From an uncultured Bacilli bacterium (GTDB lineage Bacteria; Bacillota_I; Bacilli_A; RFN20; CAG-826), in the NCBI GenBank assembly GCA_944369075.1, contig CALVXK010000008.1, positions 112 to 64,111 on the forward strand: a DNA stretch of 64,000 nucleotides. The letters are read 5' to 3'. Of this stretch, positions 1 through 64,000 are shown piece after piece; positions within the stretch are counted from its first letter, which is position 1; each line of letters opens with the position of its first letter. The notes under the pieces are model-generated. The model was not told the DNA's origin. It made no database searches and saw nothing but the letters and a program-made list of their open reading frames with translations. The position numbers were made by a program, and so were the translations under genes.

Positions 1-909
1 ATTAAAGAATATCTTTGGGGTGGATTTAAACTTAAAAAATATAAAGATTTAGATAATAAATATGAAAAAATAAGTGAATCTTGGGAGTTATCTTTTTTAG
101 ATGAAGGACCTTCTAAATTTATAAATAAAGAAGGTAAAGAAGTAGAACTTAGAAATGAAGTTACTTCTTTAGATTTAGGAAAAAATATAAATAACTTTAA
201 ATTTAATGATAAGATATTTTTCCCTCTTTTAATTAAATTAATAGATTCAAATGATTCTTTATCTATTCAAGTTCATCCAAGTGATGATTATGCTTTAAAA
301 CATGAAAATTCTTTAGGTAAAGAAGAAATGTGGATTATTTTAGATTCTAATCCTAATTCTTATTTATATTTAGGGTTAAATAAAGATTTAACTAAAGAGG
401 AATTTTTAAATTCAGTTAATAACAATACTTTATTAGAAAATTTAAATAAAGTTTATGTTAAAAAAGATGATATATTTTTAGTAAAACCCGGAACAATTCA
501 TGCTATTGGTAAAGGTATTACTTTACTTGAAATACAAGAGTCTTCTTTTTTAACATATCGAATTTATGATTTTAATAGAGTTGATAAAAACGGTAAAAAA
601 AGAGAATTACATTTAACTAAAGCATTAGATGTTATAAATTTTAATAAATTAGATATTAGTTCAATTGATTTAACAAATAATGATGAAATAAGAACTAAAT
701 ATTTTAATGTTATTTTATCAAACTTGAATAAAGATGAATCAAAAGAGTATCTTTATTCAAATTCTTTTGTTTTAGCAACAATTATTGATGGAGAAGGGTT
801 TATAAATGATAAAAAAGTATCTAAATTTAAGTCTTATTTTATAAAAGCTGATACACATTTTGTTATTAAAACAGACACTAAATTAAGTTATGTTCTTAGT
901 TCGATTTAA
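1..909 (+). CDS. manA: Mannose-6-phosphate isomerase, class I (5' end lies upstream of window)
   Basis: Frame 1 is open from base 1. 'LSIQVHPSDDYA', 'GKEEMWIIL', 'PGTIHAIGKG' and 'LLEIQESS' fit the class I PMI cupin/zinc-site motifs. Confidence 0.8.
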   Translation: MKEYLWGGFKLKKYKDLDNKYEKISESWELSFLDEGPSKFINKEGKEVELRNEVTSLDLGKNINNFKFNDKIFFPLLIKLIDSNDSLSIQVHPSDDYALKHENSLGKEEMWIILDSNPNSYLYLGLNKDLTKEEFLNSVNNNTLLENLNKVYVKKDDIFLVKPGTIHAIGKGITLLEIQESSFLTYRIYDFNRVDKNGKKRELHLTKALDVINFNKLDISSIDLTNNDEIRTKYFNVILSNLNKDESKEYLYSNSFVLATIIDGEGFINDKKVSKFKSYFIKADTHFVIKTDTKLSYVLSSI

Positions 910-2211
910 TTAAAATAAGAAGATTAAACTTATACCAATAACAAGTAAAATTAAACCTATTGGAGCATATTTAAAATAAGTCAAATATGATATTTTTTCG
1001 TCATTTTCTTTACAAATTCGAATAAACATTAAAGATGATAATGCTCCACAAGGTGTAATTAAAGCACATAGATTAGAAGAAAGAATAGTTGCATAGACAC
1101 TATTTAAATCAATAATTGATGAGTAGTTTAATATATCTCCATAAAGAAGTGACATAGGAACATTATTTACTAAATTTGCTGCTAAAGCGCTAGAAATACC
1201 ATAAATATATGTTTCTAAAGTAGGATTATTTGTTGATTCAATTAAAGAAGAAACACTTGAAAGAAGTGGAGTTTCATTTAAAGAAGAAATAATAATAAAC
1301 ATTGAAACTAGAAACGGAATAAATTCATAAGGTAGAGACTTTAAAGGTTTAATAAAGTATTCTTTTTCTTTTTTAAATGAAAATGTATAAATTATTGCAA
1401 TAATTAAATCTAACAATGCAAAAACTAGAGTAATTATATACATTTCAATATTTATAAAGCTTGAAAGAATTAAAAGAATTGTTGTTAAAGCTAAAGAAGT
1501 TAAACCTACTATAAGTAAGAATTTATTTTTAATAGGTTTCTTTTCAACATTAGTATCTATTTTAACTTTTAAATCTTTATAAAATACTAAAATTAAAATT
1601 ACATATAAAACTAGCATTAAAATTAAAGAAACCGGTGTTAATTTCTTTAAATAATCAAAATAAGTAATATCAAAGAATGATCCTAAATATAAATTAGAAA
1701 CATTTGTAGTTAAAAATGTTGCAGATAATGTATTTAAAACAAAACATACCATCATTAAATAAGGTAAAGCCTTAGTTTTACATGCTCTAGCAAAATAAAT
1801 AATAATTGGTGTAACAATAATTATTATGTCGTTATTTGTTAAAATTGTAAGAAAAGATATTAAAAAATAGAAAACAGTAAATAAAATAAATTGATTACCC
1901 TTTCCAATTCGGCCAACTCTAGTTGCTAAATAATCAAATAACCCAACACTATCTAAGAATTTAGATATAAATGTTAAAGATAAAAATAAAACTATAATTT
2001 TAAATGGATTAGTGGAATTATTTTCGATAAATAATTTTAAAATATCTCCATCAGTAGAAATATGAGTTAATAATATTAAGATTGCCCCTAGTAATGTAAT
2101 TAACCAATAAGTATCTATTTTCTTACTTCTAATCTTTATTGTAGGGAAAAGGAAGAAAGATAGAGTCATTGCAATAATCGTAAGCGCACTAATTACATAA
2201 GTGGCAATCAT
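910..2211 (-). CDS. Polytopic membrane permease, ArsB/NhaD (anion/citrate-type) superfamily-like
   Basis: 433-aa ORF that is almost entirely hydrophobic spans (about 11-12). An SD (GAGGT) lies upstream. Family assignment is by overall pattern only. Confidence 0.5.
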   Translation of the reverse strand: MIATYVISALTIIAMTLSFFLFPTIKIRSKKIDTYWLITLLGAILILLTHISTDGDILKLFIENNSTNPFKIIVLFLSLTFISKFLDSVGLFDYLATRVGRIGKGNQFILFTVFYFLISFLTILTNNDIIIIVTPIIIYFARACKTKALPYLMMVCFVLNTLSATFLTTNVSNLYLGSFFDITYFDYLKKLTPVSLILMLVLYVILILVFYKDLKVKIDTNVEKKPIKNKFLLIVGLTSLALTTILLILSSFINIEMYIITLVFALLDLIIAIIYTFSFKKEKEYFIKPLKSLPYEFIPFLVSMFIIISSLNETPLLSSVSSLIESTNNPTLETYIYGISSALAANLVNNVPMSLLYGDILNYSSIIDLNSVYATILSSNLCALITPCGALSSLMFIRICKENDEKISYLTYFKYAPIGLILLVIGISLIFLF

Positions 2212-2461
2212 AAATTTACCTCGTTTAGTCTAACGGTTAAATATCATAGTCTTCTATAATTAAATTATCAATAAATTGTTTATTTAATATACTTTAATTG
2301 ATAATAGTCGATATTTTATGGTATCACGCGGAAACTTTTAAATTAATTTTCGTCTGTAAAGCTTTTTTAAGAGGATAAATCATACCTTGAAAATTTCATT
2401 TTAAGTAAAATCGCGAGTTGCACTCGGGATTTTTCTAAAGTATAATATCAATGGTGATAAT

Positions 2462-3694
2462 ATGATTAATAGAACGATTAAAAAAGAAGTACTAAAAAGC
2501 TTAAAATTTAAACCAATTACTTTGATTACCGGTGCTAGGCAAGTTGGGAAAACAACTTTATGTATGGAAATAATGAAAGAATCTGGTTTTAATTATGTAA
2601 GTTTAGATGATTTTCGTTTAAGAAAACAGGCAATTGATGATCCGGAATTATTCTTAGCCGAACATAAATGGCCTTTGATTATCGATGAGGTTCAATATGC
2701 CCCTCGATTATTTGATGTTATAGAATCGATCGTTAATAAACAACAATTTGAAACCGGAAATAATGCAGGGATGTATATATTAACCGGTTCTCAAACTTAT
2801 GAATTAATGAAAGGTGTTACTCAATCAATGGCAGGAAGAGTTTCTATTATAAGAATGCCTCCTCTTTCTGTTCGAGAAATTCATAATTTTGAAGATGAAA
2901 AATTTTCTTTTGATATAAATGAAATTTCTGGAAGGACCAAAAACTATAAAATTGAGGTAGATGACCTTTATAAACTCATTGTGAGAGGAATGTATCCTGA
3001 ACTTTATAAATCAAAAGATGAAGATTCAACAACTTTTTATTCTAACTATGTTAGTTCATATATTGAACGCGATGTTTCAACTACAATTAATTTGAAAGAT
3101 AAATTAAAATTCCAGAATTTTATGGAAATACTAGCTTCTTTAACTGGAGAAGAACTAGTTTATGATAACATAGCAAAATTAGTTCAAGTCGATTCCGAAA
3201 CTATAAAGAATTGGCTTTCCATTTTGCTTGCTGGTGACATCATTTATTTGTTAAGGCCATATAACGAAATTTCAGTAATAAAAAGAATAGTTAGAAGACC
3301 TAAAATTTATTTTAATGATACAGGACTTGCTTGTTACCTTGCTAGAATTGCTAATGATCAAATTCTTAGTCATTCATTTTTTAAAGGTAGATTTGTTGAA
3401 ACTTATATTGTTAATGAATTACGTAAATCATATAAAAATAATGGCATAGTTGAGAATTTTTATTACTATAGAGATAAAAATCAAAACGAAATTGATTTAG
3501 TTATTTTAGATGGAGGTGTTTTACATCTTATTGAATGTAAATCAGGCTATGATTATTCTAAAAAAGATGTAAAAAGTTTTGCTAGACTTTCTAATTCTAA
3601 TTATGAATTAGGAAATTCTTTCGTTATTTGTAATACAAGTTCTATTTATACAATTGATAATAAAATTTATGCTATCCCTATTTCATCTATTTAG
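2462..3694 (+). CDS. AAA+ ATPase, AAA_14/DUF4143 family (paralog 1 of 3 in window)
   Basis: Walker A 'GARQVGKTT', Walker B-like 'LIIDEVQYAP', and a C-terminal 'NEIDLVIL...LIECKSG' D..ExK-like tail typical of DUF4143 proteins. Confidence 0.8.
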   Translation: MINRTIKKEVLKSLKFKPITLITGARQVGKTTLCMEIMKESGFNYVSLDDFRLRKQAIDDPELFLAEHKWPLIIDEVQYAPRLFDVIESIVNKQQFETGNNAGMYILTGSQTYELMKGVTQSMAGRVSIIRMPPLSVREIHNFEDEKFSFDINEISGRTKNYKIEVDDLYKLIVRGMYPELYKSKDEDSTTFYSNYVSSYIERDVSTTINLKDKLKFQNFMEILASLTGEELVYDNIAKLVQVDSETIKNWLSILLAGDIIYLLRPYNEISVIKRIVRRPKIYFNDTGLACYLARIANDQILSHSFFKGRFVETYIVNELRKSYKNNGIVENFYYYRDKNQNEIDLVILDGGVLHLIECKSGYDYSKKDVKSFARLSNSNYELGNSFVICNTSSIYTIDNKIYAIPISSI

Positions 3695-3706
3695 GATAAT
3701 AAAAAA

Positions 3707-3739
3707 ACAACTACATATTAAGTAGAAATATGTAGTTGT
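3707..3739. terminator. Bidirectional hairpin between convergent genes
   Basis: acaactacata / tatgtagttgt form a perfect 11-bp stem. An A-run precedes it. It sits between the stops at 3694 (+) and 3765 (-). Confidence 0.6.
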
Positions 3740-3764
3740 AAGGATTTACTTAATTTAATCTATA

Positions 3765-4310
3765 TTATTTTAATAATTCTTCTAAATCTTTATCGATTTT
3801 TGAAATAGGAGTAGTTGGTTCATATCTTTTTAAGATATTACCTTCTTTTGAAATTAAGAATTTAGTAAAGTTCCATTTAATTGAATGTTTGTCTTTATCG
3901 TTTCCCATTTCTTTCATTAAATCATTTAATATTGGTGTAAGATTGTGATTAGGATCAAAGCCTTCAAATGTTGTATTTTCTTCTAAATATTTAAATAGAG
4001 GGGAAGCATTTTCGCCATTAACATCTACTTTATTAAATCTTTTATACTTAGTATTAAATTTTAAAGTACAAATCTTATTAATTTCTGCTATATCTTCTGG
4101 GGCTTGTTCTTTAAATTGATTACATGGGAATTCTAATAGTTCTAATCCAGAATCTTTATATTTTTCATATAAAGATTCTAATTCTTCTAATGTTGGGGTA
4201 AATCCACAATGAGTTGCACTATTAAAAATAAGAAGTGTTTTACCTTTAAATTCTGATAAACTAACTTCATTATTATTCATATCTAATACTTTGAAATCAT
4301 ATATATTCAT
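3765..4310 (-). CDS. gpx: Glutathione peroxidase
   Basis: 'NSATHCGFTP...LLEFPCNQFKEQAP' and 'WNFTKFLI' match the GPx catalytic Cys and signature motifs. Confidence 0.85.
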   Translation of the reverse strand: MNIYDFKVLDMNNNEVSLSEFKGKTLLIFNSATHCGFTPTLEELESLYEKYKDSGLELLEFPCNQFKEQAPEDIAEINKICTLKFNTKYKRFNKVDVNGENASPLFKYLEENTTFEGFDPNHNLTPILNDLMKEMGNDKDKHSIKWNFTKFLISKEGNILKRYEPTTPISKIDKDLEELLK

Positions 4311-4425
4311 GTTTATATTCTCCTTAAGTTAAATTAATTATTTAACTATTTTATTTTATCATTATTTGTATCTAATATTTATTAATATGCTTATAAATAA
4401 TAAGTAAGGTATAATTTAACTTAAT

Positions 4426-5115
4426 ATGAGCCGGGAAGAATTTTTTAATTATATAAAAACTAAAGATTATTTTATTTCTTTAAAAGCATTTTTAGATAAA
4501 GAATATTCTAATTATGTAATTTATCCTGAAAGAAAAGATTTATTAAATGCTTTTAAATTATGTGATATTAATAAAATAAAGGTAGTTATTATTGGGCAAG
4601 ATCCATACTTTAATAAAGATCAAGCTATGGGACTTGCTTTTTCTATTAAACCTTATAATCACAAATTACCACCATCATTAATCAATATATATAAAGAACT
4701 ATGTATTGAATTTAATAATTCTTTATATATGAATTTTAATGATGGTGATCTTACTTATTTAGCAAAACAAGGAGTATTTTTAATTAATCCGATATTAAGT
4801 GTAAGAGAAAAAGAACCTTTAAGTCACGATATTAAAGAATATAAGTTATTATTTAAAGATATAATGGAATATATCGATAAGATAAATAATAATATTGTAT
4901 TTATATTGCTTGGTAATAAAGCTAAAGGTTATAAAAAATATATTACTAATAAAAATAGATTAATTATTGAAGCATCTCACCCTTCTCCTTTAGGAGCTAA
5001 TAAAGGAGGTTTCTTTAATACTAATATTTTTATTAGAACAAATATGTATTTAAAAGAACATGGTTTAGGAGAGATAAATTGGTCGAATAATTCCTTATTT
5101 AACGATAAATTATAA
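4426..5115 (+). CDS. ung: Uracil-DNA glycosylase
   Basis: 'VVIIGQDPY' water-activating loop and 'HPSPL' leucine-intercalation loop. Length is 229 aa. Confidence 0.9.
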   Translation: MSREEFFNYIKTKDYFISLKAFLDKEYSNYVIYPERKDLLNAFKLCDINKIKVVIIGQDPYFNKDQAMGLAFSIKPYNHKLPPSLINIYKELCIEFNNSLYMNFNDGDLTYLAKQGVFLINPILSVREKEPLSHDIKEYKLLFKDIMEYIDKINNNIVFILLGNKAKGYKKYITNKNRLIIEASHPSPLGANKGGFFNTNIFIRTNMYLKEHGLGEINWSNNSLFNDKL

Positions 5116-5237
5116 TCTCACGTGAAAATAAATTATTGTTTATAATTGCAATTATCAAAAAAATATTACCACGTGGAAACATTTTGTGCTTTTAATTTTA
5201 ATAACTTCTTAACTTTCATCTCTTTTCAGATTTTTAT

Positions 5238-5729
5238 ATGATTAAAGATATGAAAAAAGAAGAAGTTATCAAAGATTTAGAGCTAATTCCTCATATTGAA
5301 GGAGGATATTTTAAAGAAACAGTCCATGGAGATATTAAATATAAAGATAGTGATCAATATTTATACTCATCAATTATATTTTTATTAGGTAAAGATGATA
5401 TTTCTCATCTACATGATTTAAAAGAAGATGAACTTTGGTATTACCAAGGTGGAGACAATTGTTTAATTGTTGATATTGATACTCATAATGGATTTAAAGT
5501 CAATTATGTTGAAATTGGACTAAATAATGGTAATAAATTAGTTCAATATTTAGTTAAGAAAGGACATATTTTTGGTTCTAGATGTAAAGGAGAGAACTTT
5601 ACTTTAGTAGGATGTATGGTTTCACCTTCTTTTAAATATGAACATTTTAGATTAGTAAAAAAAGAAGAAGTTGAAGGCAAAATTTCTAACGAAGATTTTG
5701 AAAAAATCTCTGATATGTTTGCAGAATAA
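5238..5729 (+). CDS. Cupin-fold protein, DUF985 family
   Basis: 'LELIPHIEGGYFKET', 'SHLHDLKEDELWYYQGG' and 'LVGCMVSPSFKYEHF' fit the DUF985 cupin pattern. Confidence 0.75.
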   Translation: MIKDMKKEEVIKDLELIPHIEGGYFKETVHGDIKYKDSDQYLYSSIIFLLGKDDISHLHDLKEDELWYYQGGDNCLIVDIDTHNGFKVNYVEIGLNNGNKLVQYLVKKGHIFGSRCKGENFTLVGCMVSPSFKYEHFRLVKKEEVEGKISNEDFEKISDMFAE

Positions 5730-5732
5730 TTT

Positions 5733-7175
5733 TTAATCTTTTAGTTCAACTAAAGATTTATTTGTTAGGTACGTTATAGCTTTGCTATTTTTGTTTTGAT
5801 ATAACAAGTTATTATTTATTAAATTCCCGATAATTTCGTTTCTTAAATAAGAAGATGGTTCGATATTTAATAACGAAGCAATTTCACGTAATGTTCTCTC
5901 TTTATAGTAACAATACCCAAGTATTTGTTCATCCTTTTCACTTGTTTGAATCGAATTATCTTTAGATTTGGCTAATAAATTTTTAGTATTTTCATCAATT
6001 ACACCTGTTTCGGTATTTAAATTAGGAAGTGTAATTATAAATCTTGTTGAATCTGAATCGATGTAAGGCTTTTTACTCCCGCTATAATTTTTATAGTCTT
6101 CAGTAATTTTTTCAAATCCGCTGCCTCTTTTTTCCATGTAGTTACAAAGAGATAAAACTTCACATATTAACTGGTTTCTTCTTGTAGGGAGAATTGAGGA
6201 GATGTTTGTTTCTCTTTTTAAATCGACATCTTGATCTAATAACGAACCAGGAGAAACAATTTCTAATCTATCAAAATAAAGATTAATTTGAATAAAGGAT
6301 TCTGAATAATAATAGTTTTTGTGTGCATATGCATTTACCACACTTTCAAAGACAGATCTTGTCGGGTATGATGGGATACTAAGTCTAGATGTTGGAAGTT
6401 TTACTTCAACAATTTTGTTGTTTTCTTGAACGAAACTTAGGATTCTTTCGATATTATCAAAAATATTTCCGTTTAAATCCCCACTAGTTTCATAATCATC
6501 AATGCCTTTATTTATTCCTTTCCACAAATTACAGACTGCAAGAGTAGCTTCTCCTCTATAATTGTCTTTAAAAATCAAAGCTCCTCTAGCTAAAAAACCA
6601 TCTTTATTAACAAAGCCTATATTTAGAAGTGTTTTAAAGGTTAATTCTATCTTATGTATTTCTCTGTATTTGTTGTGGAGTTTTGTAAAATCTCTTTCAT
6701 CATATTTAACATCAGTAATTTGCAAGTCATAAGGTATCGAGGCTTTATTGGCAAATAAAAATTCAATTTTTTCTGGAGTTGCAGGATAGTTTCTTCCCTC
6801 GTCTCTAAGATAAACTGTAAAAAATCCATTATATTTTAAATAAAAAATATTTTTCTCTCTTAGAATGTTAATTTTAATAATAAAAGAATCGGTTTTGTTT
6901 GGTATTTCTAAGTATTCAAAATTATATGTAGGAAGTGGAGTAATATGTTCTTTAACTTCCCTGATAAACAATTGAACTTGGGAATCAACAATTTCTTTAG
7001 ATAAGCCAATAGGCTCATAAGTTTGATCTTTAACACCGACGTATAAAGATCCGCCGTTTGTATTAGCAAAAGCATCAACTGTTTTTAACCGTGTTAAAGA
7101 TTTTTCTCCATCATTTAAGAATTGTTTGAACTCTACTGTCTTGGATTCAAATTTAGGTAAAGCAAGTTCTTTCAT
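5733..7175 (-). CDS. AlbA_2 (Schlafen-like) DNA-binding domain protein with ATPase-like middle region and C-terminal wHTH (putative regulator)
   Basis: N-terminal 'ESKTVEFKQ...AFANTNGGSLYVGV' is the AlbA_2 signature. The middle region 'NAYAHKNY...EIVSPGSL' is HATPase_c_4-like. The C-terminal tail is wHTH-like. Confidence 0.6.
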   Translation of the reverse strand: MKELALPKFESKTVEFKQFLNDGEKSLTRLKTVDAFANTNGGSLYVGVKDQTYEPIGLSKEIVDSQVQLFIREVKEHITPLPTYNFEYLEIPNKTDSFIIKINILREKNIFYLKYNGFFTVYLRDEGRNYPATPEKIEFLFANKASIPYDLQITDVKYDERDFTKLHNKYREIHKIELTFKTLLNIGFVNKDGFLARGALIFKDNYRGEATLAVCNLWKGINKGIDDYETSGDLNGNIFDNIERILSFVQENNKIVEVKLPTSRLSIPSYPTRSVFESVVNAYAHKNYYYSESFIQINLYFDRLEIVSPGSLLDQDVDLKRETNISSILPTRRNQLICEVLSLCNYMEKRGSGFEKITEDYKNYSGSKKPYIDSDSTRFIITLPNLNTETGVIDENTKNLLAKSKDNSIQTSEKDEQILGYCYYKERTLREIASLLNIEPSSYLRNEIIGNLINNNLLYQNKNSKAITYLTNKSLVELKD

Positions 7176-7191
7176 ATAAAACCTCCAATTT

Positions 7192-7326
7192 ACTTCTAGA
7201 TTACTTCTAGATAAATTCTACTACTTCTAGTCAAAAAATCAATAAAAATTGCATTTTTTTGAGATATTTAAAAAAATTAACGAAATTTACTTCTAGGAAA
7301 CTTCTAGATAACTTCTTTACTTCTAG
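7192..7326. repeat. Array of six perfect ACTTCTAG octamers plus one degenerate copy, in two clusters of three
   Basis: Perfect copies at 7192, 7203, 7223, 7289, 7300 and 7319. A degenerate ACTTCTTT lies at 7311. The array sits directly upstream of the minus-strand start at 7175. Confidence 0.9.
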
Positions 7327-7431
7327 ATGTAATTTGTTGTTAAGAAATATATAGCAATTAAATAGAATTTTAAATAAATTGTAAAAAGTGAGTATTTTAC
7401 TTGTCAGAAGCAAAATGGGCCTATATAATAA

Positions 7432-7532
7432 AGTCAGTTAAAAGGGAGCTGGTAGTTATATCTGGCTGAGATAAAAGGAATTTAACTTTTGACCTATTAA
7501 CCTGATCTAGGTAATTCTAGCGTAGGTGATTA
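7432..7532 (+). promoter_or_regulatory. TPP (THI-box) riboswitch aptamer
   Basis: 'ggctgaga' and 'aacctgatctaggtaattctagcgtagg' match the conserved THI-box CUGAGA and ACCUGAUCUGGAUAAUGCCAGCG cores. A thiamine transporter gene lies downstream. Confidence 0.85.
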
Positions 7533-7715
7533 ACTAACGAGAAGAGAATTTATTTATATGGGTATAAATGATTCTAATAGTTTGTTTGGTTATCTCTTTA
7601 AATATCTTAGTAATAAGAGAAGTAAAAGATAAGCCGAAACAAAAGATTAGGGTATACAAAATATATCTAATATAAATAAATTATTGCTTTATTAAATGTT
7701 CTATTTTAATCCCTT

Positions 7716-7743
7716 AACCTAGAATTGTATTCTGGGTTTTTTT
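7716..7743 (+). terminator. Intrinsic terminator, probable riboswitch expression platform
   Basis: aacctagaat-tgt-attctgggtt forms a 10-bp stem with one G-U pair, followed by T7. The left arm ctagaat can pair instead with aptamer attctag (about 7515-7521). Confidence 0.7.
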
Positions 7744-7763
7744 CTTGCTTTAAGGGAGGTTTT

Positions 7764-8834
7764 ATGGAAAATCAAGTTATAGAAGAGAAAAAATCCTATA
7801 ATAAATTCTATATTTTAGGTATTGGTATATTCTTGTTCTTACTTCTTATATTTTCAATGTTTATTCCTGGATTTATCGTTGAAGGGGAAGAAGAAAATAT
7901 CAATGTTTCTTTAAGTCAATTAATCTTTAATGATCAAAATGTTCTTGGAATATTTTCTTTTGTATTTTTAATCATATCTTTAGCAGTTTTTATTCCAACA
8001 GCTTTACTTAGTGATAAAAATAAGAAAATATGTAATATATTAACAATTATTGATTTAGTTACTTTTTTAATTTCATTTGTATTCTATATCCTTATTACTT
8101 ATGTTTCCCCTTATATTGGCTATACTTATGATGGAGATTTTAAAGTAGAAGAGATATTTACAATTATTTATTTAGTTATTAGTGTAATTTTATTTATTAT
8201 TATAGTTTCTAACTATACAAAGAAAGAAAAAGCATTTACAACTAGAGAAATTGCTGAAATTTCTATTTTATTAGCTTTATCTATTGTCTTAGATAAAATT
8301 AAAATTAGTGTTGGTGCTGATGGGGGAAGTGTTAATGTTAGTGCTTTCCCTTTAATCTTAATCGGTTTAAGATTTGGTTTTATTAAAGGATTTATTTCTT
8401 CATCAATATTCTTTGGTTTAATTACTAACTTACTTGATGGATATGGAATTATGACTTATCCATTTGATTATTTAATTGCTTTTTCTTTATATAGTGCTCC
8501 TGGTTTATTCTATGATTTATTTAAAAGAATTAACTTTGATAAAAAGAATGAAAAAGGTTTACTTTATAACGATCAAATAGCTTTAGTTATTTCTTTAATT
8601 TTAGGCCAAATCTTATCATTTGTTGCTAGAATGATTGGTGGATGCTTATCTTCAATAATTCTTTATGATGCAACTTTTGCGTACGCTTTAAGTTATAACT
8701 TACCTTACGTAGGTTTAAGTGCTTTATCTTGTTTAATCTTAGGTTTAGTTTTAGTCCCTGTAATTGTTAGACTTAATAAACGTTATGAAACTAAACATTT
8801 AAGAAAACTTAACTTGTTAACTCAAGAAAATTAG
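7764..8834 (+). CDS. thiT: ThiT-like thiamine ECF S-component with an extra N-terminal four-TM extension
   Basis: ATG at 7764 is preceded by GGGAGG. The ORF-track start at 7725 lies inside the terminator. The C-terminal ~190 aa ('TTREIAEISILLALSIVLD...') look ThiT-like. TPP riboswitch context supports the call. Confidence 0.7.
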   Translation: MENQVIEEKKSYNKFYILGIGIFLFLLLIFSMFIPGFIVEGEEENINVSLSQLIFNDQNVLGIFSFVFLIISLAVFIPTALLSDKNKKICNILTIIDLVTFLISFVFYILITYVSPYIGYTYDGDFKVEEIFTIIYLVISVILFIIIVSNYTKKEKAFTTREIAEISILLALSIVLDKIKISVGADGGSVNVSAFPLILIGLRFGFIKGFISSSIFFGLITNLLDGYGIMTYPFDYLIAFSLYSAPGLFYDLFKRINFDKKNEKGLLYNDQIALVISLILGQILSFVARMIGGCLSSIILYDATFAYALSYNLPYVGLSALSCLILGLVLVPVIVRLNKRYETKHLRKLNLLTQEN

Positions 8835-8862
8835 TCGTTTAATCCTCATATAACAAGAATTT

Positions 8863-8890
8863 GGGTAATCTAATGTAGATTATCCTTTTT
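8863..8890 (+). terminator. Intrinsic terminator after thiT
   Basis: gggtaatcta-atg-tagattatcc stem with one mismatch, followed by T5. Confidence 0.5.
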
Positions 8891-9094
8891 CTTTGGCTGG
8901 AAAGTCTTAACATTCATTAAATCTAAAATTTATTGATAACCACGAATATATCGTTAGTTATCGTGTTTTTGATTAACAATTCAAGTTAATTAAAATAAAT
9001 ATGAGTAACAAAAAAACAAAATTTTACAATTCTTGTTTTATTTATCTATATAAATTAATTTTAGTTATATTTATAAGTTTTAAGAAGGAAATTA

Positions 9095-9198
9095 ATGTTA
9101 CTTGAAAAAAAGTAATTGTAACTGGAGGAAGTAGAGGAATTGGTCTTGCTACTTGTAAAGAATTCTTAAAAGAAGGTGCTTTAGTTACTTTATGTTGA
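9095..9198 (+). pseudogene. Remnant of a short-chain dehydrogenase/reductase N-terminus
   Basis: ATG with an SD. Adding one A to the A7 run gives 'MLLEKKVIVTGGSRGIGLATCKEFLKEGALVTLC*' (TGxxxGIG Rossmann motif). It is truncated after about 33 codons. Confidence 0.6.
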
Positions 9199-9571
9199 TG
9201 GATTAGGTAGAGTTCAATCTAATATAAAAATAACAATAAAACAGCAAAACTTAATAGAAAAGGAACTAATAGATTTTAATAAACTAAATAGTTCCTTTTC
9301 TTTTTATAGATAATAAACAAAATTTAGGGTAATTAAACATGTTGTTTATTATCTATACTCTCTTTTCATTAACAATATATTTTGTTATTATTGGTTATTA
9401 TAATTTAGTAACTATTAATTAATTACATTAAACATTTATCGATATTAACATTATTTTAGTCTAAATATATTTACTTAATTTTAATATTTTTACTAATTTA
9501 AATATTGTTGATTGACAAAAATTACATCAATAGGTAAGTTATTAATAACGTTTAAATTAAGGAGAATATAT

Positions 9572-10027
9572 ATGTTTTGTAAATACTGTGGAAAAGAATT
9601 AGAAGAAGGAACAAAGTTTTGCCCATATTGTGGGAAAATGCAAGAAGAAAGTGCAGTTAATGATTCAGTTGCTCTTCAAAACGGAATAAATCCAAACACG
9701 ATTCAACCAAGTAATAAATTAGATTCATCTAACAGTTTATTTAAAGCTTCTAAAGTATTATTAATTATTAGTTTAGTATTTTTAAGTTTAGTATCTTTTC
9801 TTGTTATAATTAGTACTATTTTATCGGTAGGTTTAACTTTACTTGCCTTTATTCCATTTATTTTAGCATTAGTATTTAATTCAATGGGATTAAGTAAATT
9901 AAAGAAAGCTAAAAGTGCTGATGAACTTACTACTATTTCAATATTAATCATTGTTTTTAATATTCTTGGTGGTAATATCTTTGGTTTAATTGCCGGTATT
10001 TTAATGCTTACATTAAAAAATAAATAA
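9572..10027 (+). CDS. Zinc-ribbon membrane protein
   Basis: ATG at 9572 follows AAGGAG. 'CKYCGKEL..GTKFCPYCG' is a zinc ribbon. C-terminal TM helices are present. It is a paralog of 51471..51911. Confidence 0.7.
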   Translation: MFCKYCGKELEEGTKFCPYCGKMQEESAVNDSVALQNGINPNTIQPSNKLDSSNSLFKASKVLLIISLVFLSLVSFLVIISTILSVGLTLLAFIPFILALVFNSMGLSKLKKAKSADELTTISILIIVFNILGGNIFGLIAGILMLTLKNK

Positions 10028-10115
10028 TATTTATAATAACAATAGACACCAAGTAATAAAAATACTTAATTTAATAGTTTTATTTAGTCTTTAGTAGTTT
10101 TATAATTTTACCGTT

Positions 10116-10928
10116 ATGAACGAGATTACTTATTCTTTTCTTATTTTACTTATACCTTTTCTTGCTACTACACTTGGTAGTGCCTTAGTTTATTGTTTTA
10201 AAAAACAAATTAGTGATAAATTAAATCAATTATTTAATGGTTTTGCTGCAGGAGTAATGCTAGCAGCAGCTATTTTTGGTTTAATTACTCCAGCAATGGA
10301 AGCTGAAGTTAGTTATATGCCTTCTATTGTTGTAGCAGTTATAGGATTTTTACTTGGAGTAGGTTTACTTCTTTTAATTGATAAACTAGTGCCTCATATT
10401 CATGCTCAATCAGAGATTGAAGAAGGTGTTAAAACTTCGAAGATTTCTAGAGCTAATAAGATGTTTTTAGCAGTTACAATTCATAATATTCCTGAAGGAC
10501 TTAGTGTTGGAGTTGCTTTAGGGGTAGCTCTTTCAAGTTTTCATTCTGATCCTAGTATTGGACTATATACTGCAATTTCTAGTGCACTTATGATTTCTAT
10601 TGGTATTGCAATTCAAAATGTACCTGAAGGTGCGGCAATTGCTCTTCCTTTAAAAGAAACAACAAATTCATCGAATAAAGCATTTTTATATGGTACATTT
10701 TCAGGAATTGTTGAACCTTTAGCTGGTTTACTTGGCTTATTCCTTGCTTATTATATCTCTTATTTAATGCCATGGGCTTTAGCATTTGCTGGAGGATGTA
10801 TGATCTATGTTATTATTGATGATTTAATTCCTAATGCAATATCAGCTAAAGATAATCACCATGTTGGATTACTTTCTTGTGTATTTGGTTTTATTATAAT
10901 GATGATATTAGAAGCTACTTTAGGTTAA
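10116..10928 (+). CDS. zupT: ZIP-family divalent metal (zinc) transporter
   Basis: 'HNIPEGLSVGVALG' and 'QNVPEGAAIALPL' ZIP signature helices. About 8 TM. Confidence 0.85.
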   Translation: MNEITYSFLILLIPFLATTLGSALVYCFKKQISDKLNQLFNGFAAGVMLAAAIFGLITPAMEAEVSYMPSIVVAVIGFLLGVGLLLLIDKLVPHIHAQSEIEEGVKTSKISRANKMFLAVTIHNIPEGLSVGVALGVALSSFHSDPSIGLYTAISSALMISIGIAIQNVPEGAAIALPLKETTNSSNKAFLYGTFSGIVEPLAGLLGLFLAYYISYLMPWALAFAGGCMIYVIIDDLIPNAISAKDNHHVGLLSCVFGFIIMMILEATLG

Positions 10929-11136
10929 CACCTAAAGTAGTTTTGTTTATATAAAATAAGTAAAGTTATACTTATTTTTGTGTTATAAATTTGTAGGCTA
11001 TTTATCTATAAATTGTTTTAATATTTATCAATAAAGTTGAAATGTTACCAATTGCAGATACATGATTTTAACATTGCTTTAATTCTAAAAATTAATTAAA
11101 ATTCAATTATAAATATAAATTAAGTAATTAAATAAT

Positions 11137-11460
11137 ATGGAAGAAGAAAGAAGTTTTAATAAAAAACAAACCTTATTAATTATAGCTAGAGTATGCTTAA
11201 TTTTATCAATGCTTGCTAGTTTATGTTTTACTGGATTTTTCTTTATTTTCATTTTCGTATCTAATTTTGAACCTTTAGCAACACTTTTATTTGGTTTATC
11301 TTTACTTTCTTTCATGTTTTGTTTAATGTCGTATATTCAAATAGAAAATTCAAATAGTAAGAAAGATTTATTAGTTTTTGGAATATTATCGATATTTTTT
11401 GGATATATTTTATCTGGAATATTTGTGCTTTGTGCAAAAGAAGAAGTTAAAGAAAATTAA
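11137..11460 (+). CDS. Small membrane protein (3-4 TM)
   Basis: 107-aa hydrophobic ORF. The antisense ORF 11103..11315 is judged spurious. Confidence 0.5.
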   Translation: MEEERSFNKKQTLLIIARVCLILSMLASLCFTGFFFIFIFVSNFEPLATLLFGLSLLSFMFCLMSYIQIENSNSKKDLLVFGILSIFFGYILSGIFVLCAKEEVKEN

Positions 11461-11540
11461 TTAAATTATCAAATATAAACACAATGATTTTTTGTTACTA
11501 ATTTATTATAATATAGCCTTAAAGAAAGGAATATTTTGCT

Positions 11541-12671
11541 ATGGGCTTTAAGAAAGAAAAAACTCAAAAAGAAATTGAACAAGAATTAGCGCTTAAATTA
11601 GAAGAAGAAAAAGCTAATGAAAATAGTGATAGTAATGATTTAACTAAAGATACATCTATAGATAATGAACCACAAATTAGTGAAGAAGAGGAAGAAGCCC
11701 TTTTAGAAGAAAAATCTAAAGAATTATCTAAAGATGATCGTTATTCTTATTTAATTAATCGAATTGATAAGAAAAAAGAAGAATTTAATAAAGCTAGTAA
11801 AAAGATTAAGATGATGAACTACATTATGCTAGGAATAATGTTAGTTTGTATTGTCGGAGCATTAATCTTTATTAGTGTATTTAAAGTAGAAGAAGGCTCT
11901 AATCTTACTTGGCTTCCTTATGTAGTTATTGGTGTTGCTATTGCAGTGGCAGTAGTTGCTTATATCTTCATGAGATTACAAAGAAAAAAGGTTGAAAAAG
12001 TAGGAAATGAATATATAACTTTTGTTATTAATCAAACTAATAGTGTAATTTATGAAGAACCTAAATTCTTAGATTTAAAAGTTGAATCTATCGCAGATAA
12101 AAAAGAAACATTTTCTAATTCTCGTATATTTAAAGATATTAAAAGTTTTAAATCAATTAATGTAATTAATGCTACCTTTGAAGGTAGCCCTATAATTGCA
12201 TTTGATTGTGCAGCTTCAGTTATTCAAAAAAATAGACAAATACCTCACTTTTTAGGAAGAATGTTTGTTTTACCTTTAATTAATGTCCCTAAAGAAGTTA
12301 GAGCACTTTTCCAACTTAAAGGTAAAAATGAATATTCTTATCCAGTAGACGATTTAGAAGGATTAGTAGAAGTAACTAATAACGATAAATATGTTTATTA
12401 TATTTCTGATCCTAAATATAAAGATTTAATTGATCAAAAAGTTATTTCATTAATTAAACGTTTTAGAATAGATAAAACAATATATGATGTAATTATTTCA
12501 ATTAATGGGTCTTCTTTCTATGTTGGTATCGATTATGAAGATTCATTTATTTCAATTCCAAGTGATGCTAAAGAAGGATTTAATCTAAAACGTATTGTTA
12601 AATCTAAAGAAGATATCGATAAAGTTTTAGATATATATAAAGCAATATCTAGCAAAAGATTTCATGATTAA
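11541..12671 (+). CDS. Membrane protein with acidic N-terminal region, two TM helices and a globular C-terminal domain (possibly DUF3137-like)
   Basis: SD AAAGGA upstream. The architecture is read from the translation. Family assignment is tentative. Confidence 0.5.
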   Translation: MGFKKEKTQKEIEQELALKLEEEKANENSDSNDLTKDTSIDNEPQISEEEEEALLEEKSKELSKDDRYSYLINRIDKKKEEFNKASKKIKMMNYIMLGIMLVCIVGALIFISVFKVEEGSNLTWLPYVVIGVAIAVAVVAYIFMRLQRKKVEKVGNEYITFVINQTNSVIYEEPKFLDLKVESIADKKETFSNSRIFKDIKSFKSINVINATFEGSPIIAFDCAASVIQKNRQIPHFLGRMFVLPLINVPKEVRALFQLKGKNEYSYPVDDLEGLVEVTNNDKYVYYISDPKYKDLIDQKVISLIKRFRIDKTIYDVIISINGSSFYVGIDYEDSFISIPSDAKEGFNLKRIVKSKEDIDKVLDIYKAISSKRFHD

Positions 12672-12704
12672 TTAATTTAATTCTTATTTTATTTTAAAAA
12701 GGAG

Positions 12705-13268
12705 GTGAATTTTATTGTGCCTAGTTCTAATTCCAAGTTAGTAAATACTTATGTAGAAGTACAAGGTTATAAACATGATGGAAGAATGCATAGGATTTGG
12801 GATTCACCTTTTTGTGTAGAAGATAATGAAGAATATATTGTTTTAGTATCATATAAAACGAAAGTAATAGAACATGATTTTAGGGTATGGTATACCAAAG
12901 AAAGTGCGGTAATGATCTTTTTTAAGCATGAATGGAAAAATATAATCGCAATGCTTAAAAATAATGGTATTACTTACTATGTTAATCTAGCTTCTCCTTA
13001 TATTATTGATTCGAAATTTATTAAATATGTCGATTATGATTTAGATATGAAGTTATATCCAAATAATAAGATTAGACTTATTGATGTAAAAGAGTATGAT
13101 TTTAATCGTAAACGATATGGATATGGAGAAGATATCGATAAAATTTTAAGATATAACATTTTTAAGATTGAAAAAGAAATGAAAAAAAGAATATTTCCAT
13201 TTGATGATAAGAAAATATTAGAATATTATTCAATTTTTAAGAAAATTCGTAATATAAATGATGAATAA
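12705..13268 (+). CDS. DUF402 family protein (nucleoside tri/diphosphatase Ntdp-like)
   Basis: 'YKHDGRMHRIW' and 'YYVNLASPY...VDYDLDMKL' fit DUF402. The GTG at 12705 overlaps the SD, so the true start is more likely GTG 12717. Confidence 0.7.
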   Translation: MNFIVPSSNSKLVNTYVEVQGYKHDGRMHRIWDSPFCVEDNEEYIVLVSYKTKVIEHDFRVWYTKESAVMIFFKHEWKNIIAMLKNNGITYYVNLASPYIIDSKFIKYVDYDLDMKLYPNNKIRLIDVKEYDFNRKRYGYGEDIDKILRYNIFKIEKEMKKRIFPFDDKKILEYYSIFKKIRNINDE

Positions 13269-13271
13269 AAG

Positions 13272-13335
13272 CGTGATAATTAACGATAAATTATATTATC
13301 ACGTGAAAATATTCGTGAAAACTATCGTGAAAACA
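13272..13335 (+). repeat. CGTGAAAA word array (three copies, 12-bp period) plus a 9-bp inverted repeat
   Basis: CGTGAAAA at 13302, 13314 and 13326. CGTGATAA at 13272. Inverted repeat cgtgataat (13272) / attatcacg (13295). Confidence 0.85.
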
Positions 13336-13377
13336 TGGTAGTTAATTAGTAAGTAATTAGTAGAAAGAAGAAATTAT

Positions 13378-13869
13378 ATGTTAGAAATTTTAATAAAAAG
13401 TGATAGTTTAGATGTTACTAACAAGATAGGAAAACTTATTGGCGAAGAAGCTTTTGAAGGTGAAGTTATTACTTTAAGTGGTGATTTAGGAGCAGGAAAA
13501 ACTACTTTAACTAAAGAAATAGGTAAAACTTTAGGGATTAAAGAAGATATTAATTCACCAACATTTAATATTTTAAAGTGTTATTTTCATAAAAATGGCT
13601 TAGATTTATACCATATTGATGCTTATAGACTTGAAGATGTACCAAGAGAAAATAAAAATATCGGATTAGAAGAAGTTATTGAAGGAGAAGGTTTGGCAGT
13701 AATTGAATGGCCAGTTTATATTAATGAATTTCTTAACTTTGAAGAATCTTTAAATATAACAATCACAATTAATAAAGATACTAATGTAAGATTATTTAAA
13801 CTTGAAACATATAACGATAAGAAATTCACTAATTTATTTAATAAACTTCATAATGAATTTGATAAATAA
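13378..13869 (+). CDS. tsaE: tRNA t6A37 biosynthesis ATPase TsaE
   Basis: 'GDLGAGKTTLTK', 'SPTFN' and 'YHIDAYRL' motifs. Clustered with tsaB and tsaD. Confidence 0.9.
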   Translation: MLEILIKSDSLDVTNKIGKLIGEEAFEGEVITLSGDLGAGKTTLTKEIGKTLGIKEDINSPTFNILKCYFHKNGLDLYHIDAYRLEDVPRENKNIGLEEVIEGEGLAVIEWPVYINEFLNFEESLNITITINKDTNVRLFKLETYNDKKFTNLFNKLHNEFDK

Positions 13870-13910
13870 CTTAAAAAATATTAAATATATATAAGAAAGA
13901 AGATTAGATT

Positions 13911-14531
13911 ATGTATACATTATTACTCGATTCATCAAATAAATTACTTGTAGTAGGTTTAGCTAAAGATAATAAGGTTATTGATTCTATTATCTATGAA
14001 GCATGGCAAAAACAAAGTGAATATATGATTAATGAGATTAATAATATATTCACTAGAAATAATATAGATCCTAAAGAAGTAAATGAAATAATAGTAACTA
14101 AAGGACCAGGAAGTTATACTGGACTTAGAATTGCTTTAACTATTGCTAAAATATATGGTTATATCTTAAATATTCCAGTATATGTATTATCTTCTTTAGA
14201 AATTTTAATTGATTCTAAAGATAAAGACACAAATACAATATGTTTAATGAATGCTAGAAGTTCTAGATCATATATAGGAATATATTCTTCTAATAAAGAA
14301 GTTTTATTAGAAGATAAAGTTTTAACTAATGAGGAAGTTAAAACTTTAATTAAGAATAACCCTACTTATAAAGTTAGTGGAGATATATCTTATTTAAATC
14401 TAGATTTAGATAATACTAATTACTATGATTTATCTAATTTAGATTTACTTAATAACATGCTCTATTTAAAAGATGAATCTAATAAAGTAGAGAATATTTT
14501 AACTTTAAAGGCTATATATTTAAAAGATTAG
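13911..14531 (+). CDS. tsaB: tRNA t6A37 biosynthesis protein TsaB
   Basis: 'LLLDSS...', 'GPGSYTGLRIALTIAK'. Position in the operon supports the call. Confidence 0.85.
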   Translation: MYTLLLDSSNKLLVVGLAKDNKVIDSIIYEAWQKQSEYMINEINNIFTRNNIDPKEVNEIIVTKGPGSYTGLRIALTIAKIYGYILNIPVYVLSSLEILIDSKDKDTNTICLMNARSSRSYIGIYSSNKEVLLEDKVLTNEEVKTLIKNNPTYKVSGDISYLNLDLDNTNYYDLSNLDLLNNMLYLKDESNKVENILTLKAIYLKD

Positions 14532-14533
14532 GT

Positions 14534-15025
14534 ATGTTTAGTGTTGAAAAATTAGATAAATCAAATAGTAAAGAGATAAGTGAAGTAAAAGAAGTAGAGT
14601 TAACATCAACTTATGATGTTTTAAAAGAAAAAGATTTAGCTTATGAAATAAACGAAAATCCAGTTGCTAACTTTTTAGTTTTAAAAAACTCTAATAATAA
14701 TGTAATAGGTTACATTGATTATTGGATAACATTTGATTCTTCTACTATTTTTAAAATAGTAATTAAAGATACTCATCGAAATAAGGGCTTAGGTTATTTT
14801 CTTTTAAATGAGACAATCGAAATTCTAAAAAAATATGAAGATAAGGAAGATAAAACAAAGTTACTTTATATAACTTTAGAAGTAAGAAAATCTAATTTAA
14901 GTGCTATTTCTTTATATCACAAATGTGGATTTAAAGAGATAACAATTAAACGTGGTTATTATGAAGATGGCGAAGATGCAATATATATGGTAAAGGATTT
15001 AAATGAAGAATATGGAACAAAATAA
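14534..15025 (+). CDS. rimI: Ribosomal-protein-alanine N-acetyltransferase (GNAT)
   Basis: GNAT motif 'HRNKGLGYFLL' and 'LEVRKSNLSAISLYHKCGF'. Canonical position between tsaB and tsaD. Confidence 0.8.
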   Translation: MFSVEKLDKSNSKEISEVKEVELTSTYDVLKEKDLAYEINENPVANFLVLKNSNNNVIGYIDYWITFDSSTIFKIVIKDTHRNKGLGYFLLNETIEILKKYEDKEDKTKLLYITLEVRKSNLSAISLYHKCGFKEITIKRGYYEDGEDAIYMVKDLNEEYGTK

Positions 15026-16037
15026 AGATTTAATAATTCTTGGTATAGAATCTTCTTGTGATGAAACTGCTATTGCAATAACAATAAATGGCGAATTAAA
15101 AGCTAATGTAATTTCTTCTCAAATAGAAGTTCATCAAAAATATGGCGGGGTTATGCCTGAAATAGCTTCTAGATTACATTTAGAAAATATTGCCGTAGTT
15201 TTAGATGAAGCACTTAAAAAATCAGGTATAAAAATGGAACAAGTTAGTGCAATTGCTTTTACTAGAGGTCCAGGTTTAATAGGTGCACTTCATGTTGGTT
15301 TACAGGCTGCTAAAACATTAGCTTTAATTTATGATAAGCCTTTAATTCCAGTTCACCATTTAGCTGGTCATATTTATGCTAATGAATTTATTGAACCATT
15401 AATTTTCCCTTGTTTAGCTGTAGTAGTAAGTGGCGGAAATACTGAACTTGTTTACATGAAAGAGCATTTATCTTTTGAAATAATAGGTGAAACAATTGAT
15501 GATGCAATTGGTGAAAGTTATGATAAAGTTGCTAGAGTTTTAGGTTTACCTTATCCAGGTGGAGTTGCAATTGATAAACTTGCAAAAGAAGGAGAACACA
15601 CCTATCAACTTCCCGAACCTTTAAAAGATAATTCGTTAAATGTTTCTTATTCTGGACTTAAAACTGCTGTAATTAATTTAGTTAATAAAGAAAAAATGTT
15701 AGGGCATGAAATTAATGTTCCTAATATGGCTAAATCTTTCCAAGATGTTGCTATAAAAGAAATTATGGATAGAGTTATTAGAGCTTCTAAAATGTATGAT
15801 ATAAAAGAAATAGTTTTAGCAGGTGGAGTAAGTGCAAATTCATATTTAAGAAGTGAAATTGTTAAAGAATTTGAAAATACACCTATAAAAGTTGTTATTC
15901 CACCATTATGGGCAACAACAGATAATGCTGCTATGATTTGTAAAGTTGGCGAATATCTTTATAAAAAGGGATTATTTACTGATTTAAGTATTGGTGTTGA
16001 TCCATCTTGGAAAATCGAAGATTACGATAAGTTTTAA
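15003..16037 (+). CDS. tsaD: tRNA N6-adenosine threonylcarbamoyltransferase TsaD
   Basis: 'LGIESSCDETA', 'HHLAGHI' and 'VVSGGNTEL' Kae1/TsaD motifs. Confidence 0.95.
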   Translation: MKNMEQNKDLIILGIESSCDETAIAITINGELKANVISSQIEVHQKYGGVMPEIASRLHLENIAVVLDEALKKSGIKMEQVSAIAFTRGPGLIGALHVGLQAAKTLALIYDKPLIPVHHLAGHIYANEFIEPLIFPCLAVVVSGGNTELVYMKEHLSFEIIGETIDDAIGESYDKVARVLGLPYPGGVAIDKLAKEGEHTYQLPEPLKDNSLNVSYSGLKTAVINLVNKEKMLGHEINVPNMAKSFQDVAIKEIMDRVIRASKMYDIKEIVLAGGVSANSYLRSEIVKEFENTPIKVVIPPLWATTDNAAMICKVGEYLYKKGLFTDLSIGVDPSWKIEDYDKF

Positions 16038-16052
16038 TTAATATAAAATTTA

Positions 16053-16136
16053 CAAAAACGTTCTATTAACTAAAAAAATAACTTGCAATAATGTTCTATT
16101 AATTTGTTTTGCAACCTGCAAAAATGTTCTATTAAT
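16053..16136 (+). repeat. Three direct copies of a ~19-nt word (core GTTCTATTAA), 33/32-bp period
   Basis: Cores at 16060, 16093 and 16125. The embedded inverted repeat ttttgca-acc-tgcaaaa lies at 16107-16123. Confidence 0.85.
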
Positions 16137-16397
16137 TTTCAAATTCAACCTAAATATAATACTTAAGCACAAATCTTATAATTTTTAAAAGATGCTATTA
16201 ATTATAGCGAAGTGCTATTTTAAAGAACTTTGATATTAACGAGTATAATCTATTATTAAATTATAAAAGCAAAGCACAGACTTAATAATTGATTGATTAT
16301 ACTCTTGCTGGAGGTTAGCTTTTGAAAGTTGGACCCTTTAATAATTTATCTAAATTTCCAACAAGTAGTCTTTGCGCAAATATAAGGAGAAAGCGTT

Positions 16398-16472
16398 ATG
16401 TTAAAGCCGGAAATTTTAGGTGCTATAGTTGTTTCAAAAGAAATTGCTAATATAATTAAATCAAATAGATAA
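16398..16472 (+). CDS. Possible 24-aa small ORF (MLKPEILGAIVVSKEIANIIKSNR)
   Basis: AAGGAG lies 8 nt upstream of the ATG. The ORF ends 13 nt before the lipoprotein gene. There is no homology evidence. Confidence 0.3.
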   Translation: MLKPEILGAIVVSKEIANIIKSNR

Positions 16473-16485
16473 CGGAGAAATAATT

Positions 16486-16956
16486 ATGAAATTGAAATTA
16501 TTAGGTGTTTTAGGTTTAACTTTCTTATTAAGTTCTTGTGGTAGTACAACAAGTGATTTTAGTAAAGATAGTGTGATTATTGGAGATATCACAATAGGTG
16601 GCGTTTTAAAAATGAAAGAAGATTTCATCTCTCAATATAACGATGAATATAATTTCGAAGAAGATGTTCCTACTTTTGATCAAGTTAGAATTTTACAATA
16701 TTATGGAAATTATACAGTAAATAGTAATGAAGTTGCTGTAGTATCTTTATTACCGGCAGGCTATGGATTACCAGGAACAGCAACTGATGTTACATTGGGT
16801 GAAGTTACTTTAACTTTTGGTGGAAAGGTGCCAGAAGTTTATCATATCGATGAATCTAACTTTGTATCATTAGAAGAAGCTTACGAATCATCTCTTATCG
16901 ATGATGGAGTAGTAAAATCTATTGAATATATTTTAGGATATAACAATGTTAATTAA
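16486..16956 (+). CDS. Lipoprotein
   Basis: Signal peptide with lipobox 'LLSSC'. SD GGAG upstream. Confidence 0.75.
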   Translation: MKLKLLGVLGLTFLLSSCGSTTSDFSKDSVIIGDITIGGVLKMKEDFISQYNDEYNFEEDVPTFDQVRILQYYGNYTVNSNEVAVVSLLPAGYGLPGTATDVTLGEVTLTFGGKVPEVYHIDESNFVSLEEAYESSLIDDGVVKSIEYILGYNNVN

Positions 16957-17055
16957 TTTTTATTTAGCGAATCATTTATAGTCTCTAAGTTCATATAATT
17001 TTTATTATTGAAGTTCCCTTTTTCTTAAGTAATTAAATTTTCATAAGCGATAATC

Positions 17056-17090
17056 TTTAATAATTTTTGCAAATAGCAAAAATTATTAAA
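17056..17090. promoter_or_regulatory. Perfect 15-bp inverted repeat (operator-like) containing TTTTTGC/GCAAAAA
   Basis: tttaataatttttgc-aaata-gcaaaaattattaaa. No flanking U-run. It lies upstream of the XRE regulator promoter. Confidence 0.6.
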
Positions 17091-17120
17091 AAAGAGGACA
17101 AAAAGTTTTAATTTTTAGCA

Positions 17121-17149
17121 TTGCTACTTTTCGTAGCGGCTTGCTACAA
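17121..17149 (+). promoter_or_regulatory. Sigma-70-type promoter overlapped by a GCTAC-N5-GTAGC palindrome
   Basis: TTGCTA (17121), a 17-nt spacer, then TACAAT (17144). The palindrome lies at 17123-17137 and TTGCTAC is repeated at 17141. Confidence 0.5.
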
Positions 17150-17208
17150 TAAAGTACTACGATATTTTTTGTAAGGTTTTAATATTTAAACACGAGCGAA
17201 ATTAAATT

Positions 17209-17889
17209 ATGTTAAACATTAAAAGCAAAATTGGAAAAAGTAATTGTGATATCAAGGAAAATGAAGAATTTGTTAATGAAAATAGTCAAGATTTGATCAA
17301 CAATAAAGCTCTTTTAGATTCAAAAAATGAAAAAGAAAACTCTAATGAAGTTAATGAAAATATTGGTCAAAGAATAAAAGAATTAAGAATAAGTAAGGGA
17401 CTATCACAAGAAAAATTAGCTAGTATTTTTAGCGTTTCTCGTCAAGCTGTACAAAAACGGGAAACTAATATCAACGAACCAGACATTAGAACATTAAGAA
17501 AAATTGCAAAATTTTTCAATGTCTCATTAATTTACATTATTGATGGAAAAGAAGAAAACAATAAGCCAGGTTCTTTAGAAAATACTGAACCTAAAAAAGA
17601 TTTAATAGCAACAAAGTCCTTTAAAAACAATGAACTAACTGTGAAGAACATTATCTTAATTATCGTGTTTACATTAAGTGTTATTTTATTTTTTGGTTTA
17701 TTGATTTATGCCTTTTTAAACCCTCTTTATCGATATCAAAGATTTTCTTTCTTCTGGCGGTATGTACCAATTGACGGATTTAATCCATCATATTTCCTTT
17801 TCCAAGTTTTGAACTTAGCAAGTATTGTTGGCGTAGTATTAAGCCTTGTGTTTTTATTTAAAAAGAAAAAGGGGGCAAAAAAGAAATGA
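17209..17889 (+). CDS. Membrane-anchored XRE-family HTH regulator
   Basis: 'IGQRIKELRISKGLSQEKLASIFSVSRQAVQKRE' is an HTH_3 motif. Two C-terminal TM helices follow. An ATGA overlap couples it to the next ORF. Confidence 0.75.
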   Translation: MLNIKSKIGKSNCDIKENEEFVNENSQDLINNKALLDSKNEKENSNEVNENIGQRIKELRISKGLSQEKLASIFSVSRQAVQKRETNINEPDIRTLRKIAKFFNVSLIYIIDGKEENNKPGSLENTEPKKDLIATKSFKNNELTVKNIILIIVFTLSVILFFGLLIYAFLNPLYRYQRFSFFWRYVPIDGFNPSYFLFQVLNLASIVGVVLSLVFLFKKKKGAKKK

Positions 17890-18989
17890 AAGTATTTTTA
17901 TCATTAACATTAGTATCGTTTATCTCTGCTTTAGGGACAGGAAATTTAAACAAAGAAAATACCTACGATTTTAAAGAAACGAATCAGGTAGAAATTATTT
18001 ATGATGATGAGCTTAAAGTTCCTGCTTTTGATGGTAAAAAAGGTTACATTGTTCTTAAAAATATCAACGATGAAGATGTAGTAAATAAAATAAATTCGGT
18101 TAAAAACAATGTTTACTTACAAAATTTGTTTAATTTTGTTCCTGCTGAAGTAAATGTTCCTATGGTTGAACAAGGTGTATTTTATTATCAAGTAAACGAC
18201 AAAGAATATGCAAAAGGGTCAATTAAAGGAACATCCTACACAACAAGTGAAAGTTTGAATAATCTAAGTGAAAAAATTAGCAATGATATATTGCAAGGGA
18301 AGTTCACGGAGAACACTTTATATGATGCAACAACTTTAGATAAGCCAATCATTGAAGTTAGAAAATCTTGGAATCAAGTTAATAAATTTGTAGAATACTC
18401 AACTTTAGACTATGAAGGGCTTCATTATGGCGACTATTCTGAAAGTATAAGCTATTTTAGTGCAGTTACTTCTAAGTATTCATATAATATGGTAATTCAT
18501 GTATCTTATTTAATTCCTAATACCGCTGATACAGATGATTTTAGAACGAGTAGTATTAATTATTCGAGTAATGTAAATGGTTACTCGATATGGATATATG
18601 ATTTTGGCCCACTTTATAGAACTGATGACAAGAATATATCGTATACATTTGTTTTAAATGGAATTGGTGAAAATCGTGACGATTATAATACCTATGTTGA
18701 ATATGAAGCGATTAATGAATCTCCTTCTATTTCTAGTAAAACCGTTCCTGCAACTGGTAAAATGGATCTTACCTTTGAATATCTTGATCCATGGGATGAA
18801 AATACTGAGTTTTATGAGTATGCAAAAGGAGCTTCCTATCAGTCTTGTTCCTATATTTACGAATATAGAACCGGAACGGCTGATAATCTTAAAATTAATA
18901 ATCAAAGAAAAGTAAGCATGGTACGAGATGATTTATTTCCATGGAATGATAAGACTGTAAACTTTGATTTTTCAACTACAATAGAATAA
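17886..18989 (+). CDS. Secreted protein of unknown function
   Basis: N-terminal signal-like segment 'MKVFLSLTLVSFISALG'. Translationally coupled to the XRE gene. The internal ORFs at 18654/18658 are judged spurious. Confidence 0.6.
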   Translation: MKVFLSLTLVSFISALGTGNLNKENTYDFKETNQVEIIYDDELKVPAFDGKKGYIVLKNINDEDVVNKINSVKNNVYLQNLFNFVPAEVNVPMVEQGVFYYQVNDKEYAKGSIKGTSYTTSESLNNLSEKISNDILQGKFTENTLYDATTLDKPIIEVRKSWNQVNKFVEYSTLDYEGLHYGDYSESISYFSAVTSKYSYNMVIHVSYLIPNTADTDDFRTSSINYSSNVNGYSIWIYDFGPLYRTDDKNISYTFVLNGIGENRDDYNTYVEYEAINESPSISSKTVPATGKMDLTFEYLDPWDENTEFYEYAKGASYQSCSYIYEYRTGTADNLKINNQRKVSMVRDDLFPWNDKTVNFDFSTTIE

Positions 18990-19129
18990 AGAGTATATAA
19001 TTAATATTTAAGTATATAAAATTACTATTTTCTTGTAAAAAGTTTAAATAAAAATTAGAATTAAAAGGCTATTTAAAACAAGAAAATAGTAATTTTATAT
19101 ATTTATTTTATCAGGAGTTAATTGTAATT

Positions 19130-20509
19130 ATGGAAAGAAAAATGATTATTGCTAAAAAGTTATTTACTCTTTTAGCAAAAGAGGAACTTAAAGATGGTTT
19201 AGAAGTATTTTTAGAAGGTTGGGTAAGAGGAAATAGAGATAATGGTTCTATTGGTTTTATCGAATTTAATGATGGAACTACATTTAAAAATATTCAACTT
19301 GTTTATACTTCAGAAAATCCTAATTACAATAATATCTCTCATATTAAATATGCTAGCGCTATTAGTGTTAAAGGTAAGATTAAACTTACTCCAACTAATA
19401 AGCAACCTTTTGAAATAAGTGTTGATGAAATATCTCTTTTAGGGGATGTAGCAGATGATTATCCTTTGCAGAAGAAAAGACATTCTTTTGAATTTTTAAG
19501 AGATATTGCTTATCTTAGACCAAGAGCTAATACCTTTAATGCTCTTTTTAGAGTAAGAAATGCTTTAGCTTTTGCAATTCATAAATTCTTCCAAGAAAGA
19601 GGATTCATGTATGTTCATACACCTATTATTACAACTAATGATGCTGAAGGTGCAGGACAATCTTTTAAAGTAGTTGAAGATTTAAAACATCCTAATGATT
19701 TCTTTAATGCTAGTGCATCTTTAACAGTTTCTGGACAACTACATGTTGAACCTTTTGCTTTAGCTTTTAGGGATACATATACTTTTGGTCCAACATTTAG
19801 AGCAGAACACTCTAATACTTCTAGACACGCAAGTGAATTCTGGATGATTGAACCAGAAATTGCTTTTGCCGATTTAGAAGATGATATGGTATTAATTGAA
19901 GAATTTATTAAATATATTATTTCTTATGTTCTAGATAATTGCCCTGATGAAATGAACTTTTTCAATACTATGATTGAAAAAGGTGTTCTAGAAAAAATGA
20001 AACATATTGTTAATTCTAAATTTAAAGTTATGACTTATACAGAAGGTGTAGAACTTCTTAAAAAAGCTGTAGAAGAAGGTCATAAGTTTGAATATAACAA
20101 TATCGAATGGGGTATGGATTTACAAAGTGAACACGAAAGATATTTAACTGAAGTTATTGCTAAAGGACCAATGTTTTTAATTGATTATCCTAAAGAAATT
20201 AAATCTTTCTATATGAAACTAAATCCTGATAATAAAACAGTAGCTGCTTGTGATTTACTTGTTCCTGGAGTAGGAGAAATTTGCGGGGGATCACAAAGAG
20301 AAGAAGATTATGATAAATTAAAAGAAAGAATGATTGCTCAAGGTAATGTTGAAATTCTTGATTGGTATTTAAACCTTAGAAAATATGGTGGATGTATCCA
20401 TTCAGGGTTTGGCTTAGGATTTGATAGACTTTTAATGTATATGACAGGTTTGTCTAATATCCGTGATGTACAACCTTATCCACGTTGTCCAGGATCAATT
20501 AAATATTAA
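19130..20509 (+). CDS. asnS: Asparagine--tRNA ligase
   Basis: Class IIb motifs 'FRAEHSNTSRHASEFWMIEPE' and 'GGSQRE...GFGLGFDRL'. N-terminal OB domain present. Confidence 0.95.
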   Translation: MERKMIIAKKLFTLLAKEELKDGLEVFLEGWVRGNRDNGSIGFIEFNDGTTFKNIQLVYTSENPNYNNISHIKYASAISVKGKIKLTPTNKQPFEISVDEISLLGDVADDYPLQKKRHSFEFLRDIAYLRPRANTFNALFRVRNALAFAIHKFFQERGFMYVHTPIITTNDAEGAGQSFKVVEDLKHPNDFFNASASLTVSGQLHVEPFALAFRDTYTFGPTFRAEHSNTSRHASEFWMIEPEIAFADLEDDMVLIEEFIKYIISYVLDNCPDEMNFFNTMIEKGVLEKMKHIVNSKFKVMTYTEGVELLKKAVEEGHKFEYNNIEWGMDLQSEHERYLTEVIAKGPMFLIDYPKEIKSFYMKLNPDNKTVAACDLLVPGVGEICGGSQREEDYDKLKERMIAQGNVEILDWYLNLRKYGGCIHSGFGLGFDRLLMYMTGLSNIRDVQPYPRCPGSIKY

Positions 20510-20562
20510 TTTACCTTTTTAGTGACAAGTAAGAACAATGTGCTCAGAAAAGTGTTTGACTT

Positions 20563-20586
20563 TTGAATGGCGGGGGGGGGTATCTT
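20563..20586 (+). promoter_or_regulatory. 24-nt G-tract element TTGAAT-GGCGGGGGGGGG-TATCTT (G9 at 20572-20580)
   Basis: 18 of 24 positions are identical to 31024-31047. An upstream TTGACT (20556) lies 19 nt from TATCTT. This is a homopolymer in a low-GC genome. Confidence 0.6.
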
Positions 20587-20607
20587 ATTTTTAGGAGGAT
20601 TAATCAA

Positions 20608-20868
20608 ATGGCAAAATTTTCATATTCAATGACTGATGCAGAAGCAATTTTAGCTTTTAAAAAAGGATTTATGGGAGCTGGTGTTGGCAATATTGCAATT
20701 CTTAAAGACAAGGGAAATGAATTTGTTCTTGGAGCTCCAATGATGACAGTTAATGTAAAATTTAAAGATGGTATTTGTGAAACCAAAGCTTCGTTAATTG
20801 GAAAAACATTGCTTTCAACTGTTAATACAAAAATTGAACTTATTGATGGTTTTAAAAAAATTGGCTAA
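20608..20868 (+). CDS. Small cytoplasmic protein of unknown function (86 aa)
   Basis: AGGAGG lies 9 nt upstream of ATG 20608. The ORF-track start at 20563 would run through the G-tract. A decayed paralog lies at 21465-21689. Confidence 0.6.
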   Translation: MAKFSYSMTDAEAILAFKKGFMGAGVGNIAILKDKGNEFVLGAPMMTVNVKFKDGICETKASLIGKTLLSTVNTKIELIDGFKKIG

Positions 20869-20921
20869 TTATTTGAAGAGTTAATTATTTAAAATAAAAG
20901 GTTCCTTTTTTAGATTTATTT

Positions 20922-20948
20922 AAAGAGCTTTATTTGAGCTCTTTTTTT
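20922..20948 (+). terminator. Intrinsic terminator
   Basis: aaagagc-tttatttg-agctcttt followed by a T-run. Confidence 0.7.
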
Positions 20949-21161
20949 AGGTAAACATGAAATTCGAGTTTTCCTAACTATTTATTGTTGTTGAAAGAAT
21001 TGCAGTTATTTTATCATAAAATTTATTTTACATATTAATGATGGTGGCACATTGAAAAGTCACCATTCAAACTATCTGTTATTTATCAAGGGGTGTTAGA
21101 GAAATTTAAAAGATTAAAGATATCAGTAGTATCTGTTAGCCAGAAAACTAAGGATTTTTTA

Positions 21162-21185
21162 TCTTTTGCAAACGTTTGCAAAAGA
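21162..21185. repeat. Perfect 24-bp palindrome TCTTTTGCAAAC/GTTTGCAAAAGA
   Basis: Read directly from the sequence. It lies in non-coding DNA between the intact and decayed copies of the small gene. Confidence 0.9.
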
Positions 21186-21464
21186 ATAATTTTTTTTTAA
21201 TTCTTCCTTGACCATAATTATATCCAAATTCAAATTTATCAGAATCATCTTTTCTATTTAATAATTTCTATTCTTTTCTCTTCCAATATAAGCCTTCATA
21301 TTAAAACCTTTGGATTTACAAGAGGTCTTATAATAAAACGTATTATAAATAAAGTTAGTTCACTTTCTTAAACAAATATACATAAAAATAAGTTTTTTGC
21401 TATTTTACATTTCAAGATATAATTTTTATAAGATAGAAAGTAAGTCTTCCCCAAAATACTGGCT

Positions 21465-21689
21465 TTGCGTAAAGAAAATTTTGCATCCAAAAAAGAATTA
21501 TGGGAGTTAGAGTTGGTAACATCGCAATTCCTAACGAAAAGTAAAAATGAATTTTTTGAGTTCCTATAATGAGGTTAATTTAAAATTTAAAGATGGTATT
21601 GTGAAACCAAAGCTTCATTAATCAGAAAGGCATTTCTTTCAAAAGTTGATGCAAAAATTGAACTTATTAATGGTTTAAAAAATGATTAA
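21465..21689 (+). pseudogene. Decayed duplicate of the 20608..20868 gene
   Basis: 'MGVRVGNIAIPNEK..NEF....VNLKFKDGI.KPK' parallels 'MGAGVGNIAILKDKGNEF...VNVKFKDGICETK'. Several stops and frameshifts are present. A terminator-like sequence is also duplicated (about 21735-21775). Confidence 0.7.
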
Positions 21690-21775
21690 TTACGTGGGAG
21701 TAACTTTTTGAAACAGAAGTTTTTGTTTCTTTAATAAACAATTTAAAGATCTTTATTGAAGATTTTTGTTTAGTT

Positions 21776-23184
21776 TTATTCATCAAAGTAATTTGAATCA
21801 ATAAATGGAACCATATATGGTGGAATCTTAATTGTTTTATTTTCGTGGTCGATACTAAATTCTTTTGGATGAATTATAATAGAATAATAAACTCTATTTT
21901 TAAATTTTTCTTTAAATTTATCTAGAGAGGTAGTAGTGTAATTTGCGCTAGATTTAACTTCAATTGGTATTATTTTCAAGTTTGTTTTCACTTCGTTTGA
22001 TATTAAAAAGTCAATTTCTATATCATTTCTATGTTTTTCATTACTATAGTGTGTATAAAAAAATAATTTTTTACTCATAGAAGTTAAAGCTTGAGCAACA
22101 TAATTTTCAAGTAACATCCCTTTATTAATTGATAATTTACCACTAATAATTGCATTATATAAATTATCAGTTTTTATTTGGTTTTCATTAAAAGCCTGGC
22201 TGAATAGCAAACCAGTATCACCCAAATAGCATTTAACTTCGTTATCATTTAAAGTTAGCGAAAATCCAACGTTAGGGTCGTTTGTTTTATAGCATAGATT
22301 ACAAATAATAGAGTCTCCTAGCCAATATAATGATTCATCATAGTTACAAAATTTACCATTTTGGTCAAAAGTATTAAGTTTTAGTTTCTTTTCGTGAGTT
22401 GAAAGATTACTAGGAATATGCGAAAAGATAGTCTCAACTTTAGAACTATATTTCTGTCTAGATTTTTTGATGTCATCTTCGTAAAGAGATAAAATATCTC
22501 TTTTTGCTTTATCGCTTTTGCAAAAACTTAGATTATTTTCTAAATATTCTGTTACGCTTTGTGGCATCCCACCAACTAAGAGATATTCATAAAAAATACG
22601 CATGGCTTTATTGTGGTAAAATCTATCTAACTTTATTTTCTTTTCAAAACAATCTTTAATATGCGAAATAAGTATTTTTTCGTTTTTTGCGAGCATAAAT
22701 TCTTCAAAATTAAGAGGATACATTTTTATCTTTTCTTCTTCACTTGGAATTGTGATTGTAGAGACATTTTCTTTTATTGAAATTAAAGAGCCAGTTTCAA
22801 TCAAATCGTATCTTCCACCTTGAACTAGATATTTAATTGCTTCTCTAGCTCTAGGAAATGCTTGGATTTCGTGAATAATTAAAGTATGTCTTGGAAATAA
22901 TTCAGTATTTTTTCTAAACCTATATCTTTATATAAAAAATCTAAATTTCCAAGATTATTTTGAAAACTATTTTTTAGTTTATTACTAACAACATTGAAAT
23001 CCAGCAAGATATATGATTTATAGTTTTCTTTAGCGAATTTTTTAACAATTGTTGTTTTTCCAAAACGTCTGGCTCCTTCGATAAGCAATGCTGTTTTCCC
23101 GTTGGGTGAATTCTTCCAATCTTTTAGTTTTTGATAAATTTCTCTTTTTAATTCCATAAATATCTCATATAACTTTTTGTCCAA
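21776..23184 (-). pseudogene. AAA+ ATPase, AAA_14/DUF4143 family (paralog 2), frameshifted
   Basis: The N-terminal piece (22879..23184) carries Walker A 'GARRFGKTT'. Walker B 'LIIHEIQAFPRAREAIKYLV' reads in another frame and continues into 21776..22804. The frames overlap at the A6 run (22908-22913 on +). Confidence 0.8.
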
Positions 23185-23186
23185 AG

Positions 23187-23230
23187 CGCAAAGTAGATTT
23201 ATGCGAAAATCCAGGCTATACGCAAAGTAA
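23187..23230. repeat. CGCAAAGTA words, 34 bp apart, with a related TGCGAAAAT between them
   Basis: Copies at 23187 and 23221. On the gene's sense strand they read TACTTTGCG, upstream of the frameshifted ATPase. Compare AACTTTTTGCAA upstream of paralog 3. Confidence 0.5.
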
Positions 23231-23351
23231 TTTATAGTATCAGTTAATTAAAAGACAAGGCTTAATAGTAAATTTTATATTTTTAAATTGTTCCATTTTA
23301 TGTCCTTAAGTAATTTTTATAATTAATATAAATATTTGGAGGCTAGATTAA

Positions 23352-25952
23352 ATGGATAAAAATTTTGTAAATTATCAAGAAAAAATAGAGAAAATAGCAG
23401 GTTTATGTAATGTCGACTTATCAATAACTAACATTAATGAAGAAGCAATATTATCATACATATTAAACGATAAAACATTTGATTTATATGGAATTTATAA
23501 TCATAATTTAAGCCGATTATATAAATTAATTAAGGAGTTTAAACCAAAAACAAAAGATGAATTTATTTCTATTTTAGCTATTAATGAATTAACTTTTTTT
23601 GGGAATAAAGATTCAAGTTACTTAATTGAAGTCTTTAATAATTACGGTTATCTTACTTTAAGTAAAGAAAATTTAGTTAATCTTTTAATTGGTTTCGAAA
23701 TAGATAAAGATGATGCTATGATGATTATTAATCAAGTACCACATCTATTTAAAAAAGATATATTTATATTAGAATCATATGTTGAAGATAAATTTCTTAT
23801 CAATCTAATTAAAAATTTAGAAGAAATAAAAAGTGAAGAGTATTTGTTAAATCTATATAAAGATATTATTACTTTAATGTATTTTAAGATGAACTATAGA
23901 AATGTTTTTAATAAAGTTATTTCTAAAGATTTAAATAGAGTTGAAATAAATTCACATTTTTATCATGAAGTAAGATCTTATGAAACACTTGAAAAATGTA
24001 TAGAATCAATAAAAGAAAGAGATAATATTGATGTTCTTGTTATTTGCAATGATTCGTATTTATATAATCTAGATATTTTAAGATGTATAAAAGCAAGATA
24101 CGGACTAAAAAAACTTATTCAAGGCATAGAACTTAATGTTAGAAGTGATAACACTCAAATTTATAAAGTTTCTTTTCTTCCTAGAACTAAATTAGGAGCA
24201 AGAAACCTCTATGAACTTATAAGTAAAGCTAAAATAATTAACGATAAGTTTTATGTAACTTTTGATCAAATTATTGAGTATCGAAAAGATATATTTATTG
24301 GTTCACCTTGTTTTGAAAGCGAACTATTTTATTTAGCTTTAAATAAAGATTATGAAACATTAAAAGAAAGAATTAATTTTTATGATTATATCGAAATTGA
24401 ACCTCTTTCAAACTATTCCTTATTAAATCTTCCTAAATTAGATTTAAATGAATTAAAAGAAATAGTAAATATAGTAATAAAAATAGGAGAAGAATCTAAA
24501 AAGATAATTGTTGGAACATCAGATCATTATTTTAAACTTGATGAGAGTAATATAGTTAAAGAAGTATTATCTAATTGTTTTAACGTTAACATTAAAGAAG
24601 ACAATGAATATAAAACGAGATACTTAAATACTAAAGAATTATGTGATTCTCTTTCTATATTTATTGAAGATAAAGAAAAACTAGATGAGTATATTTTAAT
24701 TAATCCTAATAAGTTAGTTTCTTTCATTGATGATAATAGTTTTAACTTTTTTCCTAGACCATATTCTTTAATTAAAATAAATAATTCTAAAGAGAGATTA
24801 AAAGAGATATGTGATTTAAAGATTAAAGAAAAATATAATCTAGAATTATATGAAAAGATAAAAGAAATAGTATTCAAAGAGATAGATACTTTAAATAATA
24901 AATATGATTTATGTTCTACATTACTTTATTATTATTCCTTCTTCAATAAATTAAGTGAAGAAGGAATAATATATCTAACTAATCAAAGTAATATTCTTTT
25001 TACTTATTATTTGCTTGGTATAAGTAATATTGATCCTTTAACTATATTTTCTTTAGAAGATAATGATTTATTTACTTACTATAATTTAAATCATTTAGAT
25101 GGAAAGTATAACATTGATATTAAAATAAGTGTAAATTCTAAATTTATCGATAAAGCATATAAAGTCTTAAAAGAAACATTTAACGATAATAAGATTATAA
25201 GATTAAAAGAAGATTATAATGATTTAAATTTATCTAAAATTAATGAATTCGTAAATTCGTTTATTATTGTTCCAAAAGATGTCAATATTTATGAGTTTAC
25301 TCCTTTAATAAATGAAGTTACTTGTTTTACTAATTGTTATTTAAAGTGGATTTTTCCTATAATTTCTTTTAAAACTTCTAAAATAATGGATGAAGCTAGT
25401 GATTTATTAAATAAGAATAACTTAATTCTTTCTAGCATTAATTTAAATGATAAAAAAGTTCTCTCTTTCTTTAATAGTGAAGATTTTTTAAATAATAAAA
25501 TAAAAGATAAGAAACTAAGAAGCTTAAATCTAGTAAATAATTTAGAGATAAAAGAAATATTAAAGTTAGTTAAAATAAATAGTTTCTCTGCTTTAGTAAG
25601 AGTTTATGGAATATTATTTAACTCTTCTTCTAGTAAGTATATAGATATATTAAAAAAGCGTTATTTAAATAATGGAGTTTTAAATATAAAGGATATTATT
25701 TCATCTAAAGAAGATTTATTTATTTTCTTGCTTAAGTTTATTAAGGACGCTGATTTGGCTAAAAAATTTACATTCGACATATACACAGGAAGTGGTAAAG
25801 AAGATAAAGGGATTTTACGTAAGCTTAATGTTCCTAAAGACTCTATTGAATATTTTATTAATATAGAATACCTTCTTGGAAAGTCAACTATCGTTCAGAA
25901 CTTAATAATTGTATTTATTTTTGTTTATTGTTCGTTTTTATGCCAACAATAG
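23352..25952 (+). CDS. PolC/DnaE (C-family polymerase alpha)-derived protein with degenerate catalytic motifs and a duplicated fingers module (predicted pseudo-polymerase)
   Basis: By-eye matches to E. coli DnaE. PHP start: 'RVEINSHFYHEVRSYE' vs 'FVHLRVHSDYS'. Palm: 'LTNQSNILFTYYLLGISNIDPL' vs '[24 protein letters not shown]', and 'GKYNIDIKIS' vs 'SMPDFDVDFC'. The fingers module occurs twice: 'FKPKTKDEFISILAI...MYFKMNYRNVF' at the N-terminus and 'VKINSFSALVRVYGI...' at the C-terminus. SD GGAGG upstream. Confidence 0.6.
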   Translation: MDKNFVNYQEKIEKIAGLCNVDLSITNINEEAILSYILNDKTFDLYGIYNHNLSRLYKLIKEFKPKTKDEFISILAINELTFFGNKDSSYLIEVFNNYGYLTLSKENLVNLLIGFEIDKDDAMMIINQVPHLFKKDIFILESYVEDKFLINLIKNLEEIKSEEYLLNLYKDIITLMYFKMNYRNVFNKVISKDLNRVEINSHFYHEVRSYETLEKCIESIKERDNIDVLVICNDSYLYNLDILRCIKARYGLKKLIQGIELNVRSDNTQIYKVSFLPRTKLGARNLYELISKAKIINDKFYVTFDQIIEYRKDIFIGSPCFESELFYLALNKDYETLKERINFYDYIEIEPLSNYSLLNLPKLDLNELKEIVNIVIKIGEESKKIIVGTSDHYFKLDESNIVKEVLSNCFNVNIKEDNEYKTRYLNTKELCDSLSIFIEDKEKLDEYILINPNKLVSFIDDNSFNFFPRPYSLIKINNSKERLKEICDLKIKEKYNLELYEKIKEIVFKEIDTLNNKYDLCSTLLYYYSFFNKLSEEGIIYLTNQSNILFTYYLLGISNIDPLTIFSLEDNDLFTYYNLNHLDGKYNIDIKISVNSKFIDKAYKVLKETFNDNKIIRLKEDYNDLNLSKINEFVNSFIIVPKDVNIYEFTPLINEVTCFTNCYLKWIFPIISFKTSKIMDEASDLLNKNNLILSSINLNDKKVLSFFNSEDFLNNKIKDKKLRSLNLVNNLEIKEILKLVKINSFSALVRVYGILFNSSSSKYIDILKKRYLNNGVLNIKDIISSKEDLFIFLLKFIKDADLAKKFTFDIYTGSGKEDKGILRKLNVPKDSIEYFINIEYLLGKSTIVQNLIIVFIFVYCSFLCQQ

Positions 25953-25983
25953 TACTTCATACTTTTAGTATTAAGGAGAATTT

Positions 25984-26496
25984 ATGGAAATTAGAAGTGA
26001 TAACTTTATAGATTATTATTCAATCTATGCTAAAGATATTAGGTATGACTTATATGATAATTTAGGTTTTACTGGAGATACAATTAATGGACTCCCTATT
26101 TTTAAAAGAATAGAACTAGGAAATAACATTGATTTTGTTAATAAAGGAACATTAGAACGATTAGAAATATTAACTGGAAATATTTATTCTTCTGAATGTA
26201 TAGCAATGAATTATTGAAATCCTTTATTTTGGTTTGGTTTAGATAAAGAAAATGATCGAATAATGGCTTTAAATTCAGGAATCTCTAGAGATGAAGATAT
26301 GTGGATTATTTATAAAAATGGAATTGTAAATTGTTTAACTGGAGAATATGTTGAAGGAGAATTTGTAGCACAAAAAAGAGAATCTTTTTCTTGTGTTATA
26401 AATAGAGTTCCTAGAAGCTATATTTCATCAACTACTAATTTTTGTAACAATGTTTCTATCTTGCTAGGTTTAATTATTGATTTATTATCTATATAA
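25984..26496 (+). pseudogene. 170-codon reading frame of unknown function interrupted by one in-frame TGA (26215-26217)
   Basis: ORFs 25984..26217 and 26263..26496 are in the same frame. There is an SD before 25984 and none before 26263. Reading TGA as Trp gives 'MNYWNPLFWFG'. Confidence 0.5.
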
Positions 26497-26505
26497 GGAG
26501 AAGTT

Positions 26506-27483
26506 ATGTTTACTAAGAAAGATTATGATAATTTATTAAAAGAAATTTATATTAAAGAAGAACTCGAAAAAAGAAATAAAGATGTTTCAAATGAATTTAG
26601 AAGTGGTAGATACTCTAATTATTTTAAAGATGAATTTTTAGATAAAAATGGTAGATTTTATATAGATTTAAATAACTACCAAAATGCTTATTCTTCTTAT
26701 TTAGAAGGAGGGGGAGAAGAATTAATAAGTAAAGGAGTAAGACCACCTAAACTTCTTTCAATTGGATCAAGTTCTAATTTTTGTTTCTATTCTCTAAGAA
26801 ACAAAAATTATTTAGATAAGTTAGGTTTTAATTTCTTTTTAAAAGGTGGTGATAAGTTACTTAATAACTCAAATACTTATGAAAAAGCATTAAAAATAGA
26901 AGAAGTAAATAAAAATAGTTATATTGATGCATTTATGGAAGGAGAAAAAGAATTATATTTCTTTGAATGTAAATGTCATGAGTATTTTGATAAGCATGAA
27001 TTTGACTTAAGTTTAACATATGGAAAGAAAGAGTTAATAAAAGAATTAAAAATAGATCAATGTAGTAGTGATCCAAAAGGTATAAATTTTAATATTAATC
27101 CATACACTTATTTTGAATTAGATAAACTTTATAAAGATAAAGGAAGTAATGTTGAAATTACAACTTACTTTTATATTAAACAACTTTTAACTCATTTAAT
27201 GGCAATTACTGATTATAAATCATCTAAAAAGAAGAATTTAATCTATTTTTACTCTTTTCCACCATTAAAATATATATTAAATAACTTAGATCTTAAATCT
27301 CATTTAGTTAATGTAGTTAAAGAGACTTATCATGTATTTAACTTTCTGGAAACTAAGATAGATTATTTAAAAAAGAATAATATTGAATTAAGTTTATTTA
27401 TTAAAATAGATGGTAGAAGTGAAGAAAGTGCATGTTCTAATAATGTTATTAATGGATATAGATTCTTAGAACTAATGAAGTAA
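26506..27483 (+). CDS. PD-(D/E)xK nuclease-like protein
   Basis: 'SIGSSSNFCFYSL', then 'SYIDAFMEGEKELYFFECKCHE' (D...ExK). SD AAGGAG upstream. By-eye call only. Confidence 0.45.
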   Translation: MFTKKDYDNLLKEIYIKEELEKRNKDVSNEFRSGRYSNYFKDEFLDKNGRFYIDLNNYQNAYSSYLEGGGEELISKGVRPPKLLSIGSSSNFCFYSLRNKNYLDKLGFNFFLKGGDKLLNNSNTYEKALKIEEVNKNSYIDAFMEGEKELYFFECKCHEYFDKHEFDLSLTYGKKELIKELKIDQCSSDPKGINFNINPYTYFELDKLYKDKGSNVEITTYFYIKQLLTHLMAITDYKSSKKKNLIYFYSFPPLKYILNNLDLKSHLVNVVKETYHVFNFLETKIDYLKKNNIELSLFIKIDGRSEESACSNNVINGYRFLELMK

Positions 27484-27484
27484 T

Positions 27485-28402
27485 ATGGCCAATAAATTAA
27501 GTAATAAATATGATGAAAGAATAAAGGAATTAACTAAATTAACTAATATTAATTTAAGTGATATTAAATTCTTTGATAATGAGATTATATCTTACATTAT
27601 CAAAGAATTTGATTATGCTTATTATCTTCCTTCATTACAAGGATGTTACTTTAATAACTTTAATGATTTATATAATCTAGTTAATTTAGTTAAACCTAAA
27701 AATATTAATGAATTTATATTAATTTTAAATTTAGTAAATTCTAAGTTTCATTCTAAGAAATTAATATTAAAAGATATTAAAGAATATGGGATAAATAGCA
27801 TTATTACTAGTAAACCTAAATTGCTTAGTTATTTAATTAAATCTAATAATGATTTAAATTATGATGAAGCTATAGAGTTAATAAATGATTTAGATAAATT
27901 AAAATTATCTATTTATGATTTTAATTTATCTAAATATCTTAAAGAAGAGATATTAAATATAAAGAATCTATCTACATTAAGTGATTCTGCTAAATTATTT
28001 AAAAACATATATTATCTAGCTCATTTTAAAATACATTATGAAGGTATATTCTTTAATACTTTAATAAAAGAAGAAGGTAGTTTTGTAGGTCCATTCTTTT
28101 ATATAGATTCTAAAGTTTATGCATATAAAGAAAAAGTAGAATCGTTTAATGTTAAATTACTATATTTTGATTCTAATATGGGACATATGTTATTTTTTAA
28201 TACTTTAAATAAATATGGAGAATATAGTTATTATCCTAGAGGGAGAGTATTATTTGATAATCTAAATAAGATTTACCTTATTTATATCGATAAATCTTTA
28301 AATAAAGCTAAGATAAAAGAAGAAATAATTAATGAATATAACTTAAAGAATAAGAAAGTTAAATTTTGTTATGATGAACATTATGTTACTCTTGATTATT
28401 AA
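27485..28402 (+). CDS. Protein with an N-terminal PolC/DnaE fingers-module (paralogous to the N-terminus of the 866-aa protein) and an unknown C-terminal domain
   Basis: 'VKPKNINEFILILNL' and 'IYYLAHFKIHYEGIFF' parallel 'FKPKTKDEFISILAI' and 'ITLMYFKMNYRNVF' (DnaE 'LQPDCFEDMIALVAL', 'LWLKAHYPAEF'). The start is 1 nt after the upstream stop. Confidence 0.55.
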   Translation: MANKLSNKYDERIKELTKLTNINLSDIKFFDNEIISYIIKEFDYAYYLPSLQGCYFNNFNDLYNLVNLVKPKNINEFILILNLVNSKFHSKKLILKDIKEYGINSIITSKPKLLSYLIKSNNDLNYDEAIELINDLDKLKLSIYDFNLSKYLKEEILNIKNLSTLSDSAKLFKNIYYLAHFKIHYEGIFFNTLIKEEGSFVGPFFYIDSKVYAYKEKVESFNVKLLYFDSNMGHMLFFNTLNKYGEYSYYPRGRVLFDNLNKIYLIYIDKSLNKAKIKEEIINEYNLKNKKVKFCYDEHYVTLDY

Positions 28403-29285
28403 GTTTATCATTAACTAAATTTACTATTAAATTGGAGTATTTATAAACTATTTCGTTATTTCTAAGTGCTACATCTTTTAGATTATTAATTTGTTCTTTA
28501 GTTAATTCAATAATCTTATATCTGTCATTATCTTCATTAAATGTAAAACATCTAAATTTATATTTTTCGATTAATTCATAAGCATAACGATGACCAAATT
28601 TATATTGATCTAGCGGAACAATTACTCCTAATGCTAAAGAATCTATTTTGTAGTCTTTAAAATATTTTCTAGATTCTTCCAAATAATATCCAGAATTAAA
28701 GATATCTAACCAATGCGCATAAGTTAATATTTCACTTACTGCTCTAAATAAATTTTCTTTAGATGAAGGTATTTTATACTCATTTAATATTAATTGATTA
28801 ATGTCTCTATCAAGAGTAATTAAATCAACATTAGATTTACGGCGATATCTAGAACTAATAGGAGCTTCAAAATATAAAGGTTTAATTGATTTATTTTTAA
28901 AACTAAAAAGTAAGTTCTTTTCATTTAATTCTTTATTATTTACTAAATATATACATTGTTGTGGTTCATTCTTTGGATTTACCTCATATTTGTTACTATG
29001 AGTGTTTGGAATACAATTTTCTAATGTTATGGGTAAAGGCTTAATTTCATCAAATGAATGTTTATTGTTTAGGAAAAATGTTTGGTAAACATATTCTGAA
29101 AAGAGATTTTGTAGGATTGAATAATTGGCTGGCTTGTGTTTTGAAGGATCAACTTGATTTTTACTTAATAAATCATAAATTTCTTCAATTGTCGCATTTT
29201 TAACTGAGTTTAATTCAGATCCTTTGTTAAAAATAGCATCTATTCGGTTTATTATATTTTTTTCGTAATCAATCTTTTTAGCCAT
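28386..29285 (-). CDS. PD-(D/E)xK nuclease-like protein
   Basis: 'SNVDLITLDRDINQLILNEYKIPSS...AVSEILTYA' fits the D...ExK...Q..Y pattern. The 3' end overlaps the convergent ORF by 17 nt. Confidence 0.45.
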   Translation of the reverse strand: MAKKIDYEKNIINRIDAIFNKGSELNSVKNATIEEIYDLLSKNQVDPSKHKPANYSILQNLFSEYVYQTFFLNNKHSFDEIKPLPITLENCIPNTHSNKYEVNPKNEPQQCIYLVNNKELNEKNLLFSFKNKSIKPLYFEAPISSRYRRKSNVDLITLDRDINQLILNEYKIPSSKENLFRAVSEILTYAHWLDIFNSGYYLEESRKYFKDYKIDSLALGVIVPLDQYKFGHRYAYELIEKYKFRCFTFNEDNDRYKIIELTKEQINNLKDVALRNNEIVYKYSNLIVNLVNDKLNNQE

Positions 29286-29362
29286 AATAGTATTAACGAT
29301 TTAAAATTTATGTTTATTTTAACATTAAAACTTATAAAATAAAAGAAAGGAATAAAAGTTAA

Positions 29363-30268
29363 GTGTCAAAGTTATCTCAAGAATTAGAAATACTCTATTA
29401 TTTAAACAAAAACTATGATTCTAGAAGATTTATTGGTCTAGATGAAATTTTAGATTATCTAGATTTAGATAAGAAATGTGCTAGACAAGTAAGAAGATAT
29501 ATCGATGATTTAAATCTAGCTAAATTTTATATTGATACTAAAAGAGGACTTAATGGAGGATATCGTTTATTCGATAAATTAGAACCATCAAGTTTACTTG
29601 TTCCTAATATTGCTCTAGCATTAGTATTATCTTCTAAACATAATAAAAAGTTAGGGGAATATTTAAAAGATATACCTAATATCATTAAATATAATATTAT
29701 TGAAGGTGATAACGAAATAACTAGTAATACCTTAAACAAATTAATTGAAGTCGTTGCTTCAATTAATGATAAAGTAGGTATATCTTTTAAATATAAAGAT
29801 ATAGAAGATAATATAGATATTAATCCATATAAAGTTTTATATACTAATCATACTTATTATTTAATTGGATTAGATTTAAAAGATAATAAAGTTAAAGTAT
29901 ATGATGTAAATTATATAGATAATATTAAGTATATAGAAAAGTTTAATCTAGATAATATCTTATTAAATAAAATAGAAGATAGACTAAATAATTATGGTAT
30001 TAAGTTTTATCTTGATCAAGATAAAACTTATCTATTAAGAGTTAAATGTAAAAATAAGAATGTATTAGATAAATTTATTAAGTATTATGAAAATAAAGGT
30101 AAAGTAGATGGACTTATATTTGAAGTAAAAGGAAATAGTGAAAACGAATTATTTTATCCTTTATTAAGAATATCATCTAAAGATTATGTTATTTTAAATA
30201 ATAAGTTTAAAAAAGCTTTTACTTCTTATTTAGAAGCTTATTTAAATAATATAAAGAAAAATAAGTAA
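29363..30268 (+). CDS. HTH-WYL domain transcriptional regulator (BrxR/CapW-like architecture)
   Basis: N-terminal wHTH 'LDEILDYLDLDKKCARQVRRYIDDL'. WYL-type core 'INPYKVLYTNHTYYLIGLDLKDNKVKVYDVNYIDNIKYIEKF'. GTG start with an SD. Divergent from 28386..29285. Confidence 0.75.
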   Translation: MSKLSQELEILYYLNKNYDSRRFIGLDEILDYLDLDKKCARQVRRYIDDLNLAKFYIDTKRGLNGGYRLFDKLEPSSLLVPNIALALVLSSKHNKKLGEYLKDIPNIIKYNIIEGDNEITSNTLNKLIEVVASINDKVGISFKYKDIEDNIDINPYKVLYTNHTYYLIGLDLKDNKVKVYDVNYIDNIKYIEKFNLDNILLNKIEDRLNNYGIKFYLDQDKTYLLRVKCKNKNVLDKFIKYYENKGKVDGLIFEVKGNSENELFYPLLRISSKDYVILNNKFKKAFTSYLEAYLNNIKKNK

Positions 30269-30556
30269 TTAAATTATTTAACAATTTATCTCTTATTTTG
30301 TAGATTTATCAATAATTATCGATTTGATTAGTTTCCACTTGAGTAAATGTTTTTAGAAAAATTAAGAATATATAGCTTAATTTTTTATGTATTGTCATAT
30401 GCTCTAAGTACTAGACTTATAATTTTATTCATATATGCTTTTACTTTATTTCTTTATCCAGTATTAAAAATCGATGATTTAATAAAATAAGAAAAATAAT
30501 CTTTAGTAATATAATCTAGATAAAAACATTAAATTAAGGTAACATTTATAGTACTT

Positions 30557-30790
30557 ATGGAAAATGAAGTTAAAAGAAAAAAGAAGAATGTAGAAAATAC
30601 ATATCAAGATGAAATTACTAAACCTAAAAGAAGAACTACTCAAAAGAAAGTAGAATATCAAACTATTAGGAAAGAAAAAGCTATTAACTATAAGAAGAAC
30701 TTTAAGGTATTCTTAACTTTTGTAATTTTATCTATATTATTACTAATATATATCTTATATTTAGTAGTAATGGCATTTATACAAATATAA
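30557..30790 (+). CDS. Small Lys-rich protein with a C-terminal TM anchor
   Basis: 77-aa ORF followed by a good terminator. No homology evidence. Confidence 0.45.
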   Translation: MENEVKRKKKNVENTYQDEITKPKRRTTQKKVEYQTIRKEKAINYKKNFKVFLTFVILSILLLIYILYLVVMAFIQI

Positions 30791-30825
30791 ATAATTAAAT
30801 AAATAATACAAACATATAACTTAGT

Positions 30826-30852
30826 AAAGACTTATTCGTAATAAGTCTTTTT
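30826..30852 (+). terminator. Intrinsic terminator
   Basis: aaagacttat-tcgta-ataagtcttt perfect 10-bp stem running into a T-run. Confidence 0.7.
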
Positions 30853-31023
30853 AAGTTTATATTAATTTATGTTATTACTTTTCTTTAATTTAATGTATCT
30901 AAACTAAGTTATTAATAAGTTTTAATAACAACCATTCCTAGTGTTTTTGAGACAAAAAAACATGAAAATAGTCGTAATAAAAGGACAAAAAGTAGTCCCA
31001 AACCTCTAAATTTAACAAAAACT

Positions 31024-31047
31024 TTGCGGGGTGGGGGGGGTTATATT
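31024..31047 (+). promoter_or_regulatory. 24-nt G-tract element TTGCGG-GGTGGGGGGGGT-TATATT (G4TG8 at 31028-31040)
   Basis: Second copy of the element at 20563-20586. It lies 53 nt upstream of the first gene of the SipW-type operon. Confidence 0.6.
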
Positions 31048-31100
31048 GTAGACTATTGGCAATAAAAAATTTTTGTGTAAAGAATTAGGGAGATTTTTAT

Positions 31101-31739
31101 ATGCTTAAAAGAAAATTATTAATGACAATTTTACCTGTATTATCAGCAGCAGTTATTGCAGGAGCTGGATTTAGTGCATGGGTATTTGATCATACAAATT
31201 CCGATGATGCTAATATGACTATTAATACTAACGTTGAGGATGCTTTTGATTACAGTATTAGTGTTTTAAAAACTACTGAGCCTGATAAGTTAAGTTTAGA
31301 TCAAGACACACCTGATTCTGTAGCAAGTGGAATTAGTTTTGTCAATGGCACAAAAGATACAGATTTAGTCTTACAAGTCGAACAATCCGGTGGTACCGCT
31401 AACTTTACATCATTAGATTTTGAAATAACAATTACATTAGATGATAGCTTAAATACTTATTTAGATTTTAATACATCTAGCATAGGCTCTATTTACAAAG
31501 ACAATGGCGAATGGGCTTCACAAGGTGAAACGACAGGTAAAACAATTACATTAACATTATCAGGTGTAACTTTTTCTGGTAATCAATCTTATAAATTTAC
31601 TTTAAATAATGGTAATCATAATTATTTACTTGATTACGCTGATGGTCAAAAACCTCAAAGATATACTGATTGGCAAGCTATGAACACTGCTTTAGCAAAT
31701 TCTTTAATGACTATTGATATCTCTGTTACTGCTAATTAA
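31101..31739 (+). CDS. Secreted TasA/camelysin-like candidate fibre subunit with SipW-cognate-like signal peptide
   Basis: '...VIAGAGFSAWVFDHTNS' resembles the TasA-type 'GGGTWAAFND' signal end. 212 aa. SD GGGAG upstream. Paralogous N-terminus to 35704..36378. Confidence 0.6.
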   Translation: MLKRKLLMTILPVLSAAVIAGAGFSAWVFDHTNSDDANMTINTNVEDAFDYSISVLKTTEPDKLSLDQDTPDSVASGISFVNGTKDTDLVLQVEQSGGTANFTSLDFEITITLDDSLNTYLDFNTSSIGSIYKDNGEWASQGETTGKTITLTLSGVTFSGNQSYKFTLNNGNHNYLLDYADGQKPQRYTDWQAMNTALANSLMTIDISVTAN

Positions 31740-31778
31740 TAGATTCTCCTCATCTATTCTTATTCTTGCTTTGGTCTA

Positions 31779-31818
31779 ATTAATATGGATAAAATTCTAC
31801 CCCTTTATCCATATTAAT
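31779..31818 (+). promoter_or_regulatory. Intercistronic 15-bp perfect hairpin (attenuator/mRNA-stabiliser candidate)
   Basis: attaatatggataaa-N10-tttatccatattaat between the first and second operon genes. No U-run follows. Confidence 0.6.
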
Positions 31819-31863
31819 AGATATATATTATAAATAAATATTATTTAATAGGTTTTTTGTTAT

Positions 31864-34746
31864 ATGTTTAAAAGTAATAAACGAAGAATATTATCTATAT
31901 TTATTATGGTACTAGCTTTAATAGTATTAGTACCTTCTTTTGCGTTATCATATTTTTATTTTAATACACCTTCTATTAATGACCCTACCAATATCGATAA
32001 TGGTAGTGTCAATGGTAATAATGGTATAGATGATATAAAAGAAAACTATACCGGTAATAAAGATGATAGTTCAAAAGAATATACTATCTATTTCTTCCCA
32101 TCAGTACTTTATACTCAATACTATTTGAATCAATTAACTAATTCAACAACATTAGGAATTACACCATTAGATGGAGTAAATCCTGAAGATTGGTTTGGAT
32201 ATAATGAATTAACATATAATGAAGATACAGATGGTTTCACTTCTAATATTTACTTCAACGGAACAAATTATTTATACAATAACGTTGCTACTGATAGAAT
32301 GGGTGATTTAGGTTATATAAATTTTATAACTGACACCTACGATAAACATAGAGATAGTGAAATAGTAGAAGGAACTCATAATGGTGAGACAAGAAAAGTT
32401 ATAGAAGCTGAACATATAGATAAAAACCCAGATAAATTTAGCATTAAAAGTCAAGATTATAATCTATTGTCTCAAACATATTTGCCTTTTAGCGAGGGCG
32501 ATTTCGAAAGCGGAATAGCTAGCAATGGTATGGATGATTATAGGTATTCTTGGGACGCTTATAATAGAGATTTTGGAGATCCTTTAGATGTAGTAGAAAA
32601 ACAGTATTTTGACTCTTCTTTTTTATTTGAAAATGGTGGAGACTATGAAAACATGCCTAAATTGGATGGGCAGTTTAATTATGACAATATATATAAAATG
32701 GATAGATTTGGTTTTTGGCCAAATAACAGAGTCAATATTGAACCTAACAAAGACTTTAAATTGATTAAGCATTATGAAAATGTCAAATACAGATATGAAG
32801 GAATCATTTTTCATCCTACTTACGAAGGACCTGTTACAGTAGAGATTACTCAACATTTTTCTGTAAATCAAAACCAAGTAGCTGATTTAAATTTAGGGAG
32901 ATATTTACCTTATAAATTAAAGGTTGACGACTATTTGCCTATTGATTGGTATGAAAATTTAATAGATTTTCCTGAAAGCGATATGGGAGATATCAATAAA
33001 TATGGAAGTGATCACAATAATGCTCCTAATCCTTTTTATAATTATTCTTTTGCTGGATGGGGATATTTCAATGAAAAAAACGAATTCTCTGTTGCTTTAA
33101 ATGCTGGCGATAATGTTATCGAGAAAGTATTTACTTCTGAAAACATTAGCAACACTTTTGATATTATGTCCAATTTAGAACAATATGCGGATGATAATGG
33201 TGTGATTAGATTATTTCCAATATTTTCTAATGGTAAAAAATATTCTACTAATCCAGGTAGCACAGCTAATGATCAATATGCATTTAGATTAAATTTTAAC
33301 GATAAGCCTACAAGCGAAAGTGTAAGTTATGAGTACAATATTGATAATTATTTTTTACGAAACGGTACATCTCAAAATTCGAGTATAAGTTTAACTAGAA
33401 TTGGGAATTTTAGATATGATGTCAGTTATAATGGTACTAGCAAATACATTAATGTTGAGGTAACGACAGCTAATAACTATATTCTCTCAGATGACACTTG
33501 GGAAATAAGTATGTATGGTCGAAATTTCGAAAAAGTTTTGCGAACTAACTATGGACTTTATAACATATATATTTTTGCTTATAACGGGCAAGACGCTAAT
33601 GTATTAAACGAAGCGAATATAGAACGAACTATTAGAGATTTTTATCCAACGAAAAATCTAGGCAATATTCATTATAATATTGATGAAGTTAACACATATG
33701 GAGACTCTCTTAAATATATAATTGGTTATGAGAGAATAAGTGATGTAAAGTTTATAGAAGGATTAAACGAGGGTGCTCCCTTTGATAGCCAAATTTCAGA
33801 GGACAAATACAATAATTCCCAATCTATGCTTAAGCAAAGTAATAAAGTTTTCCTTGCTAATGATGTTATCGATAATGATTCATGTTTTACTATTGGAGAA
33901 GGTATTGAAGCAGGACATAAGGTAATTTCTGACTTTAATTTTTCAAAAATTACTTACGATCTATATAGTACCCCAATTAATAATGATAATATCTATTTAA
34001 TTAAAAACATTGATTTTACAAACTATAGTAGTTTAGATGAATCGATTTTCCAAATTAAATTAAATATAAATTCAAATACTTCTGAACAATTTGCATTTAG
34101 TGATCCTTATGCCGATGGAAGTAGTAATACGGTAATTAAATTTAAAAACGAAAAATTTGATGCCCTTATTTATAATCCTAGTGGTGATTTAACTGATGAA
34201 AATGTGTTTATACCAGCTTCTTATTATTTTGAACAGGTAACAGATAATTTAGGTGGATATGGTTATAAACCTAGACACACTGTCTATCTAGGAATGTATG
34301 ATTTTATATTATATTTTGGTGGATCTAACTATGAATTATATTGTTATAGACATTCGAATATGACTGTTTCAATTTATAGTAAAGATCAACAAGATAATGA
34401 TAGAGATGGGTATGTTGATCCTATTCAAAATGAATTGATTTGGTCAAGAAAAACATTTATTGGTTCTTATTTAGAAGATAGTAATAGCGGTAATGTAGGT
34501 TCTATCGTTGGACAAACATTAAAAGATACTATTAATGGTTACCTCATTAATAATGGTGCAGATAAATCAAAACCTTATTACATCAGGGACCATGTAACTG
34601 GGTTAGATTTATTTAGATTTACATTTAATAATGAAACAAATTCATGGGATGTTCAAAAGTTATTAAATGATTTTAGAATTCGTAAAAATTATGTTTTCTA
34701 TATTACTAATGAAGAACCATTAGTAAATCAAAGTAGTGGTAATTAG
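31864..34746 (+). CDS. Large (960 aa) extracytoplasmic protein with N-terminal SipW-like signal/anchor, function unknown
   Basis: 'LIVLVPSFALSYFYFNTPS' N-terminus. Asn/Tyr/Asp-rich, with no recognisable catalytic motif. Internal antisense ORFs are judged spurious. The SD is weak. Confidence 0.6.
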   Translation: MFKSNKRRILSIFIMVLALIVLVPSFALSYFYFNTPSINDPTNIDNGSVNGNNGIDDIKENYTGNKDDSSKEYTIYFFPSVLYTQYYLNQLTNSTTLGITPLDGVNPEDWFGYNELTYNEDTDGFTSNIYFNGTNYLYNNVATDRMGDLGYINFITDTYDKHRDSEIVEGTHNGETRKVIEAEHIDKNPDKFSIKSQDYNLLSQTYLPFSEGDFESGIASNGMDDYRYSWDAYNRDFGDPLDVVEKQYFDSSFLFENGGDYENMPKLDGQFNYDNIYKMDRFGFWPNNRVNIEPNKDFKLIKHYENVKYRYEGIIFHPTYEGPVTVEITQHFSVNQNQVADLNLGRYLPYKLKVDDYLPIDWYENLIDFPESDMGDINKYGSDHNNAPNPFYNYSFAGWGYFNEKNEFSVALNAGDNVIEKVFTSENISNTFDIMSNLEQYADDNGVIRLFPIFSNGKKYSTNPGSTANDQYAFRLNFNDKPTSESVSYEYNIDNYFLRNGTSQNSSISLTRIGNFRYDVSYNGTSKYINVEVTTANNYILSDDTWEISMYGRNFEKVLRTNYGLYNIYIFAYNGQDANVLNEANIERTIRDFYPTKNLGNIHYNIDEVNTYGDSLKYIIGYERISDVKFIEGLNEGAPFDSQISEDKYNNSQSMLKQSNKVFLANDVIDNDSCFTIGEGIEAGHKVISDFNFSKITYDLYSTPINNDNIYLIKNIDFTNYSSLDESIFQIKLNINSNTSEQFAFSDPYADGSSNTVIKFKNEKFDALIYNPSGDLTDENVFIPASYYFEQVTDNLGGYGYKPRHTVYLGMYDFILYFGGSNYELYCYRHSNMTVSIYSKDQQDNDRDGYVDPIQNELIWSRKTFIGSYLEDSNSGNVGSIVGQTLKDTINGYLINNGADKSKPYYIRDHVTGLDLFRFTFNNETNSWDVQKLLNDFRIRKNYVFYITNEEPLVNQSSGN

Positions 34747-34769
34747 TTTAGTTAAAGGAGGAAATAAGA

Positions 34770-35711
34770 ATGGGCGGACAAGATAGATTAGGTATTGTTG
34801 CATTAGTTGTATCAATATTTGTTATTCTGGGTTTAGTAATTGTTTTTTGTTTCTTATTCTTTCTTTATTCTTTTTATAAGAAAAAACAAATTAAATATGG
34901 CTTTGAAGATAAAGAATTAAATGATGAAATTACTTCGACTTTATATAAAACTAATAAGAAAAATTTAAGTAGGAATGAAAATCTAATTACATATAAAGAT
35001 GTAATTGCTAGAGAAAAAAGTATTACTTCAAAATTACATATCGTCATGGATGTAGTTAGTGGGGTAATTATTGCTTTTTTACTTGCTATATTTATTACAG
35101 GTTTAACTTATAGAATTAATAACGATAACTTATTTATTGGCAATACGACTTATATGACAATTCTTACTTCTTCAATGGAAGAAAAGAATGAAGATAATGA
35201 TTATTTACTTACATATGATTTAAATGATCAAATAACTCAATATTCTTTAATTGGTATAGATAAAATTAATAGTGAAGATGACATTGAGTTATACGATATT
35301 TTAGCTTATAAACATGACGATATCGTTATCGTTCATAGAGTTGTAGAAATAAAAGAAAATGATAAAGGTGAAACAATTTATCGTTTACAAGGAGATTCGA
35401 ATCCATCTTCTTTAAGTTACGAAAAAGAATTAACATTTGATAATTTTATTGGTAAATATAATGGATATCAAAATTATGGTTTAGGCGTAACTTTAACTTA
35501 CATTAAATCAAATATTGGTATCATTGCAGTTTTAGGTGCTGCTATTTTCTTATTTTTAGCAACGTATGCTGAAGAAATGATTAATAATGAATATAAAACT
35601 AGACTCTTATTACTTGCAGATGATAATACATTAAATAAAGATTTAAAGTTAATTATTAAACTTAAAGAATCTCATATTTTAGAGAGTAAGGAAGAAAATA
35701 TAAATGAATAA
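34770..35711 (+). CDS. sipW: SipW-type (S26B, ER/archaeal-type) signal peptidase I with extended N- and C-termini
   Basis: 'TSSMEE' (Ser box, cf. SGSMEP), 'IVIVHRVVEI' (His box, cf. THRI) and 'LQGDSNP' (cf. KGDNN). TM helices lie before and after the catalytic domain. SD GGAGG upstream. Confidence 0.75.
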   Translation: MGGQDRLGIVALVVSIFVILGLVIVFCFLFFLYSFYKKKQIKYGFEDKELNDEITSTLYKTNKKNLSRNENLITYKDVIAREKSITSKLHIVMDVVSGVIIAFLLAIFITGLTYRINNDNLFIGNTTYMTILTSSMEEKNEDNDYLLTYDLNDQITQYSLIGIDKINSEDDIELYDILAYKHDDIVIVHRVVEIKENDKGETIYRLQGDSNPSSLSYEKELTFDNFIGKYNGYQNYGLGVTLTYIKSNIGIIAVLGAAIFLFLATYAEEMINNEYKTRLLLLADDNTLNKDLKLIIKLKESHILESKEENINE

Positions 35712-36378
35712 AATTCGTAAAATTTCATTAATATTTAGTGTTTTATCTTTAATTTCTTCTATGTCTATTATAGGAGTTGGTTTTTCGATTTGGGTTTTTG
35801 ATGAAGGTGAAAAGACAATTAAAAGTAACGTTGTAGTTAGCGTTTCTGATACTTATTCTTTTGGAGAAGTCCATGTTTATGCACCTAATACATATTACTT
35901 AGAACCACCTTCTGATAAACTTGCAACTTATGGTGGATTAGTATTTTATACTCGTGATAGTGATCACGTTAATGAAGGACATGAGTTAGATTATACTTTA
36001 GGAAGTAGTGTTGCTTTGGCCATTAAATCTAATTCAAGCAATCAAGAAACGCTAGATCCAGCGATTATTGATGATATAGTAAAAAATCTTAAATGTACTT
36101 TAAGTATTTCTTTTACAAAAGATAGTGCATTAATGAAATACTTTAATATTAAAGTGCCTACGCACGAATTTTCTTTCTCATACGATAGTGGCAATAGATA
36201 CTCTGAAATAGATTTCGTATCAAAAGATGCTTTCAATTTAAACGGCAATTTTGAATATAAACAAGGTGCTTTAACTTCTATAGATGGAGATAATAATGGA
36301 ATTATTGATCCTAATGAATGGAACAATGAGGAAAATAAAGGCTCAGTTATCTTAAGTTTTGAGTTTTCGGGTTTATAG
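35704..36378 (+). CDS. Secreted TasA/camelysin-like candidate subunit 2 with SipW-cognate-like signal peptide
   Basis: 'IIGVGFSIWVFDEGEK...VVVSVSDTYSF' parallels 'AGAGFSAWVFDHTNS...NTNVEDAFDYS'. Overlaps the sipW stop by 8 nt. Confidence 0.6.
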   Translation: MNKIRKISLIFSVLSLISSMSIIGVGFSIWVFDEGEKTIKSNVVVSVSDTYSFGEVHVYAPNTYYLEPPSDKLATYGGLVFYTRDSDHVNEGHELDYTLGSSVALAIKSNSSNQETLDPAIIDDIVKNLKCTLSISFTKDSALMKYFNIKVPTHEFSFSYDSGNRYSEIDFVSKDAFNLNGNFEYKQGALTSIDGDNNGIIDPNEWNNEENKGSVILSFEFSGL

Positions 36379-36452
36379 TTATTAATTTGAAAAACAAGAA
36401 TATATTTACGTTTTAATTTGCAAAAATACAAGTTTGCCCAGATGTTAATTCT

Positions 36453-36544
36453 CGAAAAACCTAACTTTTTGCAAATTTAAATGTTTTAGAAAACTAACTT
36501 TTTGCAATTTTCGTTGTTTTAGAAACCTAACTTTTTGCAAATTT
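36453..36544 (+). repeat. Three direct ~25-nt repeats (core CTAACTTTTTGCAA), 34/33-bp period
   Basis: Copies at 36453-36478, 36487-36511 and 36520-36544, directly upstream of ATPase paralog 3. Confidence 0.9.
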
Positions 36545-36592
36545 CGATTTATTTAATCTGTTTTTCTGTTAAAATATAAGAGGGGTGTGCTA

Positions 36593-37936
36593 ATGTTTAA
36601 ACGAAAGATATATTCTCACTTATTAAAATGGAAAAACGAAACTCAAGGTAGAACAGCGCTTTTGATTGAAGGAGCTAGGCGTGTTGGCAAAACTAAAATA
36701 GCCGAAACATTTGGTAAAAATGAATTTAAGAATTATAAATTAATCGATTTTTCTATTCAATCAGAAAATGTTATTAATAGTTTCAATTATTTAAACGATT
36801 TAGAAAAGTTTTTTGAGTATTTATTTTTAGCATTAGGAATAAATCCCTTACCAAAAGGTAGTTTATTAATATTTGATGAAGTTCAATTTTGTCCTAAAGC
36901 AAGACAAGCAATAAAAACTTTAGTTGCTGACGGACGTTATTATTATTTAGAAACTGGATCCTTAGTTTCAATAAAAGAAAATACACAAGATATTTTAATT
37001 CCCTCTGAAGAAGAGTCTATAGAGATGTATCCAATGGATTTTGAGGAATATTTATGGGCTTGTGGATTAGAGTTTGAGGCTAATGCTATCTTGAAACATT
37101 TTAAAGATAGAAATCCATTTCCTAATGATATGCATAATTTGTTGATGCAAAATTTTCGAACATATCTTGCTATAGGTGGCATGCCAAAAGTTGTTGATAC
37201 GTACCTAACAACTCATAGTTTTTTTGCTGCTGATAAAGAAAAAAGAATGATTATTAAACTTTATGAGGAAGATTTGAGAAAAATTGATAATAATTTTAAA
37301 ACGATTTGCTATCTTGTTTGGAAACAAATGCCTGCAATGCTTTCAAAACATTCAACAAGATTTATCGTTTCTTCAACTAACGAAAGGTCTGATTCAGTAT
37401 TATTCACTAATACTATGGAAAAATTGATTGAATCAAAAATGGTTGTTGCCGTATACAAATGTACTGACCCAAGCGGCGGTTTCGCTTTAACAAAAGATTT
37501 AAGTTCTTTTAAACTATATTTTAATGACACCGGTTTATTTACAAGTATTATTTATCCAGACACCAAAAATGATTCGCAAGATCTTTACCAACGTTTAGTT
37601 TTTGATAAACTCAAAACAAATTTAGGAATGTTATTTGAAAATGCCTGCGCCCAAATTCTTCTCGCTAATTCTTTTGAGCCATATTATTATTCATGGAGGG
37701 AAGAAGCTGAAAACGTAAAAAAGAATTATGAAATAGATTTTATAGTTTCTAAAAATGGGAAGACGATTCCTTTTGAAGTAAAATCAAGAAATACATCTTG
37801 CATAGAATCTCTTGAAGCTTTTAGAAGAAAATTTGTTAAAAAAATTGGTGAAAAATATATTGTTCACATAAAACAATTATCCTACGGAGACAATTTGACT
37901 TACCTTCCTTATTATATGCTTTTTTGTGTTAGATAA
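36593..37936 (+). CDS. AAA+ ATPase, AAA_14/DUF4143 family (paralog 3)
   Basis: Walker A 'GARRVGKTK', Walker B 'LLIFDEVQFCPKARQAIKTLV', C-terminal 'YEIDFIV...FEVKS'. ATG at 36593 is preferred, 7 nt after GAGGGG. The N-terminus is close to that of paralog 2. Confidence 0.8.
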   Translation: MFKRKIYSHLLKWKNETQGRTALLIEGARRVGKTKIAETFGKNEFKNYKLIDFSIQSENVINSFNYLNDLEKFFEYLFLALGINPLPKGSLLIFDEVQFCPKARQAIKTLVADGRYYYLETGSLVSIKENTQDILIPSEEESIEMYPMDFEEYLWACGLEFEANAILKHFKDRNPFPNDMHNLLMQNFRTYLAIGGMPKVVDTYLTTHSFFAADKEKRMIIKLYEEDLRKIDNNFKTICYLVWKQMPAMLSKHSTRFIVSSTNERSDSVLFTNTMEKLIESKMVVAVYKCTDPSGGFALTKDLSSFKLYFNDTGLFTSIIYPDTKNDSQDLYQRLVFDKLKTNLGMLFENACAQILLANSFEPYYYSWREEAENVKKNYEIDFIVSKNGKTIPFEVKSRNTSCIESLEAFRRKFVKKIGEKYIVHIKQLSYGDNLTYLPYYMLFCVR

Positions 37937-38055
37937 ATTTTTTATTGACATTTTAGTATAACGATTAACTTTAAATAGGGCTTTTTCTGTATCTTTTAAT
38001 TTTTGAGCCCATTTTTATTATGTAGATAATTGTTGACATCTTTTATAATTTAGAC

Positions 38056-38878
38056 ATGAAACAAATTATTAGAGAAAATTACTTAGATTTTTTATCTAAA
38101 GAAGCCGTTTTTGTTGAAAAAGAGGCATTAATTGATGAATTAAAAAATGTAATTAAGTTTTTAGATTTAAGTTCATTTGTAAATTTTGCTGACCAGAAAA
38201 GTAAACTTAAATTTATGGATGAAGCTTCTTTATCTAAGATTTATGATAATTGTTTCATTGACAAACTTTCTAAAGTTAAATGTCTAACCCTTGTTTATGT
38301 GCAAATTGGAAATTATTAGGAAGAAAATTATTGTCAATATATTGATAACGAAGATGATTTAGGTACTATTCTTAAAACTATTAGAAATATTAAATTATTG
38401 GATAGATTTAATTTTGATAAAACTAGAATTCTTAAAATTTTGAATTATATATTTCTAAATATAAGATATGAAAAATGTGTTAAGGACGAATATGATGATG
38501 AATATATTGATGATATAGAAAGATTGAATCTTTATGATTTATTAAATTATTCAAGATTTTCTAAGAAAAAAGAATTTTCAAGCATTCCAAATCTCTATTT
38601 AAAAATATTTAGTTTTAAATAGAGATTATGAACATTTTCTTAATTTCATCGATTTATATAATGATTCTTCTTTTCTTATAAAGATTAAAAATGTTTTATC
38701 TAACCTTAAAATCGATAGAAGAAAAATTATTGAGTTTATTGAAAAATATTGATTCAAATTAGATTTGAAAATAATGTATTAAGTCATAACTATGATGAAG
38801 AAATTGAACAAATGTTAAAAGAATTTGTAGAAAAACTAAAAATCTATAACTGGAATCATCTTTACCAAGATAATTATT
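38056..38878 (+). pseudogene. Decayed gene of unknown function
   Basis: ORFs 38056..38319 and 38398..38622 share a frame across an in-frame TAG. The coding-like sequence continues in two other frames, with a TGA at about 38750, to the stop at about 38876. Confidence 0.5.
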
Positions 38879-39605
38879 AATCAATATCGTTATTACTTTT
38901 ATCTTCTTTTTCATCTAAAGATGTAGTATCAACTATATTCTTATTATAAAAAGAAGATAAATCCATCTTATCTAAATTAGCACTATATATCTTTTTAGAC
39001 ATTTTAGATATTCGATAACTTCTTGCAATATAGGCCATAACGTTAACTAAATACCAAATTAGACCAATAAGAAGAAAGAAGAATATAAAGTAATTAAATA
39101 TTCTTTCATCACTAAAAGGAGTAGGAGGAGTAACAATTACTTTATCAAAATCAAATCCTAAAGGTGGAACATATTCTACTTTAGAAAAATCAAATGAATA
39201 AAATAAGGAAGCAATACCTGTTTCTCTATTAAAAATAGATTCAAACCAAGGATGTTCATTAAAAACTAAATGGTAAACTAAATATAAAATTAAAGTAATT
39301 AAGAAAAATATAAATGGATATAAAGATGCTTTAAAAAATCTATCCATTGATTTAATATGAGCAAACTTCTTAAAGTCTTTAGAATTATCACATACTCTAG
39401 AAGTAACTAAATAAGCCATATCTTTATCAACTGCTTTAGATTGGACTTTTAAAATATATCTTATTAGCATTCCAATTAGTCCAAATAAGATAAAAACAAT
39501 TACTACGATAAAAAAGATTACAAGTAGTACTTTCCATGATACATCAAAAAATTTATTTAAAACTAAGTTAACTAATATCATCATCTTCATCATCAACTCT
39601 TTCAT
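38877..39605 (-). CDS. Membrane protein (about 4 TM), unknown function
   Basis: Hydrophobic spans in the translation. Overlaps the upstream ORF by 38 nt, suggesting an operon. Confidence 0.55.
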   Translation of the reverse strand: MKELMMKMMILVNLVLNKFFDVSWKVLLVIFFIVVIVFILFGLIGMLIRYILKVQSKAVDKDMAYLVTSRVCDNSKDFKKFAHIKSMDRFFKASLYPFIFFLITLILYLVYHLVFNEHPWFESIFNRETGIASLFYSFDFSKVEYVPPLGFDFDKVIVTPPTPFSDERIFNYFIFFFLLIGLIWYLVNVMAYIARSYRISKMSKKIYSANLDKMDLSSFYNKNIVDTTSLDEKEDKSNNDID

Positions 39606-40137
39606 TATTTACTCTTTTTAAAGATGAAAGACCATTATAAGAAGAATGTTTTTCTTCTTCTTTATCAATATTATCTTCATCTATATAGTCTTCTTCACCT
39701 TCATCATTATTTACTTCAATATAAGGTATTTCATCGTTATTAGGATTATTATTTTCAATCATTTTATTTCCATTATCAAAATACTTATTAATATCTTTAA
39801 TTTTAGATGGATCACTAATATAAATATTAGTAGTTTGATATATTATTTTACCATCACTCTCTTTCTTTTCTTCTTTACTTACTATTTCATTTTGTTTAGA
39901 AGCATTATCTTTAAAATAAGAATTAGAATTTAAATAATGATTACCTTTAAGTATTTTAAATGCTTTATCTTCTTTTTTAGATAATTCTTCTTTATATGAT
40001 TTATTTTTATATAAAAATATATAAATAATATTTTTAAAGAATAAATAAATACCCATTAATACTAAATAAATAAGTAGAAAAGGTAATAAGATAAAATAAA
40101 GTATTCCTAAACCAAATGTCTTTAAAAAACTAGTCAT
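39568..40137 (-). CDS. Membrane-anchored protein with a highly acidic C-terminal tail
   Basis: An N-terminal TM hairpin followed by an Asp/Glu/Asn-rich tail. Confidence 0.5.
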   Translation of the reverse strand: MTSFLKTFGLGILYFILLPFLLIYLVLMGIYLFFKNIIYIFLYKNKSYKEELSKKEDKAFKILKGNHYLNSNSYFKDNASKQNEIVSKEEKKESDGKIIYQTTNIYISDPSKIKDINKYFDNGNKMIENNNPNNDEIPYIEVNNDEGEEDYIDEDNIDKEEEKHSSYNGLSSLKRVNNERVDDEDDDIS

Positions 40138-40155
40138 AAGTTAATTATAAGGTAA

Positions 40156-41085
40156 TTAGTTTCTCTTACCAATTAATTTTATTAACTTACTTATATATCT
40201 AGTTAAATAAGTTAATGGAAGAATTAAGGTAGTTAAACTAACTAGATATATTAATAAACTTAATTCTAATCTTAAATATGCATTTAAGATTAAAATAAAT
40301 ATTAAATAAATAGTACCTAATATTAAAAATATATGTAAAAAATAATATCTTTTCTTACTTATTTCATTAATTAATATAAAAACTGTTATTAAGATTAAAC
40401 TAATTAAATAGATTAAATTGATAAACATTAAATTAATCTTATTAGTAATTAATAAAGTTAATATTAAATTGGATAAGATCAATATAAGAGATATTAAAGA
40501 TAAATACAAAGAAGAATGTTTAGAGGTAACATATTTAATATTAACTTTATTTAAGATAAATAAAGAAACGATATAAGATAATATAATTGAAATTAATGAA
40601 TATATAAAAATAAATAGATAAGTAAAATAAATATAAATTTCATCTAAATTAAATGTATTAAGTAAGATAGTAATTATATTTATATTTAAAGTAATAGATA
40701 ATAAGTAATTTAATAATATTTCTAAGATAAAACTAATTAAAGTAGAAAGTAAAATAAGTAGATATTTATCGTATTTTTTATCAACAAATAAACCAAAAAA
40801 GAATGATAAAATTAAACTTGGAATAAAATAGATTAATATAAAACTGATATCATAAATTGATGTTAAAAAAGAAAGTATTAAAGATATCATTACATAAAGT
40901 AAATAATATCTTTTTTTAACATAAATACTAATTAAAATAGAAGGAATATTAATAAGTAAAGTAATAACAAAATAAGAAAAAGGAACTAAATTAGCAATTA
41001 AAATTAAAATAACATCAATTACTGATATTAAGGCAATTAAAGGTAAACTTGACTTTAAATCTTTCTTAAATGTAAATAACTTCAC
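40156..41085 (-). CDS. Polytopic membrane protein (about 9 TM), unknown function
   Basis: 309 aa, almost entirely Leu/Ile/Phe-rich spans. Divergent from the sigma factor gene. Confidence 0.55.
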   Translation of the reverse strand: MKLFTFKKDLKSSLPLIALISVIDVILILIANLVPFSYFVITLLINIPSILISIYVKKRYYLLYVMISLILSFLTSIYDISFILIYFIPSLILSFFFGLFVDKKYDKYLLILLSTLISFILEILLNYLLSITLNINIITILLNTFNLDEIYIYFTYLFIFIYSLISIILSYIVSLFILNKVNIKYVTSKHSSLYLSLISLILILSNLILTLLITNKINLMFINLIYLISLILITVFILINEISKKRYYFLHIFLILGTIYLIFILILNAYLRLELSLLIYLVSLTTLILPLTYLTRYISKLIKLIGKRN

Positions 41086-41184
41086 TTAATTATTATTAAC
41101 TAATATATAATAAATAAAAATATTTATTTTATTTTTTGCACCAAAATCTTAATTAAATAATCTTATTTAATAAAGTTCATAATT

Positions 41185-41724
41185 ATGAATCTAGAAAAAG
41201 AACTTGCCTTAGCTTTAAAAAATAACGATAAAGAAGAAATTTCTTTAATTTTTAAAAAGATATACGAGAAGTATTATCGTTTAATTTTATATGTCTTAAG
41301 TTTAGATATTAAGATTAAAGAAGATATATTAGATTTAACAGAAGATTCTTTTATAACTTTATTTAATGAAATATTAAAAAATAAAGAAATTAGAGATATT
41401 AAATATTATTTACTTACAATTACTAAAAATAAGTTGATCTTATATAAAAACGAATATTCCAGGAAAATAGAAGTAGAAGATATAGAAAAAATAAGTAGAA
41501 GTGAAGATATAAATATAGAACCATCTATTAAAGAAAAGTTAAATAAATTAAATCAAAATGAATTAGAAATAGTGATAAAACATGTTTATGAAGATATGAC
41601 TTTTAAAGAAATAGTAATTAAATCTAAAGGGAAATATACTTCAATAAATACGGTAAAAAGTATTTATCTTAGAGCAATTAAAAAATTAAGAAAGGAAATT
41701 AAGAATATAGATTATGAAACTTAA
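41185..41724 (+). CDS. Sigma-70 family (ECF-like, group IV) RNA polymerase sigma factor
   Basis: Region 2-like 'YEKYYRLILYV...EDSFITLF'. Region 4 HTH 'ELEIVIKHVYEDMTFKEIV...TVKSIYLRAIKKLR'. Confidence 0.7.
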   Translation: MNLEKELALALKNNDKEEISLIFKKIYEKYYRLILYVLSLDIKIKEDILDLTEDSFITLFNEILKNKEIRDIKYYLLTITKNKLILYKNEYSRKIEVEDIEKISRSEDINIEPSIKEKLNKLNQNELEIVIKHVYEDMTFKEIVIKSKGKYTSINTVKSIYLRAIKKLRKEIKNIDYET

Positions 41725-42469
41725 GAAAAAAGAAGAACAAATATTAGATCAAAATATTAATGAAGTTTTTGATAATGAACTTAGTTTTTCTAAATTAGAG
41801 TTAAATACTTTAGAAAATAATATTTTTTCTAATATTGATTATTCTTTACTTAGTAAGAAAAAGAGTTTTTATTTTGATAAGACTAAATTTTTTAAGATTA
41901 GTGCTATTTCTTTAGCTTCTTTATGTGTTATTACTTTAGTTTTTATTTCTCCTTTATTTCTTAGTGAAAATGAAGTTATTGAAAAACCTAGTGGGCCTCA
42001 AGGAGGACATGGTGAGATAAGTAGAGCTTATCCTACATTTGATGAATTTAAAAACGATATTGATGATAACTATCCTCTAGTTAGTAGTTCTTATAATTTA
42101 TTTGAAGTACCTACTTTTGATTATGTTGACCATATAACCTATTTTATAGATGGAAAAGAAGAAAGTGATGATATCGTTTTTAGTTCAACTATAGCTTTTA
42201 TAGATGATAATGAAATTAGTTTAATTTATGATTATAAAACTAATATTATTGATCCAAATAATCTAAGTTATATTATTAATACTAACTTTGATAAATTTGA
42301 TTATTTATATAGTATAGATGGAGATAATTTAAAAGCATTATCTTTTAATGATACTTTAAATAATATAACTTATTTTACACTTGCTTATTCTAGTGAAAGT
42401 GAAAATAGTATTTATTTTGAATCATTTTTAAATGATTTATCTTTGTTTTTTATAGAAAATAATTATTAA
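41714..42469 (+). CDS. Single-pass membrane protein, candidate anti-sigma factor
   Basis: Overlaps the sigma gene by 11 nt. Cytoplasmic N-terminus, one TM ('ISAISLASLCVITLVFISPLFL') and an extracytoplasmic domain. Confidence 0.45.
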   Translation: MKLKKKEEQILDQNINEVFDNELSFSKLELNTLENNIFSNIDYSLLSKKKSFYFDKTKFFKISAISLASLCVITLVFISPLFLSENEVIEKPSGPQGGHGEISRAYPTFDEFKNDIDDNYPLVSSSYNLFEVPTFDYVDHITYFIDGKEESDDIVFSSTIAFIDDNEISLIYDYKTNIIDPNNLSYIINTNFDKFDYLYSIDGDNLKALSFNDTLNNITYFTLAYSSESENSIYFESFLNDLSLFFIENNY

Positions 42470-42593
42470 AACTTTATCTATAAACTTTTAGTTTATAGAT
42501 AAAATAAATAGTTCATAACTACTAAAATTCAACTAAAAAAAGTTAATAATTTAAATATAAAAATAGAGTAAAATTTGATACAATTTTAAGGCT

Positions 42594-46819
<4,226 letters not shown>

Positions 46820-47125
46820 ATGAAAGAAGTAAATAAAGAAACCCTAAAAATTGCTGCTGAGAAACTTCTATTCGATATGGAAGATTCGCAATATGAAACA
46901 TTATTAAATGAGTTTCATGTAATTATTAAACAACTTGAATTAATGGATAATATTGAGGATTTATCTTCTTATTCTCCTTTATCTTTTCCTTATGTAGATG
47001 AATCTTTCTCTTTACTTAGAGATGATGAAGTTATTGAAGAAACTTTATTAAATAAAGAAGAAGTTTTAGCTAATGCTAAAGAAGTCCGTGATGGACAAAT
47101 CGAACTTCCAAAGGTGGTTGGTTAA
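46820..47125 (+). CDS. gatC: Glu/Asp-tRNA amidotransferase subunit C
   Basis: About 100 aa, immediately before gatA-gatB. Start is adjacent to the ligA stop. Confidence 0.85.
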   Translation: MKEVNKETLKIAAEKLLFDMEDSQYETLLNEFHVIIKQLELMDNIEDLSSYSPLSFPYVDESFSLLRDDEVIEETLLNKEEVLANAKEVRDGQIELPKVVG

Positions 47126-47127
47126 GT

Positions 47128-48609
47128 ATGAGTAATTATTTAAATTTATCCATTGTTGAATTACATAATCTTCTTTTAAAAGGGGAAGTAAAACCTTCAA
47201 CATTAGTATTAGAAGCTATTGAAAAATGTAAAAATGATGAGTTTAACGCTTTAGAAGCTACAAATTATGATAAAGCTTTAGAAAAAGCTTATGAACTCGA
47301 TAAAAAAGAAGTTCCTAGTGATAATTATTTCTTTGCTATTCCTTATATTGCTAAAGATAATTTATCAACAAGAGGAATTGAAACAACTGGAGGAAGTAAT
47401 ATTTTAAAAGGATATGTTCCTTCTTTTGATGCAACTGTAATTTCGATTTTAAATTCTTTAGATGCTATTATGATTGCAAAATCTACTCTTGATGAACTTG
47501 CAATGGGTGGTTCAGGAAGAAGCGGACATAAAGGTTTACAATATAATCCTTATGATAAATCTAAAAAGCATTTAATCGGAGGATCATCTTCTGGATCTGC
47601 AGTTGTTACAGCTGCTTCATATGTTCCTTTTGCTTTAGGAAGTGATACAGGAGACTCAATTAGAAAACCAGCTTCTTATGGTGGACTTGTTGGATATAAA
47701 CCAACTTATGGTTTAATTTCTCGTTTTGGTTTATTCCCATTCTCTGTTTCTTTAGACCATGTTGGTTATTTCACAAGAAGTGTTGAAGATGCTGCAATTT
47801 TATTTGATGCACTTAATAAATATGATGAAAATGACTATACTTCTTCATTAAAAGAAAGAACTAAAGTTTGTCCATTAGATGAAAAAGAGGTTAAAAAAGT
47901 AGCAGTAGTTAAAGAAGTTATTGCTTCTATTAAAGATGAAAAAATTCTAGATGCTTTTAATAATTATGTTAAAGAATTAGAAAATAAAGGAATAAAAGTT
48001 GATTATGTAAGTGTAGATTCTAACTTACTTAAAGCAATTTATCCTTCTTATATTATTATTTCTAGTGCTGAGGCTACTTCAAATAATGCTAATTTAGATG
48101 GTGTTAAATTTGGTAATAGAAAAGAGGGAAAAACATATCAAGAAGTTATGTTTAATACAAGAAATGAAGGATTTGGAGAACTTATTAAAAGAAGATTCAT
48201 TTTAGGGTCTTTTGCTTTAATGAAAGAAAACCAAGAAGAAGTTTATCTTAAAGCAAAAAGAGTAAGACACGCTATTGTTGATGCATTTAATAAGATTTTA
48301 GATAGTTACGATGCATTTATTGCACCTGCTGCTCCTTCAACTGCTAAAAGAATAAATGAAGATTCTGATGCACTTGATGATACATATTTAATTGCTGATA
48401 ACTTCTTAGCTATAGGAAATTTTGGAGGATATCCTTCAATTACTATTCCTTTAGGATTAAAAGAAGGTTTACCTTTTGGACTTTCAATTACTTCGAATAT
48501 TTTTGAAGATAAAAAATGTTTTGAAGTTGCTAAAATTAGTGAAGATATCATTGGTTTAAAAGGCTTATCAACTTCCAATATTAATGATTTTATTAAGGAG
48601 GGCAAATAA
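47128..48609 (+). CDS. gatA: Glu/Asp-tRNA amidotransferase subunit A
   Basis: Amidase signature 'GGSSSGSAVVTAA...GSDTGDSIRKPAS'. Confidence 0.95.
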   Translation: MSNYLNLSIVELHNLLLKGEVKPSTLVLEAIEKCKNDEFNALEATNYDKALEKAYELDKKEVPSDNYFFAIPYIAKDNLSTRGIETTGGSNILKGYVPSFDATVISILNSLDAIMIAKSTLDELAMGGSGRSGHKGLQYNPYDKSKKHLIGGSSSGSAVVTAASYVPFALGSDTGDSIRKPASYGGLVGYKPTYGLISRFGLFPFSVSLDHVGYFTRSVEDAAILFDALNKYDENDYTSSLKERTKVCPLDEKEVKKVAVVKEVIASIKDEKILDAFNNYVKELENKGIKVDYVSVDSNLLKAIYPSYIIISSAEATSNNANLDGVKFGNRKEGKTYQEVMFNTRNEGFGELIKRRFILGSFALMKENQEEVYLKAKRVRHAIVDAFNKILDSYDAFIAPAAPSTAKRINEDSDALDDTYLIADNFLAIGNFGGYPSITIPLGLKEGLPFGLSITSNIFEDKKCFEVAKISEDIIGLKGLSTSNINDFIKEGK

Positions 48610-48612
48610 TTT

Positions 48613-50037
48613 ATGAATTTCGAAGCAATTATTGGTCTAGAAATCCACGTTGAAATGAAAACAAAAACTAAGATGTTTTCTAGCGCTCCTATTAGATTTA
48701 AGGCTGAACCAAATACAAATATTACTTATTTAGATTTAGCTTATCCTGGTTCTTTACCAAGATTAAATAAACAAGGTGTAATCAATGCAATTAGAGTTTC
48801 TCATGCTTTACATATGAGCATTGATGATACTTTATATTTTGATAGAAAAAATTACTTCTATGCTGATTTACCAAAGGGATATCAAATTACTCAACAAGAT
48901 AGACCAATTGGTAAAAACGGATATCTTGAAATCGAAATTAATGGTCAAAAAAGAAAAATAGGTATTGAAAGACTTCACATGGAAGAAGATACTGCAATGC
49001 AACACCATTATTCTGACTATACTTTATTAGATTATAATAGAGCTGGAATACCTTTAGTTGAAATTGTTTCTCTTCCAGAAATTAGAACCGGAGAAGAAGC
49101 TAGAAAATACGTTGAAAAAATTAAAGAAATCGTTACTTATTTAGACGTTTCTGATGGCAAGATGGAAAATGGATCACTTAGATGCGATGTTAATATTTCT
49201 ATTAGACCATTTGGTAGTGATAAACTTGGAACTAAAGTTGAAATTAAAAACCTTAACTCAACCGCTAATATTGAAACAGCAATCGATTATGAAATTTTAA
49301 GACAATCATCTTTATTAATTAAAGGACAAGAGATTGCTCAAGAAACTAGAAGATTTGATGAAGCAAAAAAAGAAACTGTCTTAATGAGAGTTAAAACAGA
49401 TGCTGTTGATTATAAGTATTTTAGTGAAGGAAATATTCCACCTGTTCATCTTTCTAAAGAATTTATTAATCATGCTATTGAAACTTCAAATGAACTTTAT
49501 GATCAAAAATTAGAAAGATTCTTGAAGGATTATAAGTTAAACGAAGTTGATGCTAAGATTTTACTTTCTTCAAAAGAACTTGCTGATTATTATGATGAAG
49601 CTGCTAAAAATTCTAAAATTTATCAACCTTTAGCAAACTTCATTATTTCTGAAGTTTTAGGATATTTAAATAAAAATAACATTGCTATTAGTGAATTTAA
49701 TGTAAAACCAAGTAATATTTCTACTTTAGTAGATTTATTAAACAATAAAGAAATTAATTCAAAACAAGGAAAAGATATTTTCCAAAAGATGATTGAAACT
49801 AATAAAGATCCTCTTGCATTAAAAAATGAAATGGGTGCTACTTTAATTACTGATAAAGATAAGATTAGAAATGATGTTTTAGAAATTATTTCGCAAAATC
49901 CTACTTTACCAGATGACTATAAAAATGGTAAAACTAGAGCCTTAGGTTTCGTTATGGGATTACTCATGAAGAAAAATAAGGGTAAAGTTGAACCTAATTT
50001 AGCTAATCAAATTATTAAAGAAGAACTTTTAAAATAG
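48613..50037 (+). CDS. gatB: Glu/Asp-tRNA amidotransferase subunit B
   Basis: 'IGLEIHVEM', 'RLHMEEDTA', 'RCDVNIS' and a C-terminal YqeY-like tail. Confidence 0.95.
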   Translation: MNFEAIIGLEIHVEMKTKTKMFSSAPIRFKAEPNTNITYLDLAYPGSLPRLNKQGVINAIRVSHALHMSIDDTLYFDRKNYFYADLPKGYQITQQDRPIGKNGYLEIEINGQKRKIGIERLHMEEDTAMQHHYSDYTLLDYNRAGIPLVEIVSLPEIRTGEEARKYVEKIKEIVTYLDVSDGKMENGSLRCDVNISIRPFGSDKLGTKVEIKNLNSTANIETAIDYEILRQSSLLIKGQEIAQETRRFDEAKKETVLMRVKTDAVDYKYFSEGNIPPVHLSKEFINHAIETSNELYDQKLERFLKDYKLNEVDAKILLSSKELADYYDEAAKNSKIYQPLANFIISEVLGYLNKNNIAISEFNVKPSNISTLVDLLNNKEINSKQGKDIFQKMIETNKDPLALKNEMGATLITDKDKIRNDVLEIISQNPTLPDDYKNGKTRALGFVMGLLMKKNKGKVEPNLANQIIKEELLK

Positions 50038-50057
50038 TTTCTTTAAAAGGAGTTATT

Positions 50058-51413
50058 ATGAAAAACGTAGATTGTAAAGAACAAAGTTTATCTGAAGGTT
50101 TATATAAATCTTTAAAGAAAAATTATCAAAAAGATACAAAAAATGTTATTGTTCGTCATGCTTTAAGTAAACATAACATTAATACTATTGTTTTTGATAA
50201 TAAAAATAATATTGATGTTCCTTTTATTTTCTCAAAAGAAGTTAAAACTCTTCCAGTATGTAATCAAAAAGCTAGTGGAAGATGTTGGATATTTGCTGGA
50301 CTTAACGTTTTAAGAGAAATTATTGCTTCAAAATTAAATTTAAAAGATTTTGAACTTTCTCAAAATTATATTGCTTTATACGATAAACTCGAAAAATCCA
50401 ATTATCTTTTAACATCAATCATTGATTTAATCGATGAAAAGCCAAACGAAAGAGTATTAATGCATCTTTTATGTAATGGTGTAAGTGATGGTGGACAATG
50501 GGATATGTTTAGAAATATCGTTAAAAAGTATGGTTTAGTACCAAAGAATGCTTATAACGAAACTTTCCAATCATCAAATACAAATGAATCTAATTTTATT
50601 ATTAATTCATATATTCGTAATTTTGCTGCTGAAGCATCAAAATTACATAAAGAAGGAAAAGATAAAGAAATTCTTTTACTTAAAGAAAAATATATGTCTA
50701 ATATCTATAATCTTTTAGTCAACTGTTTTGGTGTAGTTCCTGAGAAATTTGACTTTGAATATTATGATAAAGACGATAAATATCATATTGAAAAAGATTT
50801 AACACCTAAATCATTCTTCGAAAAATATATTGGTGATGAAATTGATGAGTATGTCTCTTTAATCAATTCTCCAACTGAAGATAAACCATTTAACAAAGTA
50901 TTTACTATCTCATATTTAAATAACGTTGTTGAGGGTGATCCAATTAAGCACCTTAATGTAACGATGGAAAGAATGAAAGAATTAATTAAAGCTCAAATTG
51001 ATGATAATTCAATCGTTTGGTTTGGAAGTGACGTTTCTTTCTACCGTGGAGATAGAACTGCTGGAATTTGGGATGATTTATCTTACGATTATAGAAGTGC
51101 TTTTAATATTGATCTTAAATTTAATAAGTCAGATATGTTAGATTTCCATGCTTCAGTTATGAATCACGCAATGTGTTTAACTGGCTATAACCAAAAAGAA
51201 GGTCAAGAAATTAATCGTTGGAAAGTTGAAAACTCTTGGGGAAGTGAACCTGGAAATAAAGGTTACTTCATCATGTCATCTTCTTGGTTTGATTCATTTG
51301 TTTATCAAGCTGTTATTAAGAAAAAATATCTTAATGATGTTGAACTTGCTGCATATAAAGAAAAACCTATTGAACTTGATCCATGGGATCCAATGGGAAC
51401 ATTAGCTGATTAA
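50058..51413 (+). CDS. pepC: Aminopeptidase C (bleomycin hydrolase, C1 family)
   Basis: Catalytic 'NQKASGRCWIFA', 'MNHAMCLTGY', 'WKVENSWG'. Confidence 0.9.
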   Translation: MKNVDCKEQSLSEGLYKSLKKNYQKDTKNVIVRHALSKHNINTIVFDNKNNIDVPFIFSKEVKTLPVCNQKASGRCWIFAGLNVLREIIASKLNLKDFELSQNYIALYDKLEKSNYLLTSIIDLIDEKPNERVLMHLLCNGVSDGGQWDMFRNIVKKYGLVPKNAYNETFQSSNTNESNFIINSYIRNFAAEASKLHKEGKDKEILLLKEKYMSNIYNLLVNCFGVVPEKFDFEYYDKDDKYHIEKDLTPKSFFEKYIGDEIDEYVSLINSPTEDKPFNKVFTISYLNNVVEGDPIKHLNVTMERMKELIKAQIDDNSIVWFGSDVSFYRGDRTAGIWDDLSYDYRSAFNIDLKFNKSDMLDFHASVMNHAMCLTGYNQKEGQEINRWKVENSWGSEPGNKGYFIMSSSWFDSFVYQAVIKKKYLNDVELAAYKEKPIELDPWDPMGTLAD

Positions 51414-51423
51414 TTTATAAATA

Positions 51424-51451
51424 AAATGCCATCCAAATTTGGATGGCATTT
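51424..51451. terminator. Bidirectional intrinsic terminator
   Basis: aaatgccatccaaa/tttggatggcattt is a perfect 14-bp palindrome between convergent genes. Confidence 0.8.
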
Positions 51452-51470
51452 ACTTTAAATTTAATAATTT

Positions 51471-51911
51471 CTAAAGTCCACCGTTAGCCTCTAAATAAGC
51501 AACGATATAATCAATATAAATAAATATTAAAACTAGAGCAATTATAAGGATAATCATCATAATAATTGATAAAACGCCGCCAATTATATTAAGAACTTTA
51601 TATTTTTTAGTTTTATCAATTGTTAAACCGATAATTGCTAAAATTAATCCTAAAAAAGGAATTTGAGAAAAATAAATTGATAAAATACCTAAAACAAGTG
51701 GTGCAACACCTTCTTTTTCTTCTTCCTTTAGCTCTACTTTATTTTCTTCTTGAGTAACAGGAGTAGTTTCTTCTTTAGTTTCTTCTTTTACTTCTTCCTT
51801 AGGTTCTTCACCAATTACGAGTTCTTCTTTATAAAAAGGATTTTCATGCCCACAATTAGGACAAAACTTAACATTATCTTTCAATTCTTTACCGCAATAA
51901 CCACAAAACAT
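51471..51911 (-). CDS. Zinc-ribbon membrane protein (paralog of 9572..10027)
   Basis: 'MFCGYCGKELKDNVKFCPNCG', a Glu/Lys-rich linker, and C-terminal TM helices. Confidence 0.7.
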   Translation of the reverse strand: MFCGYCGKELKDNVKFCPNCGHENPFYKEELVIGEEPKEEVKEETKEETTPVTQEENKVELKEEEKEGVAPLVLGILSIYFSQIPFLGLILAIIGLTIDKTKKYKVLNIIGGVLSIIMMIILIIALVLIFIYIDYIVAYLEANGGL

Positions 51912-52090
51912 AATTATCCCCCAAAACTTCTATTACTTTTTATTATACTTAAAATAATTTTTTAATAAATAAAATTCGATTTTATTAAAGTGTTAAGGCA
52001 TTATTTCACGGAAATATTCTATTAAACGAAGTAATAATTTAATTTACTATTATGATTTTTACACGTGTAAAGCTAATAGTAAAATAAAAT

Positions 52091-52118
52091 TTGACATTAT
52101 TTAGACTTGGTATATAAT
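52091..52118 (+). promoter_or_regulatory. Sigma-70-type promoter
   Basis: TTGACA (52091), a 16-nt spacer, then TATAAT (52113). Confidence 0.55.
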
Positions 52119-52200
52119 AAAGAACCTTACAAAAATCAGGCAATGTTACTAACCCAAAGCATACCGATATTTTGTAAGAAACACGAAAAGGAGAAACAGA

Positions 52201-52344
52201 ATGATTAAGAAACTCATAGACTTTATGAGAGGCGGACATCATTCTCATCAAAACACGAAGCCATTAAAAAATGAAAATGGGTTTGAACAATTTGTAGAAG
52301 ATTATGTTCGTTTTCTCGATGTAAGAAATTTGGAAGACAATTAA
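52201..52344 (+). CDS. Possible 47-aa small protein (MIKKLIDFMRGGHHSHQ...)
   Basis: AAGGAG lies 7 nt upstream. It has its own promoter and terminator. It is absent from the ORF track because it is short. The antisense ORF 52039..52251 is judged spurious. Confidence 0.4.
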   Translation: MIKKLIDFMRGGHHSHQNTKPLKNENGFEQFVEDYVRFLDVRNLEDN

Positions 52345-52358
52345 TCTTACGAAATAGA

Positions 52359-52392
52359 ATCTAGGTCCTAAAAGGCCTAGATTTTTATTTTT
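52359..52392 (+). terminator. Intrinsic terminator
   Basis: tctagg(t)cc-taaaa-ggcctaga stem followed by a T-run. Confidence 0.65.
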
Positions 52393-52471
52393 ATTCATTA
52401 ATTAAAAAATTTTAAATTTAGGGGGATAAATTTTCTTGATCAAAACATTCTTGTATATAGAGGGATTTTTT

Positions 52472-54517
52472 GTGATAGAAGTTTTTAACGTCTCTAAAAG
52501 TTTCAAGATTGATGAAAAAAGAAAACTTGATGTATTAAAAAATATTTCTTTTGTCTTACCAGATAATGGAATGTATTTTATTTTAGGAAAAAGTGGAAGT
52601 GGAAAGTCAACTTTGCTTAATCTTTTAGAAGGTCTTGAAGATTTAGATTCAGGTTATATCAATATAAATAAAAAAAGAATTAGTAGAAGAAGTTTAGAAG
52701 AAAAAGAAAATATTTTTAAAGATGATATTGGAATAATGTTTCAACATTATAATTTGATTTCGTCTTTAACAGTAAAAGAAAATTTAGATTTAGTTAAATC
52801 AATTAAAGGAACAAAAAAAGAAGAAAAACTTGGTTATTATCTTAATAAATTTAAATTAGATAAGCTTATAGATAAAAAAGTAGAGTTATTAAGTGGAGGA
52901 GAAAAACAAAGAGTAGCTCTAGTTAGAACATTAATCAATAATCCATCGATTATTTTTGCTGATGAACCAACCGGAGCAATAGATGAAGAAAATTCTATTG
53001 TTATAATGGATGAACTTAAGTTAATTTCTAAAGAGAAGTTAGTTTTAATAGTAACTCATGATAAATCGTTAGTAGAAAAATACGCTGATGGCAAAATTAT
53101 TTTAAATGATGATAAAACATATACCTTAGATAATATTTATGCATCTATTGAGGAATTTAAGAAAAATAATATAGAAAATAAAGAAAAAGTATTTATTAAC
53201 AAGAAATCTAATAATAAATTTGTATTTTTAAGCAAAATATTTAAAAGAAATGTGTTTAAAAATTTTACGAGAAATTTACTTTCTATTTTAGCTTTAACTT
53301 TCGCTTTTACCTTTATTTTTACAACGTTTTCTATCAAATCTAGTCTAGATAATTTTAATAAAAACCTAATCTATCAATTTGAAGGATATAATATTTTTAA
53401 TGTTAGTGAAGTTAAAAATAGTTCAATTAATGGGTCACTTTTATCTATATCAAAAAAAGAAAAACCGAATGATTATAGGATAATTGATTTCATGAAAGAA
53501 AATGAAATCAATTATGAGATGTATGATAATTTAAATTACTTTTTATCAAATAATATCGTTAAAATTGATGATAAAGAATACAAAAATATAGTATTTTCAC
53601 CTCTTTTTAATCTAGAAAAGAATGACGTAATAGTTAATCGTAAATTTGTTGAAGAATATTTAAATTCTGATTTTGAAAGTGCTATTGGAAAAGAATTAAG
53701 ATTAAAATCAAATAATAAATATGAAGCTTTTTCAAATTATTATGAGGGAGAAATAGAAGAAGATTTAAAATTAGATTTAACGTTTAAAATTAAAGATGTT
53801 AAAGATGAGTTTTATTATCTACAAACTCCAAGAGTTTATTATTCTTATAATTACTTATTTCAAGTTTTAAATTTAACTTTAGCACCTAATTTTACTGAGT
53901 TAGAAGGAGCAAGAATTACCTATTTTGATTTACTTGAAAGAAGTGAAAATAATGATCAAATTAATTCATATTCTTCGCTATTAGTTATAGATAATGTCTA
54001 TTTTGAAAAGTTTATTGATATATTAACCAATAAAAAATATGAAGATTATAGTTTAAGTATTACAAATGAAGCTTATACAATGTCAACTTCATTTATAGAT
54101 TTAACTAATATCTTATTTATAGGGATTGATATATTCATAATATTAATAATATTTTCTTCCTTATTTATCATTATTTTTCTTACAATTTACTCTTACTTAG
54201 TTAATAAAAAAGAAAGAGCAATTTTACTTTTATTAGGTAGTAATGATAAATCAATAGATTTTATATATGTTTTAGAAAATATTATTAATATGATTTTTGC
54301 TTTTATATTTTCTTCTTTAATTTTAAATATTGTTAATAACTTTATTAACAATATTATTTCTTCATCATTACTTATAAATTTAACGATAAATATCGATATA
54401 TTTAATAATATTATTATTTTCTTAATAGGAATATTATTAATCATTTTTATTACTTTAATACCATTAAAAATATCAAAGAAAAATATAAATCTTGCTAATG
54501 AATTAAAGGAGGAATAA
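52472..54517 (+). CDS. Fused ABC ATPase / FtsX-like permease (MacB-type architecture)
   Basis: Walker A 'GKSGSGKST', signature 'LSGGEKQRV', Walker B 'IIFADEPTG'. A large extracytoplasmic domain lies between TM1 and the C-terminal FtsX-type TM bundle. GTG 52472 after GAGGGA is preferred over the ORF-track TTG 52436. Confidence 0.8.
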   Translation: MIEVFNVSKSFKIDEKRKLDVLKNISFVLPDNGMYFILGKSGSGKSTLLNLLEGLEDLDSGYININKKRISRRSLEEKENIFKDDIGIMFQHYNLISSLTVKENLDLVKSIKGTKKEEKLGYYLNKFKLDKLIDKKVELLSGGEKQRVALVRTLINNPSIIFADEPTGAIDEENSIVIMDELKLISKEKLVLIVTHDKSLVEKYADGKIILNDDKTYTLDNIYASIEEFKKNNIENKEKVFINKKSNNKFVFLSKIFKRNVFKNFTRNLLSILALTFAFTFIFTTFSIKSSLDNFNKNLIYQFEGYNIFNVSEVKNSSINGSLLSISKKEKPNDYRIIDFMKENEINYEMYDNLNYFLSNNIVKIDDKEYKNIVFSPLFNLEKNDVIVNRKFVEEYLNSDFESAIGKELRLKSNNKYEAFSNYYEGEIEEDLKLDLTFKIKDVKDEFYYLQTPRVYYSYNYLFQVLNLTLAPNFTELEGARITYFDLLERSENNDQINSYSSLLVIDNVYFEKFIDILTNKKYEDYSLSITNEAYTMSTSFIDLTNILFIGIDIFIILIIFSSLFIIIFLTIYSYLVNKKERAILLLLGSNDKSIDFIYVLENIINMIFAFIFSSLILNIVNNFINNIISSSLLINLTINIDIFNNIIIFLIGILLIIFITLIPLKISKKNINLANELKEE

Positions 54518-54519
54518 TC

Positions 54520-57342
54520 ATGTTAAAAATAAGAAATTTAGGTAAAAAATTTAATAATGAATATATCTTTAGAAATTTAAATTATGATTTTAAAGATAAT
54601 GGTTTATATTCGATTATTGCTCCTAGTGGAAGAGGGAAAACTACTTTATTAAATATTATTTCAACTATTGATAAACCAAGTGAAGGTGAAGTTATTTTTA
54701 ATTCAAAAAAGATATCAAAGTTGAATGAAAAGAAGAAGAGAAGTTTTAGATTAAATAATGTTTCTTTTATTTATCAATCTTTTAATTTGTTTGATGATCA
54801 AAGTGTTAAAAATAATTTAGCATTACTTTTAAATGATTCATCTCTTTTTCATATTTCAAAGAAAAATGAAAGAAAAATAGATTCTTTGTTATCAAAATTA
54901 AATATTATTGAATTAAAAGATAAGTTAGTTAAAAATCTTAGTGGAGGAGAAAAACAAAGAGTTGCTATTGCAAGAAGTTTAATTAATAATCCTAAAATAA
55001 TTTTTGCTGATGAACCAAGTGGCGCTTTAGATGAAGAAAATGGTGAAAATATATTTGAAATTTTAAGAAATTTATCAAAAGATCATCTTGTAATAGTTGT
55101 AACTCATAACATAGATTTAGCTTATAAATATAGTGATTTCATCCTTAGACTAGAGCCTGATACGATAATTAATGAAGAATTAAATAATGACCAAGTAAAA
55201 GTAAATATTTTTAAAGAGACTAAGAAAGAGAAAAATAACAATAAAATTAAAACTTACTTTAAAATAAATTATTTTAAAAATACATTTAAATCTAAAAAAT
55301 ATAGAATGTCTTTTTTAATATCTTTTCTTTCGATTTCTTTACTTTTAAGTGGGTTAACTTTCTTTTTAAAAGATGGGCTAAGTAAAATGATAAGTGATAC
55401 TTTTGAGGGATTATCTAACGAAAATTCATTAATTTTAAAAAGAAAAGAAGATGATGCCGAGATTTTATCTTATTATGGAGCGTCAAAAGAAGATGTTAGT
55501 GCGATATATAAAAATAATATTAGCGAAGTAAAAAGAATTGGAGCGACATATTTAAATAATATTGCGGATTATTTTCCAGATGAAGACATCGTAGAATTTG
55601 CATTTAATAACTTTTTTAACGATAAAATGCTTCTAGAAGATTATACAGCAAATGCCTTTGCTAATTTTAATTATGTCGAAACTTTTAAGAATGTTAGTTA
55701 TGTTTATCCTCAAAATTTAACTAAAATTGGTAAAAACGATGTTGTTATTGGAATTTCTAATGAAATGATGCAAAAAATTACATCTTCTATAGGAATTAGG
55801 CAAACATATGAAGCTTTAGGTAATTATATTGAAGAAAACGAATGCTATTTATTATTAAATCTTAAAAATAATTATTGGACATATGAAGATCAAGTTTTAC
55901 TTAATTTAAGGGGAATTGTAGTAAGTCAAAATCCAATAGTTTATTCAAATGATTTCTTTTTTAATGAATATCTTTTTGAAGATATCATGATGTTTCCTTC
56001 TTCAAATATTTTAGATAAAGAAGAAGATTATCCTTGGACTTTAAAGAAAATATATTATTTTGAAACAATTGAAGAACCATCATCATTATTAAACAAACTA
56101 AATAAAGAATTAGAATATAAAACATATATTTTTGATAATGATAAAGTAATGTATAATCCAAATTATGCTTCTTTGAGTCATTTAGAGGATGTTCCTTCGA
56201 ATAAAGTTTATGTATATCAATCTTTAAAAAAGAGTATTGATATGGAATTAATTAAAAATATAGAAGAAAAACTTAATTTTAGAGATTATTACTATAATAC
56301 TAGTGGAGGATATGTAAATTTTTCATCAATTATGTCAGGATTTTATAACCCGACATTCTTTTCTTTAGATATCGATAAAATAAATACGTTAATTGATGGT
56401 AATAAAAACTTAACACTCGAAGAATGGTATTCTTTAGAAACAAGTGAAGGCTTAGCAAGTGGTAACTATTTAAAACAAAATAATAATAGTATTAAGTTTT
56501 CATCAAAATTAAATAAAAGTATTGATGGAAGATACCCAAGTAGTAATTATGAGATTGCTATATCAAATGGATTAGCAAAACTTTTAAAAAATAATAAAGG
56601 TGAAGATATTATTAATAAAACATTATATTTAACATCAATTGTTGATTATAAAATAAATGATGATGAAACGATTGTTCCTTCTTTTAAAACTATTAGACTT
56701 AGGATTAGTGGTATAGTTGATTCTTCTAAAGCTGAAATTTATCACAATAATGATTTTTCTTTAACTTTATTTAGAGATTTATTAAATATATCTTCATTTA
56801 GATTAAATATTGATAGTATTACTTTCTTATTAGACAAAAAACTAAGTGATGAAGATATTGCTACATTAAATACAAATTTAGATGAATATGAATTTTATTC
56901 ACCTTTAAATGATATTAATAAGACAATTGATGATACACTTTCTTATATCGTATTATTTCTTACAATTTTTTCGTTATTTTCAATAATTTCATCGATTATC
57001 TTATTTTCTATATATTCTTTTATTTCTTTTTCAGAGATGCGAAAAGAGATTGCTATACTTGCTTTACTTGGATTTTCTAACTATGAAATTGTTAAATTTT
57101 TCTTATTTAACAATTTCTTAACTTCATTAACTTCTTATTTAATATCTTCAATTTCTTTAACAACAATATCGTTGTTTATTTCTTTAGTTCTTTATCAAAT
57201 GTTTAAAATTGAAATATCGATTTATTTTTCTTATCTACCTTTCTTAATCATGTTTTTATTAATTGTAATTTTCTCTTTTATTTCGATAATTTTAATATTA
57301 AGACCATTAAGTAAGTTAGATTTTAAAAAAGAGCTGCATTAA
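54520..57342 (+). CDS. Fused ABC ATPase / FtsX-like permease (MacB-type architecture), second copy
   Basis: 'PSGRGKTT', 'LSGGEKQRV', 'IIFADEPSG'. A roughly 500-aa extracytoplasmic region. C-terminal FtsX-like TMs. Confidence 0.8.
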   Translation: MLKIRNLGKKFNNEYIFRNLNYDFKDNGLYSIIAPSGRGKTTLLNIISTIDKPSEGEVIFNSKKISKLNEKKKRSFRLNNVSFIYQSFNLFDDQSVKNNLALLLNDSSLFHISKKNERKIDSLLSKLNIIELKDKLVKNLSGGEKQRVAIARSLINNPKIIFADEPSGALDEENGENIFEILRNLSKDHLVIVVTHNIDLAYKYSDFILRLEPDTIINEELNNDQVKVNIFKETKKEKNNNKIKTYFKINYFKNTFKSKKYRMSFLISFLSISLLLSGLTFFLKDGLSKMISDTFEGLSNENSLILKRKEDDAEILSYYGASKEDVSAIYKNNISEVKRIGATYLNNIADYFPDEDIVEFAFNNFFNDKMLLEDYTANAFANFNYVETFKNVSYVYPQNLTKIGKNDVVIGISNEMMQKITSSIGIRQTYEALGNYIEENECYLLLNLKNNYWTYEDQVLLNLRGIVVSQNPIVYSNDFFFNEYLFEDIMMFPSSNILDKEEDYPWTLKKIYYFETIEEPSSLLNKLNKELEYKTYIFDNDKVMYNPNYASLSHLEDVPSNKVYVYQSLKKSIDMELIKNIEEKLNFRDYYYNTSGGYVNFSSIMSGFYNPTFFSLDIDKINTLIDGNKNLTLEEWYSLETSEGLASGNYLKQNNNSIKFSSKLNKSIDGRYPSSNYEIAISNGLAKLLKNNKGEDIINKTLYLTSIVDYKINDDETIVPSFKTIRLRISGIVDSSKAEIYHNNDFSLTLFRDLLNISSFRLNIDSITFLLDKKLSDEDIATLNTNLDEYEFYSPLNDINKTIDDTLSYIVLFLTIFSLFSIISSIILFSIYSFISFSEMRKEIAILALLGFSNYEIVKFFLFNNFLTSLTSYLISSISLTTISLFISLVLYQMFKIEISIYFSYLPFLIMFLLIVIFSFISIILILRPLSKLDFKKELH

Positions 57343-57430
57343 TAGCAAAAAATCGTATTTTTAAATGTATTTTTGCTTCTTAAACGTATATAATATTAAC
57401 GCTTAAAAACGAATTGAGAGGAAGCTTATT

Positions 57431-58534
57431 ATGGGATTAAAAGCAGGAATAGTCGGATTACCAAATGTTGGAAAATCAACTTTATTTAACGCAATCACTA
57501 ATTCAAAAGTAGAAGCTGCAAATTACCCATTTGCTACAATTAATCCAAATGTCGGAACGGTTATGGTTCCAGACGAAAGAGTTGATGAATTAGTAAAAAT
57601 ATTTCACCCAAAAAGAACGATTTATACAACATTTGAATTTTTTGATATTGCTGGATTAGTTAAAGGTGCTTCAAAAGGAGAAGGACTTGGAAATAAATTT
57701 TTAGCAAATATTAGAGAATGTGATGCAATTATTGAAGTTGTTAGATGCTTTGATTCAAATGAAATTGTTCACGTTGAAAATACAGTTGATCCAATTAGAG
57801 ATATTGAAATTATTAATCTTGAGTTAATTTTAGCCGATTTAGAAACAGCATCAAATAGACTTGGAAAAATTGAAAACAAAGCAAGAATTTCTAAAGATAA
57901 AGAAGCTTTAATTGAAGTTGATTTATTAACTAAAATTAAAGAAACATTACAAAACGAGAAACCTATTAGATCTTTATCTTTTAACGATGATGAAAAGAAA
58001 ATACTTAAGAATTTCGGTTTTTTAACAATTAAACCAATAATTTATGTTGCAAATGTTGCTGATAGCGCTTTAGCTAACATTGATCAAGATAAATACTATA
58101 ATGCAGTTAAAGACTATGCTGCTAAAGAAAATGCTCAAGTTTTACCTATTTCTTGTGAAATTGAGGCTGAACTTTCAACCTATTCTAAAGAAGAAAAACA
58201 AGAATTCCTTACAACTTTAGGAGTAAAACAATCTGGATTAGATCAGCTTATTAAAGCAGCTTATAAATTACTTGATCTATCAACATTCTTTACAGTTGGT
58301 GAAGATGAAGTTAGGGCTTGGACTTTTAAAACTGGTATGCTTGCTCCAGATTGCGCAGGAATTATTCACACTGATTTCAAAAAAGGCTTTATTAAAGCAG
58401 AAGTTTATACTTATGATGATATTATTAAGTATGGTAGTGAAACTGCTTTAAAAGAAGCTGGAAAAATTAGAATTGAAGGAAAAGATTATGTAGCTAAAGA
58501 TGGAGATATCTTCTTCTTTAGATTTAATGTTTAA
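57431..58534 (+). CDS. ychF: Ribosome-binding ATPase YchF
   Basis: 'GIVGLPNVGKSTLFNA' and a C-terminal TGS-like region 'RAWTF..G..AP.AAGIIHTDF'. Confidence 0.95.
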   Translation: MGLKAGIVGLPNVGKSTLFNAITNSKVEAANYPFATINPNVGTVMVPDERVDELVKIFHPKRTIYTTFEFFDIAGLVKGASKGEGLGNKFLANIRECDAIIEVVRCFDSNEIVHVENTVDPIRDIEIINLELILADLETASNRLGKIENKARISKDKEALIEVDLLTKIKETLQNEKPIRSLSFNDDEKKILKNFGFLTIKPIIYVANVADSALANIDQDKYYNAVKDYAAKENAQVLPISCEIEAELSTYSKEEKQEFLTTLGVKQSGLDQLIKAAYKLLDLSTFFTVGEDEVRAWTFKTGMLAPDCAGIIHTDFKKGFIKAEVYTYDDIIKYGSETALKEAGKIRIEGKDYVAKDGDIFFFRFNV

Positions 58535-58539
58535 TTAAG

Positions 58540-59013
58540 ATGAGAGTTGGGTTAGGGAAAGATATACATATATTAAAAAAAGGGTATGATTTGATACTAG
58601 GCGGAACAAAAATCCCTTTTAAAAAAGGCCTAGTTTCTTATTCAGACGGAGATTGCCTAATTCATTCAATTATTGATGCAATTCTTGGTGCATTAAGTCT
58701 AGGTGATATCGGCCAAAAATTTCCTGATAACGACCCAAAATATAAAGGTATTTCGTCATTAACTTTATTAAAAGAAGCAAAAAAGTTTATCGATGAATCA
58801 AATTATAAAATTTCAAATATAGATTGCTTTATATCTTGCGAAAAACCTAAATTAAAAGACTATATTAATGAGATGAAAATTAATATTTCTGATATTCTTG
58901 ATATAAATTTAGATCAAATTTCAATAAAAGCTGGTACAAACGAGAAGATGGGTTATATTGGTAGAAGTAAAGCGATTGAATGCGAAAGTATAGTTCTATT
59001 GGAGGATAAATAA
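58540..59013 (+). CDS. ispF: 2-C-methyl-D-erythritol 2,4-cyclodiphosphate synthase
   Basis: 'GLGKDIH', 'SDGDCLIHSIIDAILGALSLGDIGQKFP'. Confidence 0.9.
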   Translation: MRVGLGKDIHILKKGYDLILGGTKIPFKKGLVSYSDGDCLIHSIIDAILGALSLGDIGQKFPDNDPKYKGISSLTLLKEAKKFIDESNYKISNIDCFISCEKPKLKDYINEMKINISDILDINLDQISIKAGTNEKMGYIGRSKAIECESIVLLEDK

Positions 59014-59014
59014 A

Positions 59015-60454
59015 ATGGAAGAAAAGAAAGTAAGAGTAAGATATGCTCCTTCACCAACAGGATATTTACATATTGGTGGAGCAAGAAGTGCACTTTTTAA
59101 TTATCTTTTTGCAAAAAAATATAATGGTGATTTTGTTTTTAGAATTGAAGATACTGATATTGAAAGAAATATCGAGGGTGCTGAAGCTGAACAACTTCAT
59201 GATTTAATTTGGCTCGGAATTATTCCAGACGAATCTACAGAAAAACCAAATCCTAAATATGCTCCATATAGACAATCTGAAAAATTAGATTTATATCGAA
59301 AATATGCACAAGAATTAGTCGATAAAGGCTATGCATATGAATGTTATTGTACAAAAGAAGAACTTGAAGAAATGAAAGTTCAACAACTTTCTTCAGGTGT
59401 TAAATCTTTTAAATATGATAGAAGATGTTTAAATTTAACCGAAGAAGAAAAAGAAAAATATAGAAAAGAAGGTAGAGTTCCATCAATTAGATTAAAAATG
59501 CCTTCTAATCATGTATTAAAATTCCATGACTTAGTTAGAGGAGATGTTTCTTTTAATAGTGATGATATTGGTGACTTTGTCATTATGAAAAGTAACGGAA
59601 TTCCTACATATAACTTCGCTGTTGTTGTTGACGATCATATTATGGAAATTACCCATGTTCTTAGAGGCGAAGAACATCTCTCTAATACTCCAAAACAACT
59701 TCAAATTTACGAATACTTTGGATGGGAACCACCTCAATTTGGTCATATGACTATTATTATCAATCCAAATGGTAAGAAATTGTCAAAAAGAGATTTAAAT
59801 ATCGTTCAATTTGTATCTCAATATAGAAAACTCGGTTATTTGCCTGAAGCAATATTCAATTTCTTATGTTTGCTCGGATATACTGATCAAGATGGTAAAG
59901 AAATTTTCGATAAAGAATATATTTTCAAAACATTTGATCCTTCAAGACTTTCAACTTCACCATCAATGTTTGATAATAAAAAACTTCTTTGGATAAATTC
60001 TCAATACATTAAGGCAATGGATAACCAAAAATATTTTGATTTTATTTTCCCATTTATTGATGAAATTGAATCTTTAAAGAATATTGATTTAAATAGAAAA
60101 CAAGAAATTGCTTTGATGTTTAAAAATGAGCTTAATTATGGTGAAGAAATTGTTTCTTTATTAAATGATATTTTAATCAAAAAAGAAGAACTCAATGATG
60201 AAGAAAAAGCTATTTTAGAAAAAGAAACTTCTCCAAAAGTTATTGCATTATTTAAACAAAAGCTTGATTCATTAGATGAAGTAAATGAAGAAGAAGTAAA
60301 AAATATCTTTAATGAAATTAAGAAAGAAACAGGTTTAAAAGGCAAAGATATTTATATGCCTATAAGAATTTCATTAACTGGCGTAATGCATGGTATTGAA
60401 ATGTATAATATTATTGATATTTTAGGTAAAGAAGAAACACTTAAAAGATTATAG
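59015..60454 (+). CDS. gltX: Glutamate--tRNA ligase
   Basis: 'PSPTGYLHIGGARSALFN' (HIGH) and 'KLSKR' (KMSKS). Confidence 0.95.
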   Translation: MEEKKVRVRYAPSPTGYLHIGGARSALFNYLFAKKYNGDFVFRIEDTDIERNIEGAEAEQLHDLIWLGIIPDESTEKPNPKYAPYRQSEKLDLYRKYAQELVDKGYAYECYCTKEELEEMKVQQLSSGVKSFKYDRRCLNLTEEEKEKYRKEGRVPSIRLKMPSNHVLKFHDLVRGDVSFNSDDIGDFVIMKSNGIPTYNFAVVVDDHIMEITHVLRGEEHLSNTPKQLQIYEYFGWEPPQFGHMTIIINPNGKKLSKRDLNIVQFVSQYRKLGYLPEAIFNFLCLLGYTDQDGKEIFDKEYIFKTFDPSRLSTSPSMFDNKKLLWINSQYIKAMDNQKYFDFIFPFIDEIESLKNIDLNRKQEIALMFKNELNYGEEIVSLLNDILIKKEELNDEEKAILEKETSPKVIALFKQKLDSLDEVNEEEVKNIFNEIKKETGLKGKDIYMPIRISLTGVMHGIEMYNIIDILGKEETLKRL

Positions 60455-60512
60455 TTTTCTTTAAAAGAATCTTAAATTAAAGTATAATAATTTGCGGAAA
60501 AAGGAAAAAGAT

Positions 60513-60923
60513 ATGACAGATTATAAAAATAAATCATTAGTTGATGTCGCTTACGATATCTTAAGTGGTCATGATAAACCAATTAAATTCAAAGACTTAT
60601 ATGATGAAGTCGCAGCCGAAGCTGGCTTATTAGATGATAGAAAAGCTGCTCTAATTTCAAATTTCTTCACAAATTTATCTTTAGATGGTAGATTTGTTGC
60701 TTTAAAAAACAATGAATGGGATTTAAGAAGTAGACAAACTTTCGATAAAGTTCACGTTGACTTAAATGCTATTTATGAAGATATTGAAGAAGGCGATAAA
60801 GATACATCAGACCCATTAGACGACGATGAGGATGAGGATGATAAAATTCTCCGTGGCGATGGAGACGATGAAGATGAAGATGAAAGCTATTATAAGGACA
60901 ATTCATCTGATGAAATTTTCTAA
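60513..60923 (+). CDS. rpoE: RNA polymerase delta subunit
   Basis: N-terminal HARE-HTH-like 'SLVDVAYDIL...FKDLYDEV' and a poly-Asp/Glu C-terminal tail. ATG 60513 is preferred over TTG 60492. Confidence 0.85.
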   Translation: MTDYKNKSLVDVAYDILSGHDKPIKFKDLYDEVAAEAGLLDDRKAALISNFFTNLSLDGRFVALKNNEWDLRSRQTFDKVHVDLNAIYEDIEEGDKDTSDPLDDDEDEDDKILRGDGDDEDEDESYYKDNSSDEIF

Positions 60924-60967
60924 TTTAGTTATTAATTTAATTTAGATACAAGGAGGAATTATAAAAT

Positions 60968-61840
60968 ATGTTAGTATCTGCTACAGAAATGATTAACAAA
61001 GCTCACGCTGGTCATTATGCAATTGGACAATTCAACATCAATAACATGGAATGGATTAAAGCCATTCTTACAGCTGCTGAAGAAATGAAATCCCCTGTTA
61101 TTTTAGGTGTTTCCGAAGGTGCTGGAAAATATATGTGTGGTTGGGATAACGTTGTTGGTATGGTTAAACATATCCACGATTTTCTTAAGATTACTGTCCC
61201 AGTAGCAATTCACCTTGACCATGGTACATATGAAGGTGCAAAAGCTTGTTTAGCAGCAGGATTTACATCAATTATGTTTGATGGCTCACACTTCCCATTT
61301 GAAGAAAACTTAGAAAAATCAAAAGAATTAATTGCTTTAGCTCACGAACAAGGTAAATCAATTGAATGTGAAGTTGGTGGAATTGGTGGTTCTGAAGATG
61401 GTGTTACATCTTCTGGTGAACTTGCAGATCCAAAAGAATGCGCAACTATTGCAGGTCTTGGAGTTGATTTCTTAGCTGCTGGTATTGGTAATATCCATGG
61501 TGTTTATCCAGCAGATTGGAAAGGATTAAACTTTGAAAGATTACAAGAAATCCAAGATGCAACAAATGGTAAACCATTAGTTTTGCATGGTGGTACAGGT
61601 ATTCCATCTGACCAAATCAAAAAAGCTATTTCTTTAGGTGTTTCAAAAATTAACGTTAACACTGAATTACAACTTCAATTTGCTCATGCAACTAGAGAAT
61701 ATATCGAAGCTAAAAAAGATTTAGATATCGCTAAAAAAGGATTTGATCCACGTAAATTATTAAAACCTGGCTACGAAGCAATGATTGCTATCGTTAAAGA
61801 AAAAATTAAAGAATTTGGTAGTGATAATAAAGCTGAATAG
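60968..61840 (+). CDS. fba: Fructose-bisphosphate aldolase, class II
   Basis: 'AIGQFNINN', 'VAIHLDHG', 'LVLHGGTGIP'. Confidence 0.9.
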   Translation: MLVSATEMINKAHAGHYAIGQFNINNMEWIKAILTAAEEMKSPVILGVSEGAGKYMCGWDNVVGMVKHIHDFLKITVPVAIHLDHGTYEGAKACLAAGFTSIMFDGSHFPFEENLEKSKELIALAHEQGKSIECEVGGIGGSEDGVTSSGELADPKECATIAGLGVDFLAAGIGNIHGVYPADWKGLNFERLQEIQDATNGKPLVLHGGTGIPSDQIKKAISLGVSKINVNTELQLQFAHATREYIEAKKDLDIAKKGFDPRKLLKPGYEAMIAIVKEKIKEFGSDNKAE

Positions 61841-61848
61841 TTCTAATT

Positions 61849-62637
61849 ATGGAGAAATATTTAGCAGAATTATCTGAAATGATCAAGGTTGCTAAGGAAG
61901 CATCTTCCTTAGTCCTTGATATTTATCACAAAGGTTTTACAGTTGAAATTAAGGAGGATAATTCTCCTGTAACGGATGCTGATAAAAATAGTGATCAAGT
62001 AATTCGTTCACACCTTTTAAAATGTTTTCCAAATCATGCTTTTTTAAGTGAAGAGGAAGCTGACGATTTATCAAGATTAGATAAAGATTTTGCTTTTATC
62101 ATCGATCCTCTTGATGGAACAAAAGATTTTGTTAATCATGATGATGAATTTGCTATAAATCTCGCTTTATGTTATAAACATGAAATTGTGGCTAGCGTAA
62201 CTGCTATTCCAGTCTATCATAAAATTTATTATGCTTTAAAAAATAGAGGAGCTTATAAATTAGATACAAAGACTAACTCATGCCATAGAATATTTGTAAA
62301 TGATAAAAAGAAAGATTTAATCGTTTATAAATCAAGATACCATGCTTTTGAAAACGAAGCTGAAGTCTATGCTAGACATAAAGACAGAATTAAAGAAGTT
62401 AAGGATGCTGGAAGTTCATATAAAGCATGTTTAATTGCCGAAGGAAAAGGTGAAATTACTTATCGATTAAATAGAGGAACTAAAGAGTGGGATACAGCTT
62501 CTTTTACATTACTTATCGAAGAGGCTGGAGGTTACGTCTTAGATTTAAATAAAAAGAGAATCCCATACAATAGAAAAGATGTTTATAACGGATCATATAT
62601 TGTAGTAAATTCTTTAGATAACTGGTTATATCCTTGA
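61849..62637 (+). CDS. Inositol monophosphatase / CysQ-family phosphatase
   Basis: 'FLSEEE', 'IIDPLDGTKDF' and 'EWDTAS' motifs. Confidence 0.8.
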   Translation: MEKYLAELSEMIKVAKEASSLVLDIYHKGFTVEIKEDNSPVTDADKNSDQVIRSHLLKCFPNHAFLSEEEADDLSRLDKDFAFIIDPLDGTKDFVNHDDEFAINLALCYKHEIVASVTAIPVYHKIYYALKNRGAYKLDTKTNSCHRIFVNDKKKDLIVYKSRYHAFENEAEVYARHKDRIKEVKDAGSSYKACLIAEGKGEITYRLNRGTKEWDTASFTLLIEEAGGYVLDLNKKRIPYNRKDVYNGSYIVVNSLDNWLYP

Positions 62638-62644
62638 TAAAATT

Positions 62645-62671
62645 AACCTACAACACTTGTTGTAGGTTTTT
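62645..62671 (+). terminator. Intrinsic terminator
   Basis: aacctacaac...gttgtaggtt stem followed by T5. It lies inside the ORF-track N-terminal extension of the next gene. Confidence 0.7.
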
Positions 62672-62681
62672 ATTAGAAATT

Positions 62682-63125
62682 ATGAAATATTATTTAGCTT
62701 ACGGATCAAATTTAAATTTAAATGATATGAAGGTTAGATGTAGTAGTGCTAAAAAAGTTGGTTCTACTATTTTAAAAGATTATGCTCTAATTTTTCGTAA
62801 TCGTTATTTAACTATTATTCCTTCTAAAGGGGATGAATTACCTCTAGGTATATTTGAAATAAATGATGAAGATGAAGAAAAGTTAGATATTTATGAAGGT
62901 TATCCTTCTTTATATTATAAAACTTTTATTAATTTTGAATTTAATAAAGAGAATTATAAAGGTTTAATTTATATTATGAATGATATAACTAATTTAACTA
63001 AACCTAGTCTAGATTATATAAATACATGTAAAGAAGGTTATCTCGATTTTAACCTTGATTATAAATATATTGAAAAGGCGTTAAAAGAGTTAGAAGAAGC
63101 AAGAAAAATAGCGAAGGAAGATTAA
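62682..63125 (+). CDS. Gamma-glutamylcyclotransferase (AIG2/GGCT-like) family protein
   Basis: 'MKYYLAYGSNLNL...' is the YGSNL motif, and 'LDIYEGYP' is present. The start is set at ATG 62682, after the terminator. Confidence 0.75.
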   Translation: MKYYLAYGSNLNLNDMKVRCSSAKKVGSTILKDYALIFRNRYLTIIPSKGDELPLGIFEINDEDEEKLDIYEGYPSLYYKTFINFEFNKENYKGLIYIMNDITNLTKPSLDYINTCKEGYLDFNLDYKYIEKALKELEEARKIAKED

Positions 63126-63146
63126 TTATTTCCTTCGCTATTTTTA
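63110..63146. terminator. Bidirectional hairpin formed by the overlapping 3' ends of convergent genes
   Basis: agcgaaggaa-N10-ttccttcgct perfect 10-bp stem. T-runs are present on both strands. Confidence 0.65.
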
Positions 63147-63505
63147 TTATTAGCTTCTTCAATTTTTTTATTATAGGCTTCACTTTCTTCTCTTATTTTT
63201 CTCATTGCTTCTTTTACTTGCTCTTTTTCTTCAGCAAGTCTAACTGCAACTACACCAGGAACTTCTTCCATTAAAATAACTTCAATTCCTTGTTCGATGT
63301 CTTGATTAACATACATACATCCTTCACAAGCCCCAGTCATTTTAATATAGACAATTCCATCTTCAAAAGAGTCGAATTCGCATGATCCGCCTTCTCTTTC
63401 TAGAAATGGTTTAATCTTTTCTAGTGTATCTTTTATTCTCTTAATTGTATCTTCATTAGATACATTATTTTGTTCAAGTTTTTCGTTAGTATTAATATCT
63501 TCCAT
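63122..63505 (-). CDS. NifU-like (Nfu-type) Fe-S cluster scaffold domain protein
   Basis: 'IKPFLEREGGSCEF...VYIKMTGACEGC' is the CxxC motif of the NifU C-terminal domain. Confidence 0.85.
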   Translation of the reverse strand: MEDINTNEKLEQNNVSNEDTIKRIKDTLEKIKPFLEREGGSCEFDSFEDGIVYIKMTGACEGCMYVNQDIEQGIEVILMEEVPGVVAVRLAEEKEQVKEAMRKIREESEAYNKKIEEANNKNSEGNN

Positions 63506-63579
63506 AAGCTTATTTTTTAAATCCTTGATAATTTTATTCGCTTTATATTAAATATTCAAATAAAATAAACTATATATTT

Positions 63580-64000
63580 ATGAATCAGATTATTCCTTAT
63601 TTATATGCTTTGTTTTTAACGTTAATTATAGAATTACCTCTATATTATCTTTTTACGTATAAATCAAAATATTATCTAATTAAATTAGTTGTAATAACAT
63701 TAATGAATGCTATTACAAATATTTCGTTAAATTTAATATATCTAAAATTTAGCGAAATATCATATTTAATTTATGTATTAGAAATAGTAGTAGTACTTAT
63801 TGAATGGATAATACTATGGTTAACTTTATCTAGAAAGAAAAAAGAGCTAGCACTTTATTTGCTATACTCTTTTGTTACTAATTTAGTTTCTTATATTGTT
63901 GGTTTAATATGTAATTTATTAGTTCAAAATAGTTTTCATTTAGAAATAATATTCACATATATTTTTATAGCAATATTTGTAGTAGAAGTAATAGTTTTAG
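63580..64000 (+). CDS. Polytopic membrane protein, 3' end outside window
   Basis: The frame is open from ATG 63580 to the window edge (MNQIIPYLYALFLTLIIELPLYY...). It is not in the ORF track because it has no stop. Confidence 0.5.
   Translation, partial: MNQIIPYLYALFLTLIIELPLYYLFTYKSKYYLIKLVVITLMNAITNISLNLIYLKFSEISYLIYVLEIVVVLIEWIILWLTLSRKKKELALYLLYSFVTNLVSYIVGLICNLLVQNSFHLEIIFTYIFIAIFVVEVIVL

Follow-up and report, generated by a model that had tools for sequence, protein, structure and literature searches.

Binding of single-stranded DNA (ssDNA) is known for characterised WYL repressors, CapW among them. WYL regulators such as DriD and CapW react to DNA damage or to ssDNA (PMC13004042, PMC11662680), and a WYL regulator of this kind is a recognised sign of a defence operon (PMC9122601, PMC11662680). 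Unusual polymerases also have precedents: ImuB is a catalytically dead polymerase that serves as a hub (PMC6511836), and group 2.2 jumbo phages encode a minimal, split Pol III alpha that likely reconstitutes a complete catalytic enzyme (PMC7824862). A rapidly evolving REase effector has been described in ARG-centred predicted antiviral/conflict systems (PMC9503650). It probably corresponds to REase-ARP (PF22558), as the name of the Pfam family suggests, although the paper itself does not use this name.

The locus described here lies in a 64,000-nt stretch of DNA from an uncultured Bacilli bacterium (the window) and belongs to a conserved, previously undescribed cassette family of uncultured gut and rumen Bacilli and Erysipelotrichaceae. 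Its features and flanking genes are as follows.

21776-23184, minus strand: split DUF4143/AAA_14 pseudogene, flank
23352-25952, plus strand: 866-aa PolC-derived pseudo-polymerase, truncated after the fingers
25984-26496, plus strand: pseudogene of 170 codons from a family of small, tail-anchored proteins, with an in-frame TGA
26506-27483, plus strand: 325-aa PD-(D/E)xK-like nuclease candidate (invariant motif, weak profile match)
27485-28402, plus strand: 305-aa protein, whole ORF, with PolC fingers module and PRGRV domain
27485-28060, plus strand: N-terminal half of the 305-aa protein, PolC fingers module (fold match)
28061-28402, plus strand: C-terminal PRGRV domain of the 305-aa protein, about 110 aa (conservation)
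28386-29285, minus strand: 299-aa second PD-(D/E)xK-like protein (motif conservation)
29286-29362, no strand: divergent intergenic region of 77 nt (sequence only)
29363-30268, plus strand: 301-aa HTH-WYL transcription regulator (Pfam and PADLOC WYL models)
36557-37936, plus strand: intact DUF4143/AAA_14 gene, flank

The layout given in the initial annotation was confirmed except for the second ORF, which is a pseudogene. Gaps of 31, 9 and 1 nt separate the genes of the plus-strand row, and Shine-Dalgarno sequences (GGAGG/AAGGAG) precede the first three starts, while the 305-aa gene has none. The 299-aa ORF converges on the 305-aa gene with a 17-nt overlap at its end, and the HTH-WYL gene diverges from it across 77 nt that presumably hold promoters and an operator; a search of this AT-rich intergenic DNA found no convincing operator repeat. 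The low G+C content ascribed to the cassette was likewise recovered (21.1% vs 25.1% for the window), making it approximately the lowest 6.9-kb stretch (1.4% of sliding windows are lower), although single 1-kb bins outside it reach lower values (e.g. 14.6% at 40001-41000). DUF4143/AAA_14 genes do lie on both sides of the region. The immediate neighbours in the window are DUF4143 ATPases and surface proteins, none of which are established as defence genes.

The 866-aa protein had been proposed to be a catalytically degenerate PolC derivative, and both its profile matches and its loss of catalytic aspartates support this. It matches the NCBIfam PolC model (E=2.7e-31), Pfam PHP (E=6e-6) and PolC structures in the PDB (9qpc at E=5.6e-20; also 3f2b), with about 22% identity to real PolCs. 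An extra fingers-like module (aa 1-190) is followed by PHP (~195-520), palm (~520-700) and fingers (~700-866) regions; in alignments with PolCs, the protein lacks the Zn finger and the Exo, OB and C-terminal DNA/clamp domains. Its PHP domain is missing the Exo insert and has degenerate metal ligands, and in the catalytic site the DID motif is reduced to one Asp and the third Asp is gone, leaving it with the most degenerate motif set among the cassette polymerases.

The extra module is common to the 305-aa protein (30% identity, E=3e-11; aa 8-216 on the 866-aa side), and its assignment to PolC fingers in the latter held up on three counts: an AlphaFold (AF2) pLDDT of 96, Foldseek matches to PolC 9qrl/3f2c with probability 1.0, and a family profile match to PolC 3f2b (E=2.2e-10). 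The sequence motifs of the fingers are lost despite this fold match, and both polymerase-derived proteins of the window copy are predicted to be catalytically dead. The C-terminal half of the 305-aa protein is a novel domain, named PRGRV here. It has a β-hairpin-α-β-hairpin-α-β secondary structure with invariant residues G202, H234, R252, R254 and Y300, and is the most conserved element across the cassette family. An exhaustive search recovered relatives in 161 clusters at E<=1e-3, while Pfam gave no match and the PDB no significant match in sequence or fold.

The two PD-(D/E)xK-type motifs noted earlier proved to be invariant (E…D…ExK in both proteins). In the 325-aa protein, whose homologs form a family of ~306 aa, the conserved positions are S88, S89, E126, D141, E154, K156, E159, K225, Q226 and H230, and the AF2 model (pLDDT 82) places the motif on three consecutive strands. 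Its profile reaches the PD-(D/E)xK protein 1y88 at E=0.013 and hhalign aligns it to REase-ARP proteins across the catalytic core with a probability of 49%; Foldseek matches of the model to nucleases were all sub-threshold and not significant. The 299-aa protein conserves E140, D154, E169 and K171, and its profile found no match in the PDB. Motifs and weak profile matches thus make both proteins nuclease candidates. In four other cassettes (L003, L020, L037, L042), homologs of the 299-aa protein are flanked by the WYL gene and the 306-aa gene; relative to these, the window gene is inverted. The attached regulator is identified as a WYL protein by Pfam (E=1.4e-5, above cutoff) and two PADLOC WYL models (E=3e-10 and 1e-9), and is 36% identical to the WYL gene heading the L003 cassette.

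In 49 loci that were anchored on PRGRV and come from MAGs of other Bacilli and Erysipelotrichaceae, the same gene families recur alongside a WYL gene in a large number of unrelated MAGs, so that their co-occurrence extends beyond this genome. Typically, a WYL gene comes first, followed by the nuclease gene(s), the gene for the PRGRV protein, which often carries PolC pieces, the gene for a 79-aa membrane protein and a PolC-like gene. In this canonical cassette one or two interchangeable PD-(D/E)xK-type nuclease-like genes follow the HTH-WYL gene, which lies at most 4 kb upstream of PRGRV in 17 of 28 loci, and in some cases a tail-anchored 153-aa protein is encoded between the nuclease-like and PRGRV genes. 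PRGRV itself forms the end of its protein, mostly after PolC palm and/or fingers pieces (present on the anchor protein in 29/49 loci). The 79-aa protein, with a membrane helix at its N terminus, is encoded directly downstream (31/47), and a distinct PolC-like protein, whose DNA-binding head is FtsK-gamma-like, is frequent. A 325-like nuclease candidate is found nearby in 24 of 41 loci. The initial annotation had missed that the conserved core consists of the PRGRV domain and the 79-aa membrane protein, the latter absent here.

Several of these parts also occur fused: 299-like with 325-like domains (P0013), PRGRV with a 325-like domain (P0050, P0053, P0059) or with PolIII palm (P0057, P0071), and PRGRV with DnaB_C or FtsK_gamma. 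The nuclease slot is swapped among 325-like, 299-like, a 250-aa PD..EGK protein (L015) and REase-ARP, the flanking genes differ from locus to locus, and two cassettes (L064, L070) are embedded in defence islands that also contain genes for AbiEii, TIR-methyltransferase and MNT-HepT. Polymerase genes are repeatedly truncated or lost, with remnants of <250 aa in 10/47 loci. Because the cassette polymerases of L038 and L045 keep all catalytic motifs (DxD, third Asp, fingers) while the Exo domain is absent, the lineage goes back to a functional PolC paralog that lacked the exonuclease.

Nuclease swapping, defence-island variants, variable flanks and a WYL regulator are features typical of conflict systems. 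The best-supported reading, which we favour with moderate confidence, is that the cassette family works as an inducible system of defence or conflict directed at phages or other DNA that invades the cell. The WYL repressor would hold the operon low until a cue of infection or DNA damage is sensed. The PolC-derived fingers/palm and PRGRV modules may then recognise a DNA or replication intermediate (a primer-template junction, a 3' end, or possibly a nucleotide) and bring or activate the putative PD-(D/E)xK nucleases, which would cut DNA, while the small membrane proteins of canonical cassettes could act as an extra effector or anchor. As previously stated for this locus, no named system corresponds to it: among PADLOC models, only those for WYL match a cassette component, and none of the components matches a validated defence protein. 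The earlier suggestion of a decoy or guard of the host replicase found no direct support, and the L038 and L045 polymerases with their catalytic motifs speak against a pure decoy.

The combination of WYL regulator, polymerase, nuclease and small membrane protein is also compatible with a response to DNA damage. The cassette might accordingly be a tolerance or mutagenesis module with a logic like that of ImuA-ImuB-DnaE2 or the DriD regulon, in which the WYL factor detects post-damage ssDNA, the nucleases process intermediates, the exonuclease-less PolC paralog acts at stalled forks (as an active enzyme or, like dead ImuB, as a scaffold, depending on lineage) and the small membrane protein holds up cell division in the manner of DidA or YneA. 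The catalytically complete polymerases of L038 and L045, which have no proofreading Exo domain, PRGRV fusions to replisome parts (PolC pieces, DnaB_C), the ssDNA/DNA-damage response of DriD and CapW (PMC13004042, PMC11662680) and the precedent of ImuB as a dead hub (PMC6511836) are in line with such a role. We nevertheless regard it as unlikely, given the patchy distribution and fast sequence evolution of the cassette, the swapping of nuclease families at one position, the recurrent reduction of the polymerase and the location of variants in AbiE/TIR/HEPN islands. Furthermore, an ImuA/RecA-like or Y-family partner was seen in none of the neighbourhoods, and polymerase activity is impossible in most cassettes.

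The second ORF, initially counted as an intact fourth co-directional gene, carries an in-frame TGA at 26215-26217. The genetic code is 11 (Trp uses TGG, and other genes have no in-frame TGA), and other strains show a different TGA at codon 92, in one case with an additional frameshift; the ORF is therefore a pseudogene with three independent disruptions. Its read-through translation, with a C-terminal hydrophobic helix, aligns across the stop to the 153-aa gene of L003 (E=8e-8), the length of intact family members elsewhere. Because this gene is broken and the 79-aa gene is missing, the window copy is a rearranged, atypical and partly eroded variant. It could even be a horizontally acquired, non-functional relic whose intact ORFs reflect too little time for decay, a view to which the inverted 299/WYL segment, the dead polymerases with the most degenerate motif set of the family and the neighbouring DUF4143 pseudogene would lend themselves, as would dN/dS values of 0.64 and 0.65 for the 866-aa and 299-aa genes, which suggest relaxed constraint. 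Such a relic is quite improbable, however, as the five remaining genes are kept open by selection: the probability of no stop arising is 0.008 for the 866-aa gene given 91 neutral substitutions and ~1e-5 for the five genes jointly. dN/dS is 0.15 for the WYL gene and 0.28 for the 325-aa gene, with the 305-aa gene within this range. Indels, which are found in intergenic DNA and the pseudogene, are absent from the five genes in comparison to L005 and limited to a single event (325-aa gene) in comparison to L013, and at least 24 contigs of the species, drawn from several studies, show the same gene order.

That the cassette is a module with which a phage, plasmid or integrative element replicates or maintains itself, its PolC-like and DnaB-related parts serving the element's replication, is very improbable: minimal or split versions of Pol III alpha are indeed encoded by phages (PMC7824862), a full cassette lies on one IMG/VR contig (L025), a large serine recombinase adjoins the L066 cassette, distant stand-alone PRGRV genes adjoin repM on small Acinetobacter plasmids and PRGRV has one structural match in phage (A0A8S5M7X7, a gut siphovirus), but 2.9 million viral contigs gave just 2 matches, the 305-aa protein has none in 50,697 phage and 72,556 plasmid records, the genes conserved alongside include no initiator, primase, clamp, integrase or structural gene, and polymerisation is impossible for most cassette polymerases.

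Compared with PolC (3F2B, 9QPC), the 866-aa protein aligns in its PHP, palm and fingers parts and the N-terminal half of the 305-aa protein has the fingers fold. The former differs in having no N-terminal/OB domains, Exo insert, Zn finger, and clamp-binding or HhH C-terminus, and the cassette proteins differ in the loss of catalytic aspartates and fingers motifs, in the extra fingers module or fusion to PRGRV, and in being encoded in an accessory operon with nuclease-like genes and a WYL gene. The similarity to group 2.2 jumbo phages lies in a C-family polymerase cut down to palm and fingers and distributed over separate proteins; there it belongs to a phage replication gene set, whereas the cassette modules are degenerate, cellular, PRGRV-fused and nuclease-linked (PMC7824862). 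With ImuA-ImuB-DnaE2 the family shares the accessory cassette, a non-proofreading C-family polymerase paralog, a dead polymerase-derived scaffold and plausible induction by DNA damage. Here, however, the dead protein is of the C family rather than the Y family, RecA-like ImuA is absent, the polymerase is inactive or lost in most cassettes, and PD-(D/E)xK-like nucleases, PRGRV and a membrane protein are present. In variant cassettes, REase-ARP (PF22558)/PDDEXK_13 proteins fill the nuclease slot beside PRGRV and the 79-aa gene; they have the FE…D…FFExK..E core in common with the 325-aa family, although the 325-aa and 299-aa proteins of the window reach no Pfam model and, unlike in ARG-centred predicted conflict systems (PMC9503650), ARG, phosphatase and ARPP genes are absent. 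As in BrxR/BREX and CapW/CBASS, a multigene accessory operon with effectors of the nuclease type has an HTH-WYL regulator at its head or flank, and gene content is modular as in other WYL-regulated defence operons (PMC9122601, PMC11662680). The window regulator has no close solved homolog, and in contrast to BREX, CBASS and other catalogued systems, whose components are all missing from the cassette, the cargo genes represent new families.

The cassette at 23352-30268 of the window is established as a real, conserved, modular and fast-evolving accessory unit in which DNA-centred parts stand under a WYL regulator, and its best reading from comparative sequence analysis is that of an inducible defence or conflict system. 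According to the ORF listing it consists of the following open reading frames.

23352-25952, plus strand: 866-aa ORF, PolC-like
25984-26217 and 26263-26496, plus strand: two 77-aa ORFs in one frame, forming the broken 170-codon gene
26506-27483, plus strand: 325-aa ORF, candidate nuclease
27485-28402, plus strand: 305-aa ORF, PolC fingers and PRGRV domain
28386-29285, minus strand: 299-aa ORF, candidate nuclease
29363-30268, plus strand: 301-aa ORF, WYL regulator

The initial annotation had these ORFs essentially right. The gaps of 31, 9 and 1 nt were confirmed, as were the convergent overlap of 17 nt and the divergent orientation of the WYL gene, and GGAGG/AAGGAG motifs were found ahead of the first three starts, but one broken ORF had been overlooked: a single TGA at 26215-26217 splits the 170-codon gene into two 77-aa pieces. 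Reading this in-frame TGA as tryptophan (genetic code 4) was ruled out, as Trp is encoded by TGG everywhere in the 52 long ORFs, indicating the standard bacterial code, ORF boundaries hardly changed, and the gene is disrupted differently in other strains. With a G+C content of 21.1%, compared to 25.1% for the window, the cassette is, as had been proposed, essentially the lowest 6.9-kb stretch, with some lower 1-kb bins elsewhere. The lowest 1-kb bin of the window (40001-41000, 14.6% G+C) lies among three clustered ORFs on the minus strand (38877-41085), one of which has a weak DUF2232 membrane-protein match.

The proposed borders of the wider region also held, with a split AAA_14/DUF4143 pseudogene (21776-23184, minus strand) on one side and an intact DUF4143 paralog (36557-37936, plus strand) on the other, and the upstream housekeeping genes tsaE, tsaB, rimI, tsaD and asnS indicate that this is chromosomal DNA. 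The split ATPase gene is present here as two ORFs (342 and 101 aa) and as an intact 461-aa gene in related strains (L001, L005). The divergent region that separates this pseudogene from the 866-aa gene contains two copies of an imperfect direct repeat (CGCAAAGTA(G)ATTTAT, 23187-23236), which is G+C-richer than its surroundings and statistically not significant. Just past the WYL gene, a plus-strand gene at 30557-30790 encodes a lysine-rich protein of 77 aa that has a strong membrane helix at its C-terminus and no homology to the 79-aa membrane protein family of other cassettes. Among strains this gene has diverged the furthest (about 8.5% of nucleotides), yet its dN/dS is 0.11. Further downstream, 31101-36378 (plus strand) holds four consecutive ORFs (212, 960, 313 and 224 aa) that look secreted or surface-like, none with a convincing Pfam domain. 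The second of them is 903-908 aa long in other strains, so this region is variable within the species.

The 866-aa protein is related to PolC but is not a full PolC. Searches gave E=2.7e-31 and 108 bits (cutoff 873) for the NCBIfam PolC equivalog, E=6e-6 for Pfam PHP and E=5.6e-20 for solved PolC structures (PDB 9qpc), while the N-terminal domain, OB, DnaQ-like Exo, Zn finger, clamp-binding domain and HhH C-terminus of the full PolC domain set are absent, the protein stopping right after the fingers. In alignment with real PolCs, the PHP domain lacks the inserted exonuclease and has degenerate metal ligands, and the fingers motifs SHGTxxW and KYMFPKAH are lost. In the palm, one Asp is left of the DID pair of PDIDLNF and the Asp of KLDILGH is replaced, leaving the catalytic triad incomplete. 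Identity to any PolC is about 22%, so the gene is not a recent pseudogene copy, and together with the maintained open frame this rules out a recent polC duplicate or pseudogene. Records labelled as phage that matched the 866-aa protein contained only polC-like fragments and were unannotated.

Over its first 190 residues, the 866-aa protein shares 30% identity (E=3e-11) with the N-terminal half of the 305-aa protein, whose family profile matches the PolC fingers (3f2b, E=2.2e-10). A palm is absent from the 305-aa protein; in longer family members the profile also matches the DnaE palm around D401/D403 (E=7.8e-5), with the first catalytic Asp replaced in the consensus. In the AlphaFold2 model of the 305-aa protein (pLDDT 96), residues ~1-205 match PolC with a Foldseek probability of 1.0. 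The polymerase-derived proteins of the cassette therefore resemble the PHP, palm and fingers of PolC in both sequence and fold.

The C-terminal domain of the 305-aa protein, PRGRV (residues ~193-305), is predicted to form a compact β-hairpin-α-β-hairpin-α-β unit, in which G202, H234, R252, R254 and Y300 are invariant and P251, G253, V255, D269, D297 and H299 nearly so. It has no Pfam model and no significant PDB match in sequence or, by Foldseek, in fold; one uncharacterised gut siphovirus protein matches it structurally. A PDB match to the arginine-kinase 'GRG' (E=0.0036, 29 residues) was judged to be due to chance, and identity with ARPP was ruled out, as ARPP has conserved Cys and Gln residues and a beta-barrel (PMC9503650). 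An exhaustive search returned 161 PRGRV clusters at E<=0.001, many of them stand-alone proteins of ~115 aa. PRGRV is also fused to a DnaB-type helicase ATPase domain (P0149, 397 aa; Pfam DnaB_C, E=2e-40) and to an FtsK_gamma DNA-binding domain (P0121, 300 aa; E=4e-9).

Distant stand-alone PRGRV-like ORFs occur on 59 small Acinetobacter plasmids, with repM, a Doc-type toxin gene and a macro-domain gene as neighbours; a 111-aa ORF of this kind, annotated as hypothetical, lies at 1884-2219 of the Acinetobacter baumannii plasmid NZ_AP024807.1 (L062). Among three further loci (L022, 7515-10333; L044; L055, 5105-9767), stand-alone PRGRV genes directly follow a MoxR-type AAA ATPase and DUF2201 VWA/metallopeptidase pair, while at a different locus such a gene follows an MBL/RMMBL nuclease gene beside a DDE transposase.

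Both the 325-aa and the 299-aa proteins look like candidate PD-(D/E)xK-type nucleases. In the 325-aa family, the 20 sequences compared all keep E126, D141, E154 and K156, which lie on three consecutive predicted strands, in the E/D...D...(D/E)xK arrangement on core strands that defines this type; K225, Q226 and H230 are invariant as well. The 299-aa family has invariant E140, D154, E169 and K171 (7 sequences). Comparison of the two family profiles is confounded by a fusion protein that was included in one alignment. Where the initial annotation expected polymerase and nuclease folds, the former were recovered by profile and structure (9qpc, 3f2b, Foldseek), while the nuclease matches were weak and sub-threshold. 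The 325-aa profile matches 1y88 at E=0.013, and the best Foldseek match of the 325-aa model is the SduA nuclease (E=0.23), with Cas4, MGME1 and McrC also among the matches and none of them significant. Against REase-ARP proteins (PF22558), which judging from the Pfam name are probably the rapidly evolving restriction-endonuclease-fold effectors of predicted antiviral systems (PMC9503650), hhalign gave the 325-aa family a probability of 49% over the catalytic core. The 325-aa protein had no Pfam match and the 299-aa protein neither a Pfam nor a PDB profile match. PDB sequence and profile searches with the 305-, 325-, 299-aa and WYL proteins returned only PolC and the 1y88 match, and PolC, PHP and WYL were all that scans of the cassette proteins against Pfam, NCBIfam, PHROGs and PADLOC yielded. 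The 301-aa protein is a WYL protein by Pfam (25.4 bits, cutoff 21.8) and by the PADLOC WYL models (E=3e-10), with weak HTH-type matches at its N-terminus (Rrf2, E=0.033), in keeping with wHTH-WYL-WCX regulators of the BrxR/CapW type. Such a regulator would repress the adjacent operon until ssDNA or another ligand releases it. A search for an operator or shared motif upstream of the 866-aa and WYL genes found none above the AT-rich background.

The same gene order is present in a 93%-identical strain and in more than 20 further contigs of the species. As conservation of the neighbourhood would predict, the families also recur together in distant relatives (33-40% identity), where other Bacilli and Erysipelotrichaceae MAGs and rumen and gut metagenomes carry a stereotyped operon. 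It comprises a WYL gene; a nuclease of the 299-like type and/or one of the 325-like or another type; sometimes a 153-aa protein homologous to the 170-aa gene that is broken in the window; a PRGRV protein, which has either 188 aa and a short piece of the fingers or 446-467 aa and both palm and fingers; a conserved protein of 79 aa whose hydrophobic helix is N-terminal; and often a PolC-like protein of 495-500 aa. Among 49 PRGRV-anchored loci, with denominators that vary by feature, WYL lies within 4 kb upstream in 17/28, a 325-like nuclease is nearby in 24/41, the 79-aa gene is directly downstream in 31/47, and PolC pieces are carried on the anchor protein itself in 29/49. Gene fusions tie the parts together, joining 299-like and 325-like domains (P0013), PRGRV and a 325-like domain (P0050, P0053, P0059), and a Pol III palm and PRGRV (P0057, P0071). 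In the window copy the 299-aa and WYL genes are placed downstream and the 299-aa gene is inverted; a search of the window for the 79-aa family showed it to be missing. Flanking genes vary by locus and include SNF2 helicase, LRR surface protein and metabolic genes. A shorter variant, in which a REase-ARP nuclease accompanies a PRGRV protein of 203 aa, a 98-aa protein and a membrane protein of 71-80 aa, sits among AbiEii, methyltransferase-TIR fusion and MNT-HepT genes in two independent contigs (L064, 3078-10748; L070, 458-8822), where the membrane protein has 71-77 aa. DUF2971 and RhuM belong to these islands as well.

The polymerase-derived proteins differ in their state of preservation between loci. 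At L038, a cassette-family locus, the PolC-like slot is filled by an 896-aa protein (4393-7083; Pfam DNA_pol3_alpha 2.5e-46, PHP 7.8e-31) that is 33-40% identical to real PolCs, with HxH, Zn finger, PDIDLN, KMDILGH and fingers motifs all intact in alignment and the Exo, OB and C-terminal domains absent. A 748-aa polymerase at L045 (155-2401) likewise retains all polymerase catalytic motifs, the triad included, and lacks the proofreading exonuclease domain. The 495-aa family keeps the fingers motifs and has lost the aspartates, the polymerase proteins of the window have lost both fingers motifs and catalytic aspartates, and in 10/47 loci only remnants of <250 aa are left. These motif states therefore describe a series from a probably active exonuclease-less polymerase through scaffolds to loss. 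The N-terminus of cassette PolC-like proteins and the 98-aa protein of the shorter variant bear a weak likeness to FtsK-gamma (2j5p, E=0.04); in the 866-aa protein an extra fingers module takes the place of this head. At L038 an SNF2-family helicase gene follows the polymerase gene. At L065-L067 (e.g. L066, 5585-7838) another detached PolC/DnaE piece, a 202-aa ORF that encodes the HHH_6 duplex-binding domain of Pol III alpha, lies downstream of the cassette, followed in L066 by a large serine recombinase that borders the cassette.

The description as an undescribed defence-type cassette is backed by this comparative evidence, with defence as a candidate function. The PolC-derived modules and PRGRV would recognise DNA or a replication intermediate, and the PD-(D/E)xK proteins would act as executors. 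The earlier idea that the dead polymerase proteins serve as decoys may still hold for them; it is not needed, and is weakened by the active relatives. Less likely than not is a new class of prokaryotic immune system built from a duplicated host replicative polymerase. In it, replication intermediates or nucleotides of invading DNA would be read by an exonuclease-less PolC paralog, catalytically intact in some cassettes, and by the dead proteins descended from it. PRGRV would provide the coupling and, given its invariant His, its Arg-Gly-Arg and its Asp-x-His-Tyr (His and Tyr conserved, Asp nearly so), may itself be a new enzyme or nucleotide sensor; PD-(D/E)xK nucleases and a membrane effector would be licensed as a result. 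If true, no C-family replicase would have been co-opted for defence before this one.

The main rival, suggested by analogy, is a WYL-controlled DNA-damage or mutagenesis module comparable to ImuB/DnaE2. Unlike in the ImuA-ImuB-DnaE2 mutasome, the set of RecA-like ImuA, Y-family ImuB and DnaE2 was not found in the cassette (Pfam/NCBIfam), nor did the Pfam-annotated genes around those related loci that were examined include any of the three; a cassette of this kind would be a PolC-based analogue of that mutasome under WYL control, and still novel. A relic is less likely. Three lineages of the species carry independent disruptions of the 170-aa gene, and the five other genes have zero stops after 3-4% divergence between strains, with no indels relative to the strain L005 and one event, in the 325-aa gene, relative to L013. 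In neutral simulations the 866-aa frame stayed open with P=0.008, and all five frames together did so with P of about 1e-5; dN/dS is 0.15 for WYL, 0.22 for the 305-aa, 0.28 for the 325-aa, 0.64 for the 866-aa and 0.65 for the 299-aa gene. A mobile-element replication module is also less likely; the cassette is almost absent from viral contigs (2 matches), and the 305-aa protein had no match in GenBank phages or PLSDB plasmids.

Should the cassette prove to be a defence system, it would bring to light a widespread uncharacterised domain, PRGRV, with its 161 clusters (E<=0.001) and its links to PolC, DnaB, FtsK-gamma and several nuclease families. Because its polymerases range from apparently active through dead scaffolds to lost, the family offers a series in which the evolution of enzymes into sensors could be studied. 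The cassette comes from uncultured small-genome gut and rumen Bacilli, to our knowledge under-sampled hosts whose defence repertoires are almost unknown.

In PADLOC-DB v2 only the WYL protein has matches, 16 other proteins from the window and four related loci giving none at E<=1 or E<=0.1, and a literature search found no description of a PolC- or Pol III-based defence system. The cassette is far from any catalogued system. Housekeeping machines such as reverse transcriptases, SMC proteins and helicases have already been recycled into immune sensors, and the C-family replicative polymerase would join them if the cassette is indeed a defence system.

Follow-up and report, generated by a model that had tools for sequence, protein, structure and literature searches.

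The window analysed here, a 64,000-nucleotide stretch from an uncultured Bacilli bacterium, contains an 866-codon open reading frame whose product we call iPolC, a catalytically dead PolC-like protein. The gene lies in a cassette with the following features:

21776..23184, minus strand: AAA_14/DUF4143 ATPase at the cassette flank (PADLOC candidate PDC-S01), in two ORFs here
23338..23342, plus strand: Shine-Dalgarno sequence GGAGG, 9 nt 5' of the ATG (direct sequence reading)
23352..25952, plus strand: iPolC, 866 aa, ATG to TAG (PolC homology, model, motif loss)
23382..23918, plus strand: second PolC fingers segment, at the N-terminus, aa 11-189 (HHalign to PolC 1093-1286)
23928..24701, plus strand: PHP domain without DnaQ exonuclease insertion, aa ~193-450 (Pfam PHP, E 6e-6)
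24702..25421, plus strand: palm and shortened thumb, aa ~451-690 (MAFFT, HHalign; strand 670-675 and helix 677-688 in the model)
25422..25949, plus strand: C-terminal native fingers segment, aa ~691-866 (phmmer, HHalign; Pfam DNA_pol3_finger, E 0.011)
25984..26496, plus strand: 170-codon ORF (g170, 513 nt), a pseudogene here with an in-frame TGA
26506..27483, plus strand: 325-aa PD-(D/E)xK-like protein (g325; homologues of ~306 aa, 33-38% identity)
27485..28402, plus strand: 305-aa protein (g305), a PolC fingers module (aa 1-195) with a new C-terminal domain
28386..29285, minus strand: 299-aa protein (tblastn homologues in loci L070 and L081)
29363..30268, plus strand: WYL-domain transcription regulator, 301 aa (PADLOC WYL models, E 3e-10)

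The Shine-Dalgarno sequence of the iPolC gene is strong. Because about 9% of random codons are stops at about 22% G+C (by arithmetic), the 866-codon open frame is not attributable to chance, as the initial annotation had argued. That annotation also took the product for a C-family polymerase homologue, and phmmer, HHalign and Foldseek were all highly significant on this point. Against the PDB, phmmer matched PolC structures 9qpc (E 5.6e-20) and 3f2b (E 4e-18), with a second stretch aligning residues 733-852 to residues 749-867 of the 3f2b chain, and HHalign against a profile of 20 canonical PolC sequences gave a probability of 99.9% (E 3e-34). In the AlphaFold model, whose input alignment contained PolC homologues, residues 193-866 mostly had pLDDT 75-95 (80-95 in the PHP region), and Foldseek matched the model to Geobacillus kaustophilus PolC (3f2b) with E 3.8e-28 and TM 0.63; the best 19 matches were PolC or DnaE only (E 4e-28 to 1e-17, TM 0.55-0.63). 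Within the C family iPolC is a genuine homologue of PolC type, and the DnaE-type framing given to it earlier was not borne out. It shares with 3f2b the PHP-palm-fingers fold and the domain order, and the PolC-specific motifs FYDYIEIEP, GLxNLYxLIS and IIVPxxxxIYxFTP are recognisable. The identity of a functional PolC replicase was rejected, because the protein fails the family cut-offs (108 bits on the NCBIfam PolC equivalog NF001688 against a cut-off of 873; 100 bits on TIGR01405 against 1043) as well as on catalytic triad and domain content.

While the PHP-palm-fingers scaffold is kept, most of what surrounds it in PolC and most of the residues that make it work have been lost. Pfam, NCBIfam and alignment revealed no Exo, OB or HhH domain, in line with the initial reading; PF00929 (DnaQ exonuclease) gave no match and iPolC has no residues in the insertion columns of the alignment, the PolC N-terminal domain and clamp-binding region had no Pfam or NCBIfam match, and neither a clamp-binding motif nor RecA-NT was found in the protein. 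The C-terminus corresponds to PolC position ~1289 of 1430 (HHalign), beyond which PolC continues with the rest of the fingers and then the HhH duplex-binding and clamp-binding parts. The motifs listed in the initial annotation all stood where it had placed them. The PHP domain starts with RVEINSH instead of the RVELHxH of PolC, the palm has LTNQS for the GSRGS loop, YNIDIKI for PDIDLNF and FVNS for QHPGG, the strand of the third Asp reads PIISFK instead of KLDILG, and the fingers show VKINSFSALVRVYG where PolC has TRPSTFDELVRISG, with loss of the RKGKG and PKAH motifs. The catalytic columns are occupied by D589, K591 and S672 (or I671) in the MAFFT and HHalign alignments, so that one of three catalytic Asp remains, whereas all 20 canonical PolCs have DDD. 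The earlier claim that catalytic residues were lost therefore held, but its register, with N587 and D589 as the pair, did not, as D589 aligns with the first Asp and K591 with the second. At the nine PHP ligand columns iPolC has N-H-R-D-E-K-C-D-Y versus H-H-D-H-E-H-C-D/N-H, which leaves four metal ligands (H202, E260, C320, D391). With two of three carboxylates gone, and with them both nucleotide-binding loops (GSRGS and QHPGG), the majority of PHP ligands and the clamp- and duplex-binding parts, the protein should be incapable of DNA polymerisation.

iPolC also gained a second fingers module at its N-terminus, of the type carried by g305. The presence of this extra module, already proposed in the initial annotation, was recovered by HHalign with a probability of 96.5% (E 7.7e-10), and the PolC residues that bind dNTP or DNA (RKGKG, FPKAHA) are not conserved in it. 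Both copies stop at the same point (PolC position ~1286-1289); that the protein ends where the module ends had been noted in the initial annotation. The module had been described as a copy of the protein's own fingers, which is right as to its fingers identity but not as to its closest relative: it shares 32% identity with the N-terminus of g305 (BLAST, E 6e-12), whereas BLAST found no similarity to the C-terminal copy of iPolC itself. Judged by these alignments, it is paralogous to the neighbour's module and not a recent duplicate of the C-terminus of iPolC. The module of g305 is confidently modelled (pLDDT 90.8) and matches PolC structures over ~200 columns (Foldseek). Among the short PolC-like proteins compared, only iPolC has the N-terminal duplicate.

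Every allele of g170 that was read is broken: the window copy has a stop at codon 78, four other alleles have one at codon 92, and copy L007 is also frameshifted; its position is that of a 149-aa gene in related cassettes, and it matches the 149-aa protein of one of them, L021, weakly (BLASTP, E 4e-4). The DUF4143 ATPase is split in the window, whereas other strains encode it intact (461 aa). Because both genes are pseudogenised there, the cassette may be decaying in the window strain. Omega is 0.12-0.18 for g325, 0.11-0.14 for g305 and 0.07-0.08 for the WYL regulator; for the 299-aa gene it is 0.4-1.3. g325 aligns with the 306-aa protein of L021 across a D...ECK core (E 1e-3), and the latter has weak matches to PDDEXK_13 and PDDEXK_11. 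The C-terminal domain of g305 bears the motifs VGPFFYID..SHF..YPRGRV..YIDK..DxHYxxD, and homologues of ~455 aa carry an additional degenerate mini-palm (PF07733). Homologues of the 299-aa protein adjoin C-terminal-domain genes in the two loci L070 and L081, although NCBIfam, PADLOC and further family searches gave it no family match. PADLOC-DB 2.0 matched only the flanking DUF4143 (PDC-S01) and WYL genes of the island, but none of the 866-, 325-, 305- and 299-aa proteins or eight relatives, and PHROG models did not match any PolC-like member. An active polymerase, helicase or RecA-like partner was not found in the cassette of the window by Pfam or NCBIfam. Between lineages the island is 96-99% identical, whereas the flanking AsnRS and TsaD genes are only 92-93% identical (dS 0.05 versus 0.35), showing that iPolC sits in an accessory cassette that was exchanged horizontally, and recently.

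Database comparisons place iPolC, as far as sequence scores can tell, in a wider radiation of short (~700-950 aa), Exo-less PolC-like proteins. It scored 262 bits on an HMM of the short family versus 154 bits on the canonical PolC HMM, its best match in the whole database was the 834-aa protein P0031 (best identity 28%), and in a neighbour-joining tree of BLOSUM distances its very long branch arises close to the root of the divergent forms; it is the most divergent member of the group. A decayed copy of the host replicase was rejected, since the protein scores with this separate radiation. Exo-less PolC variants of Clostridia and Negativicutes were described by Timinskas et al. 2014 (PMC3919608); like iPolC they have a PHP domain without Exo insertion and no N-terminal/OB part. 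That survey, however, dropped sequences lacking an intact active site (PMC3919608), whereas iPolC and about 19 of the 45 complete short relatives sampled (~40%) have broken catalytic triads. Some short relatives keep an HHH_6 domain, which iPolC lacks. iPolC shares with the short proteins a place in accessory islands, often close to a WYL regulator.

The cassette itself recurs. WYL, PD-(D/E)xK-like and fingers plus C-terminal-domain genes co-occur on unrelated contigs (L021-L023, L027, L028, L031-L038, L041), and among 23 well-flanked loci of the C-terminal domain, 13 hold PolC-derived ORFs, 10 a PD-(D/E)xK-like gene and seven a WYL gene. g305 corresponds to a 459-aa protein of L021, g325 to the 306-aa and g170 to the 149-aa protein, and the two WYL regulators are 38% identical over their full length; the gene order of the window departs from the common one, in which WYL comes first. 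Other Firmicutes, of gut, rumen and fermenter origin, have versions of the cassette too; these commonly lie within defence or mobile islands and often hold other dead PolC fragments. The dead relative P0038 is adjoined by HNH and WYL/WCX genes, P0048 is surrounded by WYL, Metallophos, Tpt1 and DUF4143, P0053 adjoins CBASS, and the cassette L037 adjoins an AlwI REase and GmrSD.

The iPolC gene is represented by six distinct alleles, all belonging to a single uncultured Bacilli lineage, with 178 variable nucleotide sites among them. No stop or indel was found over the 2.6 kb in the six alleles (>30 contigs), and this includes 24 contigs reached via the g305 gene, in which the ORF was intact wherever covered; there is a bias against seeing broken copies in the allele set, because it was gathered via intact protein sequences. 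Since 3.4-6.4% of the possible mutations in the gene yield stops, ~6-12 stops would be expected among these sites under neutrality. ML estimates of omega were 0.37-0.56 and below 1 in five of five comparisons, but three to seven times those of the WYL, g305 and g325 genes (0.07-0.18), indicating weak constraint; other methods gave 0.49-0.72 (NG86), 0.8-1.8 (LWL85) and ~0.9 (kappa-adjusted count). The view that the gene is maintained rather than decaying is supported, although less strongly than first claimed. It could instead be a neutral relic, a dead copy of a mobile-element polymerase which has not yet acquired a stop or frameshift and whose product has no function. The variable sites are spread over the three codon positions as 55/51/72, and a crude count of the synonymous fraction (29.6% observed versus 27.6% expected at kappa 4) is near neutral, as a relic would predict; the raised omega, the broken g170 and DUF4143 neighbours, the degeneration of all catalytic motifs and the tiny taxonomic range (one lineage, with no relatives between 28% and 90% identity among ~15 billion proteins) also fit. 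However, the 513-nt g170 took two independent stops and a frameshift during the same history in which iPolC took none, and ML omega stayed below 1 in all five comparisons. Moreover, the identity to any other PolC-like protein is 20-28%; since the PolC fold is nevertheless confidently predicted, a long evolution as coding sequence is implied. Together with the strong Shine-Dalgarno sequence and the recurrence of dead PolC-like proteins across homologous cassettes, this makes a neutral relic unlikely.

The explanation that we find somewhat more probable than not is that iPolC evolves fast but under selection, as a non-catalytic subunit of an uncharacterised cassette, and derives from a short, Exo-less PolC-like polymerase. 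It may provide a scaffold or bind DNA or protein, and would probably pair with g305 through the fingers module common to both; the adjacent WYL regulator may control the pair, and the PD-(D/E)xK-like protein is the candidate enzymatic partner. That iPolC is still an enzyme, be it a PHP phosphoesterase or, by way of a non-canonical active site, a polymerase or nucleotidyltransferase, seems very improbable: D589 and four PHP ligands are kept and both palm and PHP folds are confidently predicted, but a Lys replaces the second Asp, the strand of the third is devoid of acidic residues, and the loops and fingers motifs are lost, while the catalytic Asp are reported to be absolutely conserved in active C-family enzymes (PMC3919608).

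As to what a non-catalytic subunit would do, conflict with phages or mobile elements is our leading guess, ahead of DNA-damage tolerance or element replication. In a more specific version of the preferred explanation, which we put forward tentatively, iPolC would serve a new system against phages or mobile elements as its sensor or decoy subunit: the inactive PolC scaffold would mimic the host replicase or bind replication intermediates, engagement by a phage factor would license the putative PD-(D/E)xK-like effector, and WYL would be the transcriptional switch. Relatives and their cassettes adjoin CBASS, GmrSD, AlwI, DpnII restriction-modification, HNH, TIR, HepT/MNT and AbiEii genes, a WYL regulator of the kind heading many defence operons is present, PDC-S01 lies at the flank, the island is exchanged between lineages, and the raised omega is compatible with arms-race evolution. 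On the other hand, no PADLOC model matched the cassette proteins, the variable residues of iPolC are evenly spread with no hypervariable patch, and the argument is entirely one of guilt by association. Some WYL regulators, among them PafBC and DriD, respond to single-stranded DNA. If the regulator of the window were such an activator, iPolC might instead be the inactive scaffold of a complex for damage tolerance or element replication whose active polymerase is encoded elsewhere, by analogy with ImuB, the dead Y-family polymerase of the ImuA-ImuB-DnaE2 mutasome. Short relatives with an intact active site sit beside UvrD helicase, Metallophos and AAA proteins, some cassettes have serine recombinase and TnpV genes at their flanks, and inactive Y-family homologues are established scaffolds (PMC12926913). 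We nevertheless regard this role as quite doubtful, given that an active polymerase, helicase or RecA-like partner is missing from the cassette of the window, that iPolC has no detectable clamp-binding motif or HhH, and that restriction and abortive-infection neighbours suit defence better.

Among known systems, ImuB, iPolY (Y family) and inactivated PolB (family B) resemble iPolC in that a polymerase fold outlives its catalytic carboxylates within a multi-gene accessory cassette, with a presumed structural, non-catalytic role (PMC12926913). iPolC, however, is of the C family, and the partners are not ImuA, DnaE2 and RecA but WYL, PD-(D/E)xK-like and new C-terminal-domain proteins. Defence operons of the BrxR/CapW type likewise place a WYL/HTH regulator beside a strain-variable multi-gene cassette, as here in an island with PDC-S01, and homologous cassettes adjoin restriction-modification, GmrSD and CBASS genes; in contrast to such operons, the cassette genes match no known defence system, and control by WYL is suggested by adjacency only. 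A broader possibility, which we consider speculative, is that dead PolC-derived proteins are signature components of an unrecognised multi-gene system in mobile and defence islands of Firmicutes, in which the replicase scaffold was exapted as a sensor or decoy for the replication of invading DNA. Such proteins would comprise whole short forms, palm plus fingers fragments, and fingers fused to the YPRGRV-motif domain, accompanied by a WYL switch and a PD-(D/E)xK-like effector, and iPolC, having two fingers modules, would be a sensor of this kind.

C-family polymerases have so far been treated as uniformly active; a 2026 survey has no inactive C-family group (PMC12926913), and none was described in the literature searched. 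The 866-aa locus opens the way to a considerable group of inactivated PolC-like proteins that had escaped notice, in which sub-domains of PolC have been separated, duplicated and joined to a new domain, and the recurring cassette that contains such a dead protein is previously undescribed. iPolC itself looks like a polymerase scaffold put to a use other than polymerisation, and with it the theme of dead polymerases as scaffolds, familiar from the Y and B families, extends to the family of the bacterial replicase. Natural dissections of PolC, the stand-alone fingers module for instance, could help to map the binding partners of this sub-domain, and the cassette provides a concrete, testable candidate for the study of defence or mobile elements in gut Firmicutes.

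The 866-aa gene has a fixed neighbourhood, the order in every strain being AsnRS, a small ORF, a DUF4143/AAA_14 ATPase (PADLOC PDC-S01), the 866-aa gene, a 170-codon ORF, a 325-aa gene, a 305-aa gene, a 299-aa gene on the minus strand, and a WYL regulator. The window features discussed here are as follows (L numbers denote other loci or contigs with alleles or related cassettes):

21776..23184, minus strand: AAA_14/DUF4143 ATPase (PADLOC candidate PDC-S01), split in the window into 342-aa and 101-aa ORFs
23352..25952, plus strand: 866-aa gene, ATG to TAG
25984..26496: 170-codon ORF directly 3' of the 866-aa gene, interrupted in every allele read (window, L001, L007, L008, L010, L011)
28085..28399: conserved C-terminal domain (~105 aa) of the 305-aa protein (aa 200-305), also found in L024 and L035-L084

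The frame of the 866-aa gene is preceded by GGAGG 9 nt 5' of its ATG, and at the composition of the window (G+C 21-30%) about 1 in 11 random codons would be a stop, so that an open frame of 2.6 kb is not a product of chance, as the initial annotation had argued. The source MAG is labelled 'uncultured Bacilli bacterium BRZ_KS__bin22', i.e., an uncultured member of the Bacilli. A reading of TGA as Trp (genetic code 4) was suspected because TGA ends just two of 51 long ORFs and because two 77-codon ORFs at 25984..26496 lie in frame across a TGA; it was ruled out, since TGA is absent inside long genes, Trp is encoded by TGG (93 TGG), and the allele-dependent stop position and frameshift of this small gene form a pseudogene pattern. 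Promoter and terminator scans were uninformative in the AT-rich DNA of the window (fewer promoter-like matches than in shuffles; no terminators).

In the 866-aa protein, Pfam detected nothing beyond a PHP domain at the margin (E 6e-6) and a fingers domain below threshold, and the NCBIfam PolC equivalog scored 108 bits, its cut-off being 873. A phmmer search of PDB sequences retrieved PolC (9qpc, 5.6e-20; 3f2b, 4e-18), with a second matching stretch in the fingers, and HHalign with a 20-sequence profile of canonical PolCs gave a probability of 99.9% (E 3e-34). The AlphaFold model (66-sequence alignment) had a pLDDT of mostly 75-95 across residues 193-866, and its top Foldseek match was the PolC of G. 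kaustophilus (E 3.8e-28, TM 0.63, 775 columns), followed by the remaining PolC and DnaE structures. The protein is unambiguously homologous to C-family polymerases, and to PolC rather than DnaE; the initial annotation, comparing DnaE motifs, had recognized the family but not the type.

Motifs were compared in an alignment of the 866-aa protein with the 20 canonical PolCs and 51 short relatives. The PolC-like part begins at the PHP motif RVEINSH (R196), and the N-terminal domain, OB fold and DnaQ exonuclease insertion are absent; because the protein ends at about PolC residue 1289 of 1430, the distal fingers, HhH duplex-binding and clamp-binding parts are missing as well, which agrees with the earlier failure to recognize exonuclease, OB and HhH/clamp-binding regions by eye. 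The nine PHP ligand positions read N-H-R-D-E-K-C-D-Y (canonical: H-H-D-H-E-H-C-D/N-H). In the palm, LTNQS replaces the GSRGS loop, FVNS replaces QHPGG, and YNIDIKI stands where PolC has PDIDLNF, with D589 on the first catalytic Asp and K591 on the second, as MAFFT and HHalign agree. The strand bearing the third Asp (KLDILG) has become PIISFK, and in the model strand 670-675 is followed by a helix in a PolC-like arrangement. The protein has thus kept one of three catalytic carboxylates, compared with DDD in 20/20 canonical PolCs, and VRKGKG and FPKAHA, which contact dNTP and DNA in PolC, are degenerate in both copies of the fingers. The proposed loss of catalytic residues is therefore confirmed and the motifs listed at the time were correct, except that the DxD register had been placed two residues off.

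The layout of module, PHP, palm/thumb and module read from the sequence also holds. BLASTP found nothing significant between the N-terminal module and either the protein's own C-terminal module or PolC, and the homology to fingers was detectable only by profile and structure comparison. As a small profile, the N-terminal region aligned to PolC 1093-1286 (HHalign probability 96.5%, E 7.7e-10), which is also the segment at the C-terminal end of the 866-aa protein. The N-terminal part of the AlphaFold model was unreliable (pLDDT 30-57), and the model of the 305-aa protein was used in its place: the N-terminus of the 305-aa ORF (27485..28402) matches this region with 32% identity (E 6e-12), and its model (pLDDT 90.8) has PolC structures as sole significant PDB matches (~200 columns). 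The extra module had been described as a copy of the protein's own fingers; it does derive from the same PolC segment, but it falls in one sub-family with the module of the 305-aa neighbour and did not arise by recent copying of the C-terminal module.

The protein collections searched comprised 5.8 billion clusters and, with full HMMER, 1.84 billion representatives; between them, one 90% cluster of 866-aa proteins contained all the close relatives, the next best match being 28% identical. The GTDB genomes with the gene belong to the same MAG lineage, tblastn against phage and plasmid collections returned distant PolC genes (many on chromids or unannotated fragments) and no close relatives, and no broken or more distant alleles were found in JGI metagenomes. 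Six distinct nucleotide alleles differ at 178 sites, distributed almost evenly over codon positions (55/51/72), and the synonymous fraction of 29.6% is close to the neutral expectation of 27.6% (transition bias of ~4 allowed for). Omega was 0.37-0.56 (ML) or 0.49-0.72 (NG86), compared with 0.02 in AsnRS; the WYL, 305-aa and 325-aa genes gave 0.07-0.08, 0.11-0.14 and 0.12-0.18, respectively. From omega and the near-neutral synonymous fraction it follows that amino-acid constraint on the 866-aa protein is weak. Nevertheless, its reading frame is protected: with 3.4-6.4% of possible mutations creating a stop, about 6-12 stops are expected among 178 changes, and no stop or indel was observed, whereas the 513-nt gene next to it was hit, within that same history, by two in-frame stops of independent origin and by a frameshift. 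The six alleles were found through intact proteins, which qualifies the absence of broken copies; in 24 contigs reached via the 305-aa neighbour, the ORF was intact wherever covered. The initial annotation's view of a maintained rather than decaying gene is supported for the frame, though less strongly than it implied.

The island genes (~21.7-30.3 kb) are 96-99% nucleotide-identical between the window and L001 or L007, whereas the flanking TsaD/AsnRS (15.0-20.5 kb) are just 92-93% identical (dS ~0.05 vs 0.35), and because the island is so much more alike than its flanks, a recent exchange of it between lineages differing at about species level seems to have taken place. The 170-codon ORF looks like a repeatedly broken pseudogene: the window has TGA at codon 78 and CGA at codon 92, four other alleles have a stop at codon 92 and Leu at codon 78, L007 has a frameshift in addition, and L011 an assembly gap. 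In the output of one gene caller it was a read-through protein of 170 aa, and recoding may be an alternative. The ATPase split in the window is an intact 461-aa gene in other strains; a second DUF4143 gene, 34% identical to the first, lies at 36587..37936. A PDB sequence search with the 325-, 305- and 299-aa neighbours gave no matches. The TsaD-AsnRS interval is strain-variable (window 16.0-19.0 kb, L001 3.2-6.2 kb), containing ORFs of 156 aa and 367 aa and an HTH repressor-like gene (17209..17889) in the window, and an extra DUF4143 gene with duplicated TsaD fragments in L001-L006. Beyond the WYL gene, 31101..34746 encodes 212-aa and 960-aa ORFs with no family matches (~73% nucleotide identity to L001, where the gene has 903 aa, with many indels); this part of the island, too, evolves fast, and it is followed by the gene of a SipW-like signal peptidase (34770..35711).

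The C-terminal domain of the 305-aa protein carries the motifs VGPFFYID, SHFxYF, GDYGNYPRGRV, YIDK and DxHYTHD and had no match in Pfam, NCBIfam or the PDB. It occurs stand-alone, fused to PolC fingers, or fused to a mini-palm and fingers; homologues of the 305-aa protein are either ~455 aa long, with an added degenerate mini-palm (PF07733), or ~203 aa long, consisting of this domain alone. The domain is often found in defence islands (in L024 beside TIR, HepT/MNT and AbiEii genes). A JGI metagenome scan with the 305-aa family yielded 58 loci, 23 with enough flank, among which 13 had PolC-derived ORFs, 10 a PD-(D/E)xK-like gene and seven a WYL gene. The cassette of L021-L023 adjoins a serine recombinase and comprises:

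WYL protein: 38% identical to the window's WYL
306 aa: PD-(D/E)xK-like, distantly homologous to the 325-aa protein of the window
149 aa: weak homologue of the window's 170-codon ORF
459 aa: homologue of the window's 305-aa protein
124 aa: no window counterpart found
100 aa: no window counterpart found
202 aa: carries HHH_6, absent from the window

In L037, the cassette comes after an AlwI-type restriction enzyme and GmrSD, and its last gene encodes a 496-aa dead palm+fingers protein. The PolC-like ORFs of L037 (8833..10323) and L035 (from ~8600) start with a short N-terminal segment (e.g., '..ITLSGIQTEFKVGFALAEEIY..') that by eye resembles an FtsK-gamma-like winged-helix DNA-binding domain. 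The homologous cassette of L031 (209..5423) adjoins a glutamyl-tRNA synthetase gene and that of the window (19130..30268) asparaginyl-tRNA synthetase, which may be coincidence or reflect a shared type of insertion site.

HMMER gave 553 matches to the 866-aa protein, many of them ~700-950 aa long, starting at the PHP motif and without exonuclease. The 866-aa protein scored 262 bits on the HMM of these short proteins and 154 bits on canonical PolC. A recent origin by duplication of the host's replicative PolC was ruled out, the protein being nearer the short accessory family, on a very long branch. The catalytic triad is broken in ~19 of ~45 complete short forms, e.g., P0038 (YSE), P0048 (DNN), P0053 (DNG), P0069 (SEH) and P0162 (HEH). 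P0038 adjoins HNH and WYL/WCX genes and P0053 adjoins CBASS; P0048 (from an isolate genome) lies with WYL, Metallophos, Tpt1 and DUF4143 genes, and P0136, another short relative, with UvrD, GmrSD and DpnII restriction-modification genes. PHROGs and PADLOC gave no matches for the 866-, 325-, 305- and 299-aa proteins or eight relatives. Exo-less PolC variants of Clostridia and Negativicutes were described by Timinskas et al., who had filtered out sequences whose active site was not intact and who call the Asp triad absolutely conserved (PMC3919608); an inactive C-family group is absent from a 2026 survey of bacterial polymerases (PMC12926913), and a literature search for PolC combined with WYL found no paper. 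The 866-aa protein is of the same known kind as other inactivated polymerase homologues, but none seems to have been described before in the C family.

The 866-aa protein is neither an ordinary polymerase nor an ordinary pseudogene, and the evidence fits a PolC-derived, non-catalytic subunit belonging to a recurring accessory cassette that is associated with WYL and carried on exchanged islands. The main rival, a neutral relic, would account for the near-neutral substitution pattern and the broken neighbours; it is disfavoured by the absence of disruptions from the alleles, by the deep divergence of the protein and by the repeated occurrence of dead PolC forms in cassettes homologous to this one. 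That the PolC fold is well predicted at an identity of 20-28% speaks for a long history of coding, non-catalytic evolution. Such a subunit might act as a scaffold or binding module and pair with the 305-aa protein via the shared fingers module, and the PD-(D/E)xK-like protein would be the effector. Because of the neighbourhoods, a role of the cassette in defence or mobile-element conflict is favoured; by analogy, an ImuB-like role in DNA-damage tolerance is possible, as is a role in element replication. In the window strain, selection is weak and the cassette partly decayed. The finding on the 866-aa gene is real and its initial reading essentially right, and the gene lies within a candidate new gene system.

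Follow-up and report, generated by a model that had tools for sequence, protein, structure and literature searches.

In the sipW-bsaA-bsaB-bsaC system of C. perfringens, BsaA forms donor-strand oligomers (PMC11580942). These oligomers are anchored in the membrane rather than in the wall and require SipW for export, and the N-terminal disordered loop of the subunit serves as the donor strand (PMC7395162, PMC11580942). [quoted passage not shown] Similarly, the archaeal AbpA/AbpB bundling pili (PMC9245690) and cannulae (10.1101/2024.12.30.630787) are chaperone-free donor-strand filaments.

Here we describe a four-gene locus of an uncultured, low-GC Bacilli bacterium of the gut. We lean towards reading it as a surface polymer or adhesin system with a dedicated peptidase, which would follow the architecture of sipW-bsaABC and tapA-sipW-tasA with new protein families.

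Organization of the locus

The window, meaning the whole stretch of DNA that was analysed, is 64,000 nucleotides long. The four open reading frames of the locus all lie on the forward strand (arrows mark predicted cuts):

31101..31739, + strand: major small subunit, 212 aa; signal peptide 1-23, predicted cleavage G23↓F24
31864..34746, + strand: large component, 960 aa; N-terminal signal with motif SFA↓LSYFYF, predicted cleavage A27↓L28
34770..35711, + strand: S26B (SipW/Sec11-type) signal peptidase, 313 aa; assigned by the catalytic boxes, a family profile and sub-cut-off matches to TIGR02228 and the SipW model
35704..36378, + strand: minor small subunit, 224 aa; predicted cleavage G26↓F27; paralogue of the major subunit

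An S26B peptidase, a major subunit, a paralogous minor subunit and a large secreted protein are therefore encoded within one operon. The first-pass annotation of this DNA had reported the four reading frames, three peptidase boxes, three N-terminal motifs, a 15-bp hairpin and an upstream G-tract, and all of them were located as claimed. Its account of the composition, two small subunits and one very large component, also stands, with the small ones being paralogous by hhalign. The 212-aa gene and the peptidase gene are preceded by strong ribosome-binding sites (AGGGAG and AAGGAGG, respectively), and the start codon region of the 224-aa gene overlaps the peptidase stop by 8 nt, suggesting translational coupling of these two genes. 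As TGA is used as a stop codon in the source organism, genetic code 11 applies. The four-gene module is chromosomal; its neighbours are housekeeping genes, and no phage or plasmid match was found for the locus. Variable defence-type genes also flank it. Identical membership with a shuffled gene order is found in loci L002, L004, L005, L022, L025 and L055. One further element lies beyond the last gene, and it might conceivably mark the operon end or the border of an adjacent insertion:

36408..36484, + strand: imperfect inverted repeat of 35 nt, 74 % complementary, directly 3' of the last gene

The 313-aa signal peptidase

The 313-aa protein is, judged by its sequence, a divergent signal peptidase of MEROPS S26B, the ER/archaeal type. 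It carries the boxes SSMEE (residues 134-138), VHRVV (188-192) and QGDSNP (207-212), that is, the nucleophilic serine in an S-M box, followed by the histidine of an H-R box and then by a G-D-x-N box. S26A peptidases use lysine as the general base, in contrast to the histidine of S26B. The residues S135, M136, H189, R190, G208, D209 and N211 are invariant across 26 homologues, and S135, M136, H189 and D209 are also invariant in 6 more distant ones. The earlier assignment as an S26B/SipW-type enzyme is thus confirmed, and the loss of the catalytic Ser or His, which had been named as a reason to doubt it, does not occur, as Ser135, His189 and Asp209 are invariant.

The protein was matched by TIGR02228 (sigpep_I_arch) with an E-value of 4.5e-9 and 36.4 bits against a cut-off of 51.85, and by NF046067 (SipW) with an E-value of 2.2e-8 and 33.9 bits against a cut-off of 190. 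It has no Pfam S24/S26 match, and a precomputed peptidase Pfam domain was present in 0 of 80 homologues. Since the curated cut-offs were missed and Pfam S24/S26 did not match, the enzyme represents a divergent S26B subfamily. The family profile matches human SEC11C/SEC11A with an E-value of 2.8e-8 over a region spanning the HR and GDxN boxes (ivHRv, GDaN).

Three hydrophobic segments were mapped, at residues ~8-35, ~88-114 and ~245-268. The layout reads TM1, a basic cytoplasmic linker (~50 aa), TM2, the catalytic domain, TM3 and a tail. Similar to SipW, TM2 precedes the catalytic domain and TM3 follows it, and the conserved TM1 and basic linker are additional. The three mapped segments indicate that the extra N-terminal TM with its ~50-aa basic linker, as described in the first-pass annotation, is real; the C-terminal tail, put there at ~55 aa, comes to ~45 aa.

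The signal motif and its linkage to the peptidase

The N-terminal motifs GAGFSAWVFDHT, GVGFSIWVFDEG and PSFALSYFYFNT were confirmed in the three secreted proteins. The motif was defined by a logo of 164 family members, and in the major subunit it is encoded as follows:

31161..31187, + strand: signal-motif codons, GAGFSAWVF (residues 21-29), of the major subunit

The logo gives G at -3 (98 %), G at -1 (98 %), F at +1 (95 %), S at +2 (83 %), A at +3 (87 %), W at +4 (99 %) and F at +6 (100 %). The commonest form is GFSAW[Y/H/V]F[G/N/S/D]. WVFD, which had been proposed as the conserved motif, did not prove to be so; the conserved part is G-x-[G/A]↓[F/L/Y]-S-x-[W/F]-x-F. In the major class as in the large one, at least 98 % of members have G or A at -1, and the residue at -3 is small or aliphatic. 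Were the cut to fall after GFSA instead, the minor and large classes would have I, L, V, K or Y at -1; cleavage directly after the -1 G/A is thus favoured, and we infer the exact site accordingly. Cleavage of these signal peptides by the 313-aa peptidase is predicted indirectly, from the conserved -1 G/A and the small or aliphatic -3 in all substrate classes.

The motif is linked to the peptidase. The count covers the window and, from a set of 53 fetched loci, the 28 in which the peptidase pattern was recognised; the other 25, among them the entire GC~43 % clade, were unrecognised and lie outside it. Of 164 ORFs on the same strand as the peptidase and no more than 4.5 kb away from it, 59 carry the motif behind a hydrophobic stretch, compared with 0 of 194 ORFs located elsewhere. 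Motif-bearing ORFs flank the peptidase in the syntenic strains and in 13 of 14 low-GC metagenome loci. A variant motif (GFAAWVI, GFASWLI, GFSSWII) lies beside the peptidase in three inspected loci of the GC~43 % clade (L045, L035, L029). In the reverse direction, both of two family members taken from the HMM search adjoin a peptidase homologue, a minor subunit and a large protein, and one of these two loci belongs to a lineage of GC 46 %. The linkage is therefore present across the sampled lineages, from GC 24 to 46 %. A survey of motif and peptidase co-occurrence had been suggested in the first-pass annotation, and it is the motif core, not WVFD, that adjoins this peptidase clade. The peptidase looks dedicated to adjoining proteins with a common special signal motif.

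The small subunits

The predicted mature N-terminus of the 212-aa subunit is FSAWVF. Across 21 homologues, residues 1-29 do not vary, and the remainder is 38-78 % identical. The AF2 model has a pLDDT of ~90 for residues 50-212 and of <50 for residues 1-46, and the mature domain is predicted to be a hypervariable beta-sandwich. The segment that is unstructured in the model still bears two conserved motifs, FSAWxF and VxVT[D/E]. Such a stretch, ~25 mature residues unstructured in the modelled monomer yet motif-bearing, is suggestive of an N-terminal donor strand. The small-subunit family comprises 508 representative clusters at E<=1e-3. Aligned by hhalign against the family of the 224-aa protein, it gives a probability of 99.6 % with an E-value of 5.5e-25 over 207 columns, and at the level of profile comparison the 212-aa and 224-aa proteins are thereby shown to be paralogues.

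The operon had been called TasA-like, and searches with the SipW-cognate signal model and with Peptidase_M73/TasA had been recommended; both yielded no matches. PF12389 (Peptidase_M73) matched no window protein at E<=1 and none of 88 family members at E<=0.01, and B. subtilis TasA, as the positive control for this search, scored an E-value of 2.4e-37. The signal model TIGR04088 matched none of the window proteins, the three substrates included, and none of the 88 members. By hhalign, the 88-sequence profile aligned with TasA over 33 signal-peptide columns only (probability 30 %), leaving the mature domain unaligned, and a family profile search of PDB sequences returned no TasA chain. Foldseek comparison of the pLDDT ~90 domain against the PDB gave 0 matches at E<=1e-3, and the TasA/AbpA entries 5OF1, 8AUR and 7UEG were not among the top 50. 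The best PDB matches were generic beta-sandwiches of adhesin/cohesin type (CLIPPER, cohesin, integrin) with E>=5e-3, and none links the model to an established filament fold. As a statement of homology or fold, "TasA-like" is thus not supported by profile, hhalign or Foldseek results. Membership of the 212-aa and 224-aa proteins in the TasA/camelysin family (PF12389) is likewise not supported by sequence, profile or jelly-roll fold.

The 960-aa protein

The AF2 model of the 960-aa protein has a pLDDT of 73.6 and a pTM of 0.73. Foldseek retrieved nothing for it in the PDB (best E 0.54) or among the viral structures of BFVD (best E 0.02). No Pfam domain was present in 58 homologues, and no Pfam/NCBIfam domain, including the vWA domain known from BsaC, was found in the protein itself or in the four large homologues scanned. 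Its alignment with the small-subunit profile is limited to the N-terminal 49 columns. AF2 places the motif at the end of a long helix, a position that an uncleaved membrane anchor would also fit. The protein is a candidate tip adhesin or anchor.

Variation between strains

The peptidase and the genes flanking the operon are 96-99 % identical between the compared strains. In these otherwise near-identical strains, the 212-aa subunit is 39-42 % identical, the 960-aa protein 36-40 % and the 224-aa subunit 60-67 %. The variation covers the whole mature 960-aa protein and not a C-terminal module. Comparison of the nucleotide sequences revealed a mosaic, with sharp borders between blocks of 96-100 % and of 20-60 % identity. 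Because the secreted proteins diverge so drastically among near-identical strains, the locus probably encodes a fibre or adhesin system of the cell surface that varies antigenically and has not been described before.

Promoter-like element, G-tract and hairpin

Two non-coding elements keep their positions across strains, in agreement with the first-pass annotation, which had noted the hairpin and the G-tract:

31024..31054, + strand: promoter-like TTGCGG-N19-TAGACT, with the G-rich tract GGGGTGGGGGGGG in the spacer
31779..31818, + strand: perfect 15-bp inverted repeat with a 10-nt loop, between the major-subunit and large genes

Besides the G-rich tract (31028-31040), the 64 kb contain just one other G/C run of at least 7. 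The layout TTGCGG...G-tract...ATTGTA is kept in strains whose other upstream DNA is only 40-55 % identical. Across strains the tract reads G4TG8, G4TG5, G9, G3TTG4, G4TG4 or is disrupted, with spacers of 19, 17, 16, 17, 17 and 17 nt, respectively; thus the G8 of the window is replaced by G5, G9, G4 or a disrupted run at the same position in related strains. An identical major subunit occurs in just one other sample, and the tract there is equally long, so no rapid switching of the tract was seen. By its consensus match the element is putatively a promoter, and it is a candidate for a phase-variable one. A second promoter-like site occurs downstream, at 31056-31085.

The hairpin arms (31779-31793 and 31804-31818) are complementary at 15 of 15 positions, and the RNA fold has an energy of -17.7 kcal/mol with z = -3.9 against shuffles. 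No T-run follows at the 3' side, and a hairpin lacking a U-tail does not qualify as a canonical terminator. L001, L006, L008 and L012 share the stem core ATATGGATAAA/TTTATCCATAT, which L008 retains despite a changed loop and flanks. Candidate roles are an attenuator, an mRNA 3' stabiliser or a protein-binding site.

Proposed mechanism and alternative explanations

We propose that a private S26B peptidase processes three co-encoded Sec substrates with a family-specific signal peptide. The three pre-proteins would enter the membrane via their unusually conserved signal peptides, and the peptidase would cut after the -1 G/A, with its extra conserved TM1 possibly docking the conserved signal helix. 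Cleavage would bare an N-terminus that begins with an aromatic hexapeptide and continues as a flexible stretch of ~20 residues. The abundant 212-aa subunit may then self-assemble outside the cell into a polymer, most likely with the N-terminal segment of each subunit slotting into the beta-sandwich of its neighbour in a chaperone-free donor-strand style. The 224-aa paralogue might serve this polymer as a minor subunit, a nucleator or a base, and the 960-aa protein might be an adhesin or anchor. The exposed parts would be under strong diversifying selection and swapped between strains as cassettes, with anchor points for the exchange in the conserved blocks of the signal peptides, the intergenic DNA and the peptidase. 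The variable G-tract in the promoter-like spacer may turn expression on and off. That a polymer forms and how it does so, what the minor and large proteins do and that phase variation occurs we infer from these features taken together.

It is unlikely that the small subunits are extremely diverged TasA/BsaA (Peptidase_M73) proteins and the operon a distant member of the tapA-sipW-tasA or sipW-bsa group, even though operon logic and component count are equal and the peptidase is S26B (PMC11580942). hhalign does pair the signal peptides, GSGFSAW-F with GGGT--WAAF, but it reaches no further, and does so at a probability of only 30 %. The kinship of archaeal AbpA with TasA itself needs the most sensitive methods (PMC9245690). 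Against this stand the silence of PF12389 and TIGR04088 on the window proteins and 88 members, with the TasA control at 2.4e-37, and the missing TasA chain and entries (5OF1/8AUR/7UEG) in the PDB profile and top-50 Foldseek searches. Equally doubtful is a coat of singly displayed, antigenically variable surface proteins or adhesins like mycoplasma Vlp/Vsa, with no filament and with membrane retention via the aromatic N-terminal peptide or an uncleaved signal helix. The near-invariant -1 G/A and the invariant catalytic residues argue for removal of that helix, although AF2 draws the 960-aa motif within a TM helix and aromatic FSAWYF is typical of membrane-interface residues. A conserved 5' region and signal peptide ahead of hypervariable mature parts, the G-tract polymorphism and the absence of a C-terminal anchor or LPXTG motif from all three proteins would fit such a coat; however, a major/minor/large trio kept through gene-order rearrangements is typical of polymer systems, and it is hard to see what a monomer would use the conserved unstructured N-terminal segment for.

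The 313-aa protein could instead be the general signal peptidase of a reduced genome, with its adjacency to motif proteins incidental or co-regulatory, which we consider very improbable. Reduced Bacilli and Mollicutes often have no recognisable LepB, and the 64 kb of the window, a small fraction of the genome, yielded no LepB-like motif. However, the linkage is seen in both directions and persists over the range of 24 to 46 % GC with order shuffled and membership kept, the motif is absent from the 194 other ORFs examined, the peptidase gene shares its 8-nt overlap with the minor-subunit gene, and the signal peptides are conserved far past the generic Sec requirement. We give still less credence to a polymorphic secreted toxin or competition system with the 960-aa protein as its variable effector. 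This would agree with the hypervariability of that protein behind a conserved N-terminus and with the defence-type genes beside the locus, but the searches revealed neither a toxin nor an immunity or secretion-ATPase domain, the whole mature protein varies instead of a C-terminal module, and the small, abundant, paralogous subunits would be left unexplained.

Returning to the surface polymer with a dedicated peptidase, a more ambitious version may be put forward tentatively: a new class of extracellular filament, or pilus, of uncultured low-GC human-gut Bacilli. Its subunits would belong to a new beta-sandwich family, and its tip or anchor would be a 100-kDa protein for which no structural match was found. 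Assembly would involve no chaperone or ATPase, with the three-TM S26B peptidase baring an aromatic segment that enters the next subunit; antigenic hypervariability would arise by cassette exchange and switching by the poly-G promoter tract.

Implications

To our knowledge, almost nothing is known about the attachment, immune visibility or phage recognition of these Bacilli. If the proposal is true, it defines a major surface structure for a widespread uncultured human-gut group. The substrate family, with >500 clusters at 50 % identity, has no Pfam/NCBIfam model and no solved relative; the concept of a SipW-type peptidase reserved for substrates with a signal-peptide dialect of their own would then reach past TasA-type proteins. 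The signature for annotation would be GxGFSxWxF after a hydrophobic helix, beside a three-TM S26B enzyme. The locus would also be among the most strongly diversifying ones of these genomes, and the contrast of ~40 % against 96-99 % identity makes it a natural marker for strain typing and for host or phage selection.

Comparison with known systems

Similar to the bsa operon, the locus combines an S26B SipW-type peptidase, a major small subunit (polymerising in C. perfringens and proposed to do so here), a paralogous minor one and a large secreted protein, here predicted from sequence. However, BsaA and BsaB are remotely homologous to TasA, whereas the subunits here have no detectable TasA homology. 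BsaC belongs to the vWA proteins, and no recognised domain or fold was found in the 960-aa protein. The locus also has a different signal motif and a peptidase extended by the conserved TM1 and linker, and neither hypervariability nor a G-tract has been reported for the bsa operon.

The B. subtilis operon likewise has a dedicated S26B peptidase together with its substrates, whose N-termini are related, and the signal-peptide ends are alike (GGGTWA↓AFND in B. subtilis, GAG↓FSAWVFD here), but the predicted cut differs in position relative to the aromatic residues. TasA is a PF12389 jelly-roll, and the proteins here fail the sequence, profile and Foldseek tests for it. Unlike TapA and TasA, the 224-aa and 212-aa proteins are paralogues of each other, and the B. 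subtilis operon has no large third substrate.

The archaeal filaments share small beta-rich subunits, signal peptidase I-type cleavage, which is predicted here, and extracellular N-terminal strand donation, which is proposed here. AbpB, a larger multi-domain partner and proposed initiator or adhesin, would be the counterpart of the large component. In contrast, processing of the archaeal filaments falls to the general peptidase rather than to one with a gene set aside for it, AbpA is homologous to TasA, and no relationship of their subunits to the family described here was detected.

The NCBIfam/TIGRFAMs models TIGR04088-04090 cover the SipW-cognate signal peptide and the "alternate signal-mediated exported protein" families. 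The locus agrees with their concept that a SipW-like peptidase sets a signal class common to unrelated adjoining substrates; these models match no window protein or any of the 88 members, and GxGFSxWxF is distinct. Mycoplasma Vlp/Vsa and homopolymeric-tract loci have a conserved promoter and signal region, a hypervariable mature part and a length-variable promoter tract. Vlp/Vsa are lipoproteins that are cut by signal peptidase II and vary via repeats within one genome, whereas the proteins described here have no lipobox, are served by a private S26B peptidase and vary between strains as allelic cassettes.

Organization and genomic setting of the operon

The operon comprises four closely packed ORFs on the same strand, and the observation made in the first-pass annotation was confirmed.

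31101-31739, + strand: ORF, major subunit, 212 aa
31864-34746, + strand: ORF, large protein, 960 aa
34770-35711, + strand: ORF, peptidase, 313 aa
35704-36378, + strand: ORF, minor subunit, 224 aa, with an 8-nt overlap with the peptidase stop

The window has a G+C content of about 24% and uses the standard bacterial code, TGA being the stop of 2 of the 38 long ORFs. The operon is surrounded by the chromosomal housekeeping genes aspS, pcrA, ligA and gatAB, and a tblastn search of phage and plasmid collections gave no match to the peptidase; together these ruled out a prophage or plasmid origin. Most of the related contigs come from human-gut metagenomes.

Other features of the window are listed below.

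7432-7546: TPP riboswitch RF00059, 55.4 bits, the sole Rfam family at gathering score in the window
20572-30400: strain-variable island of about 10 kb, upstream of the operon
21776-22804, - strand: PDC-S01 candidate defence ATPase (AAA_14 + DUF4143), N-terminally truncated
29363-30268, + strand: WYL-domain regulator
36587-37936, + strand: PDC-S01 candidate defence ATPase (AAA_14 + DUF4143), intact; missing from the related loci L001, L006, L008 and L012
52436-57342: two tandem fused ABC ATPase-permease proteins of 693 and 940 aa with MacB/bacteriocin-exporter-like ATPase domains

The aspS gene (19130-20509) directly adjoins a 77-aa gene (30557-30790) in L006 and L012, and extra genes lie between the two in the window and in L001. 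A G9 run (20572-20580) marks the left edge of the island, in which an 866-aa protein (23352-25952) has about 260 residues resembling the PolC exonuclease region (E 2.7e-31), the rest being unannotated. As two PDC-S01 genes flank the operon and the one at 36587-37936 is strain-variable, the hypervariable operon lies between variable defence-type insertions. The conserved, lysine-rich 77-aa protein has a C-terminal TM helix; its gene is found just upstream of the operon in the window's species, not in more distant operons, is followed by a hairpin (arms 30814-30836 and 30840-30862) with a T-run, and is probably a transcription unit separate from the operon. Between the operon end and the intact PDC-S01 gene (region 36408-36545) lie all copies of the repeat CTAACTTTTTGCAA(A)TTT, three direct ones at about 36461, 36494 and 36527 with a 33-nt spacing and an inverted one near 36413, which may represent operator sites or the scar of an insertion. 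In the related species represented by L002, an IS-type transposase (DDE_Tnp_1, 1403-2587) is immediately upstream of the operon, and a HipA-like kinase pair and two collagen-repeat proteins are downstream (11132-15113).

The 313-aa protein is assigned to the S26B signal peptidases

The boxes SSMEE (residues 134-138), VHRVV (188-192) and QGDSNP (207-212), from which the first-pass annotation had proposed an S26B/SipW-type peptidase, are present in the 313-aa protein, together with three hydrophobic segments (residues ~8-35, ~88-114 and ~245-268). Matches to TIGR02228 (archaeal-type signal peptidase I; E 4.5e-9, 36 bits, below the cut-off of 52) and to the Bacillus SipW model (E 2.2e-8) are sub-threshold, a Pfam scan of the protein returned no match, and a peptidase Pfam annotation was found in 0 of 80 homologues. 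A profile built from 26 peptidase homologues matches human SEC11C (E 2.8e-8) and SEC11A (E 8.4e-7) in an alignment spanning the ‘ivHRv’ and ‘GDxN’ boxes. Residues S135, M136, H189, R190, G208, D209 and N211 are invariant in the 26 homologues, and S135, H189 and D209 are also invariant in six remoter relatives with identity down to 28%. Because of the SEC11 profile match and the invariant residues, including the catalytic Ser, His and Asp, we assign the protein to S26B, as predicted, as a divergent member of the ER/archaeal/SipW branch with intact catalytic residues.

The second TM segment, the catalytic domain and the third TM segment reproduce the SipW layout, to which TM1 and a lysine-rich linker are an addition; TM1 is among the best-conserved parts of the family in the 26-homologue profile. 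In one lineage (homologue P0061; locus L015, 8001-9251) the peptidase ORF, of 397-416 aa, continues into an N-terminus like that of the following small subunit (…MTRKMTKLITILYAFIVVVTLVGAGFCSWRF…), which points either to fused genes or to a frameshift/assembly artefact.

The signal motif is linked to the peptidase

The N-terminal strings GAGFSAWVFDHT, GVGFSIWVFDEG and PSFALSYFYFNT of the substrates were found as first read. The relatives sampled were syntenic strains, operons with a peptidase 32-58% identical, 39 metagenome loci collected with the peptidase profile and two loci reached from the substrate side. In every one of them, except contig-end cases, the peptidase is flanked by genes for motif proteins, whose N-termini run from a basic stretch through a hydrophobic helix to the motif. 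The logo of 164 major-type small proteins reads V-G-[S/A/T]-G↓F-[S/A]-A-W-[Y/H/V]-F (arrow, junction of -1 and +1), with G in 98% at both -3 and -1, F in 95% at +1, W in 99% at +4 and F in 100% at +6. The 39 large proteins have G or A at -1 (99%), S at +2 (89%), an aromatic residue at +4 and F or L at +6, and a clade with a G+C content of about 43% carries the variants GFAAWVI, GFASWLI and GFSSWII. From the logos of the major and large proteins, the conserved core is read as GxG↓FSxWxF; thus the W and F of the ‘WVFD’ motif of the first-pass annotation are conserved, whereas its V and D are variable.

Among same-strand ORFs lying no more than 4.5 kb from the peptidase, 59 of 164 carry the motif, versus 0 of 194 elsewhere, a count covering the window and 28 loci with a recognised peptidase pattern and leaving 25 other loci, including the whole clade of ~43% G+C, uncounted. 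Gene order differs by lineage (small-large-peptidase-small, small-peptidase-small-large or small-small-large-peptidase), and the membership of the operon is unchanged across these shuffles. The first-pass interpretation was correct as regards the peptidase, its cognate motif and the logic of the operon.

Since only the G/A↓F/L/Y junction agrees with the (-3, -1) rule throughout the three substrate classes, cleavage is predicted at G23↓F24 (212 aa), A27↓L28 (960 aa) and G26↓F27 (224 aa). TasA-style cleavage after GFSA, implied earlier, was rejected, as the -1 residue of the minor and large classes would then be I, L, V, K or Y. Other export routes were also rejected. For a class III/type IV-pilin signal, the G↓F-S motif comes after, not before, the hydrophobic stretch, and there is no prepilin peptidase or ATPase; the substrates contain no Cys or lipobox of a lipoprotein; and no LPXTG motif or sortase of a sortase pilus was found.

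The substrates constitute new protein families

A word-indexed search found 21 close homologues of the 212-aa protein, and an HMM search of 1.84 billion representatives yielded 508 clusters at E ≤1e-3 and 195 at E ≤1e-10. The matches are full-length, and almost every one of the 146 newly listed sequences starts with M-x-K-R-K...L-P...V-G-S-G-F-S-A-W-Y-F. Over its full length the 224-aa protein is paralogous to this family (hhalign probability 99.6%, E 5.5e-25, 207 columns), whereas the 960-aa protein aligns with the small-subunit profile in the N-terminal signal region only (49 columns, 85%). Scans of the three substrates and 88 family members against Pfam, NCBIfam and PADLOC gave no meaningful match (0 of the 88 members match any Pfam or NCBIfam model), nor did Pfam match six further substrates from related loci, and no source records a name for any homologue.

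The AlphaFold2 model of the 212-aa protein, computed with a 21-sequence alignment, predicts with confidence a β-sandwich with two helices in residues 50-212 (pLDDT about 90), residues 1-46 being unstructured. Foldseek against the PDB returned nothing at E ≤1e-3; the top-ranking matches are sandwiches of generic adhesin, cohesin and integrin type, and TasA (5OF1, 8AUR) and AbpA (7UEG) lie outside the top 50. The small-subunit profile found nothing among PDB sequences. Alignment of the family profile with B. subtilis TasA by hhalign covered the signal peptide alone (30% probability); the mature part of the TasA query (residues 28-261) was checked against 8AUR, and as a positive control TasA scored 2.4e-37 on PF12389. 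The 960-aa model (pLDDT 73.6, pTM 0.73) had no Foldseek match in the PDB (best E 0.54) or in BFVD (best E 0.02, TM below 0.1). Because the sequence, profile and Foldseek comparisons all failed, the substrates are new families without recognisable TasA-family membership, and the TasA-likeness of the subunits claimed in the first-pass annotation is mistaken or at the least found no support, PF12389 being unmatched throughout the 88 members.

In one clade of related loci (L020, 9056-10441; L021; L023; L024; L055, 7908-9242) the peptidase is followed by a ‘minor’ subunit of roughly double length (444-465 aa), and the large protein has more than 1100 aa; therefore, the family tolerates domain insertions.

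Strain-level hypervariability

The most striking property of the operon, absent from the earlier interpretation, is its hypervariability between strains. In the comparison strains L006 and L008, aspS, the 77-aa protein, the peptidase and the downstream genes share 90-99% identity with the window, whereas the identity is 39-42% for the major subunit, 39-40% for the large protein and 62-67% for the minor subunit. At the nucleotide level the locus is a mosaic, in which conserved blocks of ~92-100% identity alternate with blocks of 20-60% over the mature parts. The conserved blocks are the upstream region continuing ~90 nt into the major gene, a stretch that corresponds exactly to the signal peptide and motif; the spacer with the hairpin, continuing ~100 nt into the large gene; and the whole peptidase gene with the start of the minor gene. 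Structures that are exposed and displayed in abundance, such as pilins, flagellins and variable surface antigens, show this pattern. Alleles of such proteins are swapped via recombination anchored in conserved flanks. Silent copies of the variable genes were not found within the window.

Candidate regulatory elements

A strong RBS precedes the major-subunit and peptidase genes, and a weak one the large gene. The perfect 15-bp inverted repeat noticed after the first gene (31779-31793/31804-31818) was confirmed, with a folding energy as RNA of -17.7 kcal/mol (z = -3.9), and its stem is kept in four other strains, in L008 despite a diverged loop and flanks. It has no U-tail and is therefore not a canonical terminator. 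It might act as a partial attenuator, stabilise the 3' end of a major-subunit transcript or serve as a protein-binding palindrome. The earlier idea of major-subunit over-production is a reasonable hypothesis. An Rfam scan of the operon detected no known RNA element.

The G-tract GGGGTGGGGGGGG (31028-31040), likewise reported earlier upstream of the operon, and the G9 run at the island edge are the only G/C runs of at least 7 in the 64 kb. The G-tract lies between a -35-like TTGCGG (31024-31029) and a -10-like TAGACT (31049-31054). Strains that share just 40-55% identity over the rest of the upstream DNA retain this arrangement, with TAAAAT as -10. The tract reads G4TG8, G4TG5, G9, G3TTG4 or G4TG4, or is disrupted, giving spacers of 19 nt (window), 17, 16, 17, 17 and 17 nt. 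Such variation would fit a slipped-strand phase-variable promoter with an over-long spacer in the window allele, the putative promoter being a consensus match only. No rapid switching was seen, the tract being equally long in the only other sample that carries this allele.

Proposed assembly and comparison with known systems

The best-supported reading is a secreted surface system dependent on a dedicated peptidase, with a substantial chance that the operon is a new type of surface filament. A truly homologous TasA system, diverged beyond recognition, would share this gene arrangement, and every comparison with TasA stopped at the signal peptide or failed; we consider it unlikely. Much the same doubt attaches to a non-polymeric coat of variable surface proteins, which the mosaic of conserved and variable blocks would also suit. 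That the 313-aa protein is a general peptidase is highly improbable, given the confinement of the motif to ORFs near it. Least probable of all is a polymorphic toxin system, for which the domain scans of the substrates offered no match.

For the surface filament we propose the following assembly. The pre-proteins would be inserted via Sec and cut by the operon's peptidase after G/A at -1, which would expose an aromatic hexapeptide followed by a flexible segment with partial conservation (FSAWxF ... VxVT[D/E]). The major subunit might then polymerise chaperone-free, this exposed segment inserting into the next subunit. The less variable minor paralogue, presumably translationally coupled to the peptidase, may be the nucleator or base, and the large protein an adhesin or anchor.

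A private S26B signal peptidase with cognate exported subunits is an already known kind of system. No prior description of the present one was found in the searchable literature. The sipW-bsaA-bsaB-bsaC operon of C. perfringens encodes, besides its peptidase, a major subunit that polymerises, a paralogous minor one and a large secreted protein; assembly proceeds by donor strand from an N-terminal disordered loop, and the oligomers are membrane-anchored (PMC11580942, PMC7395162). The tapA-sipW-tasA operon of B. subtilis is a second system of matching architecture (PMC9674648). The window operon matches both in architecture, but its protein families are unrelated to theirs and its signal ‘dialect’ is another one.
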